Of a stretch of DNA of 64,000 nt, positions 1 through 64,000 are shown in pieces (within the stretch, counting starts at the first letter, position 1; the number at the start of each line of letters is the position of its first letter). The notes under the pieces were generated by a model, which saw nothing but the letters and a program-made list of their open reading frames with translations, had not been told where the DNA came from and did no database searches. A program made the translations under genes and the position numbers. This stretch comes from a virus: IMG/VR virus record IMGVR_UViG_3300045988_142718, one strand, 5' to 3'.

Positions 1-2
1 AA

Positions 3-344
3 TGTAGTGGAGGTATCTCAGTGGTATCACTTAATTTCCAACCAGTACAAGGTTCCCATAATTACTGTGTAGTTTCTATCCTTAAGTATCCTAACAAAAC
101 AGCAAGGGAAAATTCTAGGGATGAGTATGGGGACTTTACTCCAACCTCTCAATCTACTTGGATAATTCAAAATTCTACAGAGTCTACAGTTATGTCAGTA
201 ACCATATCTGGAGAAGAATGCCTTGGAATTAATCAAACAGCTAGTAGGGCTATTTGGAGGATCGATGGAGTTGCTCAATCAGGTAGGACTGGTACTGTGG
301 ATTGTGATAATGAACTTCATAATATACAATTTAATGGAGGATAA
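3..344 (+). CDS. Hypothetical virion protein, 5'-truncated by the window edge
   Basis: The frame is open from the window start to the stop at 342-344. It is co-oriented with and abuts the tail genes. No motif recognised. Confidence 0.4.
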   Translation, partial: CSGGISVVSLNFQPVQGSHNYCVVSILKYPNKTARENSRDEYGDFTPTSQSTWIIQNSTESTVMSVTISGEECLGINQTASRAIWRIDGVAQSGRTGTVDCDNELHNIQFNGG

Positions 345-349
345 AAAAT

Positions 350-1078
350 ATGAGTATAATAACAAAAGGTGCAAATGGTAGGCTTATCCATGGATGGACT
401 AAGGAACAAGCCGACCAAGAAATAGAAAAAGGGGTATTATCCCAAAGTGATGTGATCTTTTTGGATAGTACCAATCAAATCTATGCTTTCAAAAAATTTT
501 GGGGAAGCTCAGGAGGTACCTCAGAAGGAGGTGAAAATAAATTCCTTGATGTTACAGCTACATTTGACTTTATGGGCCAACAAGGAGGTAACCTTTCCGA
601 TGAAAATGTAGCTGCTGTTAGAAAGGCTTTTCAGGATCATGTTTCCACTGGGTTTATTTCTATTGATGCGTTAGGGTTAACTGGGTATGTACCAATGGAG
701 ATCCTTAAACTTCCAGAGTCAGCTGTTAGTGGTCACGAAACTTACCATATAGTAATATCAACCCTCACTGTAGAGGGGAGTTCCAAGGCTCAACATGAAT
801 TGTCAGGATACGCTGATAGTATAGTTTCTATTGTTTGTGATGCTACTTCTAAGTTGTATGAAGTTACTACTGGAGCAATGGCATTTAAAATCGATGGTAA
901 CGGTAATAAGTATTTAGCTGATGATGGAGTTTATCATGAGATCAATGTTGATACAACTGAGATCACAAATAAACTTAATACATTAACTTCTGATGTTAAC
1001 ACATTAAAAACAGATGTAGCCAATTTAAAAACCGGTGTATCGGCTGCTTTAACAGAATTGGAAGAAGCTTCAAAATAA
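350..1078 (+). CDS. Hypothetical virion protein with C-terminal coiled coil (fibre or whisker-like)
   Basis: 242-aa ORF with a heptad-like C-terminus, NKLNTLTSDVNTLKTDVANLKTGV. A hairpin terminator follows. Confidence 0.5.
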   Translation: MSIITKGANGRLIHGWTKEQADQEIEKGVLSQSDVIFLDSTNQIYAFKKFWGSSGGTSEGGENKFLDVTATFDFMGQQGGNLSDENVAAVRKAFQDHVSTGFISIDALGLTGYVPMEILKLPESAVSGHETYHIVISTLTVEGSSKAQHELSGYADSIVSIVCDATSKLYEVTTGAMAFKIDGNGNKYLADDGVYHEINVDTTEITNKLNTLTSDVNTLKTDVANLKTGVSAALTELEEASK

Positions 1079-1097
1079 ATAATCTTCGATAAGGGTA

Positions 1098-1154
1098 ACC
1101 CAGTAGTAGGTAACGTTACATTAATGTAATATTACAATACTACTGGGTTTTATT
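1098..1154 (+). terminator. Hairpin terminator
   Basis: 12-bp stem aacccagtagta / tactactgggtt followed by ttatt. Confidence 0.65.
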
Positions 1155-1180
1155 ATGTAAACATACTTATTCTAAGGATT

Positions 1181-1735
1181 ATGGCTAGAAAACAACGTAG
1201 TTCCATTAGTGTTTACATGCCTCCCATTCCTAAAATCGAAATCCGAAATAAGGGGAACTGGGTAAAGGTAGAGAATGGATTAACGCATCTTCAGCCTGCT
1301 ATTCAACATGGCTATGATATTGGGGTTGCCAAGTTTTCAGATAAACTCATTAGAATAATCCGAAAGGCAATCCATACACATAAACCCCCAGCAGGTTCTG
1401 GAGTTCAATGGGCTCCATTAAAAAGGAATCATGATGGTGGGATATATTACCTTAAAGGGGATTATTATAAAGCTGTTGGGGTTTATAAATATCGAAACAG
1501 AATCCTGGTTGGTATGCCTTCTGGAACAAAACATTACAGTGGATTAACTTTAAACCAGCTTGCTATCATATTGGAATATGGGAACGAAAATATCCCAGCC
1601 AGACCATTATGGAGACCCTCGCTTAAAAGTGCAGGGGGCTCTAAAGAACTTCGAAACATTTTAATGAAGGAAATCCGAAGATCCATTATGACAAGGACTG
1701 GGTTAAAGGCAAATCAAATCCGAGGCTTATGGTAA
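1181..1735 (+). CDS. Hypothetical tail-completion or neck protein
   Basis: 184-aa ORF just upstream of the sheath module. Function is assigned by position only. Confidence 0.45.
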   Translation: MARKQRSSISVYMPPIPKIEIRNKGNWVKVENGLTHLQPAIQHGYDIGVAKFSDKLIRIIRKAIHTHKPPAGSGVQWAPLKRNHDGGIYYLKGDYYKAVGVYKYRNRILVGMPSGTKHYSGLTLNQLAIILEYGNENIPARPLWRPSLKSAGGSKELRNILMKEIRRSIMTRTGLKANQIRGLW

Positions 1736-2412
1736 CATCACAAGAAATCATTGAGAGGTCATTTTATATGGCCCTTATGGAAAACACTCTAAGATTAGGA
1801 TTAACAGTAGACCCTAATCTCTATGAGAAAACGAAAGAGAGCATGGCTCTTTACCAACAAGCTGTGGAAGAAGTAAAAAAGAACAAAAACAAATTCATTC
1901 AAATCTTTGGTGTAGGTAATAGCCAATCCAAAGGTATGAAAGAAAGCTTTCCCAGAATCGTAGTAGAATCCGAAGGATTCGCTCCCGGAGGTATAGGTTT
2001 AAATCGATTTCACAGAGAGAAACAAGGAAATAAAGGCTATGTAGTTAGTGAAACTCCTTTCGAGGCAATTGACCAATATATAAATGTAAGGTTAGTCTCT
2101 AAAAACTCAGAGGATCAACGATTACTAAACCTTATCATGAATTCTTCAATTCCTCAGAGAGGCTATTTAAAACCCTATATTTATGAGAATGCTCCATTCG
2201 ATGGAAACATTTTTGTAATTGCTTCTAATTTCTATGATAATTCAAACGATGAAAGAGGGATCATAGAAAAGGTATATACTTGGGAAATCCAAGATACCTT
2301 ACTTCAGCCACCAGTTGAAGTTGGTAGTGAAACACCGATTAATGAAATTAACGTTGATATCTTTAATCAGGATACAGAACAACCACTTAAGGATAACATA
2401 CACATTCCATAG
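1729..2412 (+). CDS. Hypothetical tail or neck protein
   Basis: The start overlaps the previous stop (ATGGTAA). A strong terminator follows. Function is assigned by position only. Confidence 0.45.
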   Translation: MVTSQEIIERSFYMALMENTLRLGLTVDPNLYEKTKESMALYQQAVEEVKKNKNKFIQIFGVGNSQSKGMKESFPRIVVESEGFAPGGIGLNRFHREKQGNKGYVVSETPFEAIDQYINVRLVSKNSEDQRLLNLIMNSSIPQRGYLKPYIYENAPFDGNIFVIASNFYDNSNDERGIIEKVYTWEIQDTLLQPPVEVGSETPINEINVDIFNQDTEQPLKDNIHIP

Positions 2413-2429
2413 TCGAAACTCAGATTAGG

Positions 2430-2472
2430 AGGAAGGAGGTGATGAATCATTTCATTTCTCCTTCCTTTTTTT
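2430..2472 (+). terminator. Intrinsic terminator
   Basis: Stem aggaaggag / ctccttcct followed by a T-run. Confidence 0.8.
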
Positions 2473-2514
2473 GTTTATATCGAAACATTCTTTAATCTCT
2501 AATTTATTAACAAT

Positions 2515-4275
2515 ATGCCTACAAGTCCTAAAGTTGACTTCACAGTCATTAACAACAATGTTGCAAGCATTACTCCTAACAATGGTATTGGATTTGTCCT
2601 TGCAAGAACAACTAAGGGCCCATTCTTTGATGCTTCAAAGATAATCAAGAGCCCTGCTCAATTTGCAGAGGTATTTGGTTCCGAGGTAGTTCCCGATGGT
2701 TCCATTTCAAACATTTCTCGTGCATTAAGCATGGGAGGACAACTTCGAATCTGTCGTATTGGTCACTTAAACAGGGGTAAAGTAGATGCAGTAAAGGGTA
2801 CAGTGCTTGCTGGTGAGGTTTCTGGCAATGCCTATATTTCGGATATTGGTGAAACATTGAACCTGGAATTAACCGGATTCGATGCAAAGGTTATCACTAT
2901 CCAGCTCAAACTTGAAACAAAGGAGTATGGAGGGGATATCCAAAGTACTAACGGTAAATTTATGGTTGTGTTTACACAAGTAGGAAATCGAGTAATTTCT
3001 AGCTTGTATAATACGAATGCTAAAGATAACCTTGCTTCTGCATTCCTGGTAAATACCAATCCAGTACTTTCTTACAAGAATGGTGATGGTACTCATCCAA
3101 TCTTTATCGATACAGCTCTTTTCAAGAACTTCTTAACCGCAGACCCATATTTCGATGTAACAATCACAAAAGTATTAGTGGACTCTGATACTTCCCAGGA
3201 TTACTCAACAGTCCAGGATGTGATCAATCTTTTGAATGATGCTCAGAAGGTAAGCAACACTACTCTTGCTATCAAGAGTACTAATACAACTCCAATAACA
3301 TTGGGTGCTGATAGACCATTGTATTACCTTGGTACAGTAGGTAATGCCGGTACTACTCCAGTGGCTACAGACTGGGTTCAGGGATTCGAAGTTATGAAGG
3401 ATTACTCAGACTTCTATATGTTCTTCGCTTCTCACATCCATCAGCATTTACCAGAAGCTCAAGCTGTACATCAGGCTGGGTATTCCGCTGCGGATTTAAC
3501 CAAGAATGCTACCTATGCTATCGAAATCCCAAAAGTAAACACAACCAAGGCTACGATCTTAAAGGCAAAACAGGATATAGGGATCAACTCTGAACATGTT
3601 GCCTATTTCGCTGGAGGTCTGAGATTGTATAACCAGGATGGTATGCTTATGGATTCCGATGTATTGGGTACTGTATTTGGTTTGTCTGCTCAAGCTGCTA
3701 CAGAATGGGGACCTTGGTATTCATTCGCAGGTCAGAATCGAGGAATCGTTGGGGATGGCAATGGGCCAGTAGCTGAAAACTTTGGTAGCCCAGGAAGATA
3801 TGATGATCTCAATGAATTGGCTGCTGAAAGCATTAACATCTTTGTTATCAAGGAAGTTGCTTCTGGGGGTAAAGCTACATTGTTATGGCATAACTTCACT
3901 TCCACGATGCTTTCAAATTCTGAAAGATTCCTGAATGTAGAAAGGTTGATTTACTACATCAAGAAAGTTTTGAGACCAATCATGGAACGTTATCTGGAAG
4001 AACCCAATAACTTCGAAACTTGGAGTAAGATGTATTTGGAAGTAGACCCTTATCTCCAGGATCTTCAGAATCGAAATGGAGTTCATTCATATGAATGGCA
4101 AGGCGATCAATTCGCAACCTCTTTTGATGATTTGCAGGTTAACAACGAAAAGGATGTACGTCAGGGTAAGTATAAAGCTAACCTGGTTATCAAAGAAGTT
4201 GTTGCTTTGCAAGAGATTAACATTGGAATTGTGCTGGATGCTTCTTCTGGTGCAATTAATATCGAACAAGCTTAA
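2515..4275 (+). CDS. Contractile tail sheath protein
   Basis: 586-aa ORF directly upstream of the tube gene, matching P2/Mu sheath-tube-chaperone-TMP order. Size is typical of sheath proteins. Confidence 0.7.
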   Translation: MPTSPKVDFTVINNNVASITPNNGIGFVLARTTKGPFFDASKIIKSPAQFAEVFGSEVVPDGSISNISRALSMGGQLRICRIGHLNRGKVDAVKGTVLAGEVSGNAYISDIGETLNLELTGFDAKVITIQLKLETKEYGGDIQSTNGKFMVVFTQVGNRVISSLYNTNAKDNLASAFLVNTNPVLSYKNGDGTHPIFIDTALFKNFLTADPYFDVTITKVLVDSDTSQDYSTVQDVINLLNDAQKVSNTTLAIKSTNTTPITLGADRPLYYLGTVGNAGTTPVATDWVQGFEVMKDYSDFYMFFASHIHQHLPEAQAVHQAGYSAADLTKNATYAIEIPKVNTTKATILKAKQDIGINSEHVAYFAGGLRLYNQDGMLMDSDVLGTVFGLSAQAATEWGPWYSFAGQNRGIVGDGNGPVAENFGSPGRYDDLNELAAESINIFVIKEVASGGKATLLWHNFTSTMLSNSERFLNVERLIYYIKKVLRPIMERYLEEPNNFETWSKMYLEVDPYLQDLQNRNGVHSYEWQGDQFATSFDDLQVNNEKDVRQGKYKANLVIKEVVALQEINIGIVLDASSGAINIEQA

Positions 4276-4286
4276 ATCAAAAAGAT

Positions 4287-4748
4287 ATGGCAAAAGTTTC
4301 TAATCCCAGAAAAAAGTTTCTTTGGCAAATTACATTCGTAAAACATCCATTGAATCCTTACCTGTTTCAGAATGTTACACTTCCTGAAATCTCTATTGAC
4401 CAGACAGAACATGGGGATATCAATTACAGTGTTAAAACAGGTGGTAGAGTACAAGTAGGTAATCTTACTTGCCAGAAATTGGAATCCACCTCGGGTTCAG
4501 ATGTATGGATGTGGAACTGGCTTATGTCCGTCCAGGATTTGTTAGTAGGTGGAGGTCTTACACCAGATCAGTATAAAGAATCGGTTAAGATTGATGAATT
4601 AGCTGAAGATGGCAGTTCAGTACTTAACTCTTGGATTTGTACTGGAGTTTGGCCTTGCCGGGTAAATGGTCAAAATCTGGACCGTATGAGTTCGGATAAC
4701 ACATTGGAAGATTTGGAATTTTCAGTTGATCAAATCGAGAAAATCTAA
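4287..4748 (+). CDS. Tail tube protein
   Basis: 153 aa, immediately after the sheath gene. The N-terminus FLWQITF...FQNVTLPEISIDQTEHGD resembles gp19/FII-type tube proteins. A terminator follows. Confidence 0.7.
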   Translation: MAKVSNPRKKFLWQITFVKHPLNPYLFQNVTLPEISIDQTEHGDINYSVKTGGRVQVGNLTCQKLESTSGSDVWMWNWLMSVQDLLVGGGLTPDQYKESVKIDELAEDGSSVLNSWICTGVWPCRVNGQNLDRMSSDNTLEDLEFSVDQIEKI

Positions 4749-4768
4749 AGTGTAGAAAACTGAATAGA

Positions 4769-4799
4769 GAACGAGGGGTTGTGAAATCCCTCGTTTTTT
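4769..4799 (+). terminator. Intrinsic terminator
   Basis: Stem gaacgaggg / ccctcgtt followed by tttttt. Confidence 0.85.
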
Positions 4800-4830
4800 C
4801 ATAGTAACAACATATAAAAACAGAAAAGAG

Positions 4831-5595
4831 ATGGAAACATTAGTAAACAGTAATGCTATGAAGGTAAACCTTCCAGATATGAATGCCTATGTTTATATCA
4901 GAGAACAGAATGGTGAGGATGATGATATTTTATCTAATCCCATAAAATCAGAAACACTCTCCAATTTTTCAGAGTTCATCTCAAGGATTGTAGTAGATAC
5001 CAATCTTACTCCAAATAGAAAGCTCACAGAACAACAGGCACATGAATTACCCTGTAACATTAGATATGCAATATTGATTGCCTCTAGAATCTTTTCATTG
5101 GGTCAAGTAATGGAATTCGAATATACCTGGCCAAATGGGGATAAGATTCGGTATGAGCAGGACCTTAAAGAACTTCTCTTCGATGATTATCATCAATCCC
5201 CAACAGAAGAAGAATTAAATGCAAAGCCTTTCGCAGTTCCATATTACCCCTTTGGAAACACAAAGAACTTCACCATAACACTTCAAAGTGGAAAGGAGGT
5301 TTCATATTCTTTGTTAACTGGTAAAGGTGAAGCAATGATGATGAACACTCCAGTTAAAACAAAGAATCTGGAATTAAAAGCCAGGGACCTTAAATTAAAG
5401 GTGGGTGACAAATGGGAAACAGTTCAAAGCTTTGCATTATTTTCACCCAGGGATATGGCAGAAATCAGAAAATCCGTTGCTGAGAATGACCCATATTATA
5501 CTGGGCTTATCGAATTGGAACATCCAACAAAAGGATACAAAGCTGGATTTTCTATTATGGGTACTCCAGATTTTTTTTATATCGCGGGATATTAG
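4831..5595 (+). CDS. Tail assembly chaperone, short form
   Basis: It lies between the tube and tape-measure genes. A T8 slippery run sits 15 nt before its stop. Confidence 0.6.
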   Translation: METLVNSNAMKVNLPDMNAYVYIREQNGEDDDILSNPIKSETLSNFSEFISRIVVDTNLTPNRKLTEQQAHELPCNIRYAILIASRIFSLGQVMEFEYTWPNGDKIRYEQDLKELLFDDYHQSPTEEELNAKPFAVPYYPFGNTKNFTITLQSGKEVSYSLLTGKGEAMMMNTPVKTKNLELKARDLKLKVGDKWETVQSFALFSPRDMAEIRKSVAENDPYYTGLIELEHPTKGYKAGFSIMGTPDFFYIAGY

Positions 5596-5735
5596 AGGAT
5601 GAATTAGCTTACATCAACAGAGCTAAAATCCAAATAGATTATCTCACTCTATACAAACTCCCTCTTTCAAAAAGAAAGAGACTTCTCGAAAATGCTGATC
5701 AGTATTTTGCTCAGCTTAAAAAATTAATGAAATAA
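4831..5735 (+). CDS. Tail assembly chaperone, -1 frameshift-extended form (E/E' or G/GT type)
   Basis: The heptamer T_TTT_TTT at 5571-5577 leads into a -1 frame that stays open for 52 codons to TAA at 5733-5735. That frame has no usable start codon of its own. Confidence 0.5.
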
Positions 5736-5818
5736 TGGTTTCACTTAAACTATAGGAGGACTGCCTTATTTTCACTTCAGGGTCCCCAAATCAGGGACAA
5801 CTACAAATCGGTATTGCT

Positions 5819-7870
5819 TTGGTATTGGAGGATAGATTTTCCAATCAAGCAAGAGAATCCTCCAAAGAAATCCGAAGACTACATCAAGAGGCTAAAAATA
5901 TAACCAATGCTAACCTCAATGCTGTTAATAGAATGGCAACAGCGGGAATGGCAATTGGTAGTGCAGCTGCCTATGGTATAGGTGAAGCTGTGTTACAGGG
6001 AGCAAAATTTATTGATACAATGACCTTTGTAAAAGCAATTGCAAAGGATACAGGTACAGACTTTTCGCTTCTTTCTCAAAGAGCTAAGACTTTAGGTAAA
6101 GATACAATGTTTACCTCACAGGATATTGGCTCCGCGATGCAATATATGGCAATGGCAGGACAGGGAACAACAGAGATATTTAATAATATCACTGCTGCAG
6201 CTGACTTAGCCAATGCTACAATGTCAGAACTCGGTGGAAAAGGGGGAGCTGCAGATATCATGACCAACATCATGAAGATGTTTATGATTGATTCTACAGA
6301 GGCCAATTCTACTCGAGTTTCTGACGTTTTAACAAGAGCAGTAACCAGATCAAATACAAATCTCTATGATTTGGGTGAAGCAATTAAGTATGCTGGTACT
6401 ACTACCACAAACTTAGGGGCTACCCTGGAACAAACTGCTGCTGCAATTGGAGTACTTGGTGATGCTGGTATCCAGGGTTCAATGGCTGGTACTGCATTAG
6501 CTAATGCTTATCGATATTTATCGAAATCCATTGGAGACCCAAATTTCAAAGGTGGGAAAGCTTTAGCTGAATTAGGATTATCAAAATCCGATTTCATAGA
6601 TGCTAATGGCCAGCTCATTGATCTTGGCTTAGCATTACAGAAAATTGCTAATGCAAGTAGAGGACTTGGAGAACTGGATCAGTATAACTTATTGGTTAAT
6701 ATCTTGGGTGTTCGAGGTGAACGAGCTGGTTCTACAATGATCAGAGCATTTCAGAATTATACCAATCTTCTGGATGAATTAAATAACAACTCCCAGGGAG
6801 CTGCTGCTTCTGTTCGTGAGCAAAGAATGGCTTCATTAGCTGGAGCTATAGAAACAGTACAATCAACTTGGGAGAACTTAACAACTTCTTTTGCTGAATC
6901 TTTAGGACCCACTTTAACACCCTGGTTAAGAGGTATAGGTAAAATCCTGGAAGGTGTTCAAGCAATATTTGATTCTCCAATAGGTCCATTTGTTTCAGCA
7001 TTAGTAACTGGTACTGTAGTATTAGGTACAATTAATGCTTCAGTAATTGCATTAAAGTCCTCAATGAGATTGCTTTTCAATGATTCTACAGTTTCATTAA
7101 GGAACATGTTCCTTGTAATGAAACAGGGTTGGAAAGCTTCTACAATCTCTGCAGCGGAGTATGCTGCTATGCAAAGATCAATCATTGCTCAGGGTAAGGC
7201 TGGCTTAGCAGGTAGAGGTGTAGGTAATGCAATGCTCTACCAGGAATGGATGAGATCACATCAAGGCCAATATCTTGGTAAGGTAATGGGCAAAGAAGAT
7301 AAAACTGGTAGGATGAGATATTATGCTCAAACTGCTTCAGGAGGAACCAGAAGAATTTCAGAAGCTGTTGCTACCAGATATGCTCAAAGGTATAATCCAT
7401 TATCCTTGATTGGGGGAGCTGCTGGTGCTGCTGCAGGAGGTGCTGCCCTAAGATTCGGAGCTTCATCAGTAATGAGAGGAGCTTTAGCTTTCTTCGGAGG
7501 ACCCTGGGGATTAGCTCTTTCTGCAGTGATCACATTCCTACCAATGATTATCTCTGCTTTAACAAAGAGTAATGATCAATCATCAGAAACAAATTCTCTT
7601 CTTAAAGCTACCTTGACTTCCAAAGAAGAAAGGCAACAACGAATCGATGCCGCAAACCTTACAACAGCAGAAAGAGAGGTACTCAATACAGATGCTTTGG
7701 TAAAGTTCTACACCTCATTGGATAAATTCAATGCCAATATGGAAAGGAACTTTGCTAATGCTCAACCAGGTACCAAATCAATTAACATCTACTTGGATGG
7801 CAATCTTATTGGTAGCAAAGCTATCAATGAACACAGTCAAAATGAAGTAATTGAGGTAGGAGGAAAGTAA
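5819..7870 (+). CDS. Tail tape measure protein
   Basis: 683 aa with a TP901-type TMP core (MFTSQDIGSAMQYMAMAGQG..., LYDLGEAIKYAGT, GIQGSMAGTALANAY) and a Gly/Ala-rich hydrophobic C-terminal part. The start is uncertain (TTG). Confidence 0.85.
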   Translation: MVLEDRFSNQARESSKEIRRLHQEAKNITNANLNAVNRMATAGMAIGSAAAYGIGEAVLQGAKFIDTMTFVKAIAKDTGTDFSLLSQRAKTLGKDTMFTSQDIGSAMQYMAMAGQGTTEIFNNITAAADLANATMSELGGKGGAADIMTNIMKMFMIDSTEANSTRVSDVLTRAVTRSNTNLYDLGEAIKYAGTTTTNLGATLEQTAAAIGVLGDAGIQGSMAGTALANAYRYLSKSIGDPNFKGGKALAELGLSKSDFIDANGQLIDLGLALQKIANASRGLGELDQYNLLVNILGVRGERAGSTMIRAFQNYTNLLDELNNNSQGAAASVREQRMASLAGAIETVQSTWENLTTSFAESLGPTLTPWLRGIGKILEGVQAIFDSPIGPFVSALVTGTVVLGTINASVIALKSSMRLLFNDSTVSLRNMFLVMKQGWKASTISAAEYAAMQRSIIAQGKAGLAGRGVGNAMLYQEWMRSHQGQYLGKVMGKEDKTGRMRYYAQTASGGTRRISEAVATRYAQRYNPLSLIGGAAGAAAGGAALRFGASSVMRGALAFFGGPWGLALSAVITFLPMIISALTKSNDQSSETNSLLKATLTSKEERQQRIDAANLTTAEREVLNTDALVKFYTSLDKFNANMERNFANAQPGTKSINIYLDGNLIGSKAINEHSQNEVIEVGGK

Positions 7871-7871
7871 C

Positions 7872-8765
7872 ATGGCAAGTGCAATAAATAAAATACATGG
7901 AGTGCTACAAGAGGCACTCCTTAAACCCTTTGATAATTCTACAGTAGGTCAAGCTGCTGTGGGTCCTGCTACTTATCTCTGGAGAGCTAGAATCCTGGCA
8001 AACAGATTAACTTCTCTCAAAGCTCAGAGAATTGTATTACCTACAGAGATTGACCCAGCTAAGAAAAATATTAACACTGGAGTAAGTGCTTTACAAGCTA
8101 CAAAACGAAGAGCATTATTAAAGGTACCTAAGCCTAAACTTAAAGCTACTCCAACAGTTAACACAGTAAAGAATCAGATTATCATTATCAATCCAAATAC
8201 AAATGCTGATGGTAATGGTACATATGAATCCATTGTTATTCAGGGTAAACCTTCCGAAGTAAACATCGAATCGGAGAACAGTTGGGTAGCAGTAAGGACA
8301 AATGGAAGAAACAATCCTTTCTATATGTACACAGGTTCAGAAGATACCATATCTTTCGATATCTCTTGGTATTCTACACAATCAGATAGAAAGGATGTAA
8401 TCAAAAAATGTAGGTTATTAGAATCCTGGTCTAAGGCTGATGCTTATGCAGCTTCTCCCCCTGAACTTTGGATATCTTGGGGTTCAGCAGAGTTATTTAA
8501 GGATTACTCATTTATATTGGTATCCGCACCTTATGTATTGAGTAATTTTCAGAATGCCTGTAGGGCTAACAGAACCTCACCAATTACAGATTTGGGATTA
8601 TTGCCTAATGCTGCTACACAAAAGCTAACATTCAAAAGGGTTACTAAACATAACCTAACTACTGCAGATATACAAAGGGTTCATGGTAATGTTCCTCAAC
8701 CTATGCCAGAAGAACCAATAGCTACTCAAAGTAAACCTAAATATCCAGATAAAGTGGAGGTGTAA
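7872..8765 (+). CDS. Hypothetical tail or baseplate protein
   Basis: 297 aa between the TMP and LysM protein genes. No motif recognised. Confidence 0.5.
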   Translation: MASAINKIHGVLQEALLKPFDNSTVGQAAVGPATYLWRARILANRLTSLKAQRIVLPTEIDPAKKNINTGVSALQATKRRALLKVPKPKLKATPTVNTVKNQIIIINPNTNADGNGTYESIVIQGKPSEVNIESENSWVAVRTNGRNNPFYMYTGSEDTISFDISWYSTQSDRKDVIKKCRLLESWSKADAYAASPPELWISWGSAELFKDYSFILVSAPYVLSNFQNACRANRTSPITDLGLLPNAATQKLTFKRVTKHNLTTADIQRVHGNVPQPMPEEPIATQSKPKYPDKVEV

Positions 8766-8768
8766 GAT

Positions 8769-9038
8769 ATGAAAGAGTCTACAAGAAATCCCTATACTAA
8801 TTCAGTAAGGATTAAATATCCAGATGGTACCAGTACATTAGAAAGGATTCCCAGTACTTTCAGTCTTACAGGGAAAGAAAAAGTTCATACATTATTGGAA
8901 GGTGAAACTTTACAAAGTGTAGCATTCAGATATTATGGTGATTCTGGGTTATGGGCTGACATTGCTGATGCAAATAATATCATTGATCCCTTTACAGAAG
9001 TGTATAGGGGTAAACAATTAATCATACCGAACTCATGA
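8769..9038 (+). CDS. LysM-like tail protein (P2 gpX-like)
   Basis: HTLLEGETLQSVAFRYYGDSGLWADIADANNI...GKQLIIP fits a LysM/tail-X motif. It sits in the syntenic position before the gpD-like gene. Confidence 0.75.
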   Translation: MKESTRNPYTNSVRIKYPDGTSTLERIPSTFSLTGKEKVHTLLEGETLQSVAFRYYGDSGLWADIADANNIIDPFTEVYRGKQLIIPNS

Positions 9039-11005
9039 GTAACGAAAAGTCAATGTTACCCAAGGGGTTCGGTATGCCTTTTGTTAAGGTAACAGATTCA
9101 CAGAATAAACCAATCATAGACCCTTTATCGGGATTACCTATAGGTACTTTTGTTACTGGGTTTGAATATACATACCGAGAAGAAAAAGATGATGAATGCT
9201 TTATCACTATCACAACGGAAAATCCTAACCTAATAGATATACCCCAATTCAGAGAACAGCAATATCTGGGAGTACAATGGGGAATCGTTTACCCGGATAA
9301 ATCCTATGCTCCAAGTGCTCCAAGAAAAGTAATGGTAAGGGATACCAACATAAGGTTCTCCGCTCAGGGTATTATCATTACTTTAAAATGTACAGATGGA
9401 TTTTCAATCCTTAAGTCCCAGCAGCTCAAAAAGAATGCTGATGATAATTTTCTCAAATGGATTGAAGACGAGCTAAAGGGAAAGGTTCAATTTAAATCTT
9501 ATATCTATGATGTTAAGGAATCTAAGGAACTTGCTCCTGGGTATGTTTATACTGGTTATTCCTCTATAACAGGGTTAGCCATTCCAACAACAGATCATGG
9601 ATGGTTCTATGGGATGAAGGAAGTTGGGAATGATAAACTTATAAAACGAAGAACATTCGTTCAAGTAGGTAGGACTCCATATACTGCATTAAAGGATGCG
9701 GCAAAGTATATCCCAAATGGTCCATACCATGTAGATGGAAGAGATGATACAGTATCAATCCATCCTACTAATTTCAATCAAGCTCCAGTAGCTTCATTTA
9801 CATGGCATGAAGAAACAGGAGAAATTGTATCATTTAATGTAACCACCAGAAAAAAGCTTAAGGCTTTAGATGTTGCCAAGAAATCTCAAATCGATGGTGA
9901 AACAAAATCCTTAGATTCTGGAGTAACCCAAACAGATGGCTCTTTGCCGGATAATTCAGTAGATGGTATTACTGGAGAAACCATTCCCTCCAATGCTCCC
10001 AACACTTACGATTCTCGAGTAGATGGTATCACAGGAGCTGCAACTAGACCCAGCACAGACAAATATAAAGATGAAGAAGCAACTAAGAAACTCTTAGAGA
10101 AAGACCCTAATTACCTTAGGAAATATGCTCCCGAGTATCTTGAGAAAGTTGTAAATGAATATAAAGCTGCAGGGAATGACCCTATGAAACTAGCTGCTAT
10201 CTCACTGGATAATTATACAGTAAAGGTAAAGGCTAAGGTAAAGGAAACAGTAAACCCCGAAGATTTCAACCCAAAGAGCTCCAGCCCAGTAAAAGTTCAG
10301 GGTAGGATTTCTGGATGGCAATCATTAGAGAGAGATAAAACAATTCAGATAGTCCCAAAAAGTGATGGGTCAAAATATGAATATTGGGATAACCCAGAAG
10401 TAGTTAGAGAAAAGGAAATCGAATTAAATCTCTCTGCTAAGGACCTTTTAGGGTATGCAGGGGATGCGGATTCTTCCAAGATACTCGCATTCAATCAAGT
10501 AAATGATGCTTTACAAAAACAGGTTGAAGCTACAATGGTTACAATTGGGCAACCAACTCTAATGAGTTCCCAGATGCTCTCTATTCAAAATGTTTCTCAA
10601 AAGTACTCTGGAGATTGGTACATTAAAGAAGCTTCTCATAGAATAGATGCCTCCACTGGGTACCTTACTACATTCGAATTAATTAAGAAAACCATTTCAA
10701 ATGGTACAGTGGTTCAATCGGATATAAAAGTAAATACCCAATCCTTAGCAATGAAGGTTCAGAAAATTGCTAATGACCTTACTCCTGCTGAGATTGCTAA
10801 AGCTGAACAAGTAAAGGCATTCCAGGAAAAGATTCTAAAGGAAACCGAAGATATGGGAGAAGTTACAGTAATCACAGGTACTGATGAACAGGGAAGAGAG
10901 TATACCGAGGTACAAGCAAATCAAGATGCAGTATCTTTAAATAAAGCTACTCAGACTGCCAATATTAATAAGAATGATCAAATCCTAAAAGATAAAACAA
11001 AATGA
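9035..11005 (+). CDS. Baseplate hub / late-control gpD-like tail protein
   Basis: 656 aa upstream of the spike gene. The C-terminus YSGDWYIKEASHRIDASTGYLTTFEL resembles gpD family ends. It also has an internal VDGITG repeat. Confidence 0.6.
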   Translation: MSNEKSMLPKGFGMPFVKVTDSQNKPIIDPLSGLPIGTFVTGFEYTYREEKDDECFITITTENPNLIDIPQFREQQYLGVQWGIVYPDKSYAPSAPRKVMVRDTNIRFSAQGIIITLKCTDGFSILKSQQLKKNADDNFLKWIEDELKGKVQFKSYIYDVKESKELAPGYVYTGYSSITGLAIPTTDHGWFYGMKEVGNDKLIKRRTFVQVGRTPYTALKDAAKYIPNGPYHVDGRDDTVSIHPTNFNQAPVASFTWHEETGEIVSFNVTTRKKLKALDVAKKSQIDGETKSLDSGVTQTDGSLPDNSVDGITGETIPSNAPNTYDSRVDGITGAATRPSTDKYKDEEATKKLLEKDPNYLRKYAPEYLEKVVNEYKAAGNDPMKLAAISLDNYTVKVKAKVKETVNPEDFNPKSSSPVKVQGRISGWQSLERDKTIQIVPKSDGSKYEYWDNPEVVREKEIELNLSAKDLLGYAGDADSSKILAFNQVNDALQKQVEATMVTIGQPTLMSSQMLSIQNVSQKYSGDWYIKEASHRIDASTGYLTTFELIKKTISNGTVVQSDIKVNTQSLAMKVQKIANDLTPAEIAKAEQVKAFQEKILKETEDMGEVTVITGTDEQGREYTEVQANQDAVSLNKATQTANINKNDQILKDKTK

Positions 11006-11772
11006 GCCTGGTATATTTAAGGGAAAATGGTTTAGAAGGAATTGGTCGATTCTATTCTACTTACCGTGGAATAGTAATTAATAACGAGGATCCTTTAAAA
11101 CTTAATCGATTACAAATCGAAGTCCCAGATATAACTCAAACATTGGTTTGGGCTTATCCCAAAGGACAGCCTGGACCCTTGCAATCAGGAGCTAAGTATT
11201 TAACTCCAGAAATCAATGATGTAGTTTTCGTGGAATTCCAATCTGGAGACCCGAATTATCCTCTTTGGTCATACTGTGGATGGGCAAAAACTCAAGTACC
11301 ACCAGAATTAGAAAAGAAGGAAGTAATCGGAATAGTTACTCCAAATGGTAACAAAATATTTCTAGATGATGAAACAAACACTACGAAAATTTTGTTGAAG
11401 GTATCCGAGGATAAATTTCATGAGATTACATTGAGCCCAGAGGGTGTAATTATAAAAACTCCTACACCTATTACTCAAGAAACACAATCCACTTGGGACC
11501 AGACTGCAAAAGAGGATCATAATATCCGAGGAAAACTTGTGATATTCAATGATGGGGAAGTTGGTACAACGATGACAGATAAACTCCTTCAGAGATTAAA
11601 CAAGATTGAGGATGATATCAATAACCTTAAACTCGGATTAACTCAAGCAGCTGCAGTAGCTACTCCAATGGATGGAGGTAAAGCAGCATTCCTTTCTTTA
11701 GCTGGGTATGCTAATACACCATTGGTTAAAACAGTAATGGCTGATATCGAACATCAAACAGTAAAACAATGA
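11002..11772 (+). CDS. Baseplate central spike (gpV / gp5 OB-fold)
   Basis: YRGIVINNEDPLKLNRLQIEVP...NDVVFVEFQSGDPNYPLW matches the Phage_base_V/VgrG N-terminal motif. Confidence 0.8.
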   Translation: MSLVYLRENGLEGIGRFYSTYRGIVINNEDPLKLNRLQIEVPDITQTLVWAYPKGQPGPLQSGAKYLTPEINDVVFVEFQSGDPNYPLWSYCGWAKTQVPPELEKKEVIGIVTPNGNKIFLDDETNTTKILLKVSEDKFHEITLSPEGVIIKTPTPITQETQSTWDQTAKEDHNIRGKLVIFNDGEVGTTMTDKLLQRLNKIEDDINNLKLGLTQAAAVATPMDGGKAAFLSLAGYANTPLVKTVMADIEHQTVKQ

Positions 11773-12161
11773 GCGAAAATATATTGGAAAAGTCAATTGG
11801 TTCAGGGCCAACTTTTCCCATCCAACTAACAAGTGGTTCATGGAAACCCAAAAAAGGTTCATTGGAATTAATCGAAGATAACATTATCTCTATCCTGGTT
11901 TATCAAATCGGATTCAGATTAAGGCAAGAGATATTTGGTACTCGAAATTATGAATGCTTGGAAGAACCAAACATAAATGCAACTCGATTATTAGTATATC
12001 GATTTACTAAAGAAGCTATCGAAGCTTGGGAACCAAGAGTAAAACTTTTGGAAACCCAAATACAATTCACTCCTTCAGAAATACAGATTAGGTTAAGATA
12101 CCAAGTTTTAACTAATCAGATGGTTGGAGAACTTGATTTTTCATATCAAAAATCGGCATAG
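11769..12161 (+). CDS. Baseplate wedge protein gpW / gp25-like
   Basis: 130 aa. GSGPTFPI...IEDNIISIL...EIFGTRNYECLEEP...AIEAWEPRV fits the GPW_gp25 family pattern. Confidence 0.8.
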   Translation: MSENILEKSIGSGPTFPIQLTSGSWKPKKGSLELIEDNIISILVYQIGFRLRQEIFGTRNYECLEEPNINATRLLVYRFTKEAIEAWEPRVKLLETQIQFTPSEIQIRLRYQVLTNQMVGELDFSYQKSA

Positions 12162-12163
12162 TT

Positions 12164-13852
12164 ATGGCAATATTAAAGAATCCCTGGTTAGATGTTTTTT
12201 CGAGATCTTACCAATCAATCAAGAGCCAATTGGTTCAAAACATGAGAACTAAGTTGCCCGAAGTTACTGATTATTCTGAGGGTAACATTTTTATTATCTT
12301 ACTTTCCATGTGGTCTTCAGTAGCAGAAGTAATTCATTACTACTTGGATAACATGGCAAGGGAAACTTTCTTTATCTCAGCAAGAAGGTACTCATCCTTA
12401 GTTAAACATTCGAAGTTGGTGGATTATCACATTAAAGCAGCAATCCCAGCTTCTACTGATGTATTAATCCAAATCAATAATGGAGACATGGCTAAGGAAG
12501 ATTATATCATTCCTATTGGTACAACCTTTAATGGTACAAATGGATTAACATATATCTCCACAAAACAGAAAACTTTCTACAAAGATACCTATGGAGTTTA
12601 TGTCCCAGTAGAACAAAAAACATTGGTACCAGAAAAAGATCTTGGAGTAATCTCAGATCCCAATGCTATCATTTATATTGATGAAACAGATGGGTTCTAT
12701 GTTGAGGGTTCTGCAGTATTAAAACTTGGTGGAATTCTTTGGACTTTAGTAGAAACATTAGGATATTCTGGGCCTAATGATAAGCATTATATGGTAGAAT
12801 TAACTGAGGATCAAAAACCCTACATTGTATTTGGTGATGGGATGTATGGTGAAAAACCTGCAGTGAATTCCCCAATATTACTCAGCTACTTCATCACAAA
12901 AGGTGAAGCGGGTAATGATGCTGAGAATACCATTACCTCAGTAGATGGAGATCTTGGTATCAAGGACATGACTATCACAAATCCGAATAGAATTACTGGT
13001 GGTTCAAATTATGAAAACTTTGATATGCTAAAGGAACATGTTCCTTTAAACATCAGAACACTTGGAGTAGCAATCACCAAACAAGATTACATAGATGTAA
13101 CTAAACTTGCTCCTGGTGTAGATAAAGCATACATCGATTTTAGGTGTGGTAAATTTGTGGATATCTATATTATCCCAGATGGAGGAGGGGTTGCCTCGGA
13201 ATCTTTAAGGGATGCAACTTATCGATATGTTTCAAGTAAGAAAATCATCACTACAAATATCCGAGTATTACCTGCTGGTAGTTCCTATGTAGTTTTGAAC
13301 TTAACAGTAACTGGTATGCCATCATTAAGAAGTAATATTATTTCTGATGATATACTGAGAGCTTTGGTTCAGAATTATGATTACAGTAATTCGGATATCA
13401 ACAAGGTAATCAGATTATCCGATTTATATGCCCTCATCGATAATTTGAGTACAGTGGATTATCTTACTATCGATAGTATTTATACAATCCCTTACCCAAA
13501 CAAATCCGAGGACACAGAAACAGATTTAAATCTGAGTAACTTTAAAGTTAATTCCATAGAAGATGAAGTAAATTATACGATATCTTATTTGGAGAAAGAT
13601 ACCTTTACCATTGCTTCAGAATTTGGAGAAGTTTATTCTACTTTCCTTGGTTCTCCAATCACAATCATCTCAGAAAGTGCGGGAGTAAACTTTACATTCA
13701 CAATTGGTAATCCTTTATCTGGAGCTTACAAAATCGGAGATACTTGGGAAATGAAAGTGATACCAAATGGTAAAGACCAGATTATCAATGATTACTCAGT
13801 ACCAAGAATCATTGCAAGCAATGTACATATTAATGTAATCGAAACATCATGA
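12164..13852 (+). CDS. Baseplate protein J-like (gp6-like)
   Basis: 562 aa directly after gpW, matching the V-W-J-I order. Confidence 0.7.
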   Translation: MAILKNPWLDVFSRSYQSIKSQLVQNMRTKLPEVTDYSEGNIFIILLSMWSSVAEVIHYYLDNMARETFFISARRYSSLVKHSKLVDYHIKAAIPASTDVLIQINNGDMAKEDYIIPIGTTFNGTNGLTYISTKQKTFYKDTYGVYVPVEQKTLVPEKDLGVISDPNAIIYIDETDGFYVEGSAVLKLGGILWTLVETLGYSGPNDKHYMVELTEDQKPYIVFGDGMYGEKPAVNSPILLSYFITKGEAGNDAENTITSVDGDLGIKDMTITNPNRITGGSNYENFDMLKEHVPLNIRTLGVAITKQDYIDVTKLAPGVDKAYIDFRCGKFVDIYIIPDGGGVASESLRDATYRYVSSKKIITTNIRVLPAGSSYVVLNLTVTGMPSLRSNIISDDILRALVQNYDYSNSDINKVIRLSDLYALIDNLSTVDYLTIDSIYTIPYPNKSEDTETDLNLSNFKVNSIEDEVNYTISYLEKDTFTIASEFGEVYSTFLGSPITIISESAGVNFTFTIGNPLSGAYKIGDTWEMKVIPNGKDQIINDYSVPRIIASNVHINVIETS

Positions 13853-14841
13853 TAAACTTTCATGCTTTAATGGATTTACTCCCCTCTTATTTTAAAGCCT
13901 TCGATACTTACAAGGATCAAAATGATAAGGGAGTATTAGAAAGGTTCTTAGAATTAATCGGAGAATCTGTTGTTGATGATACTGATAGGAATTCATCGAT
14001 GTTGCCCAATATAGATAATATCCTTGACATCATCGATGTAGAAACTACCAGAGCGGGATTGCTCGATTATATCTATGATTTTTTAGGGGCTCCTCCACAA
14101 GAATATACTACTCCAGTAACAGAAGGAGAATTTTTACATAATCCTCCATTCTATGTATGGTACTTGGAATACAATGTTCAGTTGGAATATTCTACTAAAC
14201 TGGGATATAAACCAGAGAATGCTCAAAGGGTAGTAAAATACTACTCAGCTATTGACCGAAGGTTGATAAGGTATGTAGTATCCCTATATAAAATCCGAGG
14301 AACAGAAAAGTTCTACAGGGTATTACTTACTGCATATTTTAAACTTAAAGGTTACACATTAGAAGAGGAAAACTTATTAACCACTATCGTTGGTAAAGCA
14401 AGATATGATACATCATTAACATATGATAGCAATTATCAATACGATGGTGATTCCACAGATTGTAAAGCTTGCTCAAGTTACATCATTGATTTAACCTCAG
14501 TAGCCTCAACCCTTAAACCAGAAGAACAAGCTCGATTGGAAAGGGTGCTTGCTAAGTATGCTCCAATTAATGTTCAATTAATGGTTGCTTATGCTTTCTG
14601 TAATATTATCGTAAGTACACAGGGTCCATCCATCGAAGAGGGCATGGTGGTTGTTACTGGTAATACAGATAAAGCAGTAAGAGGATATGATCATACGGTT
14701 AGTATTTATTACGAATCCAATATCATATTCTTGGGCTGGTATGATAACCAAGGAACACTACTCTCTACAAGTTTTTCTTATACATTTAAAGTAACAGAAT
14801 CTACTCAAATCATTGCAAAATATGAAAGAGATGACTTATGA
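13849..14841 (+). CDS. Baseplate/tail protein I-like with a C-terminal B-repeat-like domain
   Basis: It lies after the J-like gene. The C-terminus FLGWYDNQGTLLSTSFSYTFKVTESTQIIAKY matches the repeat unit of the fibre gene. Confidence 0.5.
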   Translation: MINFHALMDLLPSYFKAFDTYKDQNDKGVLERFLELIGESVVDDTDRNSSMLPNIDNILDIIDVETTRAGLLDYIYDFLGAPPQEYTTPVTEGEFLHNPPFYVWYLEYNVQLEYSTKLGYKPENAQRVVKYYSAIDRRLIRYVVSLYKIRGTEKFYRVLLTAYFKLKGYTLEEENLLTTIVGKARYDTSLTYDSNYQYDGDSTDCKACSSYIIDLTSVASTLKPEEQARLERVLAKYAPINVQLMVAYAFCNIIVSTQGPSIEEGMVVVTGNTDKAVRGYDHTVSIYYESNIIFLGWYDNQGTLLSTSFSYTFKVTESTQIIAKYERDDL

Positions 14842-15452
14842 TATTATTACAACAAATTCAGGATATTGATAAACTAACCAAGGTATCTTTAGAACTTGCC
14901 GAAGCAGCATCTAATTATGGAGCATTAAAAATTATCTTTGGTGTCTTCATGGTGATGATGTTATTAATCGTATTGGTATTCGTATCCCAGTCAGTATTTT
15001 TAATCAAAAGGGTTCAAGGGATTTCCGATGTATCCGATAAAATTGATAATTATTTCGAAGGATTATCAGAATCCGATATTGGTAAGGAAGAAGCTAATTC
15101 GATGATTAGGGAAGTTCTAAATCGCAATTCAGTACTTATTAAGTATTATATAATCCGAGTAAGATCCGAGAACCATATTTCTGATAAAGAAAACACAGAA
15201 TTAAAAATTCAAAGGATCCTTAAAAATATCCATTCAGAAACTTCCACATTTTTAAATAAATTTCGATATAAGTCCAAACCTCTGGGAGTATACTTAGATG
15301 TAGAAACGGATACTGAAAATTTATTTAATCTGATGTTAGAGCAAATCTACATACCAAAAGAACATTTTCAATTATCTCAAATGGACCAATCAATCGAATT
15401 ATTTATGCAAGGTTTGAAACTGAATTATGTAACTAAAATAGAAAACTCATGA
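14838..15452 (+). CDS. Single-pass membrane protein (possible lysis accessory)
   Basis: Hydrophobic helix IIFGVFMVMMLLIVLVFVSQSVFLI. The gene overlaps the amidase start. Confidence 0.5.
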   Translation: MILLQQIQDIDKLTKVSLELAEAASNYGALKIIFGVFMVMMLLIVLVFVSQSVFLIKRVQGISDVSDKIDNYFEGLSESDIGKEEANSMIREVLNRNSVLIKYYIIRVRSENHISDKENTELKIQRILKNIHSETSTFLNKFRYKSKPLGVYLDVETDTENLFNLMLEQIYIPKEHFQLSQMDQSIELFMQGLKLNYVTKIENS

Positions 15453-16066
15453 ACACTAAATCATTATGTATTATCTTAGACCCCGCACATGGAAATGATG
15501 TAAAGGGTAAATGCTCTCCAGATGGTACTCACAAAGAATACCTCTGGAGTAGAGAAATTTGTAAAAAACTTGCAAGTAGGTTAGACACAATTGGATACGA
15601 GGTACATTTTACTACCCTAGGTTTAAAAGAACCAGGATTATCTAAACGAAAACTTGAAGCTAACAGTATCCCTACTTCCAATATAAAATTACTTATCTCT
15701 TTACACAATAATGCAGCGGGAGATGGTAGTACTTGGTACACTGCTTCTGGTGTAGAGATTTATACCTCTCCGGGAAAAACTCAATCCGATATCTTCTCTT
15801 CAATGATGTATGGGCAATTAAAAAAGGATTTCCCTAAACTCAAATTTCGATATGGGTCTCCCGATATGCAGGATTGTGATAAGGATGCTAACTTCACAGT
15901 ATTAATGGGAAATTATTATGCCATGCTTATCGAATGGTTATTCCAAGATAACAGAGAAGAGGTAAATATGCTAAAGGATGAAAAGATAAATAATGCCTTC
16001 TGTGAATCCCTGATAAAAGGAATCGAAGATATAAACCAATATGTATATGAACACTTAAAAAAGTAA
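15449..16066 (+). CDS. N-acetylmuramoyl-L-alanine amidase (Amidase_3), endolysin
   Basis: ILDPAHGN, HKEYLWSREI and LLISLHNNA supply the Zn-ligand H/E/H pattern of Amidase_3. Confidence 0.85.
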   Translation: MNTKSLCIILDPAHGNDVKGKCSPDGTHKEYLWSREICKKLASRLDTIGYEVHFTTLGLKEPGLSKRKLEANSIPTSNIKLLISLHNNAAGDGSTWYTASGVEIYTSPGKTQSDIFSSMMYGQLKKDFPKLKFRYGSPDMQDCDKDANFTVLMGNYYAMLIEWLFQDNREEVNMLKDEKINNAFCESLIKGIEDINQYVYEHLKK

Positions 16067-16070
16067 ACCT

Positions 16071-19031
16071 ATGGGACAGATTCGGTATCATGATTACTTA
16101 TCCGAGATCAGGTCTAAGAAAGCTAGTGAAGCTGTTGCTATTCCAATTGGAATTGGACCATTATTTGGATATAATGTAATCTTTTATGATGGAACTACTC
16201 TGTTGATTTCAGCAGACGATACAAAGAATTTCCGTCATAACTTAACAAACGAAAGAAATGTGTTGGTTAATCCCAAATCTGCATGTATCACACCAGATGG
16301 GATTTTAACTTTAGAATCCTCAGAATTGGAGGTACCTCTAAGCTTAGGTAAATTTACTGGAGTAAAAGAGGTAGCTTTAATCGCAACTCATCTCTTCTCC
16401 AAACAAGAAGGTGGTACAATTACATCTTACAGAGTTTATGTAAACCCAGATCAGCAAGATGCTTGGACACCTAAATTAAAACAATCAAGCTCCACAATGG
16501 AAACTTGGCTATCCTTATTAAGCGGTACTCTTAGAAGGAACCAAGAAGTAGTACTTGCAATGTTCTCTGTAGAAGTTGTTGGAGAAGATTACCTTATCAA
16601 GGATATTATGAATCCTTATAATTATATGTGGGGAGAAACAGATTATGTACCCTTATCAAGGTATGAAGCTGATATGGCTAACCTAAATCTGTTAATCCCT
16701 AAATATGATTCAAGGTCAATTGGACTTTCAAACTTTACTCAGAAAGTAAGTAAGCGAAAATATACTAATGGAACACTTACTCGATTTAATAAATCCAACA
16801 TTGTTACTATCGAAGACCCTGGCCTTACACTAAATACTCTGGGTGATGCAGTAAACTTAGTGGGAGGTATCCATTTGGATTTCTCTTCTCTTCAAATGAG
16901 TTTAGAAGATCAATTAGTTGCCGAGCTCTCTGCAACCATGGATTATATAATGCCTACTCCACTCAATGTTAAATTCCAAACTCCAGTAGCTTTTAACTGG
17001 TTAAGGAACAACTCACAAAATGAAGACACTGGAGAAAAAATTCAACAAACCAATTACAGTGTATATGGGCTGTTGAATATGTATGAAAGTAATTTCCAAT
17101 TAGTACTTCAGTTCTACCCAGTTGGAGATCAAGATACCAATCCAAATCTTATTGCTTCGGATGTACATTGTAAGGCAGATTTTACAATGGATATCTCAAG
17201 AATGATATCTTTGGTTGATATGTATGATCTGAACATTGAAGTTGTTTCTGCGGCAGGTACTACTGGTTCAGGTGAAGTAACTGGAGCAGGTAGATATAAA
17301 CGAGGATCTCTTGTAACCATAGTTGCCTCTCCCACCAGTGGTTCTGGATTTGTTGGATGGTATGATGGTGATGCTTTGATCTCCAATGAACAAGTTTATC
17401 GAATAGAAGTTAAAAAGAACACAAACTTAAAGGCAATCTTTAATGGTTCTTCTACAAAGGTAAAAGTTAGTGTTACAGTTAATCCCGCTGGTAAGGCTAC
17501 GATTAGTGGAGAAGGGATGTATTCTATTAATACTCAAGCTACACTTCAGTGTGTACCAGTAACTGGGTATGGATTCGATTATTGGGAAATCGATGGAGTA
17601 AGATACACAATTAATCCTTTAACATTTGGGGTAACTAAAACTACGAATGTTACTTGTAAATTGGTACCACCAAAACGAGATCTAACATTATTGGGTTCTC
17701 CAAGTGGTATCTTCCAATTATCAGGTGCAGGAGCTTATTCTGTAAATGACCCAGTAACAGTAAAGGCAAACCTTCTTTCTCAGGATTATGAATTTGCTGG
17801 ATGGTATAGAGATTCTGTTATACCCTCTAATCTGATATCCACAAATGCTACTCATTCATTCAATATGCCAGATCAGGATTTGGTTCTATATGCTTCAGCT
17901 AACGAAAAGATCGTAGAAAATTATTTCGAAATCAGAGTAAGCTCTGGTGCTGGTGGTACAACATCTCCTGCTGGTGTAAATTCATATAAGGAGGGTACTA
18001 CAATTAGAATTACTGCTCAACCTGCTAGTGGATATTCATTCTTGGAATGGAGAGCTGGAGGACCTAGTGGTATTAAGTTGGATTATCCTGCAAGCTTCCA
18101 GCATACGGTTACTGGAGATTATTATTTCTATGCTCTATTCATGAAAGATGAAGAACCAGAACCAGAACAGGTATTGATTAAAACCAATTCTGATAGAGGT
18201 GGTTTAACTGAACCAATGTCTCAATATTATGCTAAGGGTTCAAGGGTAACCATTACCGCTACTCCGTGGTCAGATTATAATTTCGTTGAATGGAGACTTG
18301 GAGGTAGGGATGGACAAGTAGTATCTAGATCTGCTAGTTATACATTCACTGCTAATTCCAGTGCTACATATTGGGCTGTATTCAAAGAGAAACCAGAAGA
18401 GACATATCCAGTACATATTAAAGTAAGTACTGATGGAAAATGTCAATATGTTCTTTCACATAGCACTGCTTCTGGTGGAAGTCAAGCTCCAGATACTGGA
18501 GTAACATCTGCTACTACAACTAAGGATTGGAATTTGCCTAAGGGTGCTGTAATCCAGGTAGTAGCTCAGGATGGTAGTTCTAAATTCAATAGATGGGAAT
18601 ATACGGTTAATGGAGAGTACACTGGTACTACGGATCATCAAGTTCAATTTGTGGTTCCTGGAGCTCTTAATATCGATATTAAAGCGGTTAGTAAAGAAGA
18701 TCCAGAACCTCCACAACAGACCGTGAAAGTTTCACTGAATCTCACAAAAAATAATACTCCTTCAATTGGAGATATTAATATCTATAGAAATGGTAGTATT
18801 ATGGGGACACATAAACTTTCAAGTTTACCATTATCATTCCCAGCTCAAACTTTTGTTGTAGGGGATAAACTTCATATTGGTTTGCCCGGTGTAGTAGTAA
18901 CTCGAATTAGAACTGCACATCAAGTAAGTGGTGATTACCGAGATTATACTGATTCTGGTAATACTTCTCGGGATATAACCATAGAAGCGGGTTCAACCAT
19001 TATAAGCTGGGCAATAGAAGGTAAAGGTTAA
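16071..19031 (+). CDS. Tail fibre / receptor-binding protein with tandem B-repeat domains
   Basis: 986 aa with six to seven units of about 75 aa, each carrying G(Y/S)xFxxW...(A/L)(I/V/L)F. Confidence 0.7.
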   Translation: MGQIRYHDYLSEIRSKKASEAVAIPIGIGPLFGYNVIFYDGTTLLISADDTKNFRHNLTNERNVLVNPKSACITPDGILTLESSELEVPLSLGKFTGVKEVALIATHLFSKQEGGTITSYRVYVNPDQQDAWTPKLKQSSSTMETWLSLLSGTLRRNQEVVLAMFSVEVVGEDYLIKDIMNPYNYMWGETDYVPLSRYEADMANLNLLIPKYDSRSIGLSNFTQKVSKRKYTNGTLTRFNKSNIVTIEDPGLTLNTLGDAVNLVGGIHLDFSSLQMSLEDQLVAELSATMDYIMPTPLNVKFQTPVAFNWLRNNSQNEDTGEKIQQTNYSVYGLLNMYESNFQLVLQFYPVGDQDTNPNLIASDVHCKADFTMDISRMISLVDMYDLNIEVVSAAGTTGSGEVTGAGRYKRGSLVTIVASPTSGSGFVGWYDGDALISNEQVYRIEVKKNTNLKAIFNGSSTKVKVSVTVNPAGKATISGEGMYSINTQATLQCVPVTGYGFDYWEIDGVRYTINPLTFGVTKTTNVTCKLVPPKRDLTLLGSPSGIFQLSGAGAYSVNDPVTVKANLLSQDYEFAGWYRDSVIPSNLISTNATHSFNMPDQDLVLYASANEKIVENYFEIRVSSGAGGTTSPAGVNSYKEGTTIRITAQPASGYSFLEWRAGGPSGIKLDYPASFQHTVTGDYYFYALFMKDEEPEPEQVLIKTNSDRGGLTEPMSQYYAKGSRVTITATPWSDYNFVEWRLGGRDGQVVSRSASYTFTANSSATYWAVFKEKPEETYPVHIKVSTDGKCQYVLSHSTASGGSQAPDTGVTSATTTKDWNLPKGAVIQVVAQDGSSKFNRWEYTVNGEYTGTTDHQVQFVVPGALNIDIKAVSKEDPEPPQQTVKVSLNLTKNNTPSIGDINIYRNGSIMGTHKLSSLPLSFPAQTFVVGDKLHIGLPGVVVTRIRTAHQVSGDYRDYTDSGNTSRDITIEAGSTIISWAIEGKG
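17235..18689 (+). repeat. Coding tandem array of Listeria-Bacteroides (Flg_new / InlB B-repeat-like) domains
   Basis: Repeat cores are GFVGWYDG, GFDYWEIDG, EFAGWYRD, SFLEWRAGG, NFVEWRLGG and KFNRWEYT. Each lies about 30 aa upstream of a hydrophobic xxF/V end. Confidence 0.65.
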
Positions 19032-19144
19032 TTCTTCTGTTCTTAGGTTTTTTATATGTTGGTGGGAGAGGGTACCTTGTGAAAGGCCTTCTCCTTACTA
19101 TTTTTTAATGTAAATCCTATGTTAAACTAAAATTTCATAACAAA

Positions 19145-19528
19145 ATGTTACTCAAGAAGTTAATTATTATGTTGAACATGCTTTTAATGTTCACAGTGGG
19201 AATCGCTGCTCAAACTGCAATGGGTTTAAGTAAAGAAGTTGTTGAACCTGGGCTTGTAACGGACTTTGCATCTTTTACAGGGATCATGACTTTAATCTCA
19301 TTGGTAGTAACCCAGCTATCAAAATTAATTCCATCCATCGAAGAAAAGAGATGGGCTAAACCATTAGTTTCAATTGTAGTGGGAATTTTATCATGCTTAT
19401 TCGGATGGATACTACAAATTTCTCCAGTATTAGAGGGATTAATCTGGTATATGGTAATTCCATATGGAGTATTTGCTGGGCTTTCTGCTTGCGGATTGTA
19501 TAGTATACTTAAACCATTAATCGAATGA
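19145..19528 (+). CDS. Multi-pass membrane protein, holin candidate
   Basis: 127 aa with three to four hydrophobic segments. It is the last gene of the tail/lysis block. Confidence 0.45.
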   Translation: MLLKKLIIMLNMLLMFTVGIAAQTAMGLSKEVVEPGLVTDFASFTGIMTLISLVVTQLSKLIPSIEEKRWAKPLVSIVVGILSCLFGWILQISPVLEGLIWYMVIPYGVFAGLSACGLYSILKPLIE

Positions 19529-19581
19529 ATCTTTCCTCCCAAACGGGAATAGGTATAACATTATAATAAGATAACACATTT

Positions 19582-19616
19582 AACCCAGACTCTATCAATT
19601 AGGGCCTGGGTTTTTT
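19582..19616. terminator. Hairpin between convergent genes
   Basis: Stem aacccag / ctgggtt followed by a T-run. Confidence 0.55.
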
Positions 19617-19624
19617 GTTGTAGA

Positions 19625-20272
19625 TTATCCCCATGTTTCTTTCATATCTTCGATAGCTTCATGAATTTCCTTGTTAAGCGTAGAGATATATTTAATGTAA
19701 AGCTTAGTCCTGGGCAATTCGAAGAAATCTAATAAAGAGCTAGTTGTAAGCCTGGGTTTAGATTCTTCACTGTAAAAGAAAGGAGGAGGACTCATCTGTA
19801 ATTGAAATAACAGATAAGCATCAGCAGAAAGGTTAGCTCTCATAAATTCATGGATCTCAGATATCCTTTCTTGTTTAACCCTTTCATCTTCTGATAAATC
19901 AGATAAATCTTCTTTTGCTCCTTCAAAGCAATCTTCGAAAGAAGCAATAGCAACATTAAAATCCAAAGATTGTTTGGAATAAGCATTGATTAATAATCGA
20001 GTCTTATATAATTGAAGAGAGCTAATGATGGTAGCCTTAAATTTTTCTGGGTTCTCAGTACTCAGATTATAATACTTCCGAAATACATAAAGTAACTTGT
20101 CATAAAAATATGAGATTATTATATCTCTTGAAACATTGAATCTTCTTGGGTCAATGTTTTTAGCTAACTTCCTAATCAAAGGTGTCATGCTCTTATAATA
20201 AAAATTGAAGAGTTCGACATCATATTCTTCGGGTAATTCTTTCAGCCTATTGATTTCACCTTCTGCAATCAT
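19625..20272 (-). CDS. Hypothetical regulator, weakly sigma-factor-like
   Basis: It is the only minus-strand gene in the first 63 kb and has its own TATATTTGCA promoter. ELFNFYYKSMTPLIRKLAKNI...FKATIISSL loosely fits the sigma region 2 layout. Confidence 0.35.
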   Translation of the reverse strand: MIAEGEINRLKELPEEYDVELFNFYYKSMTPLIRKLAKNIDPRRFNVSRDIIISYFYDKLLYVFRKYYNLSTENPEKFKATIISSLQLYKTRLLINAYSKQSLDFNVAIASFEDCFEGAKEDLSDLSEDERVKQERISEIHEFMRANLSADAYLLFQLQMSPPPFFYSEESKPRLTTSSLLDFFELPRTKLYIKYISTLNKEIHEAIEDMKETWG

Positions 20273-20281
20273 AATTCCGTT

Positions 20282-20309
20282 GTTTTAAATAAATGTTTAT
20301 GCAAATATA
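20282..20309. repeat. Left arm of a 28-bp perfect inverted repeat (partner 21916-21943)
   Basis: gttttaaataaatgtttatgcaaatata is the reverse complement of tatatttgcataaacatttatttaaaac. Confidence 0.9.
20300..20309 (-). promoter_or_regulatory. Bacteroidota-type -7 box TAnnTTTG (TATATTTGCA on the minus strand)
   Basis: tgcaaatata lies 27 nt upstream of the minus-strand ATG at 20272. Confidence 0.65.
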
Positions 20310-20452
20310 TAAATAATATTCTTTTATTATGAGCTCAGGGTAATAAAATTTAACCCTAATCAGGGAAGTAACTGATATATAAGGAGTTATAATTAGGATA
20401 ACCTAAGGAACAATTTACTACTATCAATTTTCAAAACAAACATATAGATAAC

Positions 20453-21904
20453 ATGGCAAAGAAAGATAAGAACAAATTTGCTTTCGGAACAGACTTTCAG
20501 CAAGAGATATTACATTATATCATAAAAGATAAAAATGGTATCCTTGCGTTGAACCAGGTCAAGGATTCCTATTTTACTCTCATCAATCATCAAGTTATTG
20601 CAAAAGCATTAGCTAAGCTTTCCAAAAAGAATAAACGAATCCCTAAAAATGCTTCAGTACTTAATCAGGAGATACAGGATTTACTTTCTGTGAAAGGGAT
20701 TGCAGATTTAGTTACTAAGGATGATTTGGTTGAGATTAAACATACAGTAGAAAAACTTTATTCAGAGCCTTTATTGGATGGAGAGGATATCCGAGAAAAG
20801 GTTTTGAAATTTTCTGTGTTTGTTCAAATGAAGGATTTGAATGATAATTTCGATTTATCGGATTTTAATCAATATGATGAATATTCTAAGCGTATTGCTA
20901 AACTTCTTTCAAGGACAAAGGAAAGAAAAGATCAACCATTATACTTGGTTAAAGATGTGGTAGAACGTCAATTTGTGAGACAATCTGATCCTATGGTATT
21001 ACCTACCCCATTTAGGCAATTGAATCACTTAGCAAATGGTGGAGGATTCCCAAAAGGTTCAATCATTGTTGCATTGGATAAATCGAAAGCAACCAAAACT
21101 TTCACATTGGTTAATGTTGCGAGAAGTTATTTAAAAATGCAAAAGGTTGTTCTTTATATAGATATGGAAAATGGAGCCAGTGAAATTATGACTCGTATGG
21201 AACAATCAACGTTGAACAGAAGTAAAAATGATTTGTTGTCTGGTGATGTGGATAAACTGGAACAAAAACATTTAAGAAAATATCGAAGACTGGGTTCAGA
21301 ATTCATCGTAAAAAAATTACCCGCAAATGTTGGGACAGTTTCTGATATTGCTTCAACAATCGATGAAATATACAATGATACTGGGATGAAGGTTAATGTA
21401 TTGGTAATCGACTTCATGGGGAAGATGGGATCATTAGGAAAACATGAAGATGATTTTAATCGTATATCCAATGTATACATAGAGGTTGGTAACCTTGTAA
21501 TGGAAAAAGATATTGATATCGTATGGACTGCTCAACATGTTACTCGTCAAGGAGAAGTAAGAAGAGAAACAAGGTATGAAGAATCCGATATAGCAAAATG
21601 TATGGACATCTCTCGTACTGCTTCATTTGTTTTTGGGTTAAACTCTACTCAAGAAGAAAGAGAACATGGAGTTCAAAGATGGGAAACAGTAGTTGCAAGG
21701 GATGCTCCTTCTTGGGGAAGGTGTTTATTTAACATTGACCTGGAAAAACAGAGATTCCAGGAATTCACAGTTGCTCAGAGAAAAGCATACGATGAAAAGG
21801 TTGCTCCCAATTTAGACAAGCAACTAAAATCTTCAAACTCATTCAAGAAAAGGGATAAGCCAGTAGCTGACCCAGAAAAAATGAAAAAAGCAAAAGATAT
21901 ATAA
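20453..21904 (+). CDS. dnaB: DnaB-family replicative helicase (atypical P-loop)
   Basis: It has a DnaB-like N-domain. LNHLANGGGFPKGSIIVALDKSKATKTF aligns to the DnaB Walker A region. VLVIDFMG is Walker B-like and TAQHVTRQG is motif H4-like. Confidence 0.65.
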   Translation: MAKKDKNKFAFGTDFQQEILHYIIKDKNGILALNQVKDSYFTLINHQVIAKALAKLSKKNKRIPKNASVLNQEIQDLLSVKGIADLVTKDDLVEIKHTVEKLYSEPLLDGEDIREKVLKFSVFVQMKDLNDNFDLSDFNQYDEYSKRIAKLLSRTKERKDQPLYLVKDVVERQFVRQSDPMVLPTPFRQLNHLANGGGFPKGSIIVALDKSKATKTFTLVNVARSYLKMQKVVLYIDMENGASEIMTRMEQSTLNRSKNDLLSGDVDKLEQKHLRKYRRLGSEFIVKKLPANVGTVSDIASTIDEIYNDTGMKVNVLVIDFMGKMGSLGKHEDDFNRISNVYIEVGNLVMEKDIDIVWTAQHVTRQGEVRRETRYEESDIAKCMDISRTASFVFGLNSTQEEREHGVQRWETVVARDAPSWGRCLFNIDLEKQRFQEFTVAQRKAYDEKVAPNLDKQLKSSNSFKKRDKPVADPEKMKKAKDI

Positions 21905-21915
21905 TATATAATATG

Positions 21916-21925
21916 TATATTTGCA
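21916..21925 (+). promoter_or_regulatory. -7 box TATATTTGCA
   Basis: 33 nt upstream of the ATG at 21959. Confidence 0.65.
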
Positions 21926-21943
21926 TAAACATTTATTTAAAAC
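21916..21943. repeat. Right arm of the 28-bp perfect inverted repeat
   Basis: See 20282-20309. Confidence 0.9.
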
Positions 21944-21958
21944 TTAAAATTTAAAACT

Positions 21959-22330
21959 ATGGTAACAACTTGTTCAATTTGCGGTACTACAGAAGCAGTA
22001 GATCCTGGGGAATTCAATAAATGCCTTTTACGAGATATCATGGAAGAAAGGAAATGTTGCTTTCATTGTGCTTTTTGGATTAATCATCTGGGTTTATATA
22101 AGGATGACCCAAAATGGTTGGTTATTGATGGAGCTTCTTGGATAGTATGTCCTTACGTACCCGCTTCTGAGAGAGGACGTAGTTTCATGGGATGTGGAGG
22201 AAGAGAAATGAAAGCTATCACAGAAGATGGTAGAGAATTTTTCTCCAACAATTGGTGGCATCAGGGAGACATCCCAGAGAGGTTTTTAAAACTCATCGAT
22301 AAATCTCACTTTGCTAAATGGGTTAGGTAA
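21959..22330 (+). CDS. Hypothetical Cys-rich protein
   Basis: CSICGT...CCFHCAFW. A promoter box lies 33 nt upstream and the primase gene follows. Confidence 0.6.
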   Translation: MVTTCSICGTTEAVDPGEFNKCLLRDIMEERKCCFHCAFWINHLGLYKDDPKWLVIDGASWIVCPYVPASERGRSFMGCGGREMKAITEDGREFFSNNWWHQGDIPERFLKLIDKSHFAKWVR

Positions 22331-22332
22331 TC

Positions 22333-23289
22333 ATGTATAATAAAAATTTCAGGTCATTATTGGGTGCTTACTTCTTAGCTCATGGATTTGAAGATTATAG
22401 AAGGGGTTGGTTAAAGGGTCCATACTTTAGCTGCCCCTTCTGTGGTAGAGAGGGTAAGCTTGGAGTAAATCCTTCAACAGATTTCTATCATTGTTTTCGA
22501 TGTAACTCTAAAGGAAATCTCCTCGATTTAGTTTTAATTCTAGAGCGATTAGAAACCTTTAATGAAGGATTAAAAGTATTAGAACAGTATAAGGATTCTG
22601 GATATCGAATAAAGGAAGAAAGGGTAGAGCTAAAGCAATTAGCCCCTATGATTCTCCCAGAAGGTTTCAGATTACTTAATCAAGGAACTTCCCAAATAGC
22701 TAAGTCAGCAAGAGCTTATATAAAGGGTAGAGGATTTGATCCCAACCAATTATCCAAATTAGGTTGGGGATACTCCACAGATGAAAAACATTTCGGATAT
22801 CTGATTATCCCATATTATAAGGATCACAAGATTATATATTATAATGCAAGGAATTTTCTTTCAACTGGACCAAGATATTTAAATCCAGATATCGAAGAAT
22901 CCTCTTTAGGTAAATCACAAATCCTATATAATGAAGAGGCTCTTTATATGTATAAATCTGTTTATCTTTGTGAAGGAGTTTTTAATGCTATTACACTTTC
23001 TCAAAATAGGGGAATCTGTACTGCGGGTAAATTTGTTTCATCCTACCAAGAAAACAAAATTATCAAATCTCCAGTAGAAAGGATTATCCTATGCTTAGAT
23101 GGAGATGCAATAGAACAAGCAATTCAATTAGCACTTAAATTATGCTTATACAAACAAGTCAAGCTAGTTATTTTCCCAAAAGATAAGGATGCTAATGATC
23201 TTGGATTAAGGAAATCTTTGCATCTAATATATAATACAAAATATATGAATTACCAAGAATTAATTCAACTAAAACATGAACTCACATAA
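22333..23289 (+). CDS. dnaG: DNA primase (DnaG-like, zinc finger plus TOPRIM)
   Basis: CHC2 zinc finger CPFCGREGKLGVNPSTDFYHCFRCNSKG. TOPRIM residues in LCEGVFNA and LCLDGDAIE. Confidence 0.85.
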   Translation: MYNKNFRSLLGAYFLAHGFEDYRRGWLKGPYFSCPFCGREGKLGVNPSTDFYHCFRCNSKGNLLDLVLILERLETFNEGLKVLEQYKDSGYRIKEERVELKQLAPMILPEGFRLLNQGTSQIAKSARAYIKGRGFDPNQLSKLGWGYSTDEKHFGYLIIPYYKDHKIIYYNARNFLSTGPRYLNPDIEESSLGKSQILYNEEALYMYKSVYLCEGVFNAITLSQNRGICTAGKFVSSYQENKIIKSPVERIILCLDGDAIEQAIQLALKLCLYKQVKLVIFPKDKDANDLGLRKSLHLIYNTKYMNYQELIQLKHELT

Positions 23290-23290
23290 A

Positions 23291-23449
23291 ATGAATAAAG
23301 GTATGGAAATATTACAGAATCTTTGGAGATGTTTAAAGTCTGACCCTGATACATTATCAGATGAAGATTATTTTACTTATTATGCTCCTGTTGCATGTTT
23401 AGGTATGATTGGATTTATATCGTTTACCATAATATTGCTTATGTTCTAA
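23291..23449 (+). CDS. Small membrane protein (52 aa, absent from the ORF track)
   Basis: MNKGMEILQNLW...ACLGMIGFISFTIILLMF has a C-terminal TM helix. Its stop overlaps the next start (TAATG). Confidence 0.4.
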   Translation: MNKGMEILQNLWRCLKSDPDTLSDEDYFTYYAPVACLGMIGFISFTIILLMF

Positions 23450-24267
23450 TGAGAGATCCAAGTATACACATAAAAGAATCTGACTTAATCGAGCTTCTCA
23501 AGGATTATATCCCTAAAGGTAAAGTCCTTGAGATTACAAAAAAAGCTAAGAAGTATGCTTGCATCAAAAGGTCAATGGTTGCTACAAATCAAAAACAAAG
23601 GAAGGTAGTAAATACATTATTATCTTCGGATAAAGAGGATGCAAGCTTAGTTGCTCAGATTATTCAAATGTTACGAATAAAACAGGGTCATACTGGAGTA
23701 CGAAAGATTAAAGAAAATGGAAGAGAATGGCCTCAGATAAAGGAATTAACGAATGCTTGCAATAGCTTCTGTGAAGTAAATAACCTGGATAAAAAAGAAG
23801 GTTATGTAAAATACTTAGAGATTGCGTTCAAACATATCAAATCCTTTTATGGGTATCTCTCGAAACTTATTAATCTCTATGATAAGGTAATCGAAGAGTA
23901 TAGGGTTACTCAAGAATTATCGAATATAGATACCAATGATGCTATTGAGATGCACTCTGCATATGTTTCAATGATTGCTAGTAAAACGGGATTACAAGAA
24001 ACATATTTGGATGATCCAGTTAAACTTAATTACTTTGCAAAAGCTGCAACAGAAGCAAAAAATTTAGGTTGTGATTATGATACCTGGATAGAAGCTCAAT
24101 TTGATGCTCTATCATTTTGTAATGGGATTCCCTTACCAGAACAACTGTTTGGGATGAAAGCTAAGGAAAGGTTAATGAAATACCTATATAAATATAACAT
24201 ATCATTGGATAATAATCCCAACTCTCAACCTAAGAATTCAGATTGGGATCAAATATTAAACTCATGA
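23449..24267 (+). CDS. Hypothetical protein
   Basis: The start is trimmed to the ATG coupled to the upstream small ORF. The track start was 23395. Confidence 0.55.
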   Translation: MRDPSIHIKESDLIELLKDYIPKGKVLEITKKAKKYACIKRSMVATNQKQRKVVNTLLSSDKEDASLVAQIIQMLRIKQGHTGVRKIKENGREWPQIKELTNACNSFCEVNNLDKKEGYVKYLEIAFKHIKSFYGYLSKLINLYDKVIEEYRVTQELSNIDTNDAIEMHSAYVSMIASKTGLQETYLDDPVKLNYFAKAATEAKNLGCDYDTWIEAQFDALSFCNGIPLPEQLFGMKAKERLMKYLYKYNISLDNNPNSQPKNSDWDQILNS

Positions 24268-25724
24268 ACACAGTTAAAATTACATTGACAGGAAATAAGG
24301 GGACTCTATCTGGGCCCCCTGTTTTGTTGAAAAAGGTCTATGATAGGCTTCGGATCAAACATCCTAATGCTTGGTATTTAATGCAAAGAACCCGGGGTAA
24401 ATGGGATGGGTATGTAAAATACCTCTCAGATTATGGGGACTTCCAAATAGGATTATTAAATCACATCTGTAAGCAATTAAAGGAATTAGATTCATCAGTA
24501 AAAATTATAATTCAAGATAACAGGTTAAAGTTACCAATTAAACCAAAGATGGTAACTAGATTAGGCAATTATCAATTAAGAGATATACAAAAAGATGTAA
24601 TCAAAAGCTTTATTAATAATTCTGTTGAGGGCCATCCTTTTTATATAGGTGTAATCAATGCAGCAACCAATAGCGGAAAAACACTTATCATGTCTGCTAT
24701 ACATGAGTGTTTTCAAAGGAAGTTGAGAACTTTAGTGATTATTAATAATTCCCAAATCTTTGCTCAAGCCAAAAAAGAATACAGGGAATATTTGCCTGGT
24801 GAAGATATTCAATTTATTCAAGGCAAAAATCTGAAATTTGGAAATTTCAATGTTGGGATGGTTCAAACAATGTCTCAGAAAATTAAAGAGATTCGAAATG
24901 AATTATCCAAGATTGATATTGTTTTGGTTGATGAAGCTGATGTTGCTGATAATAAACAATTCAAAACTGTGTTAAGTTATCTCTATAATGTTCGAATAAG
25001 ATTGGGATTATCCGGGAGTATTTATATGTCCAAATTAAAAAAGGACCTTATTCATAATATGAACCTTCGAAGTTTCTTTGGTGATGAGATCCATATTATT
25101 ACCAAACAAGATATGGTAAAGAAAGGATATTCTACACCGGTGATAATTAAGATCACAGAGGGAAACTCACATAATCCTCATTTAGTAGCGGATGGATGGC
25201 TCGATACATTTAAAAAGGCAGTTATAGAAGATCCAGTAGCAAAAAAGAAATCAGCTGAAAGAGTTTTATATAATATTAAATATAATCGACTACCAGCAAT
25301 TGTTGTTACTCGATTTATTGAACATGCGGAAAGTTTATATAAATATTATACTAATCACCCAGAACTCAAGGATTATAATATAAGGGTAATCGATCACACA
25401 TCGAAAAACCGAGAATCCATAATTAACCAATTTGCTCAGGGAAAAATCGATGTATTAATCACCACCTATATTATAAAGCGAGGTATAAATTTACCTTTAG
25501 CTGTTTATTTACAGAATGCAGCTGGCTCAGATTCAGAGGAAGATATTTCCCAAATCTGTGGTCGTATGGAAAGAACATTTAAAGGTAAAAAGAAATCCTA
25601 TCTCGATGATATGTATTATTATGGGCAATATTTAGAACGGCATAGTAAACATCGTATCAATTATTATATAAGGACTGGAATGAAAGTTATTAATCTTAAA
25701 AAGAAACGAAATGGAAAGCTATGA
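24264..25724 (+). CDS. SF2 DEAD/DEAH-box helicase (UvsW / type III Res-like)
   Basis: Motifs AATNSGKT (I), VLVDEADV (II), GLSGS (III) and QICGRMER (VI). The ATGA-coupled start at 24264 is preferred over 24243. Confidence 0.85.
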   Translation: MNTVKITLTGNKGTLSGPPVLLKKVYDRLRIKHPNAWYLMQRTRGKWDGYVKYLSDYGDFQIGLLNHICKQLKELDSSVKIIIQDNRLKLPIKPKMVTRLGNYQLRDIQKDVIKSFINNSVEGHPFYIGVINAATNSGKTLIMSAIHECFQRKLRTLVIINNSQIFAQAKKEYREYLPGEDIQFIQGKNLKFGNFNVGMVQTMSQKIKEIRNELSKIDIVLVDEADVADNKQFKTVLSYLYNVRIRLGLSGSIYMSKLKKDLIHNMNLRSFFGDEIHIITKQDMVKKGYSTPVIIKITEGNSHNPHLVADGWLDTFKKAVIEDPVAKKKSAERVLYNIKYNRLPAIVVTRFIEHAESLYKYYTNHPELKDYNIRVIDHTSKNRESIINQFAQGKIDVLITTYIIKRGINLPLAVYLQNAAGSDSEEDISQICGRMERTFKGKKKSYLDDMYYYGQYLERHSKHRINYYIRTGMKVINLKKKRNGKL

Positions 25725-26024
25725 TTGGGATTGGGAGGATGATGAAGATATCCCAGATTATGAAGAGGATGATTCTTTTGAGATACCTTAATTTTTCTGA
25801 GAAAACTAACTAAGCAAAAAAGCTAAGCTTTAAATAAGTTTAGGTTTTTAGGTTAGTTTTGGGGGGAAGGAAAAGAAGATATAGATAAAGAATATCAGAA
25901 TAGAAAGATAGAAATTCTCAATATAAAGAAAATAGGATATCAAATATCAAGGATTAAGGATATAAGGATATCCTATTATCATTTATAAAGGAAATTACAT
26001 AATGTAATAAAGCATTAAATAAAT

Positions 26025-26498
26025 ATGATACAAACATTAACACTTTCAAGTAGGAATACTGGAGATTATTTTTTATCTTCAGATGGTCTCCAATTATATC
26101 ATCGAGAAAGGGACCTAATTAATTTAAATCTGTATGATGATTGCTTTGGGTGTGTATTTTATATTCCTTCAAATAGGCAATCCTGTTTTAAATGTGAAAA
26201 ACTCCCTGATGTAGAATGTTTAGCTCAATCTAATTTTCAAATGGTTGATGTATATTATTCGTTTATGATTTTATATGAAAACTTAGAATCAGCTGGGTTG
26301 AAGATGTATACCAGTTTGAATGAGATACAAAATATGCTTTCAGAGGATATTCAAAGTCTATTTATATCTGCGTACAATACATTGCTCACTAAAGATATAC
26401 TTAGAATTCTTAAAAAGCCTTTAAATAAGGGATATGAATTAGAGTTATCAGTAAGAAATGATGAATTAATGATTAAATATACATGGAAACAGAATTAG
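26025..26498 (+). CDS. Hypothetical Cys-rich protein
   Basis: Contains DDCFGCVFYIPSNRQSCFKCEK. It shares DDCFG with the ORF at 26823. Confidence 0.55.
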   Translation: MIQTLTLSSRNTGDYFLSSDGLQLYHRERDLINLNLYDDCFGCVFYIPSNRQSCFKCEKLPDVECLAQSNFQMVDVYYSFMILYENLESAGLKMYTSLNEIQNMLSEDIQSLFISAYNTLLTKDILRILKKPLNKGYELELSVRNDELMIKYTWKQN

Positions 26499-26839
26499 AA
26501 AAACTTGAAAAACAGAGAAAAGACCTTTTCAACGAACTGGATTTGTTAAGGGAATTTGAAACAGAATCAATGATTGATTATAATGAGCCTATTGATTGTA
26601 AAGCTGATCAGGAGCTTAGTTTGGTTCCTCGAGGTGCTTGCAAATATTGCACCTTACATTGTGATCAATGCTCTTTGAGATGTAACAGATTCCTTCAATA
26701 TTATAATAGGAATAAGCTTATCTTTTCTAATAATCTGTTCAAGGTTAATCCCAAGTATGAACAGAAGATTAAGGAACAGGTTATTTCTATAGATAAGAAA
26801 ATCAAAATAATCGAATATAACAATGGCAAAGAAGAATAA
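26483..26839 (+). CDS. Hypothetical protein, coiled coil plus Cys cluster
   Basis: Contains CKYCTLHCDQCSLRCNRF. Confidence 0.55.
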   Translation: METELEKLEKQRKDLFNELDLLREFETESMIDYNEPIDCKADQELSLVPRGACKYCTLHCDQCSLRCNRFLQYYNRNKLIFSNNLFKVNPKYEQKIKEQVISIDKKIKIIEYNNGKEE

Positions 26840-27203
26840 ATTACCGGATATTAAAGGAGCTCAGGTTTTAGTTCCCACCAATGTATCAGAGATTATTGGT
26901 ACAAGAGATGATTGCTTTGGCAAAGAATATGACCTCTCTACATCAGAATGTAAAAGATGCGGAGACTCTGAGTTATGTGCAGTATGCTTTGCTCAGTTTA
27001 TGAATAAGACTCGCAAACAGGTAGAAGAAGAAAATACTTTCAAGGATATGGAAAGTATGGTTGATCCTAAACTTGTTGCTAAGTATATGCGGGGATTAAA
27101 AAGAAAAGGGTCAGAGAAAAAAGAAGTAATCCATGCTGCAATGGAAAAGTTTAATCTAGATAAGAAGACTACAAGAACCATTTATAAATCATTAAAGAAG
27201 TAA
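26823..27203 (+). CDS. Hypothetical zinc-ribbon-like protein
   Basis: Contains DDCFGKEYDLSTSECKRCGDSELCAVCF. Confidence 0.55.
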   Translation: MAKKNKLPDIKGAQVLVPTNVSEIIGTRDDCFGKEYDLSTSECKRCGDSELCAVCFAQFMNKTRKQVEEENTFKDMESMVDPKLVAKYMRGLKRKGSEKKEVIHAAMEKFNLDKKTTRTIYKSLKK

Positions 27204-27205
27204 CC

Positions 27206-28036
27206 ATGGATAGTAGAAACATTAAAGAACCTACTCCTCAAATAGAGGGTGGAAAACATTTGGAGAAAATCTATGATCTCCAAAAAGAATTATTGGATTC
27301 TTACATTAAGATCGAAGGATTGCCTTCATATCCCATAGATGTAAATTCCAAAAAGAGCCAGATCATTCTAAAGGATTTTACTGGTAGGGTAATCGAAGAA
27401 CTTGGAGAGGGATATGAATCTATGCTCAAGGTTTTCAATAAGAGATTAGATTACATAAAGGATATGGATAACAAAGAAACATTCCTTTATATTAAAGCTG
27501 AAGCACAAAACCTAAATGAAGAACTAGCTGATGCTTTACACTTCTTCATGGAATTGCTTATCTACACAAATATTCATCCAGAAGATATTTACCAATACTG
27601 TAAAACAACAGCCAAGAATTTAGGGATTCCCTTATATGATTGCTGTTGCTTAAGACAGGTACTCAACTTTTCCAGAAACATGGTAATGGGATCAGAGATT
27701 GACCTACCCAATAAATCCCTTATCAAAATTGTCCATGAAGAAGATGAATGTATCCCAGTGGGATGGGAAACTAGTGAAGACTTTGTTAGAAGATGTGCAA
27801 TCCAATTATGGGATGTGACATATTCTTTATCTATTGCAAGGAATTGCCTTAAAAACAAGCCATGGAAACAATCCGGAGAATTAACAGATGAAAATCTGTA
27901 TCAGAATTTACTTTGTGAATCATTCGTAAAATTATGCGGATTTTACGCATTAATGGGTTATACAGATAAAACCCTATTTGCAGTATACTTCAAGAAAAAC
28001 ATGGTTAATAAATTTCGTATAGCAAGTCGTTATTGA
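27206..28036 (+). CDS. All-alpha NTP pyrophosphohydrolase (MazG / dimeric dUTPase-dCTPase-like)
   Basis: IEELGEGYES and NEELADALHFFMELLIY form an EExxE...EExxD pair. NKPWKQ lies in the C-terminal half. Confidence 0.6.
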   Translation: MDSRNIKEPTPQIEGGKHLEKIYDLQKELLDSYIKIEGLPSYPIDVNSKKSQIILKDFTGRVIEELGEGYESMLKVFNKRLDYIKDMDNKETFLYIKAEAQNLNEELADALHFFMELLIYTNIHPEDIYQYCKTTAKNLGIPLYDCCCLRQVLNFSRNMVMGSEIDLPNKSLIKIVHEEDECIPVGWETSEDFVRRCAIQLWDVTYSLSIARNCLKNKPWKQSGELTDENLYQNLLCESFVKLCGFYALMGYTDKTLFAVYFKKNMVNKFRIASRY

Positions 28037-28037
28037 T

Positions 28038-28931
28038 ATGGATACAATCAATAAGCAATTAAAAGTAAGGCAAGTATTTTATCCTACCTCCCAAGCTGCT
28101 TGGGAGGGTATTAATGAAATATTTATTAAAGGGGATCCAATTCTTTTTACTGAAGGTGAAGGAGGAAGGATCTCCTCCTCTGCGATTTATGCCTATAATG
28201 TTGTTGTTAATATTAGGAAAGCTTGGATGGACCCAGAATTTGATTTTGGTAAGCTTTTCAATTATCAGAAAACCAAATGGAATCTTCTTTTGAATAATTA
28301 TGTAAACTTTAATCAGTTGGACCTAATGAGATCTCAAGTTAGGTCTACTGAATTAAAGAGAAGCCATTACAATTATTCATTCGACTTTGATAATACACAT
28401 TCTAATGGGAAAGGTTGTTTAATAGCAGCTTCTTTTTGTAGAAGAGATGATTTGGATATTCCAATTATAATTGCAAACTTAAGATCTTCGGAGATTACAA
28501 AGAGATTGGCATTTGACCTTTTATTATTACAGAGATTGGGAGAATATGTATATGGAGAGGACCAAACATTTATGATTCAATTAAACTGTAATCAGATGTA
28601 TGCTGCCTTAGAAACCTTAATAATGTATGATACTCATAAATCGATAAAGAAAGTCACCAAGGGACTCGATTCTGTTTGGATTCAAAAGGTCCTTAAGATG
28701 TTGAAGTTCTTTAAAACTTGTGATGAAAAGGATGTAAAATATAAAGTATATCGAAGAACATTAGCTTGCATACAACCAGGAAAAGTTCCCGGAAAGAAAG
28801 AGATAACCCTTTGTGCTAAGGATTTGCTATTAGGATATGACGATATTCCATACCCGGAATCCTGTATTTCATATACAGCTCGTCAGGCATTTAAAAAGAA
28901 ATATTTAAAACAAAAGGAGGATAAGAAATGA
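28038..28931 (+). CDS. Divergent thymidylate-synthase-fold paralog
   Basis: GKGCLIAASF...IIIANLRSSEITKRLAFDLLLLQRL aligns by eye to TS PCHxxxQF...YQRSxDxxLGxPFNIxxYxLL. Confidence 0.45.
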   Translation: MDTINKQLKVRQVFYPTSQAAWEGINEIFIKGDPILFTEGEGGRISSSAIYAYNVVVNIRKAWMDPEFDFGKLFNYQKTKWNLLLNNYVNFNQLDLMRSQVRSTELKRSHYNYSFDFDNTHSNGKGCLIAASFCRRDDLDIPIIIANLRSSEITKRLAFDLLLLQRLGEYVYGEDQTFMIQLNCNQMYAALETLIMYDTHKSIKKVTKGLDSVWIQKVLKMLKFFKTCDEKDVKYKVYRRTLACIQPGKVPGKKEITLCAKDLLLGYDDIPYPESCISYTARQAFKKKYLKQKEDKK

Positions 28932-29722
28932 GAATCTACACTTCAAGTTATGAATTAATGTCGGAGACTATGCGGAACTGTATTGAGATGGGTTCTATAG
29001 TTAGACCCAAATCTTATCAGAACAAAAACATTGAAGGACAAGAGGATTACATTACAAAAGAAGTAATCTGTCATCAGTACTGTTTAACTTCTTTGGGAGA
29101 CCCAAAATGGTTATTCTTAGCTGATAAAAGGAGTAAACAATGGGTAGAAGAGGAATTCAAGGAAAGAATCCATGATCCTTTAGAGAGCCCAGATAAATTC
29201 TCCCATATTAACCCAGGATCAGCATTCCTTATCAGAGAAGATGTTTGGAGACCATTCTTAGTAAATGGGAAATTCGATTATACCTACAATGAAAGATTAA
29301 GATTTGGATGGACTGATTCTAAAGGAATTAATCACCAAGATCGGATTTGGGATGCTTTAAAAGCAGTAAGGGATGAGTTAATTAGGAACCCAGATACTCG
29401 CCAGGCAGTAATCCCAATCTTTCATCCGACAGATGTAAAATATATTGGAGGAGAAAGAAGAGTACCTTGCTCAATGTATTATGACTTCTTAATCCGAGAA
29501 ATAAAAGGTAAAAAGAGATTACACATCTGTTATCACCAAAGGTCATCCGATTTGGTAACTCATTTTGGTAATGATGTATACCTTGCATGGAAACTTATGG
29601 AGTACATGGCTGAGCAAACAGGGAATGAACCAGGATATTTATATCACACTATCGATTCCCTCCATTCATATAAAAAGGACTGGGTATTACTCAAACAATG
29701 TTTGGATGATATCACAGAATGA
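28928..29722 (+). CDS. Thymidylate synthase family enzyme (dUMP/dCMP C5 methylase or hydroxymethylase)
   Basis: RNPDTRQAVIPIFHP, VPCSMYYDF, ICYHQRSSDLVTHFGNDVYLAWKLM and DSLHSY parallel ThyA NPDSRR, PCH, YQRSCD, PFNIASY and DTHLY. Confidence 0.8.
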   Translation: MRIYTSSYELMSETMRNCIEMGSIVRPKSYQNKNIEGQEDYITKEVICHQYCLTSLGDPKWLFLADKRSKQWVEEEFKERIHDPLESPDKFSHINPGSAFLIREDVWRPFLVNGKFDYTYNERLRFGWTDSKGINHQDRIWDALKAVRDELIRNPDTRQAVIPIFHPTDVKYIGGERRVPCSMYYDFLIREIKGKKRLHICYHQRSSDLVTHFGNDVYLAWKLMEYMAEQTGNEPGYLYHTIDSLHSYKKDWVLLKQCLDDITE

Positions 29723-29803
29723 ATGAATAATTGGGAAAAAGAATGGATTAAAACTTTAGCCTCTATCATGATTTGGTAGAGGCTTCTTAATTTATATAAG
29801 AAT

Positions 29804-32800
29804 ATGGGCAAACCAAAAACAAAATATCACATCTTGGAGAACGAGCAACAATTAGATATGTTAATTGATGCTTGTAAGAAAACTGGATATGCTTCGGTAG
29901 ACTTTGAGACTACTGGTAATCGAATATATAATAATGATTTTTATCCTACGATTTTAGGGGTATGCTTCGAACCAGGTAGGGCAGGAGTAATCCCTTTAGG
30001 TCATTTCGATTCGAAATTTAAAAAATCCTGGAAAACAAAGCTTCAGAAATTTGGAGAAGAAGTTATTGCTAACGAAAATATTGTTAAGGTTGCATGGAAT
30101 GCTAAATTTGATATGCAAGTATTTCACAAATATGGTATCTTTCATAAAGGTAGGTTATTTGATGGGATGCTTGCTAAATATGTTTTGGATGAGGCTAAGC
30201 CAAATGATCTAAAGTCCATGGTTAGAAGGTTCCTTCCTAAATTTGGAGATTACGAAGAAGATTACGAGGGATGTAATCTACCCTGGGATCAAAAACCTTT
30301 ATTAGGATTATCCCAGTACTGTGCTATAGATACTGATATGTGTTTAAGATTATTCCTATTCTTCGAAAAGAAGATGATGGATAAGAAATTCTATCATCTA
30401 TTCAGAAATCTTATTATGCCAGCTTCTAACCTATTAACAAAGGTAGAGACAAGAGGACAAAGACTTGATAAAGAATGGCATGGGAAATTAATGGGGGAAT
30501 ATCCAAGAAGGATACTAGAAGCAGAAACCAAGGTAAGAGCCCTTAAAAAGGTAAAGAGATTTGAGAAATCCCTCATCCAACAGAGATTGGATAAAGCAAT
30601 ATCGAAGATAGAAGAAGAGATCAGAGAATCTAAGAAAGTAATAAAAACATCAGATGATTCTCGAAAAATTGCTTCTGCTGAAAGGTCAATTAAAAATAGA
30701 GAAGAAAAGATTGCCAGATTAATGGCTGGAGAATTTAATACTAAATCAGAGAAAGCCATAATAGAACCCATAAATTTTGGGTCAGCTTCACAAATGACAC
30801 AACTCCTTTTCACTGATCCAAAAGGATTCAGATTTCCAGTAGTAAAATATACACAAAAAGATAAAAGGGATACCGATAACCCTTCTTCATCAGAAGCAGT
30901 ATTATTGGAATTACAAAAAACAGATAAAACTGGATTTATTGATACGCTTCTAGAATTAAGGGGACTTAAACAGATTAATAATATGTTTGTAAAGGGATTT
31001 GCAAACTTAGTTCAAGATGATGGCAGATTGCATCCAAAATTTAATATTCATGGTACTCGTACAGGGAGATTATCATCAGCAGACCCAAACAGTCAGCAGC
31101 TCCCCAGGGTTGCAACGGATCCAACAATTAGACGTTGTTTGGTTGCATCTCCAGGTAGACTCTATCTAATGATGGATTATAGCCAATGTATAGATGGGGA
31201 TTCTTATATCTTTTGTAATACCGGAATAAAGAAGTTAAAAGAGATTATTCCTGGGAAAGATAAAATTTGTATGATTGACCCCCAGCATAAAAACAAACAC
31301 CGAGTTCTCAATATAAAGGTTCTTGCAAATAAGGGTAAGGCAGAATGCCTAAGGATTACAACAAATACTGGTAGGCAACTGATATTAACAGAAGAACATC
31401 CAGTAAAAACTAAACAAGGATTTACATTAGCTAAAGACCTTAAATTAAATGGTACATTATATATCGAAAACTTATTCGGTACTAAATCTGTTGGTAGGCT
31501 TCTCATAAATTCAGATGAAGCATACATTGCGGGATTATTCTATGGTGATGGTCATTACCCTAAAGAAAAATCTGGTAAAAGAAAACCAACTGATATGTCC
31601 ATATTCTTTTCAACTGGATCGGACAGAGAGGAATTACAACCTTTACTGGATAATTACTTTGGTTGTGAATTCTATGGGCCAAAAAATACTTCAAGGGGTA
31701 TTAGAGGTCATAGTGATAAGGTTCTCTCTTTTTATAAGAAATACCCAAAGAAGGATTCTCATGAAATGGAAATCCCAAAGAGGATCCTAAAGTCGGACTT
31801 CGAATCCAAGATGAATTTTATTGGAGGTCAAATTGACTCAGATGGTTCTATTGGTAATGGTAGGTTTAGGTATACTTCTGCTTGTGAACCTTATATTCGA
31901 CAATTACAACTACTCTTTCAATCAGTTGGGTTTCATGGTATAATCAGAAGTACAACTACGATTTTAAATGAGAATGAGTATACAGAATATCATTTAATCG
32001 TAAATTATGGGTTATCCAGACTTAAGCCCTACTTGAGACTTAAAAGAAAAAAACAAGAAATTATTGATTGGGAATTGAGCAAACAATATGCCGTCCCTGC
32101 AAATAAAACCTCTCACTGTTCCACACAAAGAATACCTTTAGAAATTTATCAAGATTTGCCCAGAACTTCAGAATTTCATAAAACTTATAGGAATTCTTTA
32201 AGAAAGGGTAGACTTATACACAGTACATTAGAAACATATATTGATGAACTTTCTGAACTTGATTCTAGATGGTTGGATGTACATCATTTTATGTATGAGC
32301 AAATTACTAACATAGAAAAGGTTGGTAAACGAGAAGTATACGATATGGAAGTTGAAAACTTACATGAATTTAATCCCAATGGTATCCGGGTTCATAACTG
32401 TGAACTTAGACTAATGGCTCACCTATCAAAATGTAAAGGTTTGTTGGAAGCATTTGCAAAAGGTTGGGATCCTCACTTATCAGTAGCATGTAAAAAATAT
32501 GGAGTAAATTACGATGATATTTATCCAATATATAAAGATGAACAACATCCAGATTATACCACATGGAAAATTCGAAGAAAGCAAGCTAAGCACATTGTTT
32601 TCGGATGTATCTATCATATTGGTGCAGCTAAACTTGCAGAAGAACTTTCAGACCCAAAAACAGGGTTAGTAGTAACACCAAAAGAATCACAGGGATTCTT
32701 GGATGATTTTTTTAAGGACTTCCCAGAAGTAAAGAAGTTCATGGACAATCAGATGAAGTTTATCCATAAGCATGGATACATAAAAACATTATTCGGTAGA

Positions 32801-33307
32801 AAAAGAAGATGCCCAGAGATCTTTGGTGATAATCAGATGCAAATTGTAGCTGCTGAGAATGCCGCAATCAATACCCCATCACAGTCTGCTGCTTCTGATA
32901 TGGCATTGTTTACATCAATCCTAATTGATGAGCTCATTCAAAAAGGAGAATTTCCAGATTTACAAGAAGTAGGTACTGTCCATGACTCCATATATTTTGA
33001 TACATTACCTCAAGACATCAATCCAAAGACCGTATATCAACTTTGGGACATGGCAAGAAATCCCAGTACAAAAGAATGGTTCGGATTCCAAATCGATGAC
33101 ATAGATATGTCAATGGATTTCGAAGTAGGAAGGTCCCAGGGAGAAGAATTACCCTTTGCAGTGGGATATGATTATAATCGATTATTAAATTTCAAAGGGG
33201 AATGGAAAGGGTCCAAGGAAGAAGAATATTATTTTTCACTGGTAAACAAATGTAAATCAGTAGATATCAAGGACTATCCAAAGGTTTACCCAGAGTATTT
33301 CAAGTGA
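29804..33307 (+). CDS. polA: Family A DNA polymerase with 3'-5' exonuclease, intein-interrupted
   Basis: Exo motifs SVDFETTG, NAKFDMQV and YCAIDTD. Motif A is DYSQ|intein|CELRLMAH, motif B is RRKQAKHIVFGCIYHIG and motif C is TVHDS. Confidence 0.9.
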   Translation: MGKPKTKYHILENEQQLDMLIDACKKTGYASVDFETTGNRIYNNDFYPTILGVCFEPGRAGVIPLGHFDSKFKKSWKTKLQKFGEEVIANENIVKVAWNAKFDMQVFHKYGIFHKGRLFDGMLAKYVLDEAKPNDLKSMVRRFLPKFGDYEEDYEGCNLPWDQKPLLGLSQYCAIDTDMCLRLFLFFEKKMMDKKFYHLFRNLIMPASNLLTKVETRGQRLDKEWHGKLMGEYPRRILEAETKVRALKKVKRFEKSLIQQRLDKAISKIEEEIRESKKVIKTSDDSRKIASAERSIKNREEKIARLMAGEFNTKSEKAIIEPINFGSASQMTQLLFTDPKGFRFPVVKYTQKDKRDTDNPSSSEAVLLELQKTDKTGFIDTLLELRGLKQINNMFVKGFANLVQDDGRLHPKFNIHGTRTGRLSSADPNSQQLPRVATDPTIRRCLVASPGRLYLMMDYSQCIDGDSYIFCNTGIKKLKEIIPGKDKICMIDPQHKNKHRVLNIKVLANKGKAECLRITTNTGRQLILTEEHPVKTKQGFTLAKDLKLNGTLYIENLFGTKSVGRLLINSDEAYIAGLFYGDGHYPKEKSGKRKPTDMSIFFSTGSDREELQPLLDNYFGCEFYGPKNTSRGIRGHSDKVLSFYKKYPKKDSHEMEIPKRILKSDFESKMNFIGGQIDSDGSIGNGRFRYTSACEPYIRQLQLLFQSVGFHGIIRSTTTILNENEYTEYHLIVNYGLSRLKPYLRLKRKKQEIIDWELSKQYAVPANKTSHCSTQRIPLEIYQDLPRTSEFHKTYRNSLRKGRLIHSTLETYIDELSELDSRWLDVHHFMYEQITNIEKVGKREVYDMEVENLHEFNPNGIRVHNCELRLMAHLSKCKGLLEAFAKGWDPHLSVACKKYGVNYDDIYPIYKDEQHPDYTTWKIRRKQAKHIVFGCIYHIGAAKLAEELSDPKTGLVVTPKESQGFLDDFFKDFPEVKKFMDNQMKFIHKHGYIKTLFGRKRRCPEIFGDNQMQIVAAENAAINTPSQSAASDMALFTSILIDELIQKGEFPDLQEVGTVHDSIYFDTLPQDINPKTVYQLWDMARNPSTKEWFGFQIDDIDMSMDFEVGRSQGEELPFAVGYDYNRLLNFKGEWKGSKEEEYYFSLVNKCKSVDIKDYPKVYPEYFK
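31187..32398 (+). mobile_element. Class 1 intein with LAGLIDADG homing endonuclease in Pol A motif A
   Basis: 404 codons. It starts CIDGDSYIF, has block B LILTEEHPV and ends GIRVHN, followed by Cys+1. LAGLIDADG boxes are YIAGLFYGDGHY and FIGGQIDSDGSI. Excision restores DYSQ-CELR. Confidence 0.85.
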
Positions 33308-33341
33308 ACTAATTAAATTAAATTTTAAACATACATATATT

Positions 33342-33575
33342 ATGAAAGATGAAAAACGAGGGATAATCATATCCCTAATAATTTGGGTTTTACTTATGTT
33401 TATGTCCATTACTCGATGGATGGGTGATGGAATCCTAAAAGAGATTGGGGATTACATTGCTATCACATTTGGCGTAATAATTACTCTGTTGGTGGGAATA
33501 GGAACTTGGAGTATGAGATCATTTATTAAACAATATGGAGGAACAGAAGATGAGGATAGTACAAAGAGGAATTAA
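33342..33575 (+). CDS. Small membrane protein (two TM helices)
   Basis: Hydrophobic segments GIIISLIIWVLLMFMSI and IAITFGVIITLLVGIGTW. Confidence 0.55.
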   Translation: MKDEKRGIIISLIIWVLLMFMSITRWMGDGILKEIGDYIAITFGVIITLLVGIGTWSMRSFIKQYGGTEDEDSTKRN

Positions 33576-33837
33576 TCTTAGGGTAACTAAACCTAAGCCC
33601 ATAATTTGCCCCAAATGCGGATGTGCTTTTGAAGTACAGAGTCCCAGGGATGTAATCCATTCAGTTCATCCAGTTAATACAAATTTCGTTGAACAGATGA
33701 TTGTTATATGCCCAAATTCTTCCTGTAGATTTGAACATAGACTTTCTTTTGAAAAGATCAAATCTATAAAACAGAGCTTTCCAGATTATCCATGGGATAA
33801 TGGGTCCAATACATCAATAGACACCATAACTACCTAA
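33535..33837 (+). CDS. Hypothetical zinc-ribbon-like protein
   Basis: Contains CPKCGC...CPNSSC. The gene overlaps the upstream ORF, so the start is uncertain. Confidence 0.5.
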   Translation: MEEQKMRIVQRGINLRVTKPKPIICPKCGCAFEVQSPRDVIHSVHPVNTNFVEQMIVICPNSSCRFEHRLSFEKIKSIKQSFPDYPWDNGSNTSIDTITT

Positions 33838-33842
33838 GATTT

Positions 33843-34289
33843 ATGAGGGATTCCAGTATAAAAGAACTTAAGAGGGAGTCCTCTATAAATCACCTAACAG
33901 TAAGGGTAAGAGGTAAAAAACTCGATATAGACCTATCAAAGGAATTGGCAATTAATGAAACTTCCATTAATAAACTGATCTCAGAAAATCCTTCAAGTTA
34001 CTCCTTAATCTCAATTTTAAAATCCAAGGCAGTAGCCGAGAGGGATCAATTAGAAAGGGAAAAGGATAGGATCTTTTCTCAAGTTTATGTTTCTGTGGTA
34101 GACAGTAATCCTAAAGCTACAAAAGAATACGCAACACATAAAGCAAATGCTAACACAAAATATCAAGTTGCAAATGATAAATTTTTGGAAGCTAAGGAAT
34201 ACGCAGATAAATTAATTTCTATCTGTAAAGCTTTTGAAATGAAAGCTCAACTACTACAAACATTCTCATCCAATATCAGAAAAGAGTGA
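33843..34289 (+). CDS. Hypothetical coiled-coil protein
   Basis: 148-aa ORF in the co-oriented gene string. Confidence 0.5.
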   Translation: MRDSSIKELKRESSINHLTVRVRGKKLDIDLSKELAINETSINKLISENPSSYSLISILKSKAVAERDQLEREKDRIFSQVYVSVVDSNPKATKEYATHKANANTKYQVANDKFLEAKEYADKLISICKAFEMKAQLLQTFSSNIRKE

Positions 34290-34326
34290 ACACTATTTAT
34301 TAATCACATAAAATTATTATCTTATT

Positions 34327-34689
34327 ATGAATGTTATTCAGAACTTACTTACTAAAGAAGCTGCATTAAGAGTATCTCAGAATATTCCAGGTACTCCAAC
34401 TGAAGATCGGATCCTTTTAGCAGTACCTAAAGATGATGCAAGGACTGCCAGTGGTTTAATCATTCCAGGTAAACCAGAAGATTATCCCAGAAAAGGGGTA
34501 ATCGTAAAAATGGGATTAATGGAGCAAGACAGAAAGATCAATAAACATTTAGAAATTGGTCAAATCGTTACTTATGGGAATTACGCTGGAAAGGATATTT
34601 CTTTCGATAATGGATATTCTTTAGAATCCGTTAAATTTGTGGTACTCTCAATTGAAGAGGTTATCTATATAGAACAAAACAATCATTAA
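34327..34689 (+). CDS. groES: Co-chaperonin GroES/Cpn10-like
   Basis: DRILLAVPKDDARTASGLIIPGKPEDYPRKGVIVKMG and IGQIVTYGNYAG...VVLSIEEVIYI parallel GroES DRVIVK..KSAGGIVL..G.V.AVG and VGD.V....Y. Confidence 0.75.
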   Translation: MNVIQNLLTKEAALRVSQNIPGTPTEDRILLAVPKDDARTASGLIIPGKPEDYPRKGVIVKMGLMEQDRKINKHLEIGQIVTYGNYAGKDISFDNGYSLESVKFVVLSIEEVIYIEQNNH

Positions 34690-34703
34690 TATTTTGATAT
34701 ATC

Positions 34704-35483
34704 ATGAAGAAAGTAAAAACAGAAAAGAAAGGTCTTTCCATGAGGGAAAAACTTTTGGCTAGAAAAAAAGAGCTGGAGAAGAAAGGATCCGGTGGTGGAA
34801 TGATTTATCCCAAAGAGGGAACCATTCGCTTCAGAATAAAGGATCCGGGAGAAGATTGCGAACTAGCTATCGAAATTATTCAGTTCTACTTAGGGCCAAA
34901 ATTAGGTGGAGTAATCTCTCCAGCTACCTTCAACGAAGATTGCCCATTCATGGAGAAATACCTGGAACTAAAGGAAAGTAAGGATGAAGATGATAAACTT
35001 CTTGCAAAGAAACTGGTTCCAAAAAGAAAATATGTAATCGCAGTAGTTGCATATAAAGATGAAAAGGGAAAAGAAGTCGATGAACAGAACATTGATAAAC
35101 CAATGTTAATCCCCAAACAAGCTTACCAGGATATCATTGATCTCTACTTGGATGAGGATGAATGGGGAGATATGACTTCCATCAAAAATGGATACGATTT
35201 GAAATTAACCCGTTCTGGTAAAGGTCAAATGGATACCACTTATACCATTTCACCATGTCAGAAAAAACCTCTGGATAAGAAATATGCTAAGCCAGTTAAT
35301 CTTGAGGAAATGGTAAGAAAACATATCCTTCCTTACGATGAACTAGAGGATAAATTAAACGAATTTCTTTGTGGTGGGGTTGATGATGATGATGATGAAG
35401 ATGATACTCCAAAAAAGAAAAAGAAATCCTTAAAGGACAAGGATAAGAAGAAAAAGAAAAAAGCTAAAGGCTCTGATATTTAA
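34704..35483 (+). CDS. Single-stranded DNA-binding protein, gp32-like (putative)
   Basis: It lies adjacent to recA. GTIRFRIKDPGED...EDCPF...RKYVIAVVAY...GYDLKLTRSG resembles the gp32 core, followed by an acidic DDDDDEDD run and a Lys tail. Confidence 0.55.
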   Translation: MKKVKTEKKGLSMREKLLARKKELEKKGSGGGMIYPKEGTIRFRIKDPGEDCELAIEIIQFYLGPKLGGVISPATFNEDCPFMEKYLELKESKDEDDKLLAKKLVPKRKYVIAVVAYKDEKGKEVDEQNIDKPMLIPKQAYQDIIDLYLDEDEWGDMTSIKNGYDLKLTRSGKGQMDTTYTISPCQKKPLDKKYAKPVNLEEMVRKHILPYDELEDKLNEFLCGGVDDDDDEDDTPKKKKKSLKDKDKKKKKKAKGSDI

Positions 35484-35510
35484 AAAATCCATATCACTCG
35501 TAATAAAGTT

Positions 35511-35548
35511 AAAGGGAGTATGCCTTCAATTGGGTTGCTCCCTTTTTT
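35511..35548 (+). terminator. Intrinsic terminator
   Basis: Stem aaagggag / ctcccttt followed by T's. Confidence 0.8.
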
Positions 35549-35573
35549 AATCTAAAACAAATCATCATACACT

Positions 35574-37847
35574 ATGGCAAAGAAAGTAAAGATAGGGATA
35601 AAGGTCCCAACATCCAGCGAGCTTAATAGAAGGTATGGGAATTTATTAATTAATCCCAGTACACAAGAAAGACCCAAGTTATGGTTACCCTCAAGATTCT
35701 TAGCTTTAAATTATCAGTATGGTGGAGGAATCCCTTTTGGTAAGATACTGGAAGTCATGGGCCAAGAATCAAGTGGGAAAGCAGTTCCTTTGGATTCTCC
35801 AGTTTTAACCCCTACTGGATATAAATTAATGGGAGAATTATCTCTATCAGATAAAGTAATGGACCCAGTTTCTGGGGATCCAATCTCCATTATTGGAATA
35901 TACCCTCAAGGGTTAAAACGAGTATACAAGGTTACATTTAGAGATGGTGCTTCAGCAGAATGCTCAGAGGATCATTTATGGGAAGTACAATTCAGATCTC
36001 ACAATCAGTATAAGTCTCAAGTATTAACCCTAAAAGAGATTTTAGAAAAAGGGTACAGAACAAAAAGGGCTTCTGGTAAAGGTAAATTTAAATATAAATA
36101 TAACATACCAAGTACCATACCGTTAAACTTTGAAAAAAAAGAGTTACCCATTCATCCATATATATTGGGATACATATTAGGTGATGGAGGTTTAGGTAGA
36201 GCAAATTATATTATGTTTAATATTGGATTAGAAGATGCTGATTCATTTAAACATAATATTTCTAAGTTCCTTAAAGAAGGGGCTGAATTAGAAGATAAGG
36301 GCATCTATGAAAATCCATTTGGGAAAACTCATAGATTTATCTTAAAGGGGTATTCAAAGGAAATAAGATCCTTATGCTTAGAGGGGAAATTATCCTCAGA
36401 TAAGTTTATCCCGGAAGATTACCTTTGGTCTTCAGTAGAAGATAGGAAGTACTTATTATCGGGATTACTTGATTCTGATGGTACTATTGGTGAACAGCAC
36501 AATCGAGCAAAATACTCCTCACGATTTAAGTTCTCATCCACTTCTTCAAAGATGATAAAACAGTTAGTACAAGTAGTACGATCACTTGGGGGATTTATAA
36601 CAGAACCAAAATCGAAGGTTCGAGAACGTCAGTTCGAGGGTTATGAAAAAAGAATTTCAAAGGAGATTAGAACTGGAGGTAGATTGCCATTTAATCCATT
36701 CATGTTAGAGAGAAAAAGAAAACAGTATCAAGTAAAAATAGAGAACCAAACCAAATCCGCTAATTATAGAAGGTCCATTATCGATATCTCATATATTGGT
36801 AAAAAAGAATGTCAATGTATAAAGGTAAGTTCTGAAAGAGGGTTATTCATGTTGAATGATTTCATTGTTACTCATAATACTCTGGTAGCTTATGACTTTG
36901 CATATTGTACCCAACAATTGGGAGGCCATGTTATTTGGGTTGATGCCGAGCAATCTTGGGATAATTCATGGGCAGAACAAAACGGAATAGAATTGGATAA
37001 AGTTACAATCATCAGTTCAACCGAGATAGAAACAATTTCTGATGCTATTGCCGATTTATCCATTCTATGGAGAAGCAAGTTAACTCATAATGAACCAATC
37101 CTTCTAGTAGTGGATTCTATAGCTGCTATGGACTGTACAGAAAACATTAATATAAAAATGACCGATTGTAAAGCCGAGATGGGGGGCAGAGCTAAGGCAT
37201 TGTATAAAATGTTTAGGATCAGAACAGAACTTCTCTCTAAGCTGGGCATCACTCAAATTTATATCAATCAATTAAGGGTAGCTTTAAATGTGGGATTTGG
37301 TCAAGATAACACTACTTCAACTGGAGGGAAAGCTCTTGGATTCTATGCTTCTATCCGTTCTGCATTTTATGCTGGAAAACAAGTTACTAAAAAGGTAAAG
37401 GGTAAAGAAAGAAAGGTAGGGAAGTTAGTAAGTATACGCCCAATTAAGAACAAGGTATCACCCTTGAGGAATACAATCTCTAAAGCTCCCATATATTTCA
37501 ATCCAAAATACGTTGAATATGTGGGTTTTGATAGATATCATGGATTTGCAGATATTCTGGTTGAAGAAGACGTATTGGAGAAAACCTCTGGAGGCATCTA
37601 TAAGTATAAGGGAAAAACAGTTGCAAGAGGTGAAGAGAAATTTCAATCTGTAGTAGAAGAGGATGATAAGCTTAGAAGAAAATTGATTAAAGCTTGTGGA
37701 ATAAACACTATCAGTGTTACCCAGAGTAAAATTGATGAGCTTGTAGAAAAGGGTATAAACCTCTTCCCAGTAGATGGAAATTTGGATTATGAATCTCAAT
37801 CCGATGATTCAGAAGATGAAGAAGAGGAAGAAGAATTCGAAGATTAA
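35574..37847 (+). CDS. recA: RecA-family recombinase, intein-interrupted
   Basis: GGIPFGKILEVMGQESSGK|intein|TLVAYDF. Other RecA motifs are VDAEQS, LLVVDSIAAM, YINQLR, TTSTGGKALGFYASIR and IKNKVSP. The C-terminal tail is acidic. Confidence 0.9.
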   Translation: MAKKVKIGIKVPTSSELNRRYGNLLINPSTQERPKLWLPSRFLALNYQYGGGIPFGKILEVMGQESSGKAVPLDSPVLTPTGYKLMGELSLSDKVMDPVSGDPISIIGIYPQGLKRVYKVTFRDGASAECSEDHLWEVQFRSHNQYKSQVLTLKEILEKGYRTKRASGKGKFKYKYNIPSTIPLNFEKKELPIHPYILGYILGDGGLGRANYIMFNIGLEDADSFKHNISKFLKEGAELEDKGIYENPFGKTHRFILKGYSKEIRSLCLEGKLSSDKFIPEDYLWSSVEDRKYLLSGLLDSDGTIGEQHNRAKYSSRFKFSSTSSKMIKQLVQVVRSLGGFITEPKSKVRERQFEGYEKRISKEIRTGGRLPFNPFMLERKRKQYQVKIENQTKSANYRRSIIDISYIGKKECQCIKVSSERGLFMLNDFIVTHNTLVAYDFAYCTQQLGGHVIWVDAEQSWDNSWAEQNGIELDKVTIISSTEIETISDAIADLSILWRSKLTHNEPILLVVDSIAAMDCTENINIKMTDCKAEMGGRAKALYKMFRIRTELLSKLGITQIYINQLRVALNVGFGQDNTTSTGGKALGFYASIRSAFYAGKQVTKKVKGKERKVGKLVSIRPIKNKVSPLRNTISKAPIYFNPKYVEYVGFDRYHGFADILVEEDVLEKTSGGIYKYKGKTVARGEEKFQSVVEEDDKLRRKLIKACGINTISVTQSKIDELVEKGINLFPVDGNLDYESQSDDSEDEEEEEEFED
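35781..36878 (+). mobile_element. Intein with LAGLIDADG endonuclease in the RecA Walker A loop, with class 3-like signature
   Basis: 366 codons. It starts AVPLDSPVLTPTG (Ala1), has block B GASAECSEDHLW and block F ECQCIKV, and ends IVTHN with Thr+1. LAGLIDADG boxes are YILGYILGDGGL and LLSGLLDSDGTI. Confidence 0.8.
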
Positions 37848-37975
37848 AGTAGTGGTAGCCATTGTCCCAAAAGGGAGGATGGTACCTTGCTTTCAAGTAG
37901 TATCTGCAGGCTCATTAAATAATCCCAGAGTTATATTTTTATATCAAGAATTACAATGAAAGAAGAAAGGATATT

Positions 37976-38557
37976 ATGAAAAAGAGAGATATTATTATAG
38001 ATAAAGGTATATCTGGTGCTTACTATGCTGATAAGTTTTTACCAGATAACCTACCTGGCTACCCCGGTTATCATATATCCAAGTTCGGCAAAGTTTATAG
38101 TCGATGGGATATCAATGGTAAAGGGGTACTGAGGGTTCGATGGCATTTAAAAAGGCCTCAACCTAACCGGTTAGGTAGGCTATTAGTAGGTATTACGAAT
38201 GGAAAGAAAACTAAGAAATTTCAAGTACATCGATTAGTAGCAATGGTATACATTCCAAATCCCAATAATTATCCAAATGTTTGCCATAAAGATAACAATC
38301 CCCAAAATAATCGTGCAAGTAATCTATATTGGGGAACTCAAAAAATGAACATGAACCAGGCATCACTGGAGGGTAGGATGGTATCCAAGGTAAAGGGGTT
38401 ACCAAAGAAACTTTCTGATTTACAGATCAGTTATATACCAAAATTATTTGAGAGAGGGTTTTCATATAGAGATATCTCTTATATTTTTAACAGAGAAGCT
38501 TCTACTGCTACAATTAAGAGGTGGCATTTTTTGTATATTAAAAAATATGGATTATGA
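37976..38557 (+). mobile_element. Free-standing HNH homing endonuclease gene
   Basis: GYHISKFGKVYS...VHRLVAMVYIPNP...CHKDNNPQNNRASNLYWGTQKMN is HNH_3/NUMOD-type. The gene is inserted between recA and the FEN gene. Confidence 0.85.
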
Positions 38558-39474
38558 TAAAAAGTGAAGACCGGTTGTTATTGGTGGATGGGAATAATGT
38601 TATTTTGAGAGCTTACTTTTCCATGAAGAATAAAGGGTTCTCAAACGGTAAGATTCCAACGGGTGCAGTATATGGGTTCTTTAAAATCCTATACTCAAAC
38701 ATTGTAAGGTTTAAAATCACTTCAGTAGTAGTATGTTTCGACTGTCATAGGTCTAAACTAAGGACTGATATGTACCCAGAGTATAAAGCTCATAGAAAAA
38801 GGATTTCAGAAGATTGGGATCAGATTTTCAAGGTACAGTTTCCCATTATTAAACGTATCTTAAGGAACTTAGGAATTGTTTATGTATGGGATAACAAAAG
38901 GATCAATGAAATGGAAAGTGATGATTATCTTGCATTGCTTTATCAAAAGAATTGCTTATCTCAAGTATACCTATTATCATCAGATGAAGATTTTGTTCAA
39001 CTTCTAGCATTTCCAAATATCAAATTGATAAATCCTTCTAAAGATATGCTAGTAACACCTAAAAATTGTAAAGATGTATATGGGTATACACCAGAACAAG
39101 CAGTGGATATGAAAATCCTATGTGGAGACACATCTGATAACATTTCAGGAATAAAAGGGGTAGGTCCTAAAACTGCTTTAAAATTCTTAGAAGAGTATGG
39201 AAGTATAAGGGAGTTCTTAAAATCTGATCATGGAGATAAGAAATTCCCTAAATCAGAATTAGAACCAATATTCAAACGAAACCAACTGTTGATAGATCTG
39301 TTCTATTATCTAACAAAGGTTAATCCAGAAGTAATCCCATATCATGATAAAAAACATGCAATGGATAAGATTACCTTAAATGAGATATTTGAGAAATATC
39401 AACTCAAATCTTTCATGTCATCAGAATTTATGAAACCATTCAAACAATTAAAAACTTACAAATATGAAGAATAA
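38554..39474 (+). CDS. 5'-3' exonuclease / flap endonuclease (T4 RNase H, T5 D15-like)
   Basis: LLVDGNNVILRAYF at the PIN-like N-terminus and GDTSDNISGIKGVGPKTALKFLEEYGS as the H3TH motif. Confidence 0.85.
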   Translation: MIKSEDRLLLVDGNNVILRAYFSMKNKGFSNGKIPTGAVYGFFKILYSNIVRFKITSVVVCFDCHRSKLRTDMYPEYKAHRKRISEDWDQIFKVQFPIIKRILRNLGIVYVWDNKRINEMESDDYLALLYQKNCLSQVYLLSSDEDFVQLLAFPNIKLINPSKDMLVTPKNCKDVYGYTPEQAVDMKILCGDTSDNISGIKGVGPKTALKFLEEYGSIREFLKSDHGDKKFPKSELEPIFKRNQLLIDLFYYLTKVNPEVIPYHDKKHAMDKITLNEIFEKYQLKSFMSSEFMKPFKQLKTYKYEE

Positions 39475-40174
39475 GAGGATAGTAATCTGTGGTGCAAGTG
39501 GGGTTGGCAAATCAACCATAGCCAGAGCTATTTCAGAGGAGTTTGGAATTAAATATGTTTCTGGGAGTTTATATGATTTAATGCCCAATCTCCCAAAAAA
39601 TCATTATGATTTAAATACCAAGTATGATACCAATGAAAAACACAAAAGGAATTTCCAAATCCTAAACCTAAGGTATCATCAGTATATGGAATTAGAAGGT
39701 AGCTTTGTTACAGATCGTAGTCTGTATGATACTGCGGGTTATGAGATCCAAGAAAATTCCATGGGACTCCCAACCTGTGAAACACATGATTTTATCGAAA
39801 AGATAAATGCTATCAATTATGATCTTATGTTAAAGGAAAAAGAGATAACTCATATTATCTTCATTCCTTACAAAAGAGCTCAATTTGAAAGATGGGAATT
39901 CGAAAACGATGGCAAACGTATTACCAATAAATACTTCCAATACATGGTAAGTGCTTGTCAAACTTTGGTATTCAATGTCATTGGAGTAGAGCAATCTTTT
40001 GGCCAGCTTATCAGAAACATATTCAGTAAAAACAAGGTTGGTACTTTATTTGTACATGATACCGACTGGGAAGTAGAAGACGGATATGATCCAATCGATG
40101 GGATTAAATTCTTAGAATTAAATGAGATGGATCATAATAAACGAATGAAAGCAATTAGAAAGTTTTTAAAATGA
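39464..40174 (+). CDS. P-loop nucleotide kinase (dNMP kinase-like)
   Basis: Walker A in IVICGASGVGKSTIARAI. The size is typical of a small kinase. The substrate cannot be read from the sequence. Confidence 0.5.
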   Translation: MKNKRIVICGASGVGKSTIARAISEEFGIKYVSGSLYDLMPNLPKNHYDLNTKYDTNEKHKRNFQILNLRYHQYMELEGSFVTDRSLYDTAGYEIQENSMGLPTCETHDFIEKINAINYDLMLKEKEITHIIFIPYKRAQFERWEFENDGKRITNKYFQYMVSACQTLVFNVIGVEQSFGQLIRNIFSKNKVGTLFVHDTDWEVEDGYDPIDGIKFLELNEMDHNKRMKAIRKFLK

Positions 40175-41151
40175 AAAAGGAAGTTATAGCATTAGCTTTC
40201 TCGGATATTCATCTAAATAATTGGACCAAGTTCAATCAAAATGGGAGTCGAACAGATTCCCATTTTTTGATTTTAGACAAAATTTTCAGAGAAGCAATAA
40301 AACAAAAGATCCCAGTTTTCTTTTGCGGTGATTTAGTACATACTCCAGAAACAATCAATATGGAGTTATATATTAAGATGTCCAAGTATTTCGATAAATA
40401 TTCAAATGAGCCAAAGCTTCAAGTATTTGGAATCTCTGGTAATCATGAAATACCAAATTTGAACACATATGATCAAAGGTCAGATTCTTTCTTAACAGCT
40501 CTTGATCTTCAATATCATTGGTTTCATTGTATGGATTGGAAAACTATCCAGTGGCCAACATTTGCATTGCATGGCATACCATATCTGGATCATAATGTTG
40601 GTTTAAAGCAAGCATTAAAAGAAACAAAAGTAATTAAGGGTAAAAAGAATATCCTATTACTACATACTGATTATGCTGGAGCCCGAGATACAGATGGTAG
40701 AGAAGTTGGTTCTGTAGAAAACTTCGATAGAACATTACTCAGAAAGTTCGATTTGGTATTATGTGGACACATACATAAATTTCAGAAATTAGAGAAACAT
40801 GTATACATGGTTGGAGCACCTTTACAACAAAGGTTCACAGATGAAGGAAACAAAATGGGTTATCTTAAGATTTATTCTGATATGTCCATTGAGTTTGTTC
40901 ATATTAAAGGATTGCCTAAGTTTAAGACAGTGGGCAGTGTGGAGGAAATTAAAGAGGACGGAAATTATTATAGAGTTCTCAAACCTAAGGCCTCTAATGA
41001 TGAGTTCAGCTCAGAAAGCAAGGTTATACAGAAAAACTATTCGAAAGTTAAAGCAGGTAGACGATATCTTCGAATACAAGGTATCAAAGATCCTGAAAAG
41101 AAGAGACTTCTTATTGAAATACTTGAAAAGGCAGAGGAGGAAGAAGTATGA
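40171..41151 (+). CDS. Mre11/SbcD-like nuclease (gp47-like)
   Basis: Calcineurin-type phosphoesterase motifs SDIHLN, CGDLVH, SGNHE, LLLHTD and CGHIH. Confidence 0.85.
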   Translation: MKKEVIALAFSDIHLNNWTKFNQNGSRTDSHFLILDKIFREAIKQKIPVFFCGDLVHTPETINMELYIKMSKYFDKYSNEPKLQVFGISGNHEIPNLNTYDQRSDSFLTALDLQYHWFHCMDWKTIQWPTFALHGIPYLDHNVGLKQALKETKVIKGKKNILLLHTDYAGARDTDGREVGSVENFDRTLLRKFDLVLCGHIHKFQKLEKHVYMVGAPLQQRFTDEGNKMGYLKIYSDMSIEFVHIKGLPKFKTVGSVEEIKEDGNYYRVLKPKASNDEFSSESKVIQKNYSKVKAGRRYLRIQGIKDPEKKRLLIEILEKAEEEEV

Positions 41152-42869
41152 TTAAATTCATGAATATGGAGATAAAAGGATTCTGTTCTATTCAGGATCT
41201 TAGTATAACATTGGGTACAGAAGGAATCCATCTGGTTAAAGGAAATACGGGTTCGGGGAAAAGCACCTTCTTGAATGCTATCAGTTGGTGTTTATATGGT
41301 AAAACATTAAAAAACATAAAAGATGTAAATACCTTAGAATCCTGGAGACCCAATGATTATAAGGGTACAATGGTAAAAATCTTTTTTGAGAAAGATGGCT
41401 CAATACATCAGATAATACGATGTCAAGAATATAAAGGTAAAGTAGAAGAGGCTAAAGGAGGAAACAGATTACTCTATCTAATCGATGGAGCCCAAGTAAA
41501 AGAAAAATCCAAACCAAAGATTCAAGAACTTATCGAAAAAGATTTGGGTAGTAGCTTTAGGCTTTTCAAAAACACAATCACATTCGGTCAAAGACTCCAG
41601 CGTATAGCTGAATCATCTGGTCCTGATAAAAAGGCTTTGTTCGAAGAAGCTTTCGAAATAGGTTATATTACTGTAGCAAAGAACATTGCTATGGTAATGA
41701 AAAAAGAAACACAACAGAAATATGATGAAGCATACTATCGAGTTAAATCCATAACTGAAAGATATGAAGATGCAAGAAAAAGTTATGAAAAATTCCGAGA
41801 TAGTGAAAGGAATTATAAAAAGATCTTCAGAGAACAGGTTGATCAGATCGAAAATAAAATTACATTGAGACATGAGAAACTTGTTAGATTGGAGAAAAAG
41901 TTCGATGAAAACCTGCTAACTAAGCGCTTAAAAAATTTGGAGCATCTTAAGAGAGAGTTAACCAAACTTAAAAAAGAAGAACTTAATACCAATCAACAAC
42001 TAACCAAAATCACAAGTAAAAAAGGGGTCCTGGAATTTATTGAATCCATCATGGGTTTATTACAGAAAGGGAAATACAAGGTTGCATATAATGACCTTAA
42101 AACCTTATCCTCACATTTCAAATCATCGGAAGAGATTAAGGATAAAAAATTTAAGACCCAGTCAAAAATCTACGATGTAGAATCTTTTTGTAGAGAACAA
42201 GAAGATATTAAAGATGATATTACTACTTTAAAGGGTGAAATTACTAACCTGATAAAAGAAAAGGGAAACTTAAGATTAGAGAGAATAAACATAATCTCAC
42301 CTCAGTATCGAAAACAGAGAAAGGAATTAAAAGCTAAGTTAGAAAAACATCGTAAAAATTGTGAAAATCAGAAAAAGGCATTAGAAAACCTAAATTGGGT
42401 AATCAATGACCCATTAAGTAATTCTGGGATGAAAACTTTTATTTTCGATGCTTCATTAAAATCCTTGAACGATTGTTTGGATGATTACAGTAGTATAATC
42501 GGATTTAATATAAAGTTCACAGTAAACACAGAATCATCAAAAAGGGATTTTGTAACCTTAATCGATAAAGATGGCCAATTGCTTCAATACGAAGAATTAT
42601 CCGGAGGTGAACAACAATTGGTAAATGTGGCTATGGCATTTGCATTACACTCTATCACAAGCGTATCATTGGGAATAAATTTACTTTTCTTGGATGAACT
42701 TTTCGAAAACTTAGATAAGGCAAATATCGAAATCGTAATGGACTTAGTGAAATATATAGGTAATGGGAAAAGCATTTATATAATCACTCACCAAGAGAAT
42801 TTTTCAATCTCAGGTTCTAATACGATTAAGGTAAAAAAAGACAATGGTATTACCACTATAATCCCATAA
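41148..42869 (+). CDS. Rad50/SbcC-like ATPase (gp46-like)
   Basis: Walker A GNTGSGKST, a long central coiled coil, signature LSGGEQQL and Walker B LLFLDE. Confidence 0.85.
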   Translation: MIKFMNMEIKGFCSIQDLSITLGTEGIHLVKGNTGSGKSTFLNAISWCLYGKTLKNIKDVNTLESWRPNDYKGTMVKIFFEKDGSIHQIIRCQEYKGKVEEAKGGNRLLYLIDGAQVKEKSKPKIQELIEKDLGSSFRLFKNTITFGQRLQRIAESSGPDKKALFEEAFEIGYITVAKNIAMVMKKETQQKYDEAYYRVKSITERYEDARKSYEKFRDSERNYKKIFREQVDQIENKITLRHEKLVRLEKKFDENLLTKRLKNLEHLKRELTKLKKEELNTNQQLTKITSKKGVLEFIESIMGLLQKGKYKVAYNDLKTLSSHFKSSEEIKDKKFKTQSKIYDVESFCREQEDIKDDITTLKGEITNLIKEKGNLRLERINIISPQYRKQRKELKAKLEKHRKNCENQKKALENLNWVINDPLSNSGMKTFIFDASLKSLNDCLDDYSSIIGFNIKFTVNTESSKRDFVTLIDKDGQLLQYEELSGGEQQLVNVAMAFALHSITSVSLGINLLFLDELFENLDKANIEIVMDLVKYIGNGKSIYIITHQENFSISGSNTIKVKKDNGITTIIP

Positions 42870-42889
42870 TACTTAAAATTCAATACCAA

Positions 42890-43402
42890 ATGTCAGTGAA
42901 CAGTAAAAATAAAGGATCCAAAGCTGAAAGGGAACTTGCTAAGGTATGGGAAAGATGGACTGGCTATAAATTTTCTCGAACTCCCATGTCAGGAGGTTGG
43001 GCTAAATCTATCGAATCTTTTGGAGATTTAACCTGTACTGATCCGAAACATAGCCACAAATTCCCTTTCAGTGTTGAATGTAAATCCTATAAGGGTATAA
43101 CATTCAATGATATTCTAAAAGGTACAAAATCCGATGTACTTAGGTTTTGGGAACAAGCCTCATATGATGCTAACCGATGTAATAAAATCCCATTATTATT
43201 TATGAGAGAGAATGGGATGGCAAAGCAAACCTATTTTTTAGTATGCGATGTAAAAGTGGGAAAGCTAATCGTAGATTTATCCAAGAAAAGCTTAGACATG
43301 ATTGCTTTGAGCTGTTCATTGGGGGATCTACTGGTGTTCAATTCAAACGACTTAACGGCGATTCCCTATAATGAATTCTATAAAGCAGTAAGGAAATTAT
43401 GA
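42890..43402 (+). CDS. PD-(D/E)xK nuclease, Hjc-like Holliday junction resolvase candidate
   Basis: NKGSKAERELAKVWERWTGY...GDLTC...FSVECKS fits the KGxxxERE...D...ExK layout. Confidence 0.6.
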   Translation: MSVNSKNKGSKAERELAKVWERWTGYKFSRTPMSGGWAKSIESFGDLTCTDPKHSHKFPFSVECKSYKGITFNDILKGTKSDVLRFWEQASYDANRCNKIPLLFMRENGMAKQTYFLVCDVKVGKLIVDLSKKSLDMIALSCSLGDLLVFNSNDLTAIPYNEFYKAVRKL

Positions 43403-44115
43403 AAAAAAGAGAATATGTATGGTGTATATGCCATATAGATAATAAACTTTATGGTTCAATCGAAGCTGAGCTTAAAAAAGCAAAATATGATGATATCAAA
43501 GTATACATTCCAACACTTTCAATATTAAAAAAACGAAGTAAAGGAAAAGATATCTATGAGGATGTACCCATGCTATTCTCTTATGGCTTTATCAGAATGA
43601 GAAAAGAAAAAGCATTCTCAAGGGTATTCCTACATCGATTAAAAAAGGTGATCCCAGGAATCCATTCTTGGGTAAAGTCTCCAGAGACAATGCACCCAAG
43701 GAAAATAAAAGCTCGGATTCAAAATGCCGAAGATTGGGATGACTTCTCTATTGTAGCAACAGTATCCAGAAAAGAAATCAGAAGATTAAAAAGACTCTCC
43801 AAAGAAAACAAGGTTTATTCTAAGTATGATATTGCCCAATTAACAGTGGGAAGTTATATCGTATTAAGAGGGTATCCTTTTGATGGTGTTCAAGCAACAG
43901 TATTAGAGATAAACCTTAACACACAAAATGTAAAGGTAAAATTATTCCCAAATGGGGGTGAAATCGAAATATGGTTACCTTTTGAGAATGTTCTTTACAG
44001 TACATACTTGGATTATGATCCAGATAAATTAGCTTATGATCATGCCGAGGATAATATTAGCAATTCTTATAAATTAACTACAACACAAGAAGAGGACTCA
44101 TTATGGATGGATTAG
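43399..44115 (+). CDS. NusG/UpxY-like transcription elongation factor
   Basis: NGN-like WCICHIDNKLYGSIEAELKK...VYIPTL...VPMLFSYGFIRM. KOW-like LTVGSYIVLRGYPFDGVQATVLEINLNTQNVKVKL. Confidence 0.6.
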   Translation: MKKREYVWCICHIDNKLYGSIEAELKKAKYDDIKVYIPTLSILKKRSKGKDIYEDVPMLFSYGFIRMRKEKAFSRVFLHRLKKVIPGIHSWVKSPETMHPRKIKARIQNAEDWDDFSIVATVSRKEIRRLKRLSKENKVYSKYDIAQLTVGSYIVLRGYPFDGVQATVLEINLNTQNVKVKLFPNGGEIEIWLPFENVLYSTYLDYDPDKLAYDHAEDNISNSYKLTTTQEEDSLWMD

Positions 44116-45089
44116 TAGATAACAAAGCATGGAATTGTCTTACTAAAGAAGAACAACAATCCTTATCTCTTTCAATTTCCTATGGTAAATCCTCCTGGGA
44201 AGTTGGAGAGATAATGGGAATCGTACATTACAAGTACTTGGAATTAAAAGAAAGATCAGAAAGGCTTTTCAGATTGTTTCATGATTTTTTCGAACTTCAT
44301 GATAACATCTTTAAGCCTGTTCGTTGTGTTGATCAAAGATTTGTAGATTATATAGAAGCTTGTATAGAACGAAGAGTTACAAGAAAACAAGCTTCTGACC
44401 CTTTTGGAGATGCTGCAATGTATGTGGCTCCAATTAAAACTCAATTCCTAATAAAACAGATGGCTCTATTAAAAGAGTCTACCGATCCATGGGATATCGA
44501 TACATATAAACTTATCATGGAATTCGATAGATGGAATAATTGGAGAATCCTTCCAAGGAAAATTCAACAGCCATCTGCATATAAAAGAAGGAATAATCGA
44601 AGAGATATCTTTTATATCAAATACATCTGTAGCTTGGATTCTGAGCAAGTTCAAAATCTCATAGATCAATATTGGTATTCAAGGAAGAAACAATGTTATT
44701 ACTTTGTTGTATTCGATTATGATAGGTTCGATGATGGGTATCAGATAGTACCTGTAAAAAAACGAGACAGTACTTTAGAGAAGCTATCTAAACTTTATAT
44801 CTATGTATTTGATGATAAAGACATGGCTGATGTATATGGCTACTTGGTAGTAGAATTCCAATATGGGAATAAGACTGCAAAGAAAGGTCAAGCGTTCTGG
44901 CCAAATTATCGTCAAACAATCGAAAAAGCAGTAAACTACAACAGTGTAAACAATCTAGATTTTTATGCTGAGAAATTAGATTATGCTTATCAGAATAATG
45001 ATAAACAGAAGTTACTGAATTTCGAAAAGAGAGAAAAGAAAAAACGTAAAGGATTACAAAGAGCTAACGAAAACTCATTTTACATATGA
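44103..45089 (+). CDS. Hypothetical protein with N-terminal sigma region 4/LuxR-like HTH
   Basis: LTKEEQQSLSLSISYGKSSWEVGEIMGIVHYKYLELKERSERLF fits LTxxExxxxxLxxxGxSxxEIaxxxgIsxxxV. Confidence 0.4.
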   Translation: MDGLVDNKAWNCLTKEEQQSLSLSISYGKSSWEVGEIMGIVHYKYLELKERSERLFRLFHDFFELHDNIFKPVRCVDQRFVDYIEACIERRVTRKQASDPFGDAAMYVAPIKTQFLIKQMALLKESTDPWDIDTYKLIMEFDRWNNWRILPRKIQQPSAYKRRNNRRDIFYIKYICSLDSEQVQNLIDQYWYSRKKQCYYFVVFDYDRFDDGYQIVPVKKRDSTLEKLSKLYIYVFDDKDMADVYGYLVVEFQYGNKTAKKGQAFWPNYRQTIEKAVNYNSVNNLDFYAEKLDYAYQNNDKQKLLNFEKREKKKRKGLQRANENSFYI

Positions 45090-46189
45090 AAGCATTAGAA
45101 GAAAAGTACAAAGATTACAGAGATTTGTATTACAAATACTTTGTATGGATGGGAGATGCTACAAAACCGGGAACTTACATTCCTTTATCCAGAGTAGACT
45201 TAGTAAACGGTTTAGGTGAAATTGGGGATGGTACCATTAATTTTGCCGAGCTCCTGACATTAGAACACCTTCTTAATAGAAAAGGTACAATGTATGCTAC
45301 TGCCTTTACAAGGTTAGTATATGCTGCCAAGAATTATTTCAAGGGTTCCTTTATTACTAACAAAACCTATGATGGCTTTTTTGTGAGGGATGATATTAAT
45401 CCATTAATGGCCGAAAAATTTAACCTTGAGTATATTGATTCGATGGCTTATAATTCATTGAAACTAACATCTTCAGAAGATCCTTGTTATTCACCTTTTG
45501 TTTCTCAAGATCAAGTATGGAACCTAATGTTGCCTATGTTCTTTACAGATTTTGGTTTACAGAACAGATTAAAATCAATCTTAGATTATATCATTGTAAA
45601 CAAGCATAAGGTATATAATCCCTATCTCTCTGAAATCTTACATTATTATACATTTTTACCTTCAATGAATGAAAAGAGGGTTAAACCCTGGGATAGGATT
45701 TATAACAGGATGAAACATTTCAAACCCAACATCAAGGTAAAAAGGGGAGCTAATAATTGGTATTTCTCTTATGGGTTTAGGGCAGTATACAATAAACTTG
45801 GTGGAGCTCAAGTTAAAACATTCTGGCATAAACTTTGGTACATTCCATTCATTTGGTCAGCCGATAGAGTATATCATCCATATATCTGTAAATGGTTTAA
45901 CATCAGAGTAAAGAGAACTTCTTATTATTCGATGGGATTATTTGCTTGGTATAATAAAGGTTTCGAAAAGAGGTACATAAAGCAATTTAACAAAGCCTTA
46001 GAAAAGGGAGAATTCTTTGAACCTCAAATATTACCTTATATCTCAAAAGAACATCGAAAAAACATAAACTTCGAAAAGTTCAAAGAAGTAATGGAATCCT
46101 ATCCTGAATTGGATACCTCTAAACCAATTGACTCACCAGTACATTTCCTAATTTTGTATAATATTTTAAAGATGGATTATTGCATATAA
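45086..46189 (+). CDS. Hypothetical protein
   Basis: 367-aa ORF translationally coupled to the upstream gene. No motif recognised. Confidence 0.55.
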   Translation: MKALEEKYKDYRDLYYKYFVWMGDATKPGTYIPLSRVDLVNGLGEIGDGTINFAELLTLEHLLNRKGTMYATAFTRLVYAAKNYFKGSFITNKTYDGFFVRDDINPLMAEKFNLEYIDSMAYNSLKLTSSEDPCYSPFVSQDQVWNLMLPMFFTDFGLQNRLKSILDYIIVNKHKVYNPYLSEILHYYTFLPSMNEKRVKPWDRIYNRMKHFKPNIKVKRGANNWYFSYGFRAVYNKLGGAQVKTFWHKLWYIPFIWSADRVYHPYICKWFNIRVKRTSYYSMGLFAWYNKGFEKRYIKQFNKALEKGEFFEPQILPYISKEHRKNINFEKFKEVMESYPELDTSKPIDSPVHFLILYNILKMDYCI

Positions 46190-46202
46190 TATATAATATA
46201 TG

Positions 46203-46212
46203 TATATTTGCA
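46203..46212 (+). promoter_or_regulatory. -7 box TATATTTGCA
   Basis: 25 nt upstream of the ATG at 46238. Confidence 0.65.
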
Positions 46213-46237
46213 TCATAAATTAAAATTCAATAAAAAT

Positions 46238-46966
46238 ATGGCAACAGATAAAAAACAACAAAAACCAGCTCGGTATTGGCATTCAGAATTAAAATACCGA
46301 GACATTAAAAAAATGGCAATCGAAAGAGGGATGCCATTCCCCGAGGTGGTTTCTTCAGATTTTTATTCTCTGGTATCATTCATCGATTCTGAAAGGGCTC
46401 AAAAACCTAATCCAGATTTGGTATTACAATTTGATCTCTGGTTAGAAGGAATCTTAAAAGAAAGAGGTGCTGATTACTTAGTAAAACCCTCTCTCAGATT
46501 ATCATATGTATCTGATGAAATGAGAGAAGGATCTAAGGAAAAACCCGCTAAAGAGAAAAAGGTAAAAGAAAAGAAACCCCCAAGAGAAAGAGATTCTAAT
46601 AATCTTCTCAAGGGAACAAAAAAATCCTATACCTTTGAACTTGCAAAGAAAGGGTATTCATTGGATAGAATCAAACGAAGAGTATTAAAGAAATTCCCAG
46701 AAGCTTCTGAAAAATCCATCATTATCTGGTATAGACAAGCTTTGGGTATTAAACATATAGCTAAACCCAAAGAAGAAAGAAAACCCAGAGTAAAAAAGGA
46801 AAAGACTCCAGAACAGATTAAAGCTTCCAGATTAAGGGCTCGAGAAAGAAAGAAGGAAAGGGCATTATTAAGGAAGCAAGCTAATGAAAGAACAGAAGCT
46901 TACAGAGAGTCACTTAATAAAAAGAAACGAAATGGAAAAAGAAAGAAAAAAGCCAAAGCCATTTAA
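46238..46966 (+). CDS. Hypothetical Lys/Arg-rich protein
   Basis: The start is moved to the first ATG after the promoter box. The track start at 46208 is the TTG inside TATATTTGCA. Confidence 0.6.
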   Translation: MATDKKQQKPARYWHSELKYRDIKKMAIERGMPFPEVVSSDFYSLVSFIDSERAQKPNPDLVLQFDLWLEGILKERGADYLVKPSLRLSYVSDEMREGSKEKPAKEKKVKEKKPPRERDSNNLLKGTKKSYTFELAKKGYSLDRIKRRVLKKFPEASEKSIIIWYRQALGIKHIAKPKEERKPRVKKEKTPEQIKASRLRARERKKERALLRKQANERTEAYRESLNKKKRNGKRKKKAKAI

Positions 46967-47351
46967 AGTAAATGAGGATAGGATTTATGCAAATAAGTTC
47001 TATCCTTATTATTTTACAGAAGATTTAAGAGTAAACGTAGTACCAGTTAAATTCTATACTCGTTACCAAGCAAAGCTCACTTTAAAAGGGCAATTTGGAA
47101 AAGATTGGCATAAATATCTCAAAATTGCCACTGGAAGGATGATCCTTAGTAGAGGCTGGAAATTTGGAAAAAATTCGGTAATGATAGAAGGAAAACACCA
47201 TCAGATTAGAAGGTATTATATCCCTTTAGAATGGAATTATAACAAGAGAAAGAGAAAAGTCTTTAGAAGACTCATGGATAAAACTCTAAAGATTGGAAAA
47301 CGTTCTATGATTAATCAATTCTTAAAAACATATTACATGCAAACATTATGA
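46932..47351 (+). CDS. Hypothetical protein
   Basis: It overlaps the upstream gene. The alternative start is 46884. Confidence 0.45.
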   Translation: MEKERKKPKPFKVNEDRIYANKFYPYYFTEDLRVNVVPVKFYTRYQAKLTLKGQFGKDWHKYLKIATGRMILSRGWKFGKNSVMIEGKHHQIRRYYIPLEWNYNKRKRKVFRRLMDKTLKIGKRSMINQFLKTYYMQTL

Positions 47352-47953
47352 GAAGTAATCCTAAAATATCATCATTCAAAGATCCTTTATTTTTCGAAGG
47401 ATTATTGAAGTATCATGATGCTTCATATTTAAGGTGGAATCGATTAACGGATAAGCAACAAAGGCAATTCAAGGAATATAATTTATTGCCGGATCAATTG
47501 AATCTTGCTTTGAAAGTTTTACATCGATTAAAAACTGAATATCAAACCGAGAGTGTACCATTTGCAATAAACATCGTTTCATTGATCTATGATAAATACA
47601 ATGAATGGTTAACTACTCAAGATATCGAAAGAAAACATTTATCTGAAGACAGGGCTCATAAAGAACTTCTATTCAGAGGATTTGTTTTACTTGATAAATT
47701 TCATGTAAAACCTAAAAGGAGCTATGTGATGACTGCTTTCCCAGTTAAGGGTAAATTTTACATCCATCCTTTCGAAATGGGGAGTAACTATAGGATGACA
47801 AACGGGAAGAGGGAACTTCCTCATCTCTGGGATAACTTTATTAAAATCGGATTATCCGGGTATACCAGAGTTATCTACCCCGAAATGGAACATTTTCCCA
47901 ATCTCTCATCGAAACAATCGAACCAATTAAAAATTGATTGGGATATTGCATAA
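47348..47953 (+). CDS. Hypothetical protein
   Basis: 201-aa ORF with an ATGA-coupled start. Confidence 0.55.
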   Translation: MRSNPKISSFKDPLFFEGLLKYHDASYLRWNRLTDKQQRQFKEYNLLPDQLNLALKVLHRLKTEYQTESVPFAINIVSLIYDKYNEWLTTQDIERKHLSEDRAHKELLFRGFVLLDKFHVKPKRSYVMTAFPVKGKFYIHPFEMGSNYRMTNGKRELPHLWDNFIKIGLSGYTRVIYPEMEHFPNLSSKQSNQLKIDWDIA

Positions 47954-47968
47954 TAAATTTAATGTATA

Positions 47969-47978
47969 TATATTTGCA
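47969..47978 (+). promoter_or_regulatory. -7 box TATATTTGCA
   Basis: 24 nt upstream of the ATG at 48003. Confidence 0.65.
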
Positions 47979-48002
47979 TTGTCAAAATAAAAATAAAAAG
48001 AT

Positions 48003-48254
48003 ATGGAAACAAAAATAACATTACAAAAAAACATATTAACCCAGAATGCTATCAAGGTAGACGAAGTAACCTATCGCTGCAACTGGGCTAATGAAAAGAT
48101 TTTAGAAGATGAGAGAGAAGAAAAAACCTTCAATTCTCTTGAGGAACTAAAATCTTATGTTTCAACTTTCACTCCCCTGAATCAAAGATTATACAGGGAA
48201 GCTAAGAAAAAGAAACTTCCATATTATTTAATGAAACAACTCGAGAACAAATAA
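48003..48254 (+). CDS. Hypothetical protein
   Basis: A promoter box lies 24 nt upstream. Confidence 0.55.
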   Translation: METKITLQKNILTQNAIKVDEVTYRCNWANEKILEDEREEKTFNSLEELKSYVSTFTPLNQRLYREAKKKKLPYYLMKQLENK

Positions 48255-48288
48255 CTATCATTTATCAACAATTTAAAACATTACAATC

Positions 48289-48795
48289 ATGGCTAGAAAA
48301 AAAGAAGCTAAAGTAGAAGTAGTTAACGAAGTAGCAATCAGCAAAACATTGGTATTGGTAACCTATTCAGATGGCACCTCCGAAATCCGATTTAAATTGA
48401 CTTCAGATGAACTTGAGAAATTGGTAGCTGCAGTTTCTCCTGCCGAAGAAGAAGATGAAGAAGAAGATGAAGAAGAAGATGAAGAAGAAGATGAAGAAGA
48501 AGATGAAGATGAAGAAGAAGATGAAGAAGAAGATGATGAGGATGAAGAAGAAGATGATGAGGATGAAGATGATGAGGATGAAGAAGCCGCTGCTCCTTCT
48601 CCCGAAGAATTAGCTGGTATGGACTTCGAAGAACTGGAAGATGTCTGCGATGATCACTCCCTGGATGTAGACCCGGACGATTACGAAGAAGAAGACATCG
48701 AAAAGTTCCGCAAGGCAATCGCCAAGGAATTGGGTATCACTTTACCGAAAGCCAAGAAAGAAACTAAGGCAAAAGGTAAAAAGGGAAAGAAATAA
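48289..48795 (+). CDS. Hypothetical poly-acidic protein with Lys-rich tail
   Basis: It has an uninterrupted Glu/Asp run of about 48 residues encoded by a 12-bp tandem repeat. The C-terminus is KAKKETKAKGKKGKK. Confidence 0.6.
   Translation: MARKKEAKVEVVNEVAISKTLVLVTYSDGTSEIRFKLTSDELEKLVAAVSPAEEEDEEEDEEEDEEEDEEEDEDEEEDEEEDDEDEEEDDEDEDDEDEEAAAPSPEELAGMDFEELEDVCDDHSLDVDPDDYEEEDIEKFRKAIAKELGITLPKAKKETKAKGKKGKK
48445..48585 (+). repeat. In-frame tandem repeat (GAAGAAGAAGAT and variants)
   Basis: The direct read is gaagaagaagat x5, followed by gat/gag variants. Confidence 0.9.
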
Positions 48796-48949
48796 CCCAA
48801 CTATAGGATAAAACAAGGTCTGGGATAAAAATGAACACATTATTCATCATCTCTAATTATCTCGTCTAACAAAAAGTAATCCCAGACCTTGTAAAAAACG
48901 AACACATCTAAATTAACACATATCATTAACAATCAAAAATTAAATTATC

Positions 48950-49360
48950 ATGGCAAAAGCTAAAGAAACTAAGAAGGCTATGTCTGCAGAAGAAAAAGCA
49001 GCAAAGAAAAAAGCTCGTTTGGAAGCTATCAAAAATCGTCCTGAGGGTCAAAGATGCAACAGCAAACAGATTGATGTAATCGGAACAGATAACGGTACAG
49101 TCGAAACTTGGGGTTACCCAGTAGTTGCTGCTCGTAAACACATCGGAGTTCTTACTACCACAATCGTAAAGGATAAAGACGGTAACGTTATCTCTACTGC
49201 TTCAACTTGGGTTCCTGGAGACCTTACCATCAAGGCAAAGAAAGGACATGGTATTATCACTGGAGTAAAACCCAAGAAGGAAAAGGAAGAAGATACTGAT
49301 ACTGAGAAAGATGAAGCTGAAGAAGCTCCCAAGGCAAAGAAATCTAAGAAAAACGATTAA
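48950..49360 (+). CDS. Hypothetical protein with Lys-rich termini
   Basis: MAKAKETKK...KAKKSKKND. A conserved 14-mer lies upstream and a terminator follows. Confidence 0.6.
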   Translation: MAKAKETKKAMSAEEKAAKKKARLEAIKNRPEGQRCNSKQIDVIGTDNGTVETWGYPVVAARKHIGVLTTTIVKDKDGNVISTASTWVPGDLTIKAKKGHGIITGVKPKKEKEEDTDTEKDEAEEAPKAKKSKKND

Positions 49361-49390
49361 GTAAAAATAACCTATATTCGAATTTTTGGG

Positions 49391-49423
49391 AAAAGGGGAT
49401 CCTTAACTGGGTTCCCTTTTTTT
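49391..49423 (+). terminator. Intrinsic terminator
   Basis: Stem aaaaggg / ccctttt followed by a T-run. Confidence 0.6.
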
Positions 49424-49440
49424 CGTATAAACATCTTATC

Positions 49441-49644
49441 ATGGAAGATAAAGAAAAATCAATCATATTCATGGCACTAAGCAATCAAATATTGATTTAT
49501 CAAAGTAAACTAGAAAACCATGAATATGAAGATGAAATAGAAAAAGAGATTTATAAATCTATCATAGAAGAAAGTATGAGCCTTTTAGATAGGTTTATGC
49601 CCAAAGAGCCTTCATCACATCCAATACCCAGACCCACCTTTTAA
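49441..49644 (+). CDS. Hypothetical protein
   Basis: 67-aa ORF after a terminator. Confidence 0.45.
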   Translation: MEDKEKSIIFMALSNQILIYQSKLENHEYEDEIEKEIYKSIIEESMSLLDRFMPKEPSSHPIPRPTF

Positions 49645-49681
49645 AGATAAGGAATTATATTGCAGTATGAAAAATAATATT

Positions 49682-49691
49682 TATATTTGCA
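49682..49691 (+). promoter_or_regulatory. -7 box TATATTTGCA
   Basis: 23 nt upstream of the ATG at 49715. Confidence 0.65.
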
Positions 49692-49714
49692 TAAAGAAAA
49701 AATAATAAAAAAAT

Positions 49715-50080
49715 ATGGTAACTAAACTACAAAGGATCATCGATAACATCGAATTAGTAAGACTCAGAAGAGAAGAATATTACAAAGCTTCCCCAAAAGG
49801 GAAGGCCCTTATTCAAAAAGAGATTAATATCCTTCTCCGAAGAATCCGAGATATGGTACAAGATATTTCAAATGTTGGGAAAGGAGACATTTCGAAAGTT
49901 ACCTATGTTATCAAAAATTCTGAAGGAACTAAAACTTTCGAAGAAGAATTCATAGGATTAGATGAAGAGGAGATTAAGAAACTTTTCGAAGTTAGAAAAT
50001 TCTTTACTGCTTCATCAAACTATGAAATCCTAAGAATCGAAAAATATCATACCCAGATCAGGGAAATATCTACTAATTAA
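49715..50080 (+). CDS. Hypothetical protein
   Basis: A promoter box lies 23 nt upstream. Confidence 0.55.
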   Translation: MVTKLQRIIDNIELVRLRREEYYKASPKGKALIQKEINILLRRIRDMVQDISNVGKGDISKVTYVIKNSEGTKTFEEEFIGLDEEEIKKLFEVRKFFTASSNYEILRIEKYHTQIREISTN

Positions 50081-50115
50081 AAACATATCATTAACACATT
50101 AAAATTCATAAGAAC

Positions 50116-50652
50116 ATGAAGGAAAAAGCAAGCAAAACAAAGAAATCGAAGATCCCAGTTCCAGAAAACCAGGAAGCTTTGGCAAAGGTAAAGGAAGTAA
50201 AAAAGGAAATGGAAGCCTACTACAAGAAAAACAAATTGGATCCCACTAAGGATTACACCAAGGATAAAAAACATGGTGCCATTATCTCCAAATGGATTCA
50301 GGTCTTGGAAGTAAATCGTAAAAAGGTAAAGGATTCCACTCCTCAAGAAATCCATCACAAAAAGTCCGAGGATAAAAACAGAAAGCCTAAAGCTGAAAAG
50401 GCAGTAAAGGTTGCTAAGGATGGTAGAAAGGTAGCTAAATACGATTATCCTTTAGTGGATGGTAGAGAAATGACTTCAGAAGAAAAGAAAAAATATCGCA
50501 TCAAAATGCGAAAAGAATCTAAGGGAGGTGCTTCTAAACCGAAGAAGGAAACTACCAAAGAAACCAAGAAGGTAGAATCTAAAAAGGTTACCAAGGAAAA
50601 AAAGGATAAAAAGGTAAAGGGTAAGGATAAAAAGAAAAAAGCTAACGATTAA
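50116..50652 (+). CDS. Hypothetical Lys-rich protein
   Basis: About one third of residues are Lys by eye, and it ends DKKKKAND. The same 14-mer lies upstream as for the ORF at 48950. A strong terminator follows. Confidence 0.6.
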   Translation: MKEKASKTKKSKIPVPENQEALAKVKEVKKEMEAYYKKNKLDPTKDYTKDKKHGAIISKWIQVLEVNRKKVKDSTPQEIHHKKSEDKNRKPKAEKAVKVAKDGRKVAKYDYPLVDGREMTSEEKKKYRIKMRKESKGGASKPKKETTKETKKVESKKVTKEKKDKKVKGKDKKKKAND

Positions 50653-50678
50653 GTTGGTTGCCATTTTTATATAAACCC

Positions 50679-50722
50679 AAAAGGGGAAGTATCCATATCT
50701 CAATTTGGGTCTTCCCCTTTTT
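50679..50722 (+). terminator. Intrinsic terminator
   Basis: 11-bp stem aaaaggggaag / cttcccctttt. Confidence 0.85.
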
Positions 50723-50743
50723 CATTTTAAAAAACTATCAATC

Positions 50744-51595
50744 ATGGAAGAAAATAAAATCATCATAAAACCCAAGATGAGGATCACCCTATTGGATTCA
50801 GAACTTCGATGTATATCGGATAGATTAGTAGATCAGGCTACTGAATTCATGCAAGGAGCTAAAGTAAAGCATACTGATCCAATTAAGCTGGAAGTAGTAT
50901 TAACTTCTAAAAATGATGTTGAATCACTTAAAACTTATTTAGATCAACTAGTAGGTAATCTACCTATAAAGGTTATTGGAACCAGAGGAAGGCCTGCTTC
51001 TACTTCTTCGAAAGAATTAGAATCTCCAAGAGAGGATATTTATCTCAAGGTTGAAGAGATGAGTAAAACTGAAAGCCAGGATGAGATAATTAAATACCTT
51101 CGTTCATTAGGCTTTGTATTCCTATTAACCGAGGATTTCTTACATTATTTCCCTGACTTTAAATTCAGAGCCAAGGATATTGGGGAAGCTAACAGAAATG
51201 GCCAATACATTAATTCCTATCAATGGCTTGTAAGAAGGATTAAGATGGCCAAAGATCCCAAATCTGATAAATATGATCCTCAGATTATCTTTGGATTCTA
51301 TCTCAATGAAAGAAATCCCAGATTTGTAGGTTATCTCTATAAAGACTTCAAATCTCGAATGAAGGCTTATATTCCGGATAAAACTAAGATTACCTTTGCT
51401 TCATTCGAAATGGCGAAGATGCCCCCATATATGGAAGAAACGGAAAGATTAAAATGGTCTACAGAAATGAGGCAATTAATGCTAGACCCAGAAAAGAAAC
51501 CTTCAAAATTCTTTATCAGATGGGCTCCAGATATTCTTTTACCCGAATCACATAAAGAAAAACTAAAACATCTCGATATCACATTCAAAGGGTAG
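50744..51595 (+). CDS. Hypothetical protein
   Basis: The start is moved to the first ATG after the terminator. The track start at 50705 lies inside the hairpin. Confidence 0.6.
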   Translation: MEENKIIIKPKMRITLLDSELRCISDRLVDQATEFMQGAKVKHTDPIKLEVVLTSKNDVESLKTYLDQLVGNLPIKVIGTRGRPASTSSKELESPREDIYLKVEEMSKTESQDEIIKYLRSLGFVFLLTEDFLHYFPDFKFRAKDIGEANRNGQYINSYQWLVRRIKMAKDPKSDKYDPQIIFGFYLNERNPRFVGYLYKDFKSRMKAYIPDKTKITFASFEMAKMPPYMEETERLKWSTEMRQLMLDPEKKPSKFFIRWAPDILLPESHKEKLKHLDITFKG

Positions 51596-51613
51596 CTTCT
51601 GCTACCCTTTTTC
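51588..51613 (+). terminator. Intrinsic terminator
   Basis: Stem aaagggtagc / gctacccttt followed by T's. It spans the stop codon. Confidence 0.85.
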
Positions 51614-51661
51614 GTACCATATAAAGTATAAAAAAGGTATTTATAATAAGAATAAATTTTA

Positions 51662-51671
51662 TATATTTGCA
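51662..51671 (+). promoter_or_regulatory. -7 box TATATTTGCA
   Basis: 36 nt upstream of the ATG at 51708. Confidence 0.65.
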
Positions 51672-51707
51672 TTGGTATAATTTATTATTAATTTTAAACA
51701 TATAAAA

Positions 51708-51872
51708 ATGGAACAGAACAAAGAAAAGACATTACCAAAAGGACATTATGATTCTTTTGCTGCTCAATTATCCAAGGATATCCAAAGAGCTCAAGAGGAA
51801 ATCTCTAAAAAAGAAGGCTTTGAAAAGGTACATCAATCTGTAAACCCAATTTCACAAAATTACGTAGGATGA
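51708..51872 (+). CDS. Small hypothetical protein (54 aa, absent from the ORF track)
   Basis: MEQNKEKTLPKGHYDSF.... A promoter box lies 36 nt upstream and the stop overlaps the next ATG (ATGA). Confidence 0.45.
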   Translation: MEQNKEKTLPKGHYDSFAAQLSKDIQRAQEEISKKEGFEKVHQSVNPISQNYVG

Positions 51873-52330
51873 AATTAAACATTAGTACAGAGGTAGCGGA
51901 GTTAATCTCTCATATTGCAGATGTACAGATTAAGGCTCTCTTAGATATTCAACAAGGTAATTACCAAATTGATGAAGAGGATCAGGAATTATTAATGCAA
52001 TATCAAGCTACAATTCAAACTGTACAAAGGGAAGCAAAGGTTGTAATCTCTCATTTCCAGGATATGAAAAGGGAACCATTATTAATAGGTATCACTTCAA
52101 ATCAATTCCTATCTATAATGCGGCATATCCTATTTCGAATAGAAGAAGAGTATCCAAATAAACAAGCAGTTATTCAATTATGGGATATCTTCTTCTACAT
52201 AGAAAGGGAAAGAACACCCGAAATCAAATTAATGGTCAAATCGAATAAAAAACAAAACAATGGGAAAAGCATTAGCATCAACAACAATCGAATTAGAAGG
52301 AGCAAAGACAATCCAGTTTCAACCAGATAA
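51869..52330 (+). CDS. Hypothetical protein
   Basis: 153-aa ORF coupled to the upstream small ORF. Confidence 0.55.
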   Translation: MKLNISTEVAELISHIADVQIKALLDIQQGNYQIDEEDQELLMQYQATIQTVQREAKVVISHFQDMKREPLLIGITSNQFLSIMRHILFRIEEEYPNKQAVIQLWDIFFYIERERTPEIKLMVKSNKKQNNGKSISINNNRIRRSKDNPVSTR

Positions 52331-52331
52331 C

Positions 52332-52586
52332 ATGGAAGGAGTAGATTCTTCTAATTTATACAAAATCTGTAAAGGTTATATCCATGATAAAGAAAATCAA
52401 AAGGAAATACCTTATGTAGCAGTAAACTTTAAAAAGAATCCTGGCCTTCTTTATATCTATGAGGGTATTCATCCAAAGGTTTATCAAGAATTCAGAGAAG
52501 CTCCCTCTAAAGGGCAATTCTTAAATCGAGAAATTATTCCTTCTGCGAAATCAACTTATAAAGTTCATGTACCTGGATTAAGATGA
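52332..52586 (+). CDS. Hypothetical protein
   Basis: The non-overlapping ATG at 52332 is preferred. The track start at 52260 overlaps the upstream gene by 71 nt. Confidence 0.45.
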   Translation: MEGVDSSNLYKICKGYIHDKENQKEIPYVAVNFKKNPGLLYIYEGIHPKVYQEFREAPSKGQFLNREIIPSAKSTYKVHVPGLR

Positions 52587-52939
52587 GTAAGAAAACATTC
52601 TTTATATCGTTATCAGTAGTTCTTGGGATTTTATTCCTGGGAACTACTCCCCCAAAGGTTAAAGAGCAACCCAAATGGGAAAAGCCAGAATCTGGGAAAT
52701 GGTGCTTGGGATATGATTATAAAAATCATCGATACAGATATGATACTTCACCAAAAACCAAATCCCAGCCAACTAAAACAGTAATCAAAAAAGCTCATCA
52801 TAGTTTCGAATTATATGAGAATGGGAACTTTACTAAGGAACAAGCAAAAGATCTTGAATATTACATTCAATCCCAGAAAAGTACCCATGATTACTACCCA
52901 GAAGATATCCAAGAATTAATAGAATATTATTTGGATTAA
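52583..52939 (+). CDS. Hypothetical secreted or membrane-anchored protein
   Basis: N-terminal hydrophobic segment FFISLSVVLGILFLG. Confidence 0.55.
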   Translation: MSKKTFFISLSVVLGILFLGTTPPKVKEQPKWEKPESGKWCLGYDYKNHRYRYDTSPKTKSQPTKTVIKKAHHSFELYENGNFTKEQAKDLEYYIQSQKSTHDYYPEDIQELIEYYLD

Positions 52940-52953
52940 ATAAATAATATATG

Positions 52954-52963
52954 TATATTTGCA
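52954..52963 (+). promoter_or_regulatory. -7 box TATATTTGCA
   Basis: 43 nt upstream of the ATG at 53007. Confidence 0.65.
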
Positions 52964-53006
52964 ATAAATAAAAAATCAATTATTAATTAATAAAACATTT
53001 ACAGCT

Positions 53007-53438
53007 ATGACAACGAAATCAACATCTCAGAAAGTAAAAGCAACAAAGGTTGAATCTAAAAAAGTAAAGGCTTTAAATCCTAAGGTAGAAGAAGCTAAAG
53101 CGAAAACTTCTAAAAAGGTAAAGGCAACCAAGATTGAATTGCCTTCAACCAAATTGGAGAAAAAGAAATCCAAGGTAGCTAAGGAAGTTACTCCAGTTAC
53201 CAATACTGCTCTCATGGAACAGGTGGTATCGAAAAGGGAGATCAAATACATCTATCCCGATGATTGCATTGATACCCTTGCCAGAAAACAATTCCGTCAA
53301 AAGGTAAGGAACAAAATACATAAAATGGAGAACCAACTTTTCAAAATGTCGGATAAAACATCTAAGGAATATCTGAAAATTTCCAAAGAACTCAAGGCAT
53401 ATTATTCTGCCAATGTCAAAGAAGGTGCTGCCATATAA
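53007..53438 (+). CDS. Hypothetical protein with Lys-rich N-terminal repeats, paralog of the ORF at 62038
   Basis: KVKATKVESKKVKA...KKVKATK in the N-terminal half, then IYPDDCIDTLARKQFRQKVRNKI. Confidence 0.6.
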   Translation: MTTKSTSQKVKATKVESKKVKALNPKVEEAKAKTSKKVKATKIELPSTKLEKKKSKVAKEVTPVTNTALMEQVVSKREIKYIYPDDCIDTLARKQFRQKVRNKIHKMENQLFKMSDKTSKEYLKISKELKAYYSANVKEGAAI

Positions 53439-53449
53439 TATAAACCAAA

Positions 53450-53478
53450 TTAGGAGGATACTTACTATATCCTCCTAA
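53450..53478 (+). terminator. Hairpin without a T-run
   Basis: 11-bp stem ttaggaggata / tatcctcctaa. Confidence 0.45.
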
Positions 53479-53509
53479 TATGTACAACGAAATTTAAAAG
53501 GTTTATATT

Positions 53510-53797
53510 ATGGCACTTATAATCGGATTACCAGAAAAAGAGATTCAAAAGGTAAACAAAGACCTTTATGAATTACACAAACGAGTTATTCTCAATTACC
53601 TTTTATCAAGGTCTCTCGAATTAAGGTCCAGAAAAAAATTCTTCATAGTATATGGACATTACATTACAGAGAAAAACATTCACGAGTATTTCTATACACC
53701 TATACATATATTCGTTCAACTTTTAATCCGAAACGAATTATGGAGATGCCGAAAATATCACAAAGATACTAACACTAAAAAACGTAAAAGAAAATGA
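53510..53797 (+). CDS. Hypothetical protein
   Basis: 95-aa ORF after a hairpin. Confidence 0.5.
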   Translation: MALIIGLPEKEIQKVNKDLYELHKRVILNYLLSRSLELRSRKKFFIVYGHYITEKNIHEYFYTPIHIFVQLLIRNELWRCRKYHKDTNTKKRKRK

Positions 53798-54027
53798 ATA
53801 CAGAAACATTTTTCGTAACAGGGAGTAATGCCTATAACATCTTAGAGGTATTATTGGATAATGAATTCCTTTGGGACAAAGCCCAGTATAAATGTTATTA
53901 TGGGTATTACATTAATGGTAAAACCAATAAAGTGATTGCCTTTGATAACAGAACTGGGCATTGTAATACCGAAGAATTCGAAACTGTAGAACAAGCTAAA
54001 GAATGGTTAGGGTATGAAGACAATTGA
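53794..54027 (+). CDS. Hypothetical protein
   Basis: ATGA-coupled start. Confidence 0.5.
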   Translation: MNTETFFVTGSNAYNILEVLLDNEFLWDKAQYKCYYGYYINGKTNKVIAFDNRTGHCNTEEFETVEQAKEWLGYEDN

Positions 54028-54343
54028 TCACATCAAAAAGTATGGATTGGATAAAAACAACAAAAGTTTATCCAAGTTAGAAAAGGATGAATTCTTTAAG
54101 GACTTAGAAAAAGAGCTCTTAGAAAGAATTCAAGAGAGGGAGAAAAATTATCCTGGAGATTTGCCCTACAAAATCTTTCAGAATTTGGTTAAACAGGTTA
54201 ATGATAAATTCTGGGCAATCTCAAATAAGAAAAAAGGAATTGCTTTTACCTTCGAATTATGGAATGCCTTTTTTGCAATCAAGGTAATTCCTATTCGAAA
54301 TAAATATTTCCCAGAAATGGAGAAATTTAAACATAAAAAGTAA
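54014..54343 (+). CDS. Hypothetical protein
   Basis: 109-aa ORF followed by a terminator. Confidence 0.5.
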   Translation: MKTIDHIKKYGLDKNNKSLSKLEKDEFFKDLEKELLERIQEREKNYPGDLPYKIFQNLVKQVNDKFWAISNKKKGIAFTFELWNAFFAIKVIPIRNKYFPEMEKFKHKK

Positions 54344-54350
54344 AATTACA

Positions 54351-54388
54351 GCAGAGCTCGAGACTAACCTTGAAGGCTCTGCTTTTTT
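54351..54388 (+). terminator. Intrinsic terminator
   Basis: Stem gcagagc / gctctgc followed by tttttt. Confidence 0.8.
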
Positions 54389-54408
54389 AATCCTTAAATA
54401 TCACAGAT

Positions 54409-54693
54409 ATGAAACTTTCAGGGCAACACATTAATGAGGCTTGGCTATACATTGTTACCAAGACAGTTCTTCTCACTAAAATAGGAGAAAATAAAGAAGT
54501 AAACATGGATGTTCAAATCACTGGTAACAGTTTAATAATTAAAATATTGGACTACAGAGAAATCATTGAACCCAACTACTTCGAAAATCTTAAGGAAGAA
54601 CTTCAAAGATTCAAATCAGAGTATGAAAACCTTCTAATCAGAGAAACTTCGATAGGAAACGAACATAGGTATCTCATAACATTAATCCCATAA
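54409..54693 (+). CDS. Hypothetical protein
   Basis: 94-aa ORF. Confidence 0.5.
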   Translation: MKLSGQHINEAWLYIVTKTVLLTKIGENKEVNMDVQITGNSLIIKILDYREIIEPNYFENLKEELQRFKSEYENLLIRETSIGNEHRYLITLIP

Positions 54694-54697
54694 AATT

Positions 54698-55048
54698 ATG
54701 CAAATAAATGATATATTTACAGACCTTCATGGTAACCAATATGAAATAATGGATTTCCATGTTTTGGGCCCAGATTATCCACTATTCCAGGATAACAGGG
54801 ATGCCATACTCACATCATCTACTCAAGATGAACATATTAACCTTATCATAAGAGGAAATGATCAACTTATCATATATAATGAACATCATAAAGTATATTG
54901 GATGTATGACATCAAGTTTATTCAACATTTTGATAAATTTGACATAAGAAAGGGTTTTTACAATGAAAAGAATACCAAGGGTAACAGGTCTAACCGCAAT
55001 GATGGTAGAATATCATCAAACAGTAAGTCCAGAAATAAAAGACGTTAA
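54698..55048 (+). CDS. Hypothetical protein
   Basis: 116-aa ORF. Its low-complexity tail overlaps the next ORF. Confidence 0.45.
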   Translation: MQINDIFTDLHGNQYEIMDFHVLGPDYPLFQDNRDAILTSSTQDEHINLIIRGNDQLIIYNEHHKVYWMYDIKFIQHFDKFDIRKGFYNEKNTKGNRSNRNDGRISSNSKSRNKRR

Positions 55049-55814
55049 GAAGAAGAACATCATTACCCATGTAGTAAATCAATGGGCACTTAATAATGGA
55101 TTACTTTGTGGAGTAATCCATAATCCTTCATCATTAGCTTCATATCTGGGATGCGATATTGAGGATATCAATATGGTCCTAAGAGAAAGGTTATTAAATA
55201 ATCGAATCTGGGATAAACAAAATCAAGAAGAGATATTAAATGCCATTACTGGTATGTCCATCAGTATGGCAATGGAAGATCGAATGGAAGCTGCTTCTCA
55301 AGTAGAAATATTAAAAAGATCCCAGGGAGATCACTATGTACCTTTCATATCTGCAGAACTTAGACAAGCTTTAGATTTGAAGATGAAAGCTGGAGCACAA
55401 TTATCTTCAATGATTAAGAATATCATGGGTGGTACAACTAATGTCTTCAATATTAACAATCAAAGTTCTGCTGGAGTAATGGAGCAAAACAACTTTGTTA
55501 CTAAAGAAGATGCTCTAAAAATCTTAGAGGAAGAACATACTAAACAGAAAGAATCTTTTAATGAAAAGGATGCTAAATTCTTAGAAGAACATTATGAGTT
55601 AGATGCTTTGCCAGATGTATCTGCTAAGACTCAACAAGGATTGGATGTAACTAAGGAAGGTCTGGATGCAGTAAAGACAGAGCTTATTCAGATTACAGAT
55701 AATTATAAGATACATAGGGAAGAACCTGAAGATGTGGATTTTCATGAGATCCGAAGAGAATTAGAAATGAACATAGATTCAGAAGACGATCCAGAAATGG
55801 ACAACTATAATTAA
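54963..55814 (+). CDS. Hypothetical protein with acidic C-terminus
   Basis: 283-aa ORF. The start is uncertain because of the overlap. Confidence 0.55.
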   Translation: MKRIPRVTGLTAMMVEYHQTVSPEIKDVKKKNIITHVVNQWALNNGLLCGVIHNPSSLASYLGCDIEDINMVLRERLLNNRIWDKQNQEEILNAITGMSISMAMEDRMEAASQVEILKRSQGDHYVPFISAELRQALDLKMKAGAQLSSMIKNIMGGTTNVFNINNQSSAGVMEQNNFVTKEDALKILEEEHTKQKESFNEKDAKFLEEHYELDALPDVSAKTQQGLDVTKEGLDAVKTELIQITDNYKIHREEPEDVDFHEIRRELEMNIDSEDDPEMDNYN

Positions 55815-55959
55815 ATGTTTTACATACATCATTAACAAAAACAAATTTCGTTGTTTTAGCATTTTAGTAATTATGTTATGCGTTCAAGAACAGTAATGTT
55901 AACCTAAATCTTGATGCTCGTTTTATACGTTAATAATCTTATTATTCGACACTGGAACT

Positions 55960-55985
55960 GGGTAGTTGGGAAACTACCCTTTTTC
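55960..55985 (+). terminator. Intrinsic terminator
   Basis: Stem gggtagtt / aactaccc followed by ttttt. Confidence 0.8.
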
Positions 55986-56045
55986 GTAGATATCCAGCTA
56001 CTCTTACCATCCTATTTAAATTTTGCGTATTAAATACAAATAAAG

Positions 56046-56055
56046 TATATTTGCA
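56046..56055 (+). promoter_or_regulatory. -7 box TATATTTGCA
   Basis: 32 nt upstream of the ATG at 56088. Confidence 0.65.
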
Positions 56056-56087
56056 AATAAAATATTAATCATTAAAAAACAAAAACG

Positions 56088-56546
56088 ATGACTTCATCAC
56101 AGATTACATTACTCAAGCAACTGATAGATTCTACAGATTATAGAGTCTATGTAAAACTCAATGGAAAAAGAGAATTAGCTACTCAACTAAGAATTGGATC
56201 AAAGAAATCCCAAGCAATCCTTCAATGTTACAGCTTTTCATGCAATCCATATCAATTAACTACATCAATGGTTGATATCTACAGAGTGAGTAGACCTTTA
56301 GAATTCTTTTCATCTAATGGGAACAACACATTAAACTTTCAAGGATTAACCTGGCTTTGTATTAAACAAAGAGAAGTAAGGCCCGGAGATATCTTACTAG
56401 ATGCAAAGAACTTAAAAGATACCTATTTAGCTACTACAATGGTATCAGAAGTAGATAACACAATCTTTGCTTTTTGCCCTATTCAAAAAGAAATCATCTC
56501 CTTGATATACATTGAAGATGTAGTGGCTATTAGGGCTGTTTTTTAA
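56088..56546 (+). CDS. Hypothetical protein
   Basis: A promoter box lies 32 nt upstream. Confidence 0.55.
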   Translation: MTSSQITLLKQLIDSTDYRVYVKLNGKRELATQLRIGSKKSQAILQCYSFSCNPYQLTTSMVDIYRVSRPLEFFSSNGNNTLNFQGLTWLCIKQREVRPGDILLDAKNLKDTYLATTMVSEVDNTIFAFCPIQKEIISLIYIEDVVAIRAVF

Positions 56547-56566
56547 GCCCAAATTAATAATGTAAA

Positions 56567-56602
56567 TATATTTGTATTTAAAATATAATGTATATATTTG
56601 CA
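56567..56602 (+). promoter_or_regulatory. Tandem -7 boxes (TATATTTG at 56567-56574, TATATTTGCA at 56593-56602)
   Basis: Upstream of the ATG at 56652. The layout matches the tandem boxes at 61957-61992. Confidence 0.6.
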
Positions 56603-56651
56603 TTGTCGAATAAAAATAAAATTTATTAATCATTTAAATGCAATTACAAAT

Positions 56652-56957
56652 ATGGTATCTGAGTATCAATTCAACAGTCAAGAAGTCTGCATATTTCCTA
56701 AAGAAAATGGGCTTTACATTATCTCAGTAATTCGCTATTACTACACAAGGAAAAATCATTCCGAACCTAAACTTACAAGCGAATCAAATTGGAGATGGGA
56801 AACCAATTGCAAGGAACTTGTGCTCAAACTTCAATCTAATAACATTAGAACGAGGGCTTTTACTCAACAGCTAATTGTATTGGCTAAACAATTTGGAATA
56901 TTAACTCATAAAAATTACACAAATCATGCTAAGGATTATATCAAACAGGGATTCTAA
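56652..56957 (+). CDS. Hypothetical protein
   Basis: The start is moved to the first ATG. The track start at 56598 is the TTG of the promoter box. Confidence 0.5.
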   Translation: MVSEYQFNSQEVCIFPKENGLYIISVIRYYYTRKNHSEPKLTSESNWRWETNCKELVLKLQSNNIRTRAFTQQLIVLAKQFGILTHKNYTNHAKDYIKQGF

Positions 56958-57186
56958 TTCAGTTACAGTACAAGCTTTGGATAAAAATGCTCAAGAGATC
57001 CTATTAAGAGCATTCCTGGATGAATCAAGAACAGATTGTACCGGACACTCATGGCATTTCAAGGATGCCTATGTATACTACGAGAATCAAATAGTAACCA
57101 TAGTTTCTTCAAAAGATTCTAGGGATAAGTATCAGAAGAAGCTATTCGTTACTTCATTAGTTAACACAATAATTGAATTCAGATGA
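56926..57186 (+). CDS. Hypothetical protein
   Basis: 86-aa ORF. Confidence 0.45.
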   Translation: MLRIISNRDSNSVTVQALDKNAQEILLRAFLDESRTDCTGHSWHFKDAYVYYENQIVTIVSSKDSRDKYQKKLFVTSLVNTIIEFR

Positions 57187-57683
57187 AAGTAAAACAATTC
57201 ATAGGATTAATGATACTAGCTCTCTCCCCAATGGGAGCTGGTATCCTTTATGCTCTTTATCAAACAGAGTTTAAGCCAAATGCAAATCATGCTCACTACA
57301 CTTGGCCTAATGGAGAAGTAAAAACAGAAAGAGAAGTAACTCTAACGGATGAAGAAAAGAGGCTCATAGTTCAAGATGGCATTTTAAAAGCATATGAATT
57401 ACATACTGAAAGTATCATTACAAGATTAAAGGATGAGATTCAGATAATTAAGGATTCAGGAGAAAATTCTAGCGATATTAAATCTGGAAGACTAGAATAT
57501 TTGCAACATAATCTAATCTATGCCACTAGAATTAAAAAACTTATCGAAAAGATGAGAGATACTGGATTAGATTATACAAAAGAGGTAGAAATCCAGGTAG
57601 AACTTCAAGAGAGAAACCAATATAATTATGAACAAGGTAAATATAAACAATCGAACGTATGCCGAAAAGAAATAAAATGGTGA
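57183..57683 (+). CDS. Hypothetical membrane-anchored protein
   Basis: N-terminal TM helix FIGLMILALSPMGAGILYALY. Confidence 0.55.
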   Translation: MKVKQFIGLMILALSPMGAGILYALYQTEFKPNANHAHYTWPNGEVKTEREVTLTDEEKRLIVQDGILKAYELHTESIITRLKDEIQIIKDSGENSSDIKSGRLEYLQHNLIYATRIKKLIEKMRDTGLDYTKEVEIQVELQERNQYNYEQGKYKQSNVCRKEIKW

Positions 57684-57988
57684 AATTCCTCCAAGAGGTA
57701 AAACCAATCATAGAAGACATCAAAATCATGGGTTATAAGAACTCAACAAAGAACCTAATAGGTAAAATGGAGATTTCTATTAAGGTTGAAAACAAGAATG
57801 ATCTTTTAGATCTCCAGGTTGAACATCTTCCCAATGTGGATAAAGAACATTTCGAATACAAGGGCAACAAGGGCAATGATTTAGTCCTTATCACAATGTA
57901 CTTCAATAATTATGATGAAAGGAATACTTGGTCACAACATTGGAAAGAATACCCTTCAATCGAATCATTCCTAACAGGGCAAGCCTAA
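57659..57988 (+). CDS. Hypothetical protein
   Basis: 109-aa ORF. A terminator hairpin spans its stop codon. Confidence 0.5.
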   Translation: MPKRNKMVKFLQEVKPIIEDIKIMGYKNSTKNLIGKMEISIKVENKNDLLDLQVEHLPNVDKEHFEYKGNKGNDLVLITMYFNNYDERNTWSQHWKEYPSIESFLTGQA

Positions 57989-58003
57989 CAAGCTTGCCTT
58001 TTT
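57978..58003 (+). terminator. Intrinsic terminator
   Basis: Stem ggcaagc / gcttgcc followed by ttttt. Confidence 0.8.
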
Positions 58004-58040
58004 AATTTAATAAAATAGTATGCAGTATTAAAAATAATAT

Positions 58041-58076
58041 TTATATTTGCATTGTAATATTAATCATATAAAAAAT
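58041..58076 (+). repeat. 36-bp promoter-leader cassette, copy 1
   Basis: ttatatttgcattgtaatattaatcatataaaaaat is identical to 61051-61086. Confidence 0.95.
58042..58051 (+). promoter_or_regulatory. -7 box TATATTTGCA
   Basis: 33 nt upstream of the ATG at 58085. Confidence 0.65.
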
Positions 58077-58084
58077 GTAATAAC

Positions 58085-58426
58085 ATGGAACCAAGAGAGC
58101 TTATTTACAACGTTTACAAAAACATTGTCTCTATCAAAAATTCATTTGATGACACAAACCTTTGGTGCAACCCATATAAAATAATCCAGGGATTAACTCC
58201 TATGACTCCGGGATATGTTATTTCAATGGGATATACTCCTCACATTGATATAGAGGAATACCTTTCAGAAGAGTTCATGGAGAAGCTTAAGCTCTGCTTT
58301 CAGAAATATCAGAAAGATGCAATCATTTGGATGGTAAATCATCCAAGTATGTTTCAAGTAAGGGTATACGTATATCCTTTACCAAATTTTCCCAAACAAT
58401 CAACAGTTTTATTATCAAATCAATAA
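58085..58426 (+). CDS. Hypothetical protein
   Basis: A promoter-leader cassette lies 33 nt upstream. Confidence 0.55.
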   Translation: MEPRELIYNVYKNIVSIKNSFDDTNLWCNPYKIIQGLTPMTPGYVISMGYTPHIDIEEYLSEEFMEKLKLCFQKYQKDAIIWMVNHPSMFQVRVYVYPLPNFPKQSTVLLSNQ

Positions 58427-58508
58427 AAACATTCATCATTATGGCAACAACAGCAACTCAAATCTGCGGAGCAACAAATATTATTATTAACGAAAAAGCA
58501 TAAAAGCT

Positions 58509-59141
58509 ATGACAACAAAAGAAATCAAAAACTGGGAATGGATCAAATCAGTAGAGGTCCAATATATGGGATTCTTAACCCAATATTTAGGAACTGCAAC
58601 CGATAGTAAGGGATTTGTTGAACTAATGAAACAACTTAGATTAGATGAAGCAATAGCTTACCTAAAAGATGACCTTGGAAAAGGTAGTTCAGAACCAAGC
58701 TATTACAAATTCCAATTCTATACCAAAACAATGCAGTTCACAAAAGAAGAAGAGTTCTGGGAAGCTATTAGTAAGGGTTCAATACCCGAAATCGAACAAC
58801 TAAAAGGAAAGGAATTACTGGATACTTTAGAAGCTCTAAGAACCATTCTCCATCCAACAGTAAGAGCATTACTAGAATCCTATATAATAGATATGGTAAT
58901 GCCCATACCAGGAATTATTTCCTTCTTATTGATAGTGAAACCCAAACAAGAAATTGAGCCAGGCACAATAATGTTTCGTATCAGATATCTGATGGAAGGA
59001 TGTATAGACCATGAGCCAACACCACTACTCAAGGAATATCATATCCACCTAAACGCTCAACCAAAAGAAGGCCAAGAAAATCCCTTTATAACACAAATCA
59101 TATTAATATCAAAGAAATTAACTACCATCACAATCAAATAA
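58509..59141 (+). CDS. Hypothetical protein
   Basis: 210-aa ORF, the last gene before the 1.9 kb ORF-free region. Confidence 0.55.
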   Translation: MTTKEIKNWEWIKSVEVQYMGFLTQYLGTATDSKGFVELMKQLRLDEAIAYLKDDLGKGSSEPSYYKFQFYTKTMQFTKEEEFWEAISKGSIPEIEQLKGKELLDTLEALRTILHPTVRALLESYIIDMVMPIPGIISFLLIVKPKQEIEPGTIMFRIRYLMEGCIDHEPTPLLKEYHIHLNAQPKEGQENPFITQIILISKKLTTITIK

Positions 59142-59149
59142 TAATCATT

Positions 59150-59760
59150 ATCCTTAACTATGAAAAGGTTTACATTTCCCACCAACAAACACAATTTAAA
59201 TCAAAGCTCATCATACTTCAAGGATAATAAAAGAATCCCTTACACTCATCCAAAAAACAATGATCATAGAATAAGGATTATATAATCACATACATTAGGA
59301 TCCCAAAAAACACAAACAAAAAAGAAATCGAATAAATAAATCCCAGTTCTATGATATAAATAATCCAATAATCCCCATATCACAAGGATTATATACCCAT
59401 AACCCAAAACAACACCTAAAAAAGAAAATCATAAGTCAATGATAATATATAAACCCATTATCACATAAAGCCAATGATCACCTACAACACAAACAAAATA
59501 AAAATCATCATATGAGATATCCTTGATATTATCCTAGATCCCAAAAAACAAACATAATCCTAAAGATAACGCATAAAGGGATATCATATCAATGATAATA
59601 TAATCCCTATCCTTATCACCAAAAACCAAACACATAAAAATAAAATCCCCATTATAACAATGATAAAAGGAATCCTATATATAACCTACATACAAAAAAT
59701 AAAAAATAATAAAGGTATATATAATAGGATTAAATAAAATATGAAATACATATCAAATAC
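59150..59760. repeat. A/C-rich, G-poor array of degenerate units (arm A)
   Basis: CCCAAAAAACA-like cores recur about every 50-100 bp, together with CAATGAT and AAGGATTATATA motifs. There is no ORF. Confidence 0.7.
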
Positions 59761-60010
59761 ACTATCAAATAGAAGCTATATAACATGGGTATAACACGGG
59801 GGCGAAATTTACTCGATAGCACGAACTATACATACGTATCTCTAAACCATAGAGTTTTCAAGTTTTAAGGCCCTAAAATTTGCATACGTGTTGTGTACAT
59901 TTTTTCGAAAAATTAGGTCTGGGATTTGAGGATTTAGGGCCTTTTTTACCCTAAAACGTCAACTTAGCTCACTTTTAGCACTTTTGACTTTTTTAACCCA
60001 TTTTTTACAA

Positions 60011-60032
60011 ACATATCCAAAACATATCCAAA
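60011..60032 (+). repeat. Tandem 11-mer ACATATCCAAA x2
   Basis: Direct read in the core of the non-coding region. Confidence 0.9.
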
Positions 60033-60239
60033 ACTGTACTTTTTTTCGAGCACAAGTTAAAAATAGCCGGCTTTAGAAAAAAATATCAAACTCTCAACTT
60101 CAAGATTTTAGGATAAATTTTAGGGTTATCTATGGATAAATTAAAATCACAATCGAAGCTAAAAACAATGTCTTTTATTTATTAATCTAGAACATAATAG
60201 AGGGTAATCTTTCTAGTTACTTAGAATTAAAGTAAAATT

Positions 60240-61020
60240 TACTAGAGGTATGTTAAATTAAATATTTAATCGAAAGTCTGGGATTATGATAAAATTCGAT
60301 GATTATTATAAAATGATTGCCTTGAATTCGATGATTTTTAATAAATTTGGTTCAATGATTCGATGATTTTATTAAATCCTTGATCTGGGATAATGATTTT
60401 ATTATAACCCTTATTATTATATTATATATAATATATAGGATTATGTTCTGTGTTCTGAGATTATTATAATCCTTGATTCGATGATATGTTATCATATTAT
60501 ATAAGCTTTGTGTTTTCTTTTGTAGGATCTGTTTTCATAGCTCTTATTATATTATTATATAATATAAGGGATATGATTATAATCCTTGATCTGTGATCTG
60601 ATGATGTTTTATATTATATTATATTATTATATATATATGATTATTATTATATATATGATTATTATTAATTTTTTGATAGAAGCTTGTTTTTGGGCTATAT
60701 TGGAGCTATGTTGATTTTTTTAGGGCCTTATTATATATAATATATATTATAATAGGATAATTATAATAGGATAAGGATTTTATTCGATGATCCTATGTAC
60801 ATTGTGTTCAAGGATATTTTTATTTTTCGATGTGTTTTTTGGGCTAACCAAGAAGGTATAGGATTTGGCTCAAGGCTTTAAGTATAATATAATAAGGCCT
60901 TAGATCATTGTGTCCATTTAATTCGATGTAAGGATTCAAGGCCTTATTATATACCATGGATGGCCCTAAGTTTAAATAATCTTTCGAAGTGAGCCTTGAA
61001 TCAGAGCCCAAATTTTATAT
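60240..61020. repeat. T/G-rich array with the complementary unit family (arm C)
   Basis: gtgttttttggg and ttgtttttggg are complements of the arm A core. TTCGATGAT occurs five times and AATCCTTGAT three times. Confidence 0.7.
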
Positions 61021-61050
61021 GCGTATTATATTATATATAATATATAATGA

Positions 61051-61086
61051 TTATATTTGCATTGTAATATTAATCATATAAAAAAT
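61051..61086 (+). repeat. 36-bp promoter-leader cassette, copy 2
   Basis: Identical to 58041-58076. Confidence 0.95.
61052..61061 (+). promoter_or_regulatory. -7 box TATATTTGCA
   Basis: 34 nt upstream of the ATG at 61096. Confidence 0.65.
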
Positions 61087-61095
61087 TATTGCCCT

Positions 61096-61503
61096 ATGAA
61101 CACAACAGATCAGTTATTTAATAACACAATCCTATTCCAGGATACAGAGAACATCGAAGGAACAGTAAAAAATGTTTATCTGAGACAATTCTTTTATGAA
61201 TCCTTAGGAATGGATGATCCTAGAGGTTATAATCTTTGGTCAAGGATTTTTAATCGCTTTTCTAAAGTTGATTCTAGTATGGTTCGAATTTTACCTAATG
61301 ATCCTGAGAAATTAGTTTGGTTCTTAGAATTATCGATTACAGATAACAGAGACCAAATTATATCGGAGAATTATGATAAGGCATTATCCTTCTATAAGGA
61401 AACATTAAATGAAATCCAAGATTACCTTGACCTATCTAATGCCTTTCAATATATAGGATTGGGTAATACGAAATTATATATCACATTCATAGCTGAAATT
61501 TAA
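61096..61503 (+). CDS. Hypothetical protein
   Basis: The start is moved to the first ATG. The track start at 61057 is the TTG of the promoter box. Confidence 0.55.
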   Translation: MNTTDQLFNNTILFQDTENIEGTVKNVYLRQFFYESLGMDDPRGYNLWSRIFNRFSKVDSSMVRILPNDPEKLVWFLELSITDNRDQIISENYDKALSFYKETLNEIQDYLDLSNAFQYIGLGNTKLYITFIAEI

Positions 61504-61596
61504 TGCTAGCCTGTTCGATACATCGAATACTAATTATCTTATGAAAATAAATCTTAATCATACTCAATAGGAATATTACTCTAATCAAATCTGTAT

Positions 61597-61633
61597 AAGG
61601 TAGCTCGCTTGGGATAAGTAGGCTACCTTTTTT
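61597..61633 (+). terminator. Intrinsic terminator
   Basis: Stem aaggtagc / gctacctt followed by tttt. Confidence 0.8.
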
Positions 61634-61660
61634 ATTTGTGTTCTTTTATCTTTACTTTGT

Positions 61661-61837
61661 AAAACCTGCTAGCTAAGGCCTTAATTCTTTGAGCCCATCC
61701 TACTTTCAGGATATCTTTATACGATATATTATATAAAACCTGCTAACCAAGCGTAAGGCCCTGTAAGCCCAAAAGGCCATAATAATCTCCATTGATGGCC
61801 CTAAATAAAGGCCTTCAAAAACCAGCCAACTAAGGCC
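61661..61837 (+). repeat. Three iteron-like direct repeats AAAACCWGCYARC...TAAGGCC
   Basis: Copies at 61661-61680, 61735-61760 and 61817-61837, with about 75-80 bp spacing. Confidence 0.75.
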
Positions 61838-61956
61838 TTGATTTTTTAGGCAGGTAGGTAGGTAATGATGAAGGCAGGGTGATGGTGAGCAATGATATTT
61901 TAATAAATAAAATCTATTTGTTTAATAGAAAAATTCAATAAAAATTTTTCTCAAAA

Positions 61957-61992
61957 TATTTTTGTATTTAAAAAATTCATTGTATATTTGCA
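61957..61992 (+). promoter_or_regulatory. Tandem -7 boxes (TATTTTTG at 61957-61964, TATATTTGCA at 61983-61992)
   Basis: Upstream of the ATG at 62038. Confidence 0.6.
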
Positions 61993-62037
61993 ATACAGAA
62001 AAACAAATAAAACGTATCACTTTAAAAATTAAAAGTC

Positions 62038-62553
62038 ATGAATGCAAATGTAAATGAAAATGTGTTATTAAATGGAGTAAACAACAATGTAGAAGAATCT
62101 GCAAAAGTTGAAAAAAAGAAAACACAAAAAACAACTGCAAAAAAGAGCACAAAAAAAGAAAGTGCAAAAGTAGAAAAAAAAGAAATAGAAAAAATTTCTT
62201 TTTCCAAATTACTCGAAACATTGGACACAACGGGATTGCATACCAATTCAGGTTTAAAGAAAGAGAATCTATATAACTCTTCCATTTATGCGGATTGTTT
62301 AACAGATAAAGATAAAAAGTCTGTTAGACGCAAAATTCGTAATCTTTTGGACAATTTTATAGGAAGCATTATTCGTTCAGAAAAGAATAAAACAATTTGC
62401 GAAAATCATTGCAAACAATTCAAATTATTTTATGAGCAAGTTTATAGAATAAATGATTTTTCCGTAGAAAGTTTAGTTTCTAATAATACAGATGAATTAA
62501 AAAAAGAGAATTTAAAGAAAATGCTTGAAATTGTAAAAAAGAATTTGAAATGA
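62038..62553 (+). CDS. Hypothetical protein with Lys-rich N-terminus, paralog of the ORF at 53007
   Basis: ESAKVEKKKTQKTTAKKSTKKESAKVEKKE in the N-terminal half, then IYADCLTDKDKKSVRRKIRNLL. Confidence 0.6.
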   Translation: MNANVNENVLLNGVNNNVEESAKVEKKKTQKTTAKKSTKKESAKVEKKEIEKISFSKLLETLDTTGLHTNSGLKKENLYNSSIYADCLTDKDKKSVRRKIRNLLDNFIGSIIRSEKNKTICENHCKQFKLFYEQVYRINDFSVESLVSNNTDELKKENLKKMLEIVKKNLK

Positions 62554-62568
62554 AAAAAGAAAAAATAA

Positions 62569-62593
62569 AAGAGTGCATAATATTTGCACTCTT
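62569..62593 (+). terminator. Hairpin
   Basis: 9-bp stem aagagtgca / tgcactctt with a 7-nt loop and a weak T tail. Confidence 0.5.
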
Positions 62594-62603
62594 ATTCCTT
62601 ATA

Positions 62604-62611
62604 TATATTTG
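62604..62611 (+). promoter_or_regulatory. -7 box TATATTTG with no ORF downstream
   Basis: It lies between two terminators. Only about 65 nt separate it from the end of the next terminator. Confidence 0.4.
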
Positions 62612-62642
62612 GTGTTGCTGTAATTCATAAATAATAATAAAG

Positions 62643-62682
62643 AGAGTATATTTTTGTCCCCTATAAAATATACTCTTTTTTT
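62643..62682 (+). terminator. Intrinsic terminator
   Basis: 12-bp stem agagtatatttt / aaaatatactct followed by tttttt. Confidence 0.85.
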
Positions 62683-62689
62683 GCTTTAA

Positions 62690-63015
62690 TGGGCAACCCT
62701 TCCCCTCTCTTATTCATATAAGATTTTTCGATAAAGCCTATAAGGGATTTCCTTCATTTCCCTTCTTCCTTTAGGATTGCCACAACTTTTTTCTGAAAAC
62801 ACAATAAGGGATTTCATTTAAATCTTTGAATTATATTACCCTTACATATCTTTTGTATTCATATTGGATTTTTATGATATGATTATTCGATGAGATGTTA
62901 TCCTTTATTTCATTTGTTTATCCTTTATTGGGATTCAAGGTTTTTTATCCCTTATGCTTTATCACATTAGGATTTTTATTTTTCATTTTATGTTTGTTTG
63001 TTTGGGGACTCTTAC
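62690..63015. repeat. T-rich non-coding block of the same unit family as arm C
   Basis: tttatgtttgtttgtttgggg is the complement of cccaaa(c)aaacaaacataaa, similar to 59539-59558. GGATT and TTCGATGAG motifs are also present. Confidence 0.55.
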
Positions 63016-63053
63016 AATAAAGGCCCAAGATAAAAATACCCCAGGCCTTTATT
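63016..63053 (-). terminator. Hairpin downstream of the minus-strand fibre-like gene
   Basis: 10-bp stem aataaaggcc / ggcctttatt with an 18-nt loop and no clear U-run. Confidence 0.4.
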
Positions 63054-63067
63054 ATTAATCACTAAGG
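63053..63067 (+). repeat. 15-bp direct repeat TATTAATCACTAAGG, copy 1
   Basis: Identical to 63938-63952. Confidence 0.9.
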
Positions 63068-63073
63068 ATTTTT

Positions 63074-63661
63074 TTAATCTACTGGGCTCTTTCCAGCTTT
63101 TAATACGTACCCAGTAAATGAAAAGTTATATCTACCAGTATTAACTGCAGTGATATTTACACTTTCAAGAAATAATACGTTTTCTACCCATGGGTATCCA
63201 TTTTTCATACTGGTTGAACTACCGTATCCCGAAAAGTATGAAAATAAATCTTCTGATAAATTATAAATACATAATCCATTATTGCCATCTATGGGCATAG
63301 CATATGTTACGATTACTACCAGATCACCTTTATGGAAGCTTTCATTGATTTGATTTAAGGCTGATTGGATACTGTCTAAAGTGCAATTTACTTTTATGGA
63401 GACTGTGGATTTATTTGGAGCCATAACCATCTTTCTAGCGGTTTCATTAGTATCCAACTGGGTACTGAAGATAGAACCTTTTCCTATTAATTCTTTGTAC
63501 TTATCTCCAGATGGGATGCTTTCGATTCCCAATCTTAGGGCTTCAAAGGATGGCTGAGATCCTGGGTCTACCCCTTTATTTCTCAGAGCATCCCTTAAAT
63601 TGGTTTTTGCTTGGTTGATGGATGATGTTAATGATTGGATCCTTTCTTTCAATGTAGGCAT
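63074..63661 (-). CDS. Tail-fibre/receptor-binding-like protein (reverse-oriented)
   Basis: The N-terminus LKERIQSLTSSINQAKTNLRDALRNKGVDPGSQPSFEALRLGIESI resembles the common fibre N-terminal module (xAKxxIxxAIxxKGVxV...F...I). Confidence 0.5.
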   Translation of the reverse strand: MPTLKERIQSLTSSINQAKTNLRDALRNKGVDPGSQPSFEALRLGIESIPSGDKYKELIGKGSIFSTQLDTNETARKMVMAPNKSTVSIKVNCTLDSIQSALNQINESFHKGDLVVIVTYAMPIDGNNGLCIYNLSEDLFSYFSGYGSSTSMKNGYPWVENVLFLESVNITAVNTGRYNFSFTGYVLKAGKSPVD

Positions 63662-63734
63662 GATGTGTAGGGATTAAAATTAATGATGAATATTAAAAAG
63701 ATTAATAATGTGTTTATACTATAAACACATTCGA

Positions 63735-63872
63735 TTACATCTCGTTATTGTGAGATGAAGAAGTTTTTTTTTGGTTCTTTATTGATCCTTTATTTAATGA
63801 TATGGATCTCAATAATGTTTTTGCATTACTGATTTGTGTAGTTAGAGCTTCAATTCTTGATTTGAGTGACAT
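63735..63872 (-). pseudogene. 45-codon fragment paralogous to the N-terminus of the ORF at 63074-63661
   Basis: MSLKSRIEALTTQISNAKTLLRSISLNKG compared with MPTLKERIQSLTSSINQAKTNLRDALRNKG. It then runs into low-complexity sequence and a stop. Confidence 0.35.
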
Positions 63873-63883
63873 ATTCGTGATGT

Positions 63884-63943
63884 ATTAAAGTTAATATTAT
63901 AAGATTAAAGTTAATATTATAAGATAGTATCTTATAATATTAA
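63884..63943. promoter_or_regulatory. Operator-like cluster: a 20-bp tandem duplication plus a 33-bp perfect palindrome
   Basis: attaaagttaatattataag occurs twice (63884-63923). ttaatattataagata-g-tatcttataatattaa spans 63911-63943. The cluster lies between divergent paralogous starts. Confidence 0.6.
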
Positions 63944-63952
63944 TCACTAAGG
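63938..63952 (+). repeat. 15-bp direct repeat TATTAATCACTAAGG, copy 2
   Basis: Identical to 63053-63067. Confidence 0.9.
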
Positions 63953-63962
63953 CAATAATACA

Positions 63963-64000
63963 ATGAGTTTAACATCAAGAATTCAGGATCAAAAAGATCA
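63963..64000 (+). CDS. Start of a third paralogous fibre-like gene, truncated by the window end
   Basis: The ATG at 63963 encodes MSLTSRIQDQKD..., the same N-terminal motif on the + strand. Confidence 0.4.
   Translation, partial: MSLTSRIQDQKD

What the first reader, a model, noticed from the sequence alone, without database searches (positions are those of the whole stretch)
27206..29722. Candidate pyrimidine modification module: MazG-like NTPase plus two tandem thymidylate-synthase-fold genes
Three adjacent, translationally coupled genes encode:
1. An all-alpha NTP pyrophosphohydrolase (EELGE...EELADALHF).
2. A strongly diverged TS-fold protein (GCLIAASF...LRSSEITKRLAFDLLLL).
3. A clear TS-family enzyme (NPDTRQ, VPCSMYY, HQRSSDL, DSLHSY).

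In T4 (dCTPase gp56, dCMP hydroxymethylase gp42, dNMP kinase gp1) and in SPO1-type phages, this enzyme set replaces a canonical pyrimidine with a 5-hydroxymethyl derivative. A P-loop kinase gene lies at 39464-40174. The base-specificity position, Asn in ThyA PFNIAS and Asp in dCMP hydroxymethylases, aligns ambiguously here (HFGNDVY). I cannot say whether the substrate is dUMP or dCMP. Nor can I say whether the product is a methyl, a hydroxymethyl or something further modified. A second TS-fold paralog is unusual and has no obvious role.
Basis: partly seen in the sequence, partly recalled or inferred. Interest (0 to 1): 0.7.

Follow-up and report, generated by a model that had tools for sequence, protein, structure and literature searches.

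The report
Phage cytosine-modification cassette with extra enzyme
A gut phage carries three coupled genes that look built to replace the normal DNA base cytosine with a chemically modified one, and the middle gene belongs to an unstudied enzyme family that recurs in the same position in hundreds of phages, including the therapy phage Muddy.

Summary
Three tightly coupled + strand genes lie between a helicase gene and an intein-containing PolA gene in a contractile-tailed phage.

- P1 (27206-28036) belongs to the dimeric dUTPase/dCTPase family, the same Pfam family as T4 gp56.
- P3 (28928-29722) is a thymidylate-synthase (TS) homologue that fails the tests for a true ThyA. It has Asp at E. coli position 177 and Ser at 147. 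It keeps only 16 residues after the Tyr209 equivalent, and it misses every NCBIfam TS cut-off. It keeps Asp169, so it is not the flavin-type 5-hydroxylase. Its best structural match is the CMP hydroxymethylase MilA. I predict a folate-dependent dCMP C5 one-carbon transferase; I favour hydroxymethyl as the product but this is not proven.
- P2 (28038-28931) has no Pfam or PDB sequence match. Its model (pLDDT 93.5) has the TS fold and sits nearest the cytosine-specific enzymes. Equivalents of Cys146, Arg166 and position 177 (as Asp), plus one Tyr, are invariant across the family.

The order NTPase, P2-like protein, Asp177 TS, optional deaminase, PolA recurs in 84 related loci. It also recurs in cultured phages: Muddy, Gordonia and Streptomyces phages, PMBT14, Yersinia P744 and Clostridium CPAS-15. 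The role of P2 and the real base composition of the DNA are unknown.

The parts
26823..27203 (+). Small Cys-rich protein (126 aa) that precedes the cassette. Conserved neighbour of unknown function; its membership in the module is uncertain.
   Evidence: No Pfam, PHROG or NCBIfam hit. A homologue lies immediately upstream of [dUTPase-]P1-P2-P3 in almost all related loci. Its stop codon is 2 nt before the P1 start.
27206..28036 (+). P1: all-alpha NTP pyrophosphohydrolase of the dimeric dUTPase/dCTPase family. Predicted dCTP (and possibly dUTP) pyrophosphatase that supplies dCMP and removes canonical dCTP.
   Evidence: Pfam PF08761 at 34.1 bits (cut-off 22.9); phrog_12184 and phrog_173. T4 gp56 dCTPase hits the same Pfam model at 25.4 bits. 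It aligns to the P1 C-terminal motif KN..N..R....Y-end (hhalign E 8e-5). 69 of 94 held loci also carry a classical trimeric dUTPase; in every gene order resolved it lies next to P1.
28038..28931 (+). P2: member of an uncharacterised thymidylate-synthase-fold family (called 'X' here). It keeps equivalents of the Cys nucleophile, Arg166 and position 177 (as Asp), plus an invariant Tyr. Its reaction is unknown.
   Evidence: No Pfam, NCBIfam or PDB sequence hit. AlphaFold pLDDT 93.5, pTM 0.91. Foldseek PDB: MilA 3.4e-5, AfhB 8.6e-5, T4 dCMP hydroxymethylase 1.6e-4, ordinary TS about 1e-2. BFVD: PMBT14 gp48 8e-9, then TS and dCMP hydroxymethylases. hhalign register C127=C146, R149=R166, E152=D169, D160=N177, Y197=Y209. 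Y88, C127, R149 and D160 are invariant in 13 very distant members.
28928..29722 (+). P3: TS-superfamily enzyme with a cytosine-type active site. Predicted folate-dependent dCMP C5 one-carbon transferase, with 5-hydroxymethyl-dCMP favoured as product.
   Evidence: Pfam PF00303 at 56.6 bits. All NCBIfam TS equivalog cut-offs are missed (best 47.6 bits against 174.55). C181=Cys146, S182=His147, D208=Asp169, H212=Gly173, D216=Asn177, and R178 three residues before the Cys. These are constant in every complete P3-clade sequence compared, apart from Ser/Thr exchange at 147. Only 16 residues follow the Tyr209 equivalent. Model pLDDT 89.7; best Foldseek hit is MilA CMP hydroxymethylase, 1.6e-15, TM 0.72.
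29804..33307 (+). Family A DNA polymerase (with intein) immediately downstream. Presumed to incorporate the modified dNTP.
   Evidence: Pfam DNA_pol_A 8.9e-65, DNA_pol_A_exo1, Intein_splicing and LAGLIDADG_3. PolA follows the cassette directly in most related loci, with a deaminase or one or two small ORFs between in others and a larger gap in L012.
39464..40174 (+). P-loop kinase. Candidate dNMP kinase that would re-phosphorylate the modified dCMP.
   Evidence: phrog_2107 'thymidylate kinase' 8.8e-8; Pfam AAA_28 at 30.8 bits (cut-off 27). Only weak (d)CMP and adenylate kinase NCBIfam hits. In cultured phages a gene annotated as a kinase or P-loop NTPase sits upstream of the NTPase gene, directly so in most. 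I did not detect homology between those kinases and the window's kinase.

Best explanation
This is a pre-replicative deoxycytidylate-modification cassette of the T4/Xp12 kind, embedded in the replication module of a lytic contractile-tailed gut phage.

Inferred pathway:
1. P1, a relative of the T4 gp56 dCTPase/dUTPase, hydrolyses dCTP to dCMP. This depletes the canonical precursor and feeds the next step.
2. P3, a TS homologue with a cytosine-type active site, attacks C6 of dCMP with Cys181 and transfers a one-carbon unit from methylene-tetrahydrofolate to C5.
3. P3 lacks the C-terminal lid that reductive methylases keep, and it has a charged Arg near the nucleophile. I therefore expect the exocyclic methylene intermediate to be quenched by water, giving 5-hydroxymethyl-dCMP, rather than reduced to methyl.
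4. A P-loop kinase and host NDP kinase make the triphosphate, and the adjacent PolA incorporates it.

P2 is a second, strongly diverged TS-fold protein that always accompanies this P3 clade. It keeps the Cys nucleophile, the phosphate-binding Arg, the cytosine-reading Asp and a Tyr. I infer that it is catalytically active on a cytosine nucleotide, most likely working with P3 either as a tailoring step on its product or as the partner in a heterodimer.

Shown here: the folds, family memberships, active-site residues, gene coupling and synteny. Inferred: every substrate and product, and whether the virion DNA is modified at all.
For: P1:
- Pfam dUTPase_2 above cut-off. T4 gp56 is in the same Pfam family and shares the C-terminal motif.
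- 69 of 94 held loci also encode a trimeric dUTPase, beside P1 in every gene order resolved. P1 is therefore not simply the phage's dUTPase.

P3:
- TS family by Pfam, but Asp at position 177 and Ser at 147.
- Those two positions are the ones that separate modified-cytosine contigs from unmodified ones in MetaGPA (PMC8670742). N177D is the established dUMP-to-dCMP switch (PMC13326640).
- Asp169 is kept, so P3 is not the D169N flavin hydroxylase type.
- 16 residues follow the Tyr209 equivalent. The figures are 28 in T4 dCMP hydroxymethylase and 12 in RB69 gp48, against 55-61 in E. coli ThyA and in the TS of PaMx74, a phage reported to replace C with 5mC (bioRxiv 10.1101/2024.12.05.627091).
- Best structural neighbour is MilA CMP hydroxymethylase.
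- No DHFR, deaminase or ThyX was found among the window ORFs scanned.

P2:
- Confident TS-fold model nearest the cytosine-specific members.
- Active-site register from hhalign.
- Y88, C127, R149 and D160 invariant from gut phages to actinophages.

Synteny:
- P1, P2 and P3 are all present in 84 of 93 loci with any HMM hit.
- The same order recurs in PMBT14, CPAS-15, Muddy, KimJongPhill, Strzyga and Yersinia P744.
- Start and stop codons are overlapping or adjacent in the window and, from the annotated coordinates, at most junctions in the cultured phages.
- The neighbourhood TS(Asp177) + NTP pyrophosphohydrolase + deaminase + PolA is experimentally tied to phages with modified cytosine.
Against: - No chemistry was measured. 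No virion DNA of any phage carrying this cassette is reported as modified in the papers I could search.
- The hydroxymethyl-versus-methyl call rests on indirect features. The residue three before the Cys is Arg, not the Asp/Glu of T4-type hydroxymethylases, and insertions before the Pro-Cys make its equivalence to Leu143 uncertain.
- Five of seven deaminase-linked Asp177 TS enzymes tested by others made 5-methyl-dCMP. Many relatives of this cassette carry such a deaminase.
- No glycosyltransferase or other hydroxyl-tailoring gene was recognised in the window.
- GATC, CTAG and ATGCAT are still under-represented, so the DNA is not exempt from restriction pressure.
- P1's substrate cannot be read from sequence.
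- The P2 sequence link to TS is weak on its own (hhalign E about 2e-3, probability 15%).
- P2 appears to lack the Arg126/Arg127 pair.
Confidence: 0.6

Rival explanations
1. Ordinary thymidylate supply, as GenBank annotations of the cultured relatives imply ('thymidylate kinase, dUTPase, thymidylate synthase'). P1 makes dUMP from dUTP, P3 (or P2) methylates dUMP to dTMP, and the DNA is canonical.
For: P1 and P3 hit the dUTPase_2 and Thymidylat_synt Pfam models. The genome is AT-rich (about 33% GC), so demand for dTTP is high. No other TS or ThyX was seen in the window.
Against: - Asp rather than Asn at position 177 in P3 and in the P2 equivalent; non-His at 147; truncated C-terminus; all NCBIfam TS equivalog cut-offs missed by a wide margin.
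- Most relatives carry a separate trimeric dUTPase next to P1.
- Asp177 TS genes are strongly enriched on contigs with modified cytosine.
Confidence: 0.1
2. An Xp12/PaMx74-type 5-methylcytosine system. P3 reductively methylates dCMP to 5-methyl-dCMP, which replaces dC. In relatives with a deaminase, part of the 5-methyl-dCTP pool is deaminated to dTTP.
For: - Asp177 TS + NTP pyrophosphohydrolase + deaminase + PolA neighbourhoods yielded 5-methyl-dCMP in 5 of 7 tested cases, and the linked deaminases prefer 5-methyl-dCTP.
- Relatives of this cassette (Muddy gp45, PMBT14 gp46, L004, L012, KimJongPhill gp79, Yersinia P744) carry a deaminase next to or near the TS gene.
- This route would also explain why no separate ThyA or ThyX was seen.
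Against: - The PaMx74 and JWX enzymes keep Gly173, Pro147 and the 61-residue C-terminal segment. PaMx74 encodes DHFR next to its TS gene, and neither phage has a P2-like gene nearby.
- The P3 clade differs on all these points: His173, Ser/Thr147, a 7-35-residue tail, no DHFR seen, and always a P2/X neighbour.
- The window has no deaminase among the ORFs scanned.
Confidence: 0.2
3. P2 is a non-catalytic pseudo-enzyme. It would act as a structural or regulatory partner, for example a heterodimer subunit or scaffold of a nucleotide-synthesis complex, and adds no chemistry of its own.
For: - TS-family enzymes are obligate dimers with shared active sites.
- P2 and P3 are translationally coupled (ATGA overlap) and always co-occur.
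- P2 lacks recognisable folate-site residues and the Arg126/Arg127 pair.
Against: The equivalents of the nucleophilic Cys, Arg166 and the base-reading position 177, plus one Tyr, are the only residues invariant across members that otherwise share very little sequence. Strict conservation of that particular set is hard to explain without catalysis or at least specific nucleotide binding.
Confidence: 0.2

Closest known systems
Phage T4 hydroxymethylcytosine pathway: gp56 dCTPase/dUTPase, gp42 dCMP hydroxymethylase, gp1 dNMP kinase
   Same: - Same enzyme logic and the same protein families.
- P1 and gp56 share Pfam PF08761 and the C-terminal motif.
- P3 and gp42 share the TS fold, Cys nucleophile, Asp169, Asp at position 177, a non-His residue at 147 and a truncated C-terminus.
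- A P-loop kinase gene is present.
   Different: - The genes are contiguous and sit next to a family A polymerase; T4's are dispersed and it uses a family B polymerase.
- P3 has Arg where gp42 has Asp145, and His at position 173.
- T4 has no counterpart of P2: its second TS-fold protein is a canonical td.
- No glucosyltransferase was recognised here.
Xp12/PaMx74-type 5-methylcytosine cassette with 5mC-selective deaminase (bioRxiv 10.1101/2024.12.05.627091)
   Same: Asp177 TS homologue clustered with an NTP pyrophosphohydrolase, often a dCMP-deaminase-family gene, and PolA. This neighbourhood is experimentally associated with modified cytosine.
   Different: - The PaMx74 and JWX TS enzymes keep the long ThyA-like C-terminus, Gly173 and Pro147. 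PaMx74 has DHFR adjacent, and neither phage has a P2-like gene.
- The window cassette has P2 and, in the 64 kb examined, no deaminase or DHFR.
Flavin-dependent 5-hydroxy-dCMP synthases (phage HY126 AfhB, PDB 9iqu/9iqc; RB69 gp48; DLP3 gp80)
   Same: - TS fold, dCMP substrate, Asp177, short C-terminus.
- AfhB is the best PDB sequence hit of P3 (1e-8) and among the top structural hits of both P2 and P3.
   Different: - The diagnostic D169N substitution is absent: P3 has Asp and P2 has Glu.
- Several carriers of the cassette come from anaerobic settings (Clostridium perfringens phages; gut metagenome contigs), which argues against O2-dependent hydroxylation. This last point is inference.
MilA, CMP 5-hydroxymethylase of mildiomycin biosynthesis (PDB 5jnh, 5b6d)
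   Same: Best Foldseek match of both P3 (1.6e-15, TM 0.72) and P2 (3.4e-5). It is a cytosine-specific TS-fold hydroxymethylase.
   Different: Bacterial antibiotic pathway with a ribonucleotide substrate. Asp at both the 143 and 177 equivalents. Only 17-19% identity to P3 and 10-12% to P2.

Membership tests
Thymidylate synthase superfamily (Pfam PF00303): P3 | Profile score above the curated cut-off | tested here: met
   56.6 bits against a cut-off of 24.3; phrog_160 at 8e-34.
Thymidylate synthase superfamily (Pfam PF00303): P3 | Catalytic Cys146, Arg166/Ser167, Tyr94 and His207/Tyr209 equivalents | tested here: met
   C181, R205/S206, Y120 and H246/Y248 are invariant in 39-40 homologues and align to E. 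coli ThyA.
True thymidylate synthase ThyA (dUMP to dTMP): P3 | Asn at position 177, which reads uracil | tested here: not met
   Asp216, invariant in the clade.
True thymidylate synthase ThyA (dUMP to dTMP): P3 | C-terminal segment of about 55 residues that closes over the folate for hydride transfer | tested here: not met
   16 residues after the Tyr209 equivalent, against 55 in E. coli ThyA.
True thymidylate synthase ThyA (dUMP to dTMP): P3 | NCBIfam equivalog score cut-offs | tested here: not met
   Best score 47.6 bits against a cut-off of 174.55; all eight TS models missed.
T4-type dCMP hydroxymethylase: P3 | Asp at 177 with Asp169 retained | tested here: met
   D216 and D208.
T4-type dCMP hydroxymethylase: P3 | Acidic residue at the Leu143 position, admitting water | tested here: inconclusive
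   The residue three before the Cys is an invariant Arg. It is polar but not acidic. Insertions before the Pro-Cys make the structural equivalence uncertain.
T4-type dCMP hydroxymethylase: P3 | Product is 5-hydroxymethyl-dCMP | not testable with these tools
   Needs an enzyme assay or LC-MS.
Flavin-dependent 5-hydroxy-dCMP synthase (AfhB / RB69 gp48): P3 and P2 | Asn replacing Asp169 (D169N signature, PMC13326640) | tested here: not met
   P3 has Asp208. P2 has Glu152, which is Tyr in actinophage members.
Xp12/PaMx74-type dCMP methylase: P3 | Asp177 together with a ThyA-like long C-terminus, Gly173, and (in PaMx74) an adjacent DHFR gene | tested here: not met
   Asp177 is present. But P3 has His at 173, a 16-residue tail, and no DHFR gene was found in the window.
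Dimeric dUTPase/dCTPase family (Pfam PF08761): P1 | Profile score above cut-off and the family's acidic and C-terminal motifs | tested here: met
   34.1 bits against 22.9. ELxExxE, NxExADxxHF, KNKPWKQ and KKNxxNxFR...Y-end are conserved. T4 gp56 scores 25.4 bits on the same model.
Dimeric dUTPase/dCTPase family (Pfam PF08761): P1 | dCTP as substrate, as for T4 gp56 | not testable with these tools
   Only indirect support: a trimeric dUTPase co-occurs in 69 of 94 held loci.
Thymidylate synthase fold: P2 | Sequence-profile membership (PF00303) | tested here: not met
   No Pfam hit at E <= 1. No PDB sequence hit, even with a profile. hhalign to TS alignments gives only E about 2e-3.
Thymidylate synthase fold: P2 | Three-dimensional fold match to solved TS-family structures | tested here: met
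   Model pLDDT 93.5. Foldseek probability 1.00 to MilA, AfhB and T4 dCMP hydroxymethylase, E 3e-5 to 5e-4, although TM is only 0.35-0.52. BFVD hits to TS and dCMP hydroxymethylases.
Thymidylate synthase fold: P2 | Catalytic Cys and phosphate-binding Arg in register | tested here: met
   C127 and R149 align to Cys146 and Arg166 and are invariant in 13 distant members.
Thymidylate synthase fold: P2 | Arg126/Arg127 pair donated across the dimer interface | tested here: inconclusive
   No conserved Arg pair at the corresponding strand. The loop before the Cys is rich in Lys/Arg in several members. Model coordinates could not be inspected.

The most novel reading that the evidence does not exclude
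P2/X is a new catalytic branch of the thymidylate-synthase fold that performs chemistry not yet described for the superfamily. Two versions are open. In one, it captures the exocyclic-methylene or hydroxymethyl intermediate made by P3 with a nucleophile other than water or hydride. In the other, it forms the first heterodimeric TS-family enzyme with P3. Either way, the many phages that carry the cassette, including gut phages, Clostridium, Pseudomonas, Serratia and Yersinia phages, and actinophages such as Muddy, would contain an undescribed cytosine derivative made at the nucleotide level.
Probability: 0.3. Interest if true: 0.85.

Novelty: new variant of a known kind. Interest (0 to 1): 0.68.

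Why it matters
Pre-replicative base replacement is one of the main ways phages escape restriction and CRISPR. Every known pyrimidine route starts with a TS-fold enzyme.

This cassette adds a second TS-fold protein that domain-based surveys would not register, because it has no Pfam model. It is strictly linked to one clade of Asp177 TS enzymes.

If it is catalytic, it points to new nucleotide chemistry. It would also mean that more than 100 cultured phages annotated as having 'dUTPase, hypothetical protein, thymidylate synthase' may carry modified cytosine. Muddy, which to my knowledge has been used in phage therapy against Mycobacterium abscessus, is one of them.

That would affect sequencing, cloning, engineering, host-range prediction and immune sensing of these phages. 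It could also supply new enzymes for nucleic-acid biotechnology. Cultured carriers exist, so the question can be tested directly.

Tried and rejected
- Sequence searches of P2 against PDB, alone and as a 48-sequence profile, found only chance hits (SAMHD1 SAM domain, centrin).
- Ten longer P2-family proteins were scanned for informative domain fusions. None was found; the extensions seen are low-complexity tails.
- Looked for close P2 relatives in 185,579 bacterial and archaeal genomes. None was found, so there is no prophage or host clue.
- Considered P3 as a flavin-dependent 5-hydroxylase, because AfhB is its best PDB sequence hit. Rejected because Asp169 is retained.
- Considered P2 as a Cys-assisted dCMP deaminase. 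Set aside because several relatives carry both P2 and a zinc-type deaminase.
- Restriction-site statistics were used as a proxy for modification. GATC, CTAG and ATGCAT are depleted, which neither supports nor excludes modification.
- Tested whether the window kinase is homologous to the cassette kinases of cultured phages. Not detected.
- Scanned about 50 window ORFs for glycosyltransferase, deaminase, DHFR, ThyX or methyltransferase. None was found.
- Searched supplementary files of three papers for tested TS sequences carrying the P3 motif. Only one paper had files held as text, and they contained no match.
- Literature searches for modification data on PMBT14, Muddy, Yersinia P744 and the Serratia phages found nothing.
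- The Iyer et al. 2013 survey could not be read.


Full report
**What is there**

The window is a 64-kb stretch of a phage with about 33% GC and almost all genes on the + strand. Its gene content is:
- Tail sheath, tape measure and baseplate genes at 2.5-19 kb.
- A replication module: DnaB-like helicase at 20453, primase at 22333, SF2 helicase at 24243, PolA at 29804, SSB at 34704, RecA/UvsX-like at 35574, 5'-3' exonuclease at 38554, P-loop kinase at 39464, SbcCD at 40171/41148, RusA at 42890.

The three reported ORFs lie between the SF2 helicase and PolA. They have exactly the stated coordinates and motifs. They are coupled: the P1 stop, one base, then the P2 ATG; and an ATGA overlap of P2 and P3 preceded by AAAGGAGG.

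**P1 (27206-28036)**

P1 scores above the curated cut-off on Pfam dUTPase_2 (34.1 bits against 22.9) and matches PHROGs named NTP pyrophosphohydrolase. An alignment with four orthologues shows the acidic motifs ELxExxE and NxExADxxHF, KNKPWKQ, and a C-terminal KKNxxNxFR....Y.

T4 gp56, the dCTPase/dUTPase of the hydroxymethylcytosine pathway, scores 25.4 bits on the same Pfam model. It aligns to the P1 C-terminal motif, and both proteins end on Tyr (hhalign E 8e-5). So P1 is not MazG proper but a member of the gp56/dimeric-dUTPase branch.

Substrate cannot be read from sequence. One indirect point matters, however. A classical trimeric dUTPase (Pfam PF00692 in L001) was found in 69 of the 94 loci then held, and in every gene order resolved it lies next to P1. 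That argues against P1 being merely the phage's dUTPase.

**P3 (28928-29722)**

P3 is a TS-superfamily protein (Pfam 56.6 bits; phrog_160 8e-34). I verified my E. coli ThyA reference as identical to PDB 1aob and took T4 gp42 and RB69 gp48 from GenBank records.

All alignments agree on the following equivalences:

| P3 residue | E. coli ThyA position |
|---|---|
| C181 | Cys146 |
| S182 | His147 |
| Q204-R205-S206 | Gln165-Arg166-Ser167 |
| D208 | Asp169 |
| H212 | Gly173 |
| D216 | Asn177 |
| H246 / Y248 | His207 / Tyr209 |

These residues are invariant in 39-40 homologues, apart from near-invariant Ser182 and Gln204, and the pattern holds in every complete P3-clade sequence of the related loci.

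What published work says about these positions:
- N177D switches TS from dUMP to dCMP. Positions 177 and 147 best separate TS genes on modified-cytosine contigs from the rest (PMC8670742; PMC13326640).
- D169N marks the flavin-dependent 5-hydroxy-dCMP synthases. P3 keeps Asp169, so that class is excluded, even though AfhB (9iqu) is its best PDB sequence hit.

P3 fails all eight NCBIfam TS equivalog cut-offs.

The C-terminal tail is informative:

| Enzyme | Residues after the Tyr209 equivalent |
|---|---|
| P3 (window) | 16 |
| Other P3-clade members | 7-35 |
| T4 dCMP hydroxymethylase | 28 |
| RB69 5-hydroxy-dCMP synthase | 12 |
| E. coli ThyA | 55 |
| PaMx74 TS (phage reported to replace C with 5mC) and Achromobacter phage JWX TS | 61 |

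Closure of the C-terminus over the folate is needed for the hydride-transfer step of TS; this rests on established knowledge of L. casei and E. coli TS C-terminal mutants. I therefore read P3 as a non-reductive enzyme. The P3 model (pLDDT 89.7) is closest to MilA CMP hydroxymethylase (E 1.6e-15, TM 0.72).

Against a clean 'T4-type hydroxymethylase' label: the residue three before the Cys is an invariant Arg, not Asp/Glu. Its equivalence to Leu143 is also blurred by insertions.

**P2 (28038-28931)**

P2 has no Pfam, NCBIfam or PDB sequence match. Its only hit is a PHROG of unknown function. It has 93 close homologues and 222 representative clusters in the large protein libraries.

The AlphaFold model is very confident (pLDDT 93.5, pTM 0.91).
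- Foldseek against PDB puts the cytosine-specific TS-fold enzymes first, all at probability 1.00: MilA 3.4e-5, AfhB 8.6e-5, T4 dCMP hydroxymethylase 1.6e-4. Ordinary TS follows only at about 1e-2.
- TM-scores are modest (0.35-0.52), so P2 is a strongly remodelled version of the fold.
- Against viral models the order is uncharacterised gut-phage proteins, then Pseudomonas phage PMBT14 gp48 (8e-9), then TS and dCMP hydroxymethylases.

Profile-profile alignment to P3 and to a TS reference alignment is weak (E about 2e-3) but puts the key residues in register: C127 on Cys146, R149-S150 on Arg166-Ser167, E152 on Asp169, D160 on Asn177, Y197 on Tyr209.

I aligned 13 members from gut phages and from Clostridium, Pseudomonas, Yersinia, Brevundimonas, Mycobacterium and Streptomyces phages. 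The only invariant residues are Y88, C127, R149 and D160. That is the nucleophile, the phosphate Arg, the base-reading position in its cytosine form, and one Tyr.

This pattern argues for catalysis, or at least specific binding of a cytosine nucleotide. It argues against a purely structural paralogue. The Arg126/Arg127 pair and the folate-site residues are not recognisable. The Asp169 equivalent is Glu, or Tyr in actinophages.

**Synteny**

A scan of IMG/VR found 535 relatives of P2. Local HMM searches found P1, P2 and P3 together in 84 of the 93 loci that had any hit; the loci lacking one include short or end-truncated contigs and the T4 and RB69 reference regions. The core order is small Cys-rich protein, optional trimeric dUTPase, P1, P2 (once or twice), P3, PolA.

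The same arrangement occurs in cultured phages:

| Phage | Gene order |
|---|---|
| PMBT14 | kinase, NTP pyrophosphohydrolase, gp48, TS, deaminase, PolA |
| Clostridium CPAS-15 | kinase, dUTPase_2 protein, 'WcaC', TS, three small ORFs, PolA |
| Mycobacterium Muddy | gp49 kinase, gp48 dUTPase_2, gp47, gp46 TS, gp45 deaminase, gp44 PolA |
| Streptomyces KimJongPhill | gp75 to gp80, same order |
| Brevundimonas Strzyga | P-loop NTPase, NTP pyrophosphohydrolase, X, TS, one small ORF, PolA |
| Yersinia P744 | kinase, dUTPase, X, TS, one unrelated ORF, deaminase, PolA |

Muddy gp45 has the deaminase motifs.

How well the middle protein matches the P2 family varies:
- CPAS-15 'WcaC' is a clear member (hhalign probability 97.6, E 3e-12).
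- PMBT14 gp48 and Muddy gp47 are probable members (E about 1e-4, plus the Cys/Arg/Asp register and synteny).
- Strzyga is weak by hhalign (E 0.028) but has the motif.

tblastn finds the actinophage type in 85 cultured-phage records and the proteobacterial type in 17. The neighbouring feature named in most listed rows is a gene annotated as thymidylate synthase.

All TS genes next to an X gene share Arg three before the Cys, Ser/Thr147, Asp169, His173 and Asp177. The PaMx74/JWX type lacks these and has no X gene.

**How this fits what is known**

Others have shown that the neighbourhood 'Asp177 TS + NTP pyrophosphohydrolase + dCMP-deaminase-family gene + PolA' is typical of contigs with modified cytosine. 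Five of seven such TS enzymes made 5-methyl-dCMP. The linked deaminases convert 5-methyl-dCTP to dTTP, or 5hm-dC to 5hm-dU (bioRxiv 10.1101/2024.12.05.627091).

The kind of system is therefore known. What I did not find described is the X/P2 protein. It has no Pfam domain, so domain-based neighbourhood profiles would not register it. Two GenBank records label it 'pyrimidine hmase synthase', so some annotation pipelines have sensed the similarity. I found no experimental work on it.

**Best explanation and its limits**

I conclude that this is a pre-replicative dCMP-modification cassette.
- P1 supplies dCMP and removes dCTP.
- P3 adds a one-carbon unit at C5. My estimates are hydroxymethyl about 0.5, methyl about 0.2, another product about 0.3.
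- The kinase and PolA complete the route.
- P2 is a second, probably catalytic, TS-fold protein functionally tied to P3.

The folds, residues, coupling and synteny are shown. All substrates and products, and the modification state of the DNA, are inferred.

Points against:
- No chemistry has been measured.
- No tailoring enzyme was recognised in the window.
- Restriction-site avoidance persists (GATC O/E 0.56, CTAG 0.50, ATGCAT 0 of 11.8 expected).
- Many relatives carry a deaminase, which fits the 5-methyl route equally well.

**Verdict**

It is a new variant of a known kind. The uncharacterised TS-fold partner is the part worth pursuing, and cultured carriers make it directly testable.

Noticed in passing
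window 29804-33307: The family A DNA polymerase gene is interrupted by an intein with a LAGLIDADG homing-endonuclease domain (about aa 469-865). The PolA of relatives is 713-772 aa without it.
   Followed up: partly
window 35574-37847: The RecA/UvsX-like ORF is 757 aa, against 377-381 aa in relatives. An insertion of about 380 aa near the N-terminus gives homing-endonuclease and terminase-like PHROG hits, so it is probably a second intein.
   Followed up: partly
window 37976-38557: Free-standing HNH endonuclease gene between the RecA-like gene and the 5'-3' exonuclease gene. It is absent at this position in L002-L004. Together with the two inteins, this replication module is heavily invaded by selfish elements.
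   Followed up: no
L001 (MT121964.1) 9122-10742: A related gut phage has an IspD-like cytidylyltransferase and a LicD-family phosphotransferase inserted between the TS-like gene and PolA. This is unique among the 94 loci examined. The pair could attach a ribitol-, glycerol- or choline-phosphate group, possibly to a hydroxymethyl group on DNA.
   Followed up: partly
window 26823-27203: Small Cys-rich protein (CFGK...CKRCGDSELC...CF) with no family hit. It sits immediately upstream of the cassette in nearly all relatives, including distant ones (L003, L004).
   Followed up: partly
window, whole: GATC (O/E 0.56), CTAG (0.50) and CATG (0.70) are under-represented. ATGCAT is absent (0 against 11.8 expected). 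GCGC and CGCG occur only once or twice.
   Followed up: partly
L001 5968-7735; L003 6976-8798: Some relatives carry two tandem P2 paralogues. The first has TR instead of KR after the SE motif and a long acidic C-terminal tail. The window's P2 has a basic tail (KKKYLKQKEDKK).
   Followed up: no
L009 (Clostridium phage CPAS-15) 5208-5957; L099 (Yersinia phage P744) 4992-5825: GenBank names for the P2/X protein are inconsistent. It is 'colanic acid biosynthesis glycosyltransferase WcaC' in CPAS-15 (almost certainly wrong), 'pyrimidine hmase synthase' in Yersinia P744 and one spring-water contig, and 'hypothetical protein' elsewhere.
   Followed up: partly
L012 14647-15936: In a distant carrier of the cassette, PolA is fused to a uracil-DNA glycosylase domain. 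There the TS-deaminase pair lies 5 kb from the P1-P2 pair, which shows that P1-P2 and TS-deaminase are separable sub-units.
   Followed up: no
window 34327-34689: Cpn10/GroES-like co-chaperonin gene (Pfam 2.3e-11) inside the replication module, conserved in relatives (L002, L003).
   Followed up: no
window 59141-61057: About 1.9 kb without any ORF of 90 aa or more. GC falls to about 27%, GC skew turns negative at 58-60 kb, and AT skew changes sign beyond 60 kb. It may be an origin, a genome end or a regulatory region.
   Followed up: no

What the first reader, a model, noticed from the sequence alone, without database searches (positions are those of the whole stretch)
35781..36878. RecA P-loop intein with the class 3 (Ala1 plus Trp/Cys/Thr) signature
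The RecA-family ORF is split inside Walker A: ...GQESSGK | AVPLDSPVLT...NDFIVTHN | TLVAYDF.... Removing 366 codons restores GQESSGKT, matching RecA GPESSGKT.

The insert has Hint-type ends and two LAGLIDADG boxes. It does not start with Cys, Ser or Thr; residue 1 is Ala and the +1 extein residue is Thr. By eye-alignment to the intein blocks:
- Block B reads GASAECSEDHLW, with Trp at B:12.
- Block F has Cys in ECQCIKV, where class 1 inteins have the F:4 Asp.
- The residue before the penultimate His is Thr (VTHN).

This combination defines class 3 inteins, whose prototype is the mycobacteriophage Bethlehem DnaB intein. They splice through a block F Cys branched intermediate. I do not recall a class 3 intein in the RecA P-loop, so the insertion site may also be new.
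Basis: partly seen in the sequence, partly recalled or inferred. Interest (0 to 1): 0.85.

Follow-up and report, generated by a model that had tools for sequence, protein, structure and literature searches.

The report
Class 3 intein in phage RecA
A gut-phage RecA recombinase gene is interrupted, exactly inside its ATP-binding loop, by a self-splicing protein element of the rarer "class 3" type; the element is real and probably functional, but it belongs to a very large known family that habitually sits in such loops, so it is a nice example rather than a discovery.

Summary
ORF 35574..37847 encodes a 757-aa RecA. Removing residues 70-435 (nt 35781..36878) restores GQESSGKT, colinear with E. 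coli RecA GPESSGKT.

The insert is a HINT + LAGLIDADG intein (AlphaFold pLDDT 92.9; PI-SceI-like). It carries every class 3 sequence hallmark: Ala1, His65/Trp67 (B:10/B:12), Cys346 (F:4), Thr364-His365-Asn366 and Thr+1. The assignments rest on alignment to the class 3 MchDnaB1 intein and to gp41-1_WCT. These residues are invariant in 89 homologues of 27-74% identity.

The novelty suggestion does not hold.
- Class 3 inteins were described from the start as mostly P-loop inserts.
- Lys|Thr is called the "classic" P-loop insertion.
- The RecA/RadA P-loop is the published insertion point "c".
- The intein family is huge: 16,118 representative clusters, in PhoH, AAA_24, SNF2, terminase, DnaB and others.

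One thing does seem undescribed: a class 3 occupant of RecA-c. The two published RecA-c2 representatives I checked (T. fusca, E. coli phage-plasmid) are class 1 (Cys1/Asp/Ser) and show no detectable similarity to it in the splicing domain.

Verdict: a new member of a known kind. Splicing itself is inferred, not shown. Interest is low to moderate.

The parts
35574..35780 (+). RecA N-extein (69 aa), ending in the first seven Walker A residues GQESSGK
   Evidence: colinear with E. coli RecA up to Lys of GPESSGK
35781..36878 (+). 366-aa intein (Ala1 ... Thr364-His365-Asn366): HINT splicing domain with a LAGLIDADG homing endonuclease nested inside it
35781..35783 (+). Ala1 (block A:1), a non-nucleophilic first residue
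   Evidence: Position 1 in 89 homologues: A 69, S 4, G 4, Q 3, E 3, R 3, Y 1, F 1. Same-site RecA homologues have A, Q or Y.
35964..35981 (+). Block B core SEDHLW: Ser62 (B:7), His65 (B:10), Trp67 (B:12)
   Evidence: H65 and W67 align with MchDnaB1 H65 and W67 and with gp41-1_WCT H63 and W65. Both are invariant 89/89.
36111..36755 (+). LAGLIDADG homing endonuclease domain (about res 111-325). Motifs lie at 36162..36191 (ILGYILGDGG) and 36453..36485 (LLSGLLDSDGT).
   Evidence: Pfam Hom_end E=2.7e-4. Foldseek to PI-SceI E=2e-16. D135 and D233 are conserved. Domain borders are approximate, read from the model's secondary structure.
36816..36818 (+). Cys346 (block F:4), the predicted initiating nucleophile
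   Evidence: aligned to Cys107 of gp41-1_WCT. Invariant 89/89 and 135/135. The neighbouring C344 is not conserved.
36870..36878 (+). Block G: Thr364 (G:5), His365 (G:6), Asn366 (G:7)
36879..36881 (+). Thr+1. It is both the Walker A Thr of RecA and the predicted second nucleophile.
   Evidence: The +1 residue is T 71 / S 18 in homologues and Cys in none of these 89.
36879..37847 (+). RecA C-extein (322 aa plus stop), with an acidic C-terminal tail

Best explanation
The segment is a mobile, bifunctional class 3-type intein in the recA gene of a human-gut tailed phage. It sits between the Walker A Lys and Thr.

**Predicted splicing pathway** (inferred from the family's published mechanism):
1. 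The thiol of Cys346 (block F:4), positioned by His65, Trp67 and Thr364, attacks the Lys(-1)-Ala1 peptide bond. The N-extein is carried as a thioester on the intein.
2. The N-extein is passed to the hydroxyl of Thr+1.
3. Asn366, helped by His365, cyclises and releases the intein.
4. An O-to-N acyl shift forms the Lys-Thr bond and recreates GQESSGKT.

Until this happens the RecA ATP site is split, so recombinase activity should depend on splicing.

**Predicted mobility.** The nested LAGLIDADG endonuclease, with both catalytic Asp intact, is predicted to cut intein-free recA alleles during co-infection and copy the intein in (homing).

**Shown here:** exact junctions, fold, conserved catalytic set, purifying selection, and patchy presence or absence among related phages. 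**Inferred:** splicing, the order of steps, and endonuclease activity.
For: **Junctions and host protein**
- Junctions fixed.

**Block assignment**
- phmmer against PDB gives gp41-1_WCT 6riz (E=1e-9) and the class 3 inteins Msm DnaB1 6bs8 and Mch DnaB1 6rix/6riy as the best matches.
- Residue-for-residue matches: H65, W67, C346, T364.
- PMC7664689 states that the gp41-1_WCT Cys107-His63-Thr123 plus Trp65 superimpose on Mch Cys124-His65-Thr143 plus Trp67.

**Conservation**
- H65, W67, C346, T364, H365 and N366 are invariant in 89 homologues.
- They are near-invariant in 135 intein copies from the 150 best representatives.
- Residue 1 is mostly Ala. The +1 residue is Thr or Ser in all 89 homologues and in 133 of the 135 copies, with 2 Cys.

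**Same-site homologues**
- RecA homologues with the intein at this site, 43-69% identical overall, keep W, C and T while residue 1 varies (A, Q, Y).

**Fold**
- AlphaFold model pLDDT 92.9, pTM 0.92.
- Foldseek: PI-SceI E=2e-16. Among mini-inteins the best are gp41-1_WCT and the class 3 DnaB1 inteins.

**Selection and mobility**
- Against a 69%-identical relative, dN is 0.19-0.28 with dS saturated, in both intein and exteins.
- D135 and D233 of the LAGLIDADG motifs are kept.
- Occupied, empty and doubly occupied alleles occur in syntenic phages.

**Published mechanism**
- PMC2807308, PMC5222942, PMC6195587.
Against: - No experiment. Grafting Ala1 plus WCT onto gp41-1 was not enough for splicing (PMC7664689), so the motif alone does not prove activity.
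- The C-terminal alignment to a solved structure is weak on its own (domain i-Evalue 94). It is anchored mainly by the terminal THN and by family conservation.
- The model gives no coordinates through these tools, so I could not measure the Cys346-to-scissile-bond geometry.
- dS is saturated, so no numerical dN/dS can be given.
- No near-identical (>90%) empty allele was found, so recent homing is not shown.
Confidence: 0.85

Rival explanations
1. A genuine intein that uses a different chemistry: class 2-like direct attack of the +1 residue on the N-terminal junction, or hydrolytic N-cleavage without ligation, as in bacterial intein-like (BIL) domains.
For: Ala1 alone is also compatible with class 2 (PMC2807308). 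The WCT graft on gp41-1 gave mostly cleavage rather than splicing (PMC7664689).
Against: Class 2 (KlbA) inteins lack WCT and, as described in PMC2807308, attack with Cys+1. Here +1 is Thr, and it is Thr or Ser in all 89 homologues, with the full WCT set invariant. Cleavage without ligation would destroy RecA, yet the exteins are under clear purifying selection and align full-length with RecA.
Confidence: 0.05
2. A decayed, non-splicing intein that leaves recA as a pseudogene in this phage.
For: Splicing was not tested. Some relatives show a degenerate endonuclease region (P0036: VLGCILSNVAD, intein 338 aa).
Against: The 757-codon frame is open in a 34% GC genome. All catalytic residues are intact. 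Near-identical copies occur in many samples, including one 90% cluster of 633 sequences. dN is low against saturated dS in both intein and exteins.
Confidence: 0.06
3. The junctions are misplaced and a nearby Cys or Ser is the true residue 1, which would make this a class 1 intein.
For: Four of the 89 family members have Ser at position 1. P0039 reads K|YCANYE, with Cys at position 2.
Against: The window has no Cys or Ser within five residues after Lys (AVPLDS). Empty alleles and E. coli RecA fix the junction at GK|...|T to the residue. Any other start would leave extra residues inside Walker A.
Confidence: 0.02

Closest known systems
Class 3 inteins in the P-loop of RecA-fold helicase DnaB (Msm DnaBi1 / Mch DnaB1 / Mle DnaB; prototype MP-Be DnaB)
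   Same: - Non-nucleophilic residue 1 (Ala).
- His B:10 and Trp B:12, even with the same numbering (H65, W67).
- Block F Cys, and THN followed by Ser or Thr at +1.
- Inserted in Walker A, so the Mg-coordinating Ser/Thr doubles as the +1 nucleophile (PMC6195587).
- N-terminal splicing region aligns at E=1.6e-4 to 3e-3.
   Different: - The host is RecA itself, not DnaB.
- This intein keeps a full LAGLIDADG endonuclease, whereas Msm and Mch DnaB1 are mini-inteins.
- Identity is only about 23-25% over the splicing domain.
- It has a Cys two residues before the catalytic Cys (CxC).
RecA/RadA insertion point 'c' inteins (Topilina et al. 2015, PMC4513877): Pho RadA (c1); T. fusca and E. coli phage-plasmid RecA (c2)
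   Same: Identical insertion point, between Walker A Lys and Thr of a RecA-family recombinase. Thr is at +1.
   Different: The two c2 inteins I examined are class 1. T. fusca reads GK|CLTAD...TRNHPL...TFDLMVP...LSHN|T. E. coli phage Cyrano reads GK|CVTAD...FRHPI...TFDVAMP...ISHN|T. There is no significant similarity in the splicing domain, so this is an independent invasion by another lineage and class.
gp41-1 intein (cyanophage-like, class 1) and its engineered WCT variant (6qaz / 6riz)
   Same: Best sequence match in the PDB (E=1e-9 and 7e-7), covering blocks A, B, F and G. It shares the THN C-terminus.
   Different: gp41-1 is a naturally split class 1 mini-intein with Cys1, Phe at B:12 and Asp at F:4. 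The WCT graft did not splice (PMC7664689).
PI-SceI / VMA-type bifunctional inteins
   Same: Overall architecture: a HINT domain with a nested two-motif LAGLIDADG endonuclease. Top structural match (E=2e-16, TM 0.65).
   Different: Class 1 chemistry (Cys1, Cys+1), about 15% identity, and a different host protein.

Membership tests
Class 3 inteins (Tori et al. 2010, PMC2807308) | Intein residue 1 is not Cys, Ser or Thr | tested here: met
   Ala1. The junction is fixed by colinearity with E. coli RecA and with empty alleles.
Class 3 inteins (Tori et al. 2010, PMC2807308) | Trp at block B position 12 (two residues after the B:10 His) | tested here: met
   W67 aligns with Mch DnaB1 W67 and gp41-1_WCT W65. 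Invariant 89/89 and 132/135.
Class 3 inteins (Tori et al. 2010, PMC2807308) | Cys at block F position 4 (where class 1 inteins have Asp) | tested here: met
   C346 aligns with gp41-1_WCT Cys107 / wild-type Asp107. Invariant 89/89 and 135/135. The pairwise C-terminal alignment is weak by itself.
Class 3 inteins (Tori et al. 2010, PMC2807308) | Thr at block G position 5, before the penultimate His and terminal Asn | tested here: met
   T364-H365-N366. Invariant 89/89.
Class 3 inteins (Tori et al. 2010, PMC2807308) | [quoted passage not shown] | tested here: met
   Thr+1. Family: T 71 / S 18.
Class 3 inteins (Tori et al. 2010, PMC2807308) | Splicing depends absolutely on the block F Cys and passes through a thiol-labile block F branched intermediate | not testable with these tools
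   Needs expression, mutagenesis and mass spectrometry.
HINT-fold inteins with a nested LAGLIDADG homing endonuclease | HINT fold split by an endonuclease domain with two LAGLIDADG helices ending in acidic residues | tested here: met
   Model pLDDT 92.9. PI-SceI E=2e-16. D135 and D233 present. Pfam Hom_end is just above its cut-off, 21.5 against 21.1 bits.
HINT-fold inteins with a nested LAGLIDADG homing endonuclease | Site-specific cleavage of the intein-free allele | not testable with these tools
   Only indirect evidence: patchy distribution of occupied and empty alleles among syntenic phages.
RecA/RadA insertion point c (PMC4513877) | Insertion between the Walker A Lys and Thr of a RecA-family recombinase | tested here: met
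   GQESSGK|...|T aligned to E. coli GPESSGK|T. Same point as T. fusca and E. coli phage Cyrano.
RecA-c2 intein lineage (T. fusca / enterobacterial phage-plasmids) | Sequence homology of the splicing domain to c2 inteins; Cys1, Asp at F:4, Ser at G:5 | tested here: not met
   No significant similarity in the splicing blocks. Different catalytic residues.
Curated intein HMMs (Pfam Intein_splicing / Hint, NCBIfam) | Match above the curated cut-off | tested here: not met
   No splicing-domain model matches; only weak endonuclease-region hits. The class 1 PolA intein in the same window is detected. This reflects poor coverage of this intein family by those models rather than evidence against an intein.

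The most novel reading that the evidence does not exclude
The RecA/RadA Lys|Thr P-loop site has been colonised at least three separate times by unrelated inteins, now including one of a different mechanistic class. In this phage the thiol-initiated chemistry may make recombinase maturation conditional. The catalytic Cys346 sits in a CxC pair with Cys344, which could form a redox- or metal-sensitive switch. Precedents are the disulfide toggle of the class 3 DnaBi1 intein (PMC6195587) and ssDNA-triggered splicing of the class 1 RadA intein (PMC5238726).
Probability: 0.1. Interest if true: 0.5.

Novelty: new member of a known kind. Interest (0 to 1): 0.27.

Why it matters
**Uses**
- It adds a natural, endonuclease-bearing class 3 intein in RecA itself, at the site occupied by well-studied class 1 inteins (Pho RadA, RecA-c2). 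The same extein context could therefore be used to compare class 1 and class 3 chemistry and conditional splicing.
- The related alleles give a compact natural series for studying homing and intein decay in gut phages. They include empty alleles (GKS), occupied alleles (GK|T), doubly occupied alleles, and alleles with a mini-intein at a second site.
- It shows an annotation gap. Pfam and NCBIfam models miss this splicing domain, although about 16,000 representative clusters are related to it. Such precursors are therefore labelled simply "RecA".

**Limit**
It does not change what is known about intein mechanisms or their distribution.

Tried and rejected
- **Genome scan for other RecA P-loop inteins.** I searched genome contigs for I-Y-G-P-E-S-S-G-K followed by a non-A first codon base. 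It gave the T. fusca-type Cys1 inteins but says nothing about whether Ala1 inteins are absent from cellular RecA.
- **Papers not held.** Tori & Perler 2011 (PMC3133030) and the supplement of Tori 2010, which lists the class 3 inteins by host, are not held. I could not check whether any InBase class 3 entry was in RecA.
- **MP-Be DnaB prototype.** I looked for it in AY500153 30-48 kb and found no THN[CST] motif in an ORF over 250 aa. I dropped this and used the solved class 3 structures instead.
- **DNA-level phage search.** Megablast of 15 kb around the gene against GenBank phages gave no match.
- **Plasmid search.** tblastn of the precursor against plasmids found no record with both extein and intein.
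- **dN/dS.** It could not be quantified because dS is saturated against the 69% relative.
- **Second six-frame scan of the window.** A search for further canonical intein C-termini found only the PolA intein.
- **Rejected reading.** I considered that the first Cys of CQC is the nucleophile. It is conserved in only about a third of homologues.
Full report
**1. The observation**

The + strand ORF 35574..37847 is open for 757 codons in a 34% GC window. Its product matches Pfam RecA (PF00154, E=7.7e-29), but only from residue 438 onward. The stretch 35781..36878 translates to 366 residues, AVPLDSPVLT...NDFIVTHN. It is flanked by ...GQESSGK and TLVAYDF....

Joining the flanks gives a 391-aa protein. 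It aligns without a gap across the junction to E. coli RecA: evmGQESSGKTlvay against [15 protein letters not shown]. Mycobacterial and E. coli RecA chains score E=1e-31 to 1e-26, and UvsX only 2e-12.

Intein-free alleles of the same phage RecA read GEESSGKS|LIAY at exactly this point. They come from metagenome proteins P0047 and P0053, IMG/VR loci L129 and L130, and GenBank MT121964. Both junctions are therefore fixed to the residue, and no Cys or Ser lies within reach as an alternative start.

**2. What the insert is**

*PDB sequence search.* A phmmer search of the PDB returns only inteins. The best hits are:
- gp41-1_WCT (6riz, E=1e-9);
- wild-type gp41-1 (6qaz, 7e-7);
- the class 3 DnaB1 inteins of M. 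smegmatis (6bs8, 1.6e-4) and M. chimaera (6rix/6riy, 3e-3).

*Residue mapping.* In those alignments the window's His65 and Trp67 fall on MchDnaB1 His65 and Trp67 and on gp41-1_WCT His63 and Trp65. ECQCIKV falls on ELICIEV, so Cys346 aligns with the engineered Cys107 (Asp107 in the wild type). VTHN falls on LTHN, so Thr364 aligns with Thr123. Beyer et al. (PMC7664689) report that Cys107-His63-Thr123 plus Trp65 of gp41-1_WCT superimpose on the Cys124-His65-Thr143 triad plus Trp67 of MchDnaB1. The mapping to block positions B:10, B:12, F:4 and G:5 is therefore transitive but exact. On its own the C-terminal pairwise alignment is weak (i-Evalue 94).

*Family conservation* supplies the strength.
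- In an alignment of 89 homologues sharing 27-74% identity, the only invariant splicing-domain residues are G13, H65, W67, C346, T364, H365 and N366.
- Residue 1 is Ala in 69; the rest are S, G, Q, E, R, Y or F.
- The +1 residue is Thr in 71 and Ser in 18, and never Cys.
- The same picture holds for 135 complete intein copies in the 150 best representatives of a 1.84-billion-protein library: H 135, W 132, C 135, T 134, N 135; +1 T 100 / S 33 / C 2.

*Structure.* An AlphaFold2 model built on this alignment is confident (pLDDT 92.9, pTM 0.92). Its best structural matches are full-length intein-endonucleases: PI-SceI at E=2e-16 and TM 0.65, then TliVMA and PhoVMA. Among mini-inteins the best are gp41-1_WCT and the class 3 DnaB1 inteins.

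*Endonuclease.* Both LAGLIDADG motifs keep their terminal acidic residues, D135 and D233. These positions are D/E in 85 and D in 83 of the 89 homologues. The homing endonuclease is therefore probably active.

**3. Evidence that it is alive and mobile**

- Near-identical 757-aa precursors occur on many metagenomic contigs of 50-80 kb; one 90% cluster holds 633 sequences.
- More distant RecA homologues (43-69% overall identity) carry a homologous intein at the same site. W, C, T and Thr+1 are intact, but residue 1 is A, Q or Y. This is the class 3 pattern: any non-nucleophile will do at position 1.
- Against a syntenic relative (L122), dN is 0.19-0.28 in intein and exteins while dS is saturated. 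This indicates purifying selection on both, although no ratio can be quoted.
- Gene order is conserved in relatives: PolA, Cpn10, gp32-like SSB, RecA, 5'-3' exonuclease, SbcCD.
- The RecA gene occurs in four states: P-loop intein only; a second-site intein only; both; or a 165-168-aa mini-intein at the second site. Wholly empty alleles also exist.
- Every empty P-loop allele has Ser (TCN or AGT) where occupied alleles have Thr (ACT). This could reflect co-conversion or target-site immunity. I did not resolve it.

**4. Most likely mechanism**

By analogy with MP-Be DnaB, Msm DnaB-1, Mle DnaB and Bvi IcmO (PMC2807308, PMC5222942, PMC6195587):
1. Cys346 attacks the Lys(-1)-Ala1 amide, forming a thioester-branched intermediate on block F.
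2. The N-extein moves to the hydroxyl of Thr+1.
3. Asn366 cyclises.
4. An O-N shift restores the Lys-Thr bond.

Thr+1 is the Walker A residue that coordinates Mg-ATP in mature RecA, just as the P-loop Ser is for DnaBi1 (PMC6195587). The precursor's ATP site is split, so function should require splicing. All of this is inference. PMC7664689 shows that Ala1 plus WCT grafted onto a class 1 scaffold is insufficient, so the motif is a strong predictor but not proof.

**5. Comparison with what is known**

*Literature.*
- Kelley et al. call insertion between the invariant Lys and the nucleophilic Thr the "classic" P-loop insertion (PMC5050341).
- Topilina et al. define insertion point c of RecA/RadA as this very site. 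It is occupied in archaeal RadA (c1) and in bacterial RecA (c2: T. fusca, E. coli, Enterobacter, Salmonella) (PMC4513877).

The insertion site is therefore not new.

*Direct check of c2.* I retrieved two c2 examples.
- T. fusca: GPESSGK|CLTAD...TRNHPL...TFDLMVP...ILSHN|TTVA.
- E. coli phage Cyrano RecA, where Lys64 is followed by a 422-aa insert, matching the published coordinates 65-486: GPPSAGK|CVTAD...FRHPI...TFDVAMP...IISHN|TFLA.

Both are class 1 and show no significant splicing-domain similarity to the window's intein.

*Literature searches.* Four full-text searches found no description of a class 3 intein in RecA. However, the InBase-derived class 3 tables were not available to me.

*Size of the family.* The intein's own family is enormous.
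- It has 16,118 representative clusters at E<=1e-3 and 3,349 at E<=1e-30.
- About two thirds of the copies follow a GK dipeptide.
- Hosts include PhoH, AAA_24 (Sak4-like), AAA_30, SNF2, terminase, thymidine kinase, DnaB, IstB and ABC ATPases.

The window's element is thus an ordinary member that has landed in one more P-loop protein.

**6. Verdict**

The classification as a class 3-type intein passes every sequence-level membership criterion. The mechanistic criterion is untestable here. The suggestion of a new insertion site fails.

What seems undescribed is the pairing of a class 3 intein with RecA-c. This would be a third independent lineage at that site. I rate it a new member of a known kind, with interest about 0.27.

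The most novel reading not excluded is conditional (redox or metal) control through the CxC pair around the catalytic Cys. I give it about 0.1 probability.

Noticed in passing
window 31187..32398 (within ORF 29804..33307, + strand): A second intein in the window. It is a 404-aa class 1 intein (Cys1 ... VHN|Cys+1) with a LAGLIDADG domain. It splits motif A of the family A DNA polymerase (LMMDYSQ|CIDGDS...GIRVHN|CELRLMAH). Pfam Intein_splicing E=2.7e-11, LAGLIDADG_3 E=8e-8.
   Followed up: partly
window 37976..38557 (+): A free-standing HNH homing-endonuclease ORF (PHROG 59, E=1.7e-31) lies between recA and the 5'-3' exonuclease gene. The syntenic relative L122 has no gene at that position, so it looks like another mobile insertion.
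   Followed up: partly
relatives P0025, P0031, P0037, P0040, P0041, P0047, P0053; corresponds to window about 37455..37460 (NVGFGQDNT|TSTGG), which is empty here: Many alleles of this phage RecA carry a second, class 1 intein (Cys1...VVHN|T). It is 350-360 aa with LAGLIDADG_2, or a 165-168-aa mini-intein. The site is NVGFGKDN(T/S)|TTTGG in the L2-loop region, four residues downstream of the actinobacterial RecA-b point (GVMFG|SPETTTGG, L029/L049). It may be an uncatalogued RecA insertion point.
   Followed up: partly
window 36879..36881 versus L121, L123, L129, L130: All intein-occupied alleles have Thr (ACT) as the Walker A residue after Lys. All empty alleles have Ser (TCN or AGT). Possible causes are co-conversion with the intein or endonuclease-resistant target variants.
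   Followed up: no
P0027 (2.5-kb ENA contig): Its N-extein and intein are about 99% identical to the window, but its C-extein belongs to a different RecA lineage (74% extein identity). This is either recombination at the intein or a chimeric assembly.
   Followed up: no
L123 2..2990: In an intein-free-P-loop relative, the PolA gene is broken into several ORFs with a DUF559 (Vsr-like endonuclease) ORF between them. This resembles the 'fractured gene' arrangements described with split inteins.
   Followed up: no
window 35781..36878: Pfam and NCBIfam intein and Hint models do not detect this splicing domain at all. Public precomputed annotation of the homologues lists only RecA, with or without a weak LAGLIDADG hit. 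The family nevertheless has about 16,000 representative clusters.
   Followed up: yes
window 36810..36818: Cys344 lies two residues before the catalytic Cys346 (CQC). About one third of family members share this CxC arrangement. No role is known.
   Followed up: no
window 1..64000: Context is a human-gut tailed phage.
- Tail genes: tape-measure-like, baseplate J, and a Listeria-Bacteroides repeat fibre.
- Replication genes: DnaB-like and SNF2-like helicases, PolA, GroES-like, gp32-like SSB, SbcCD.
- Nearest GenBank relatives are unannotated 'Phage DP SC_*_H4_2017' records from Irish faecal samples.
- There is no DNA-level match in GenBank phages.
   Followed up: partly

What the first reader, a model, noticed from the sequence alone, without database searches (positions are those of the whole stretch)
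59142..61056. 1.9 kb ORF-free region built as two compositionally inverted repeat arms around a distinct core
No ORF of 60 aa or more exists in any frame across this region, which is exceptional in such a tightly packed genome.

- Arm A (about 59150-59760) is A/C-rich and nearly G-free. It is made of degenerate units with cores such as tcccaaaaaacacaaac, acccaaaacaacac, tcccaaaaaacaaacat and caccaaaaaccaaacac, plus CAATGAT (five times) and AAGGATTATATA.
- Arm C (about 60240-61020) is T/G-rich. It carries the complements of the arm A cores (gtgttttttggg, ttgtttttggg, tataatccttg) plus TTCGATGAT (five exact copies) and AATCCTTGAT.
- A third block of the arm C type lies at 62690-63015.

Candidate roles are:
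- A replication origin.
- A packaging site or the physical genome ends.
- Two convergent Rho-loading (C>G, unstructured RNA) termination zones.
- Protein-binding arrays.

None of these is established by the sequence alone.
Basis: partly seen in the sequence, partly recalled or inferred. Interest (0 to 1): 0.75.

Follow-up and report, generated by a model that had tools for sequence, protein, structure and literature searches.

The report
Gene-free seam of a gut phage
A real, conserved 1.9-kb gene-free stretch in an abundant human-gut Bacteroides phage probably stops the phage's long one-way transcription and shields a small, nearly invariant DNA control core (perhaps the replication origin), but no function is proven.

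Summary
Window 59142-61056 is the only long ORF-free stretch (1915 nt; next largest 520 nt). Arm A has the eight lowest GC-skew windows of the 64 kb. Arm C has the lowest C and G+C content and the least stable duplex.

The arms mirror each other in composition and share short words, but they are not alignable inverted repeats. The "third block" is T-rich but C>G, so it is not arm-C type.

The phage is an ~80-kb contractile-tailed Bacteroidota phage, probably "Flandersviridae". Over 50 close relatives show arms that change by whole-unit indels, a ~500-bp core 98.5-99.8% conserved, and a ~40-nt hypervariable patch after a unique CGGGGG. Distant lineages keep the same plan, always with arm A but not always arm C.

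Best reading (about 0.4): arm A, a 760-nt C>G, G-starved, structure-free tract after the 59-kb rightward gene block, is a Rho-type termination and insulation zone. It guards a cis-acting DNA core that may be the origin.

Not supported: genome ends or a pac site, structured RNA, recoded genes, DNA inversion.

The parts
58968..59727 (+). Arm A: an uninterrupted C>G, G-starved (5.5-7% G), A-rich tract. It begins in the last 170 nt of the 210-aa gene and fills the space after it. Candidate Rho-loading and termination zone for rightward transcription.
   Evidence: Longest C>G bubble on the + strand (760 nt; next 315 nt). The 8 lowest GC-skew windows. + strand RNA folding energy of -7.8 to -14.8 kcal/mol per 150 nt, against -26.8 +/- 6.6 for the window. 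No terminator-like hairpin. Hypervariable by unit indels.
59739..59771 (+). 11-bp tandem repeat ATATCAAATAC, 2.9 copies, at the left edge of the conserved block.
   Evidence: Tandem Repeats Finder. Conserved in close relatives.
59797..59802 (+). CGGGGG, the only copy in the window. The G5 is invariant at the arm A/core junction in the distant lineages that carry it; six arm-A-bearing loci have no G5 within 900 nt.
   Evidence: GGGGGT invariant in 15 other lineages. (CGGGGG occurs once on either strand).
59803..59843 (.). Hypervariable, mosaic patch of about 41 nt in an otherwise invariant core. The window's allele carries ACTATAC at 59825-59831.
   Evidence: over 25 distinct alleles built from a few left-half and right-half variants. 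The equivalent spacer of 38-47 nt is also variable between distant lineages.
59844..60330 (.). Ultraconserved core, starting at AAACCATAGAG. It contains short palindromes (TTTTTCGAAAAA, ATACGT, AGCCGGCT, TCTAGA), paired AAGGCCCTAAA/TTTAGGGCCTT, and the AGGTCTGGGATTT word shared with distant lineages.
   Evidence: 98.5-99.8% majority identity, against 94-95% in the gene to the left. No ORF. RNA fold z-scores of +0.30 and -0.39. No Rfam hit. Inverted pairs.
60009..60034 (+). 11-bp tandem repeat AAACATATCCA, 2.4 copies. Same orientation and similar sequence to the 59739 repeat.
60322..60349 (+). Weak host-type promoter-like site (cTTG-N17-TAAATTTG) facing arm C, at the right edge of the core.
   Evidence: Conserved in close relatives. 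Function not shown.
60331..60860 (+). Arm C, variable part: T/G-rich, C-starved, G+C 18-25%. It holds TTCGATGAT, TAATCCTTGAT and repeated AT palindromes (TATTATATTATATATAATATATA). Length-polymorphic.
   Evidence: Public contigs often break here, two of them running into Nextera adapter.
60532..60681 (.). Least stable 150-bp duplex of the 64-kb window. The second least stable is 59634-59783, on the other side of the core.
   Evidence: Nearest-neighbour stability profile: -0.979 against a mean of -1.220, sd 0.050.
60887..60952 (.). Conserved palindrome with a 15-bp stem (ATATAATAAGGCCTT ... AAGGCCTTATTATAT) carrying two AAGGCCTT sites.
   Evidence: DNA fold z-score -4.6. Weak two-strand hairpin hit in Rfam. 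97-99% conserved.
61014..61095 (+). Early promoter cassette (-7 box TATATTTG at 61052-61059) and leader of the 135-aa gene. Nearly identical to the cassette at about 58042.
62690..63015 (+). Not the same composition class as arm C.

Best explanation
The region is the seam of an ~80-kb phage genome with a circular map, in which nearly every gene points rightward.

**Arm A.** It lies directly after the last gene of the 59-kb rightward block. It is a 760-nt stretch whose transcript would be C>G, almost G-free and unstructured. It most likely loads the host termination factor Rho. Early and read-through transcription would then stop before reaching the core and the genes beyond it.

**The core.** It starts at a unique CGGGGG, followed by a hypervariable ~40-nt spacer. 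It is then almost invariant for ~500 bp and is full of short palindromes and phased 11-bp repeats. It most likely acts as DNA bound by proteins. The replication origin is the leading candidate and a master regulatory site is the second.

**Arm C.** It is an easily melted, AT-rich, C-starved spacer. It also presents a C>G face to any leftward transcript, and it leads to the next early promoter.

**Shown:** the anatomy, its statistical extremity, and its conservation pattern within the lineage and across the family.

**Inferred:** Rho dependence, the DNA-level function of the core, and origin activity.
For: **Arm A as a termination zone**
- Arm A is the single large C>G bubble on the sense strand (760 nt against 315 nt for the next) and a top bin for (YC-N9-13)x6 motifs.
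- It is the extreme of GC skew and G depletion.
- Its + strand RNA is the least structured in the window, at the 0-4th percentile, while its complement is average.
- These are the descriptors that predict Rho-dependent terminators (PMC6144790).
- No intrinsic terminator follows the 210-aa gene. The small genes to the right each have a hairpin, and two of these are followed by a T-run.
- Host-type promoters on the + strand from 46203 to 58042 feed transcription into arm A.
- In lineages with TerL only 65-75% identical, a G-starved A-rich tract (skew -0.5 to -0.79) again follows the last + gene, although its sequence is unrelated. The mirror arm is present only in some lineages.

**The core as a DNA element**
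- It is 98.5-99.8% conserved with no ORF.
- It shows no RNA structure signal.
- It is flanked by the two least stable duplex segments.
- It contains 11-bp phased repeats.
- Lineage-specific short motifs sit in opposite orientation in the two arms. L095 has CTAGGTACACAA and TTGTGTACCTAG. L119 has a perfect 18-bp inverted repeat.
- The single-copy GGGGGT is invariant in the distant lineages that carry it.
Against: - There are no transcript or termination data.
- Rho rules come from E. coli and Salmonella, not Bacteroidota.
- In one lineage (L095) a hairpin already follows the last gene, before the tract.
- In some lineages part of the G-poor tract encodes a small protein of about 70 aa. The bias is therefore not restricted to untranslated RNA.
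- Arm C's leftward C>G bubble is not exceptional, and no leftward promoter aimed at it was found.
- For the origin idea: DnaA boxes are not enriched. There is no genome-wide GC3-skew switch. A second AT-rich non-coding spot inside the replication module (25725-26024) is a rival site.
- The hypervariable patch is not explained.
Confidence: 0.4

Rival explanations
1. The whole region is a bidirectional (or rightward) replication origin. The core binds the initiator, and the AT-rich arms are the unwinding zones and iteron arrays. The mirrored composition (T/G-rich strand pointing away from the core on both sides) is then a by-product. It would come from oriented binding sites, or from prolonged single-strandedness (C-to-T deamination) of the lagging-strand templates or R-loop non-template strands.
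For: - The polarity of the skew switch is that of an origin, with the cumulative GC-skew minimum in the core.
- The two least stable duplexes flank the core.
- There are phased 11-bp repeats.
- Lineage-specific motifs lie inverted between the arms.
- The arms evolve fast, as expected for mutable flanks.
- The G-poor bias extends into coding sequence.
- The seam position would make almost all genes co-directional with a rightward fork.
Against: - The mirror arm is weak or absent in several lineages, while arm A is always present.
- The rare-variant spectrum does not show the expected C>T excess in arm C.
- There is no genome-wide GC3 skew switch.
- DnaA boxes are at chance level.
- No initiator gene is adjacent, and the flanking proteins have no detectable domains.
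Confidence: 0.25
2. The arms are transcribed outward from the core. The region would then encode non-coding RNAs or long leaders that are C-starved and so resistant to Rho. An example is a rightward leader from the weak promoter at 60342 towards the 135-aa gene, with an antisense RNA running leftward over the early genes.
For: - A promoter-like site at 60322-60349 faces arm C.
- Outward transcripts would have 4.5-9% C.
- A short promoter-terminator unit nearby (62604 to about 62680) shows that the phage may make small RNAs.
Against: - No canonical Bacteroidota promoter faces left.
- There is no Rfam match and no fold signal.
- The arms are hypervariable in sequence and length, unlike RNA genes.
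- There is no consensus structure at the conserved junction.
Confidence: 0.1
3. The region has little function. It would be a hyperplastic junction where promoter cassettes and AT-rich repeats duplicate, decay and recombine, with the core hitch-hiking on neighbouring conserved DNA.
For: - The arms change by unit indels.
- AT-rich modules in arm C resemble the upstream half of the promoter cassette at 61020-61056, which is itself duplicated at 58042.
- The DNA to the right (60862-61611) is as conserved as the core.
Against: - The extreme and directional composition is maintained across lineages whose sequences no longer align.
- The invariant single-copy GGGGGT and the downstream ACTATAC block argue for selection.
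- The core is more conserved than the adjacent protein-coding gene.
Confidence: 0.1
4. The region holds the packaging start or the physical genome ends (cos, pac or a short terminal repeat equal to the core).
For: - A G/C-rich single-copy island (for example CCTCGCCGGGGG in L119-type lineages) sits in AT-rich DNA, as many cos sites do.
- Public contigs tend to start at 59778-59786 and stop at 60362-60370.
Against: - Those contig ends coincide with the first polymorphic positions on each side of the invariant core, or with AT-rich runs ending in adapter. This is expected from mixed strains and coverage drop-out.
- Many contigs read straight through.
- The ~79-81-kb contigs break at an acidic GAA/GAT repeat at about 48.5 kb, not here.
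- Full-length contigs of other lineages start at different positions.
- TerL resembles T4-type headful terminases.
- The terminase genes are about 5.7 kb away.
- Published coverage of a family member is even (PMC8008677).
Confidence: 0.05
5. The core is an invertible DNA switch of the kind common in Bacteroides. It would be flanked by short inverted repeats and carry a promoter that can face either arm.
For: - A 15-nt inverted repeat (14/15) at 59726-59740 and 60366-60380 brackets the core.
- L119 has a perfect 18-bp inverted repeat around the G5 segment.
- One public contig (L060) begins with 32 nt that are the reverse complement of 60250-60281, joined at 59783.
Against: - The core has the same orientation relative to both flanks in all loci that carry both.
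- The left inverted repeat is not conserved in close relatives.
- The L060-type junction and its reciprocal are absent from IMG/VR.
- No recombinase was seen near the region.
Confidence: 0.03

Closest known systems
Rho-dependent terminators / rut 'C>G bubbles' (for example lambda tR1, E. coli operon-end terminators)
   Same: An untranslated tract that is C-rich, G-poor, YC-rich and unstructured, just downstream of the last stop codon. It has no sequence consensus and is conserved only as a composition (PMC6144790).
   Different: It is ten times longer than a minimal rut site (760 nt against about 80). It is built of degenerate repeat units that vary between strains. It is paired in many lineages with a mirror tract on the other strand. 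The host is a Bacteroidota member, where rut rules are untested. Rho dependence is not shown.
Phage replication origins in large AT-rich, repeat-laden intergenic regions (for example lambda ori iterons plus an AT-rich region; lactococcal c2 and sk1 origins) - from my own knowledge
   Same: A non-coding stretch of easily melted DNA next to phased or inverted short repeats, at a boundary between transcription units, with a local skew switch.
   Different: There is no adjacent initiator gene, no clear iteron family, and no DnaA boxes. The region lies 25 kb or more from the replication genes. The arms are far more skewed than any replication-driven bias.
Injection-stop-signal region of phage T5 (a ~1.7-kb ORF-free stretch of direct repeats, inverted repeats and palindromes closing the pre-early region) - from my own knowledge
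   Same: A kilobase-scale ORF-free block of repeats and palindromes at the end of a cluster of small early genes.
   Different: T5's region sits at a fixed distance from a physical genome end, inside a long terminal repeat. Here no defined end or terminal repeat was found. The virion has a contractile tail and a T4-like TerL.
Bacteroides invertible promoters (invertons)
   Same: A segment of a few hundred bp, bracketed by short inverted repeats, between oppositely organised flanks.
   Different: Only one orientation is seen in more than 50 assemblies, and no recombinase was identified.
'Flandersviridae' candidate family of gut Bacteroides phages (Benler et al. 2021, PMC8008677)
   Same: The phage matches on several points:
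- contractile tail
- DnaB
- a large DNA polymerase
- a long block of unknown small ORFs after the replication module
- Bacteroidota-type promoters
- very frequent assembly from human gut metagenomes
- the same ENA contig series
   Different: The genomes here are ~80 kb, against a family median of 85 kb. The paper does not describe this non-coding region. Membership was not tested by phylogeny.

Membership tests
Rho-dependent terminator (rut region) | Uninterrupted C>G bubble (78-nt sliding window) on the non-template strand | tested here: met
   760-nt bubble at 58968-59727 with mean %C-%G of 14.3. It is the longest on the + strand by 2.4-fold.
Rho-dependent terminator (rut region) | Transcript poor in secondary structure and in G | tested here: met
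   Folding energy of -7.8 to -14.8 kcal/mol per 150 nt, against -26.8 +/- 6.6 for the window. G is 5.5-7%.
Rho-dependent terminator (rut region) | Regularly spaced YC dimers, (YC-N9-13)n | tested here: inconclusive
   The 59001-59500 bin ties for the top count on the + strand (5 sites, against a mean of 0.3), but the 59501-60000 bin has none.
Rho-dependent terminator (rut region) | Untranslated position downstream of a gene, with no intrinsic terminator doing the job | tested here: met
   No ORF. No hairpin/T-run site between 59141 and 62569. In lineage L095 a hairpin precedes the tract.
Rho-dependent terminator (rut region) | Termination depends on Rho (3' ends lost on Rho inhibition) | not testable with these tools
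   Needs Term-seq or RNA-seq with bicyclomycin or Rho depletion.
Replication origin | Easily unwound AT-rich element next to the binding region | tested here: met
   The least stable and second least stable 150-bp duplexes of the window flank the core.
Replication origin | Arrays of initiator-binding repeats (iterons or DnaA boxes) | tested here: inconclusive
   Two 11-bp tandem repeats and lineage-specific inverted motifs are present. DnaA boxes are at chance level (22 against 24.6 expected; one 1-mismatch box at 60131-60139).
Replication origin | Genome-wide strand-composition switch centred on the site | tested here: not met
   GC3 skew of + strand genes shows no organised switch across 64 kb. 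The switch is local to the arms.
Replication origin | Initiation of DNA synthesis at the site | not testable with these tools
   Needs marker-frequency, 2D-gel or plasmid-replication assays.
cos / pac site or terminal repeat | Reproducible physical ends at the site | tested here: not met
   Contig ends fall at the first polymorphic bases or in AT-rich runs and adapters. Most contigs read through. Full-length contigs break elsewhere.
cos / pac site or terminal repeat | Next to or inside the small terminase gene, with a terminase type that cuts at a fixed site | tested here: not met
   The putative TerS and TerL genes start 5.7 and 6.4 kb to the right. TerL's relatives are T4-like and cyanomyovirus terminases.
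Structured non-coding RNA | Match to a known family, or a fold more stable than shuffles, or covariation | tested here: not met
   Rfam gives nothing at gathering score and only a hairpin-like chance hit at E 0.25. Fold z-scores are +0.30 and -0.39. RNAalifold finds 0 consensus pairs across 15 lineages.
Invertible DNA switch (inverton) | Both orientations present in populations | tested here: not met
   One orientation in all loci. There is a single odd contig end (L060). Junction patterns are absent from IMG/VR. Raw reads were not examined.
'Flandersviridae' (identity of the phage, not of the region) | An ~85-kb genome with contractile tail genes, a DnaB/DnaG/PolA module, about 20 kb of unknown ORFs, and a Bacteroides/Parabacteroides host | tested here: inconclusive
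   Gene content and order fit. Bacteroidota promoters are present. Contigs are ~79-81.5 kb. No TerL or PolA tree was built, and no CRISPR-spacer host match was made.

The most novel reading that the evidence does not exclude
The unit made of the unique CGGGGG, a hypervariable ~40-nt spacer and a conserved CTATA-type block may be a strain-specific recognition module. The unit is found in most of the distant lineages examined, and the spacer is mosaic even among near-identical genomes. It could be an origin, packaging or immunity 'barcode' read by a co-varying phage protein or RNA. The two oppositely skewed arms would then be a dedicated device that keeps this site free of transcription from both sides. 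This would be a new kind of cis-element under diversifying selection in one of the commonest human gut phage groups.
Probability: 0.12. Interest if true: 0.75.

Novelty: new variant of a known kind. Interest (0 to 1): 0.45.

Why it matters
These phages are among the most frequently assembled in human gut metagenomes. Their replication, packaging and gene control are unknown.

This seam is the only large non-coding region, and its plan is conserved across the family. It is therefore the obvious place to look for the origin and for the boundary between early and late expression.

If arm A is a kilobase-scale Rho trap, it would show how a phage with all genes in one direction on a circular map prevents endless read-through. 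It would also give a natural test case for Rho signals in Bacteroidota.

In practice, the hypervariable arms and AT-rich palindromes explain why assemblies of these phages break here. The invariant core is a good marker for detecting the lineage.

Tried and rejected
1. **Hidden genes in another genetic code.** TAG, TGA or TAA recoding gives no conserved ORF. Small ORFs in the core and patch are lost in relatives.
2. **tRNA, tmRNA or known RNA families.** None found.
3. **Structured RNA.** Fold z-scores are near zero and there is no consensus structure across lineages.
4. **Physical ends at about 48.5 kb and a T5-like first-step-transfer layout.** The shared contig ends there lie in a GAA/GAT acidic repeat, so they are an assembly artefact.
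5. **A 585-bp terminal repeat equal to the core.** The tight clusters of contig ends coincide with the first polymorphic bases, with AT-rich runs, or with adapter read-through.
6. **DNA inversion.** Orientation is constant, and the junction patterns are not found elsewhere.
7. **DnaA boxes.** At chance level.
8. **General enrichment of restriction-type palindromes.** None. Only AAGGCCTT/GGCC is enriched.
9. **Genome-wide replication skew.** No organised GC3-skew switch.
10. **Deamination signature in rare variants.** Inconclusive: G>A is raised in arm A, but C>T is not raised in arm C.
11. **Alignment of the core to distant lineages.** nhmmer and blastn find nothing significant. Only short anchors are shared.
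12. **Covariation of patch alleles with flanking proteins.** Too few independent loci (16 left, 9 right), so it was not pursued.
13. **RGGAT(T/A) as a specific arm motif.** It is common throughout the genome.
14. **Domain or structure hints for the flanking 210-, 135-, 171- and 195-aa proteins.** None found. PDB sequence searches of the 135- and 171-aa proteins also found nothing.
Full report
**What the window is**

The 64-kb window carries genes almost entirely on the + strand. In order they are:
- tail genes (sheath, tape measure, baseplate)
- a replication module (DnaB-like helicase, another helicase, a 1167-aa DNA polymerase, an SbcC-like nuclease)
- about 12 kb of small unknown ORFs

G+C is 34%. 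Canonical Bacteroidota promoters (TTTG, 17-20 nt, TAnnTTTG, usually TATATTTGCA) sit upstream of the small genes between 46.2 and 62.6 kb, all on the + strand. This marks that stretch as an early region read by the host polymerase.

The nearest GenBank phages share only 36-38% identity in the sheath protein. The flanking 210-aa protein, however, has 327 variants of at least 84% identity in public metagenomes. Many of these lie on ~79-81-kb contigs from human gut samples. Gene content, order, size and host signals fit the candidate family "Flandersviridae" (PMC8008677). I did not test membership by phylogeny.

To the right of the window, relatives carry this order:
- a few leftward genes
- a cytosine methylase
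- a 230-aa protein
- TerL
- the structural genes

The genome therefore maps as a circle of rightward genes, and the region under study is its seam.

**Checking the observation**

Nothing of 60 aa or more is open in any frame across 59142-61056, and stop-codon recoding does not rescue a gene. The 1915-nt gap is 3.7 times the next largest. The next two gaps are its neighbours on the right.

- Arm A contains the eight lowest GC-skew windows of the 64 kb and the lowest G content.
- Arm C has the lowest C content, the lowest G+C and the least stable duplex.
- The second least stable duplex lies at the inner end of arm A.

The quoted motif counts are correct.

Three corrections are needed.
1. The arms share more short words in inverted orientation than shuffled controls do, but they cannot be aligned as inverted repeats.
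2. Arm A's bias starts about 170 nt inside the last gene. The conserved core extends to about 60330-60365.
3. The "third block" is T-rich but C>G, so it is a different composition class.

**Close relatives**

More than 50 loci from IMG/VR, ENA and Logan carry the region. In 19 distinct full-length copies the pattern is as follows:
- The gene to the left is 94-95% conserved.
- The arms drop to 45-89% and differ by whole-unit insertions and deletions. The distance from the left flank to the core anchor is 645-927 nt. From the anchor to the right flank it is 1029-1309 nt.
- The core at 59862-60311 is 98.5-99.8% conserved.
- The stretch from 60862 into the next gene is 97-99.9% conserved.

Inside the core there is one exception. 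Just after a CGGGGG that is unique in the window (59797-59802) lies a patch of about 41 nt (59803-59843). It occurs in more than 25 alleles assembled from a few left-half and right-half variants.

**Distant relatives**

Using TerL of a 65%-identical lineage, I fetched 80 loci from other lineages with 10 kb of upstream flank. Their sequences no longer align with the window's core, but the plan recurs 5-9.5 kb upstream of TerL. In order, it runs:
- the last rightward ORF
- a G-starved, A-rich tract (200-nt GC skew of -0.5 to -0.79)
- an invariant GGGGGT
- a spacer of 38-47 nt that differs between lineages
- an invariant ACTATAC block
- arrays of short GGCC-type, AGGCAAT-type or AAGGTACCTT-type motifs
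- in many lineages, a T/G-rich tract (skew +0.36 to +0.50)
- a TATATTTGCA promoter
- a ~130-aa gene

In two distant loci checked, CGGGGGT occurs once in about 21 kb.

The A/C-rich tract was present in every locus examined. Two features are less general:
- The mirror tract is weak or absent in some lineages (L066, L067, L072).
- Six loci that carry the tract have no GGGGG within 900 nt of it.

Some lineages have lineage-specific words in opposite orientation in the two arms (CTAGGTACACAA and TTGTGTACCTAG in L095). Others have a perfect 18-bp inverted repeat around the G5 segment (L119).

**What it is not**

- **Not RNA that folds.** Rfam finds nothing. Fold energies of either strand of the core equal those of shuffles. 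Fifteen lineages give no consensus pair at the conserved junction.
- **Not tRNA**.
- **Not the genome ends.**
  - The ~79-81-kb contigs that share an end do so in a GAA/GAT acidic repeat at about 48.5 kb.
  - Full-length contigs of other lineages begin at different places.
  - The suggestive clusters of contig ends at 59778-59786 and 60362-60370 fall on the first polymorphic bases either side of the invariant core. Other ends lie in AT palindromes, and two run into Nextera adapter. This is what mixed strains and coverage drop-out produce.
  - TerL's relatives are T4-like terminases, and the terminase genes are about 5.7 kb away.
- **Not an active invertible switch, on present evidence.** Orientation is constant. 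One odd contig end (L060) has no counterpart in IMG/VR.

**Most likely mechanism**

*Arm A.* On the strand that is transcribed for nearly all genes, arm A is the one large C>G bubble: 760 nt at 58968-59727, against 315 nt for the next. Its RNA would be the least structured in the window, while the complementary RNA is ordinary.

C>G skew, low G, low structure and spaced YC dimers are the descriptors that predict Rho-dependent terminators (PMC6144790). No hairpin/T-run terminator follows the 210-aa gene. The 135-aa and 171-aa genes each have one, and a hairpin also closes the leftward block.

A function that resides in composition rather than sequence also explains two things. The tract can turn over by indels between strains, and be unalignable between lineages, while keeping its extreme bias.

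I therefore read arm A as a long Rho-type termination zone. It would stop early and read-through transcription at the end of the rightward gene circle.

*The core.* It is conserved at the DNA level, has no ORF and no RNA-fold signal, and is rich in short palindromes and 11-bp phased repeats. It is bracketed by the two most easily melted segments. These are the marks of a protein-bound cis element. An origin is the leading candidate and the polarity of the local skew switch fits one. But DnaA boxes are at chance, there is no genome-wide skew switch, and a second AT-rich non-coding spot lies inside the replication module.

*Arm C.* Its leftward C>G bubble is no larger than the usual antisense background. 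Its role as a second Rho trap is plausible but not compelling. It may chiefly be an unwinding or spacer element and a promoter-upstream region.

*Unexplained.* The hypervariable patch has no explanation. Its position between two family-invariant anchors suggests a specificity determinant.

**Comparison with known systems**

The region works most like an operon-end Rho terminator joined to an origin-like or regulatory intergenic region. It differs from textbook cases in the kilobase scale, the repeat-unit construction and strain variability of the rut-like tract, the mirror arm, and the invariant-variable-invariant junction.

It resembles the ORF-free repeat region that closes the pre-early genes of T5 (from my own knowledge), but no nearby physical end exists here. 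It is best filed as a new variant of known kinds, with function unproven.

**Verdict**

- The ends or packaging idea is not supported.
- The origin and protein-binding ideas remain open.
- Interest is moderate (0.45). The phage group is very common and this is its only large non-coding region, but every functional statement still rests on inference.

Noticed in passing
window 1-64000: GCGC occurs once, against about 52 expected from base composition. CCGG occurs 34 times against 52, and CTAG 53 times against 197. The near absence of GCGC suggests strong avoidance of a GCGC-specific restriction system. Relatives encode a C5-cytosine methylase just right of the window.
   Followed up: no
window 48440-48590: A GAA/GAT triplet repeat encodes a poly-acidic stretch inside ORF 48289-48795. 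Independent ~79-kb public contigs (L022, L024) break here, which mimics a shared genome end.
   Followed up: yes
window 62583-62690 (+): A canonical host-type promoter (TTTGCACTC...TATATTTG, -7 box at 62604) is followed about 35 nt later by a strong hairpin with a 16-bp stem (62639-62680) and a T7 run. This could be a small RNA of about 70 nt or an attenuated leader.
   Followed up: partly
window 25725-26024: A second non-coding spot (300 nt) inside the replication module. It is among the least stable duplexes and the highest GC-skew windows. It has a G6 run (25861) and AGGATATCAAATATCAAGGATTAAGGATATAAGGATATCC, which contains an exact TAATCCTTGAT on the - strand, as in arm C. It is a rival candidate for the origin.
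   Followed up: partly
window 60894-61839, and 59867-63050 for GGCC: The palindrome AAGGCCTT occurs 6 times in the window (0.6 expected), 5 of them here. 14 of 51 GGCC sites lie in 59.7-63.1 kb. Related TAAGGCC and AAGGTACCTT words fill the equivalent regions of distant lineages (L062, L066). They may be protein-binding sites.
   Followed up: partly
L060:1-32 (ENA contig OGNV01005029.1): The contig starts with 32 nt that are the exact reverse complement of window 60250-60281, joined to 59784 onward through a shared TAACAT. This is either a chimeric artefact or a rare inversion or foldback. No second example was found.
   Followed up: yes
window 58005-58084 and 61020-61095: A nearly identical ~45-nt early promoter cassette (TATATTTGCATTGTAATATTAATCATATAAAAAAT) is present twice. 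Short public contigs (L023, L027, L030) stop just before the second copy. Another lineage's GenBank record (MT121964) ends in a repeated promoter of the same type.
   Followed up: partly
window, both strands: TAATCCTTGAT (up to 1 mismatch) occurs 17 times against 4.75 expected. Of the 14 copies left of the core, 11 are on the - strand. All 3 copies in arm C are on the + strand.
   Followed up: no
L113, L119, L133, L136 (for example L136:73-290): In some lineages the G-poor A/C-rich tract contains a conserved small ORF of about 70 aa with two hydrophobic stretches (MNIIYHIIRIILS...). The composition bias is therefore not confined to non-coding DNA.
   Followed up: no
window 29804-33307 and 35574-37847; L028:19230 onward: Several large replication and packaging proteins look interrupted by inteins or homing-endonuclease inserts. 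The DNA polymerase has terminase- and helicase-like hits in its middle. The 757-aa protein has mixed ATPase hits. TerL is 501 aa in some relatives and 831-844 aa with Intein_splicing and NUMOD4 hits in others.
   Followed up: no
L034 and L037, 3' ends: Two public metagenome contigs end in Nextera adapter sequence (CTGTCTCTTATACACATCT...) right after the AT-rich run CCTTATTATTATAT of arm C. This is untrimmed adapter in deposited assemblies.
   Followed up: no
window 62038-62553 (+): The 171-aa protein next to the region has a lysine-rich N-terminal third (KKKTQKTTAKKSTKKESAKVEKKE). It gives only a faint, non-significant Pfam hit to UpxZ (E 0.3), a Bacteroides anti-terminator antagonist family.
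   Followed up: partly
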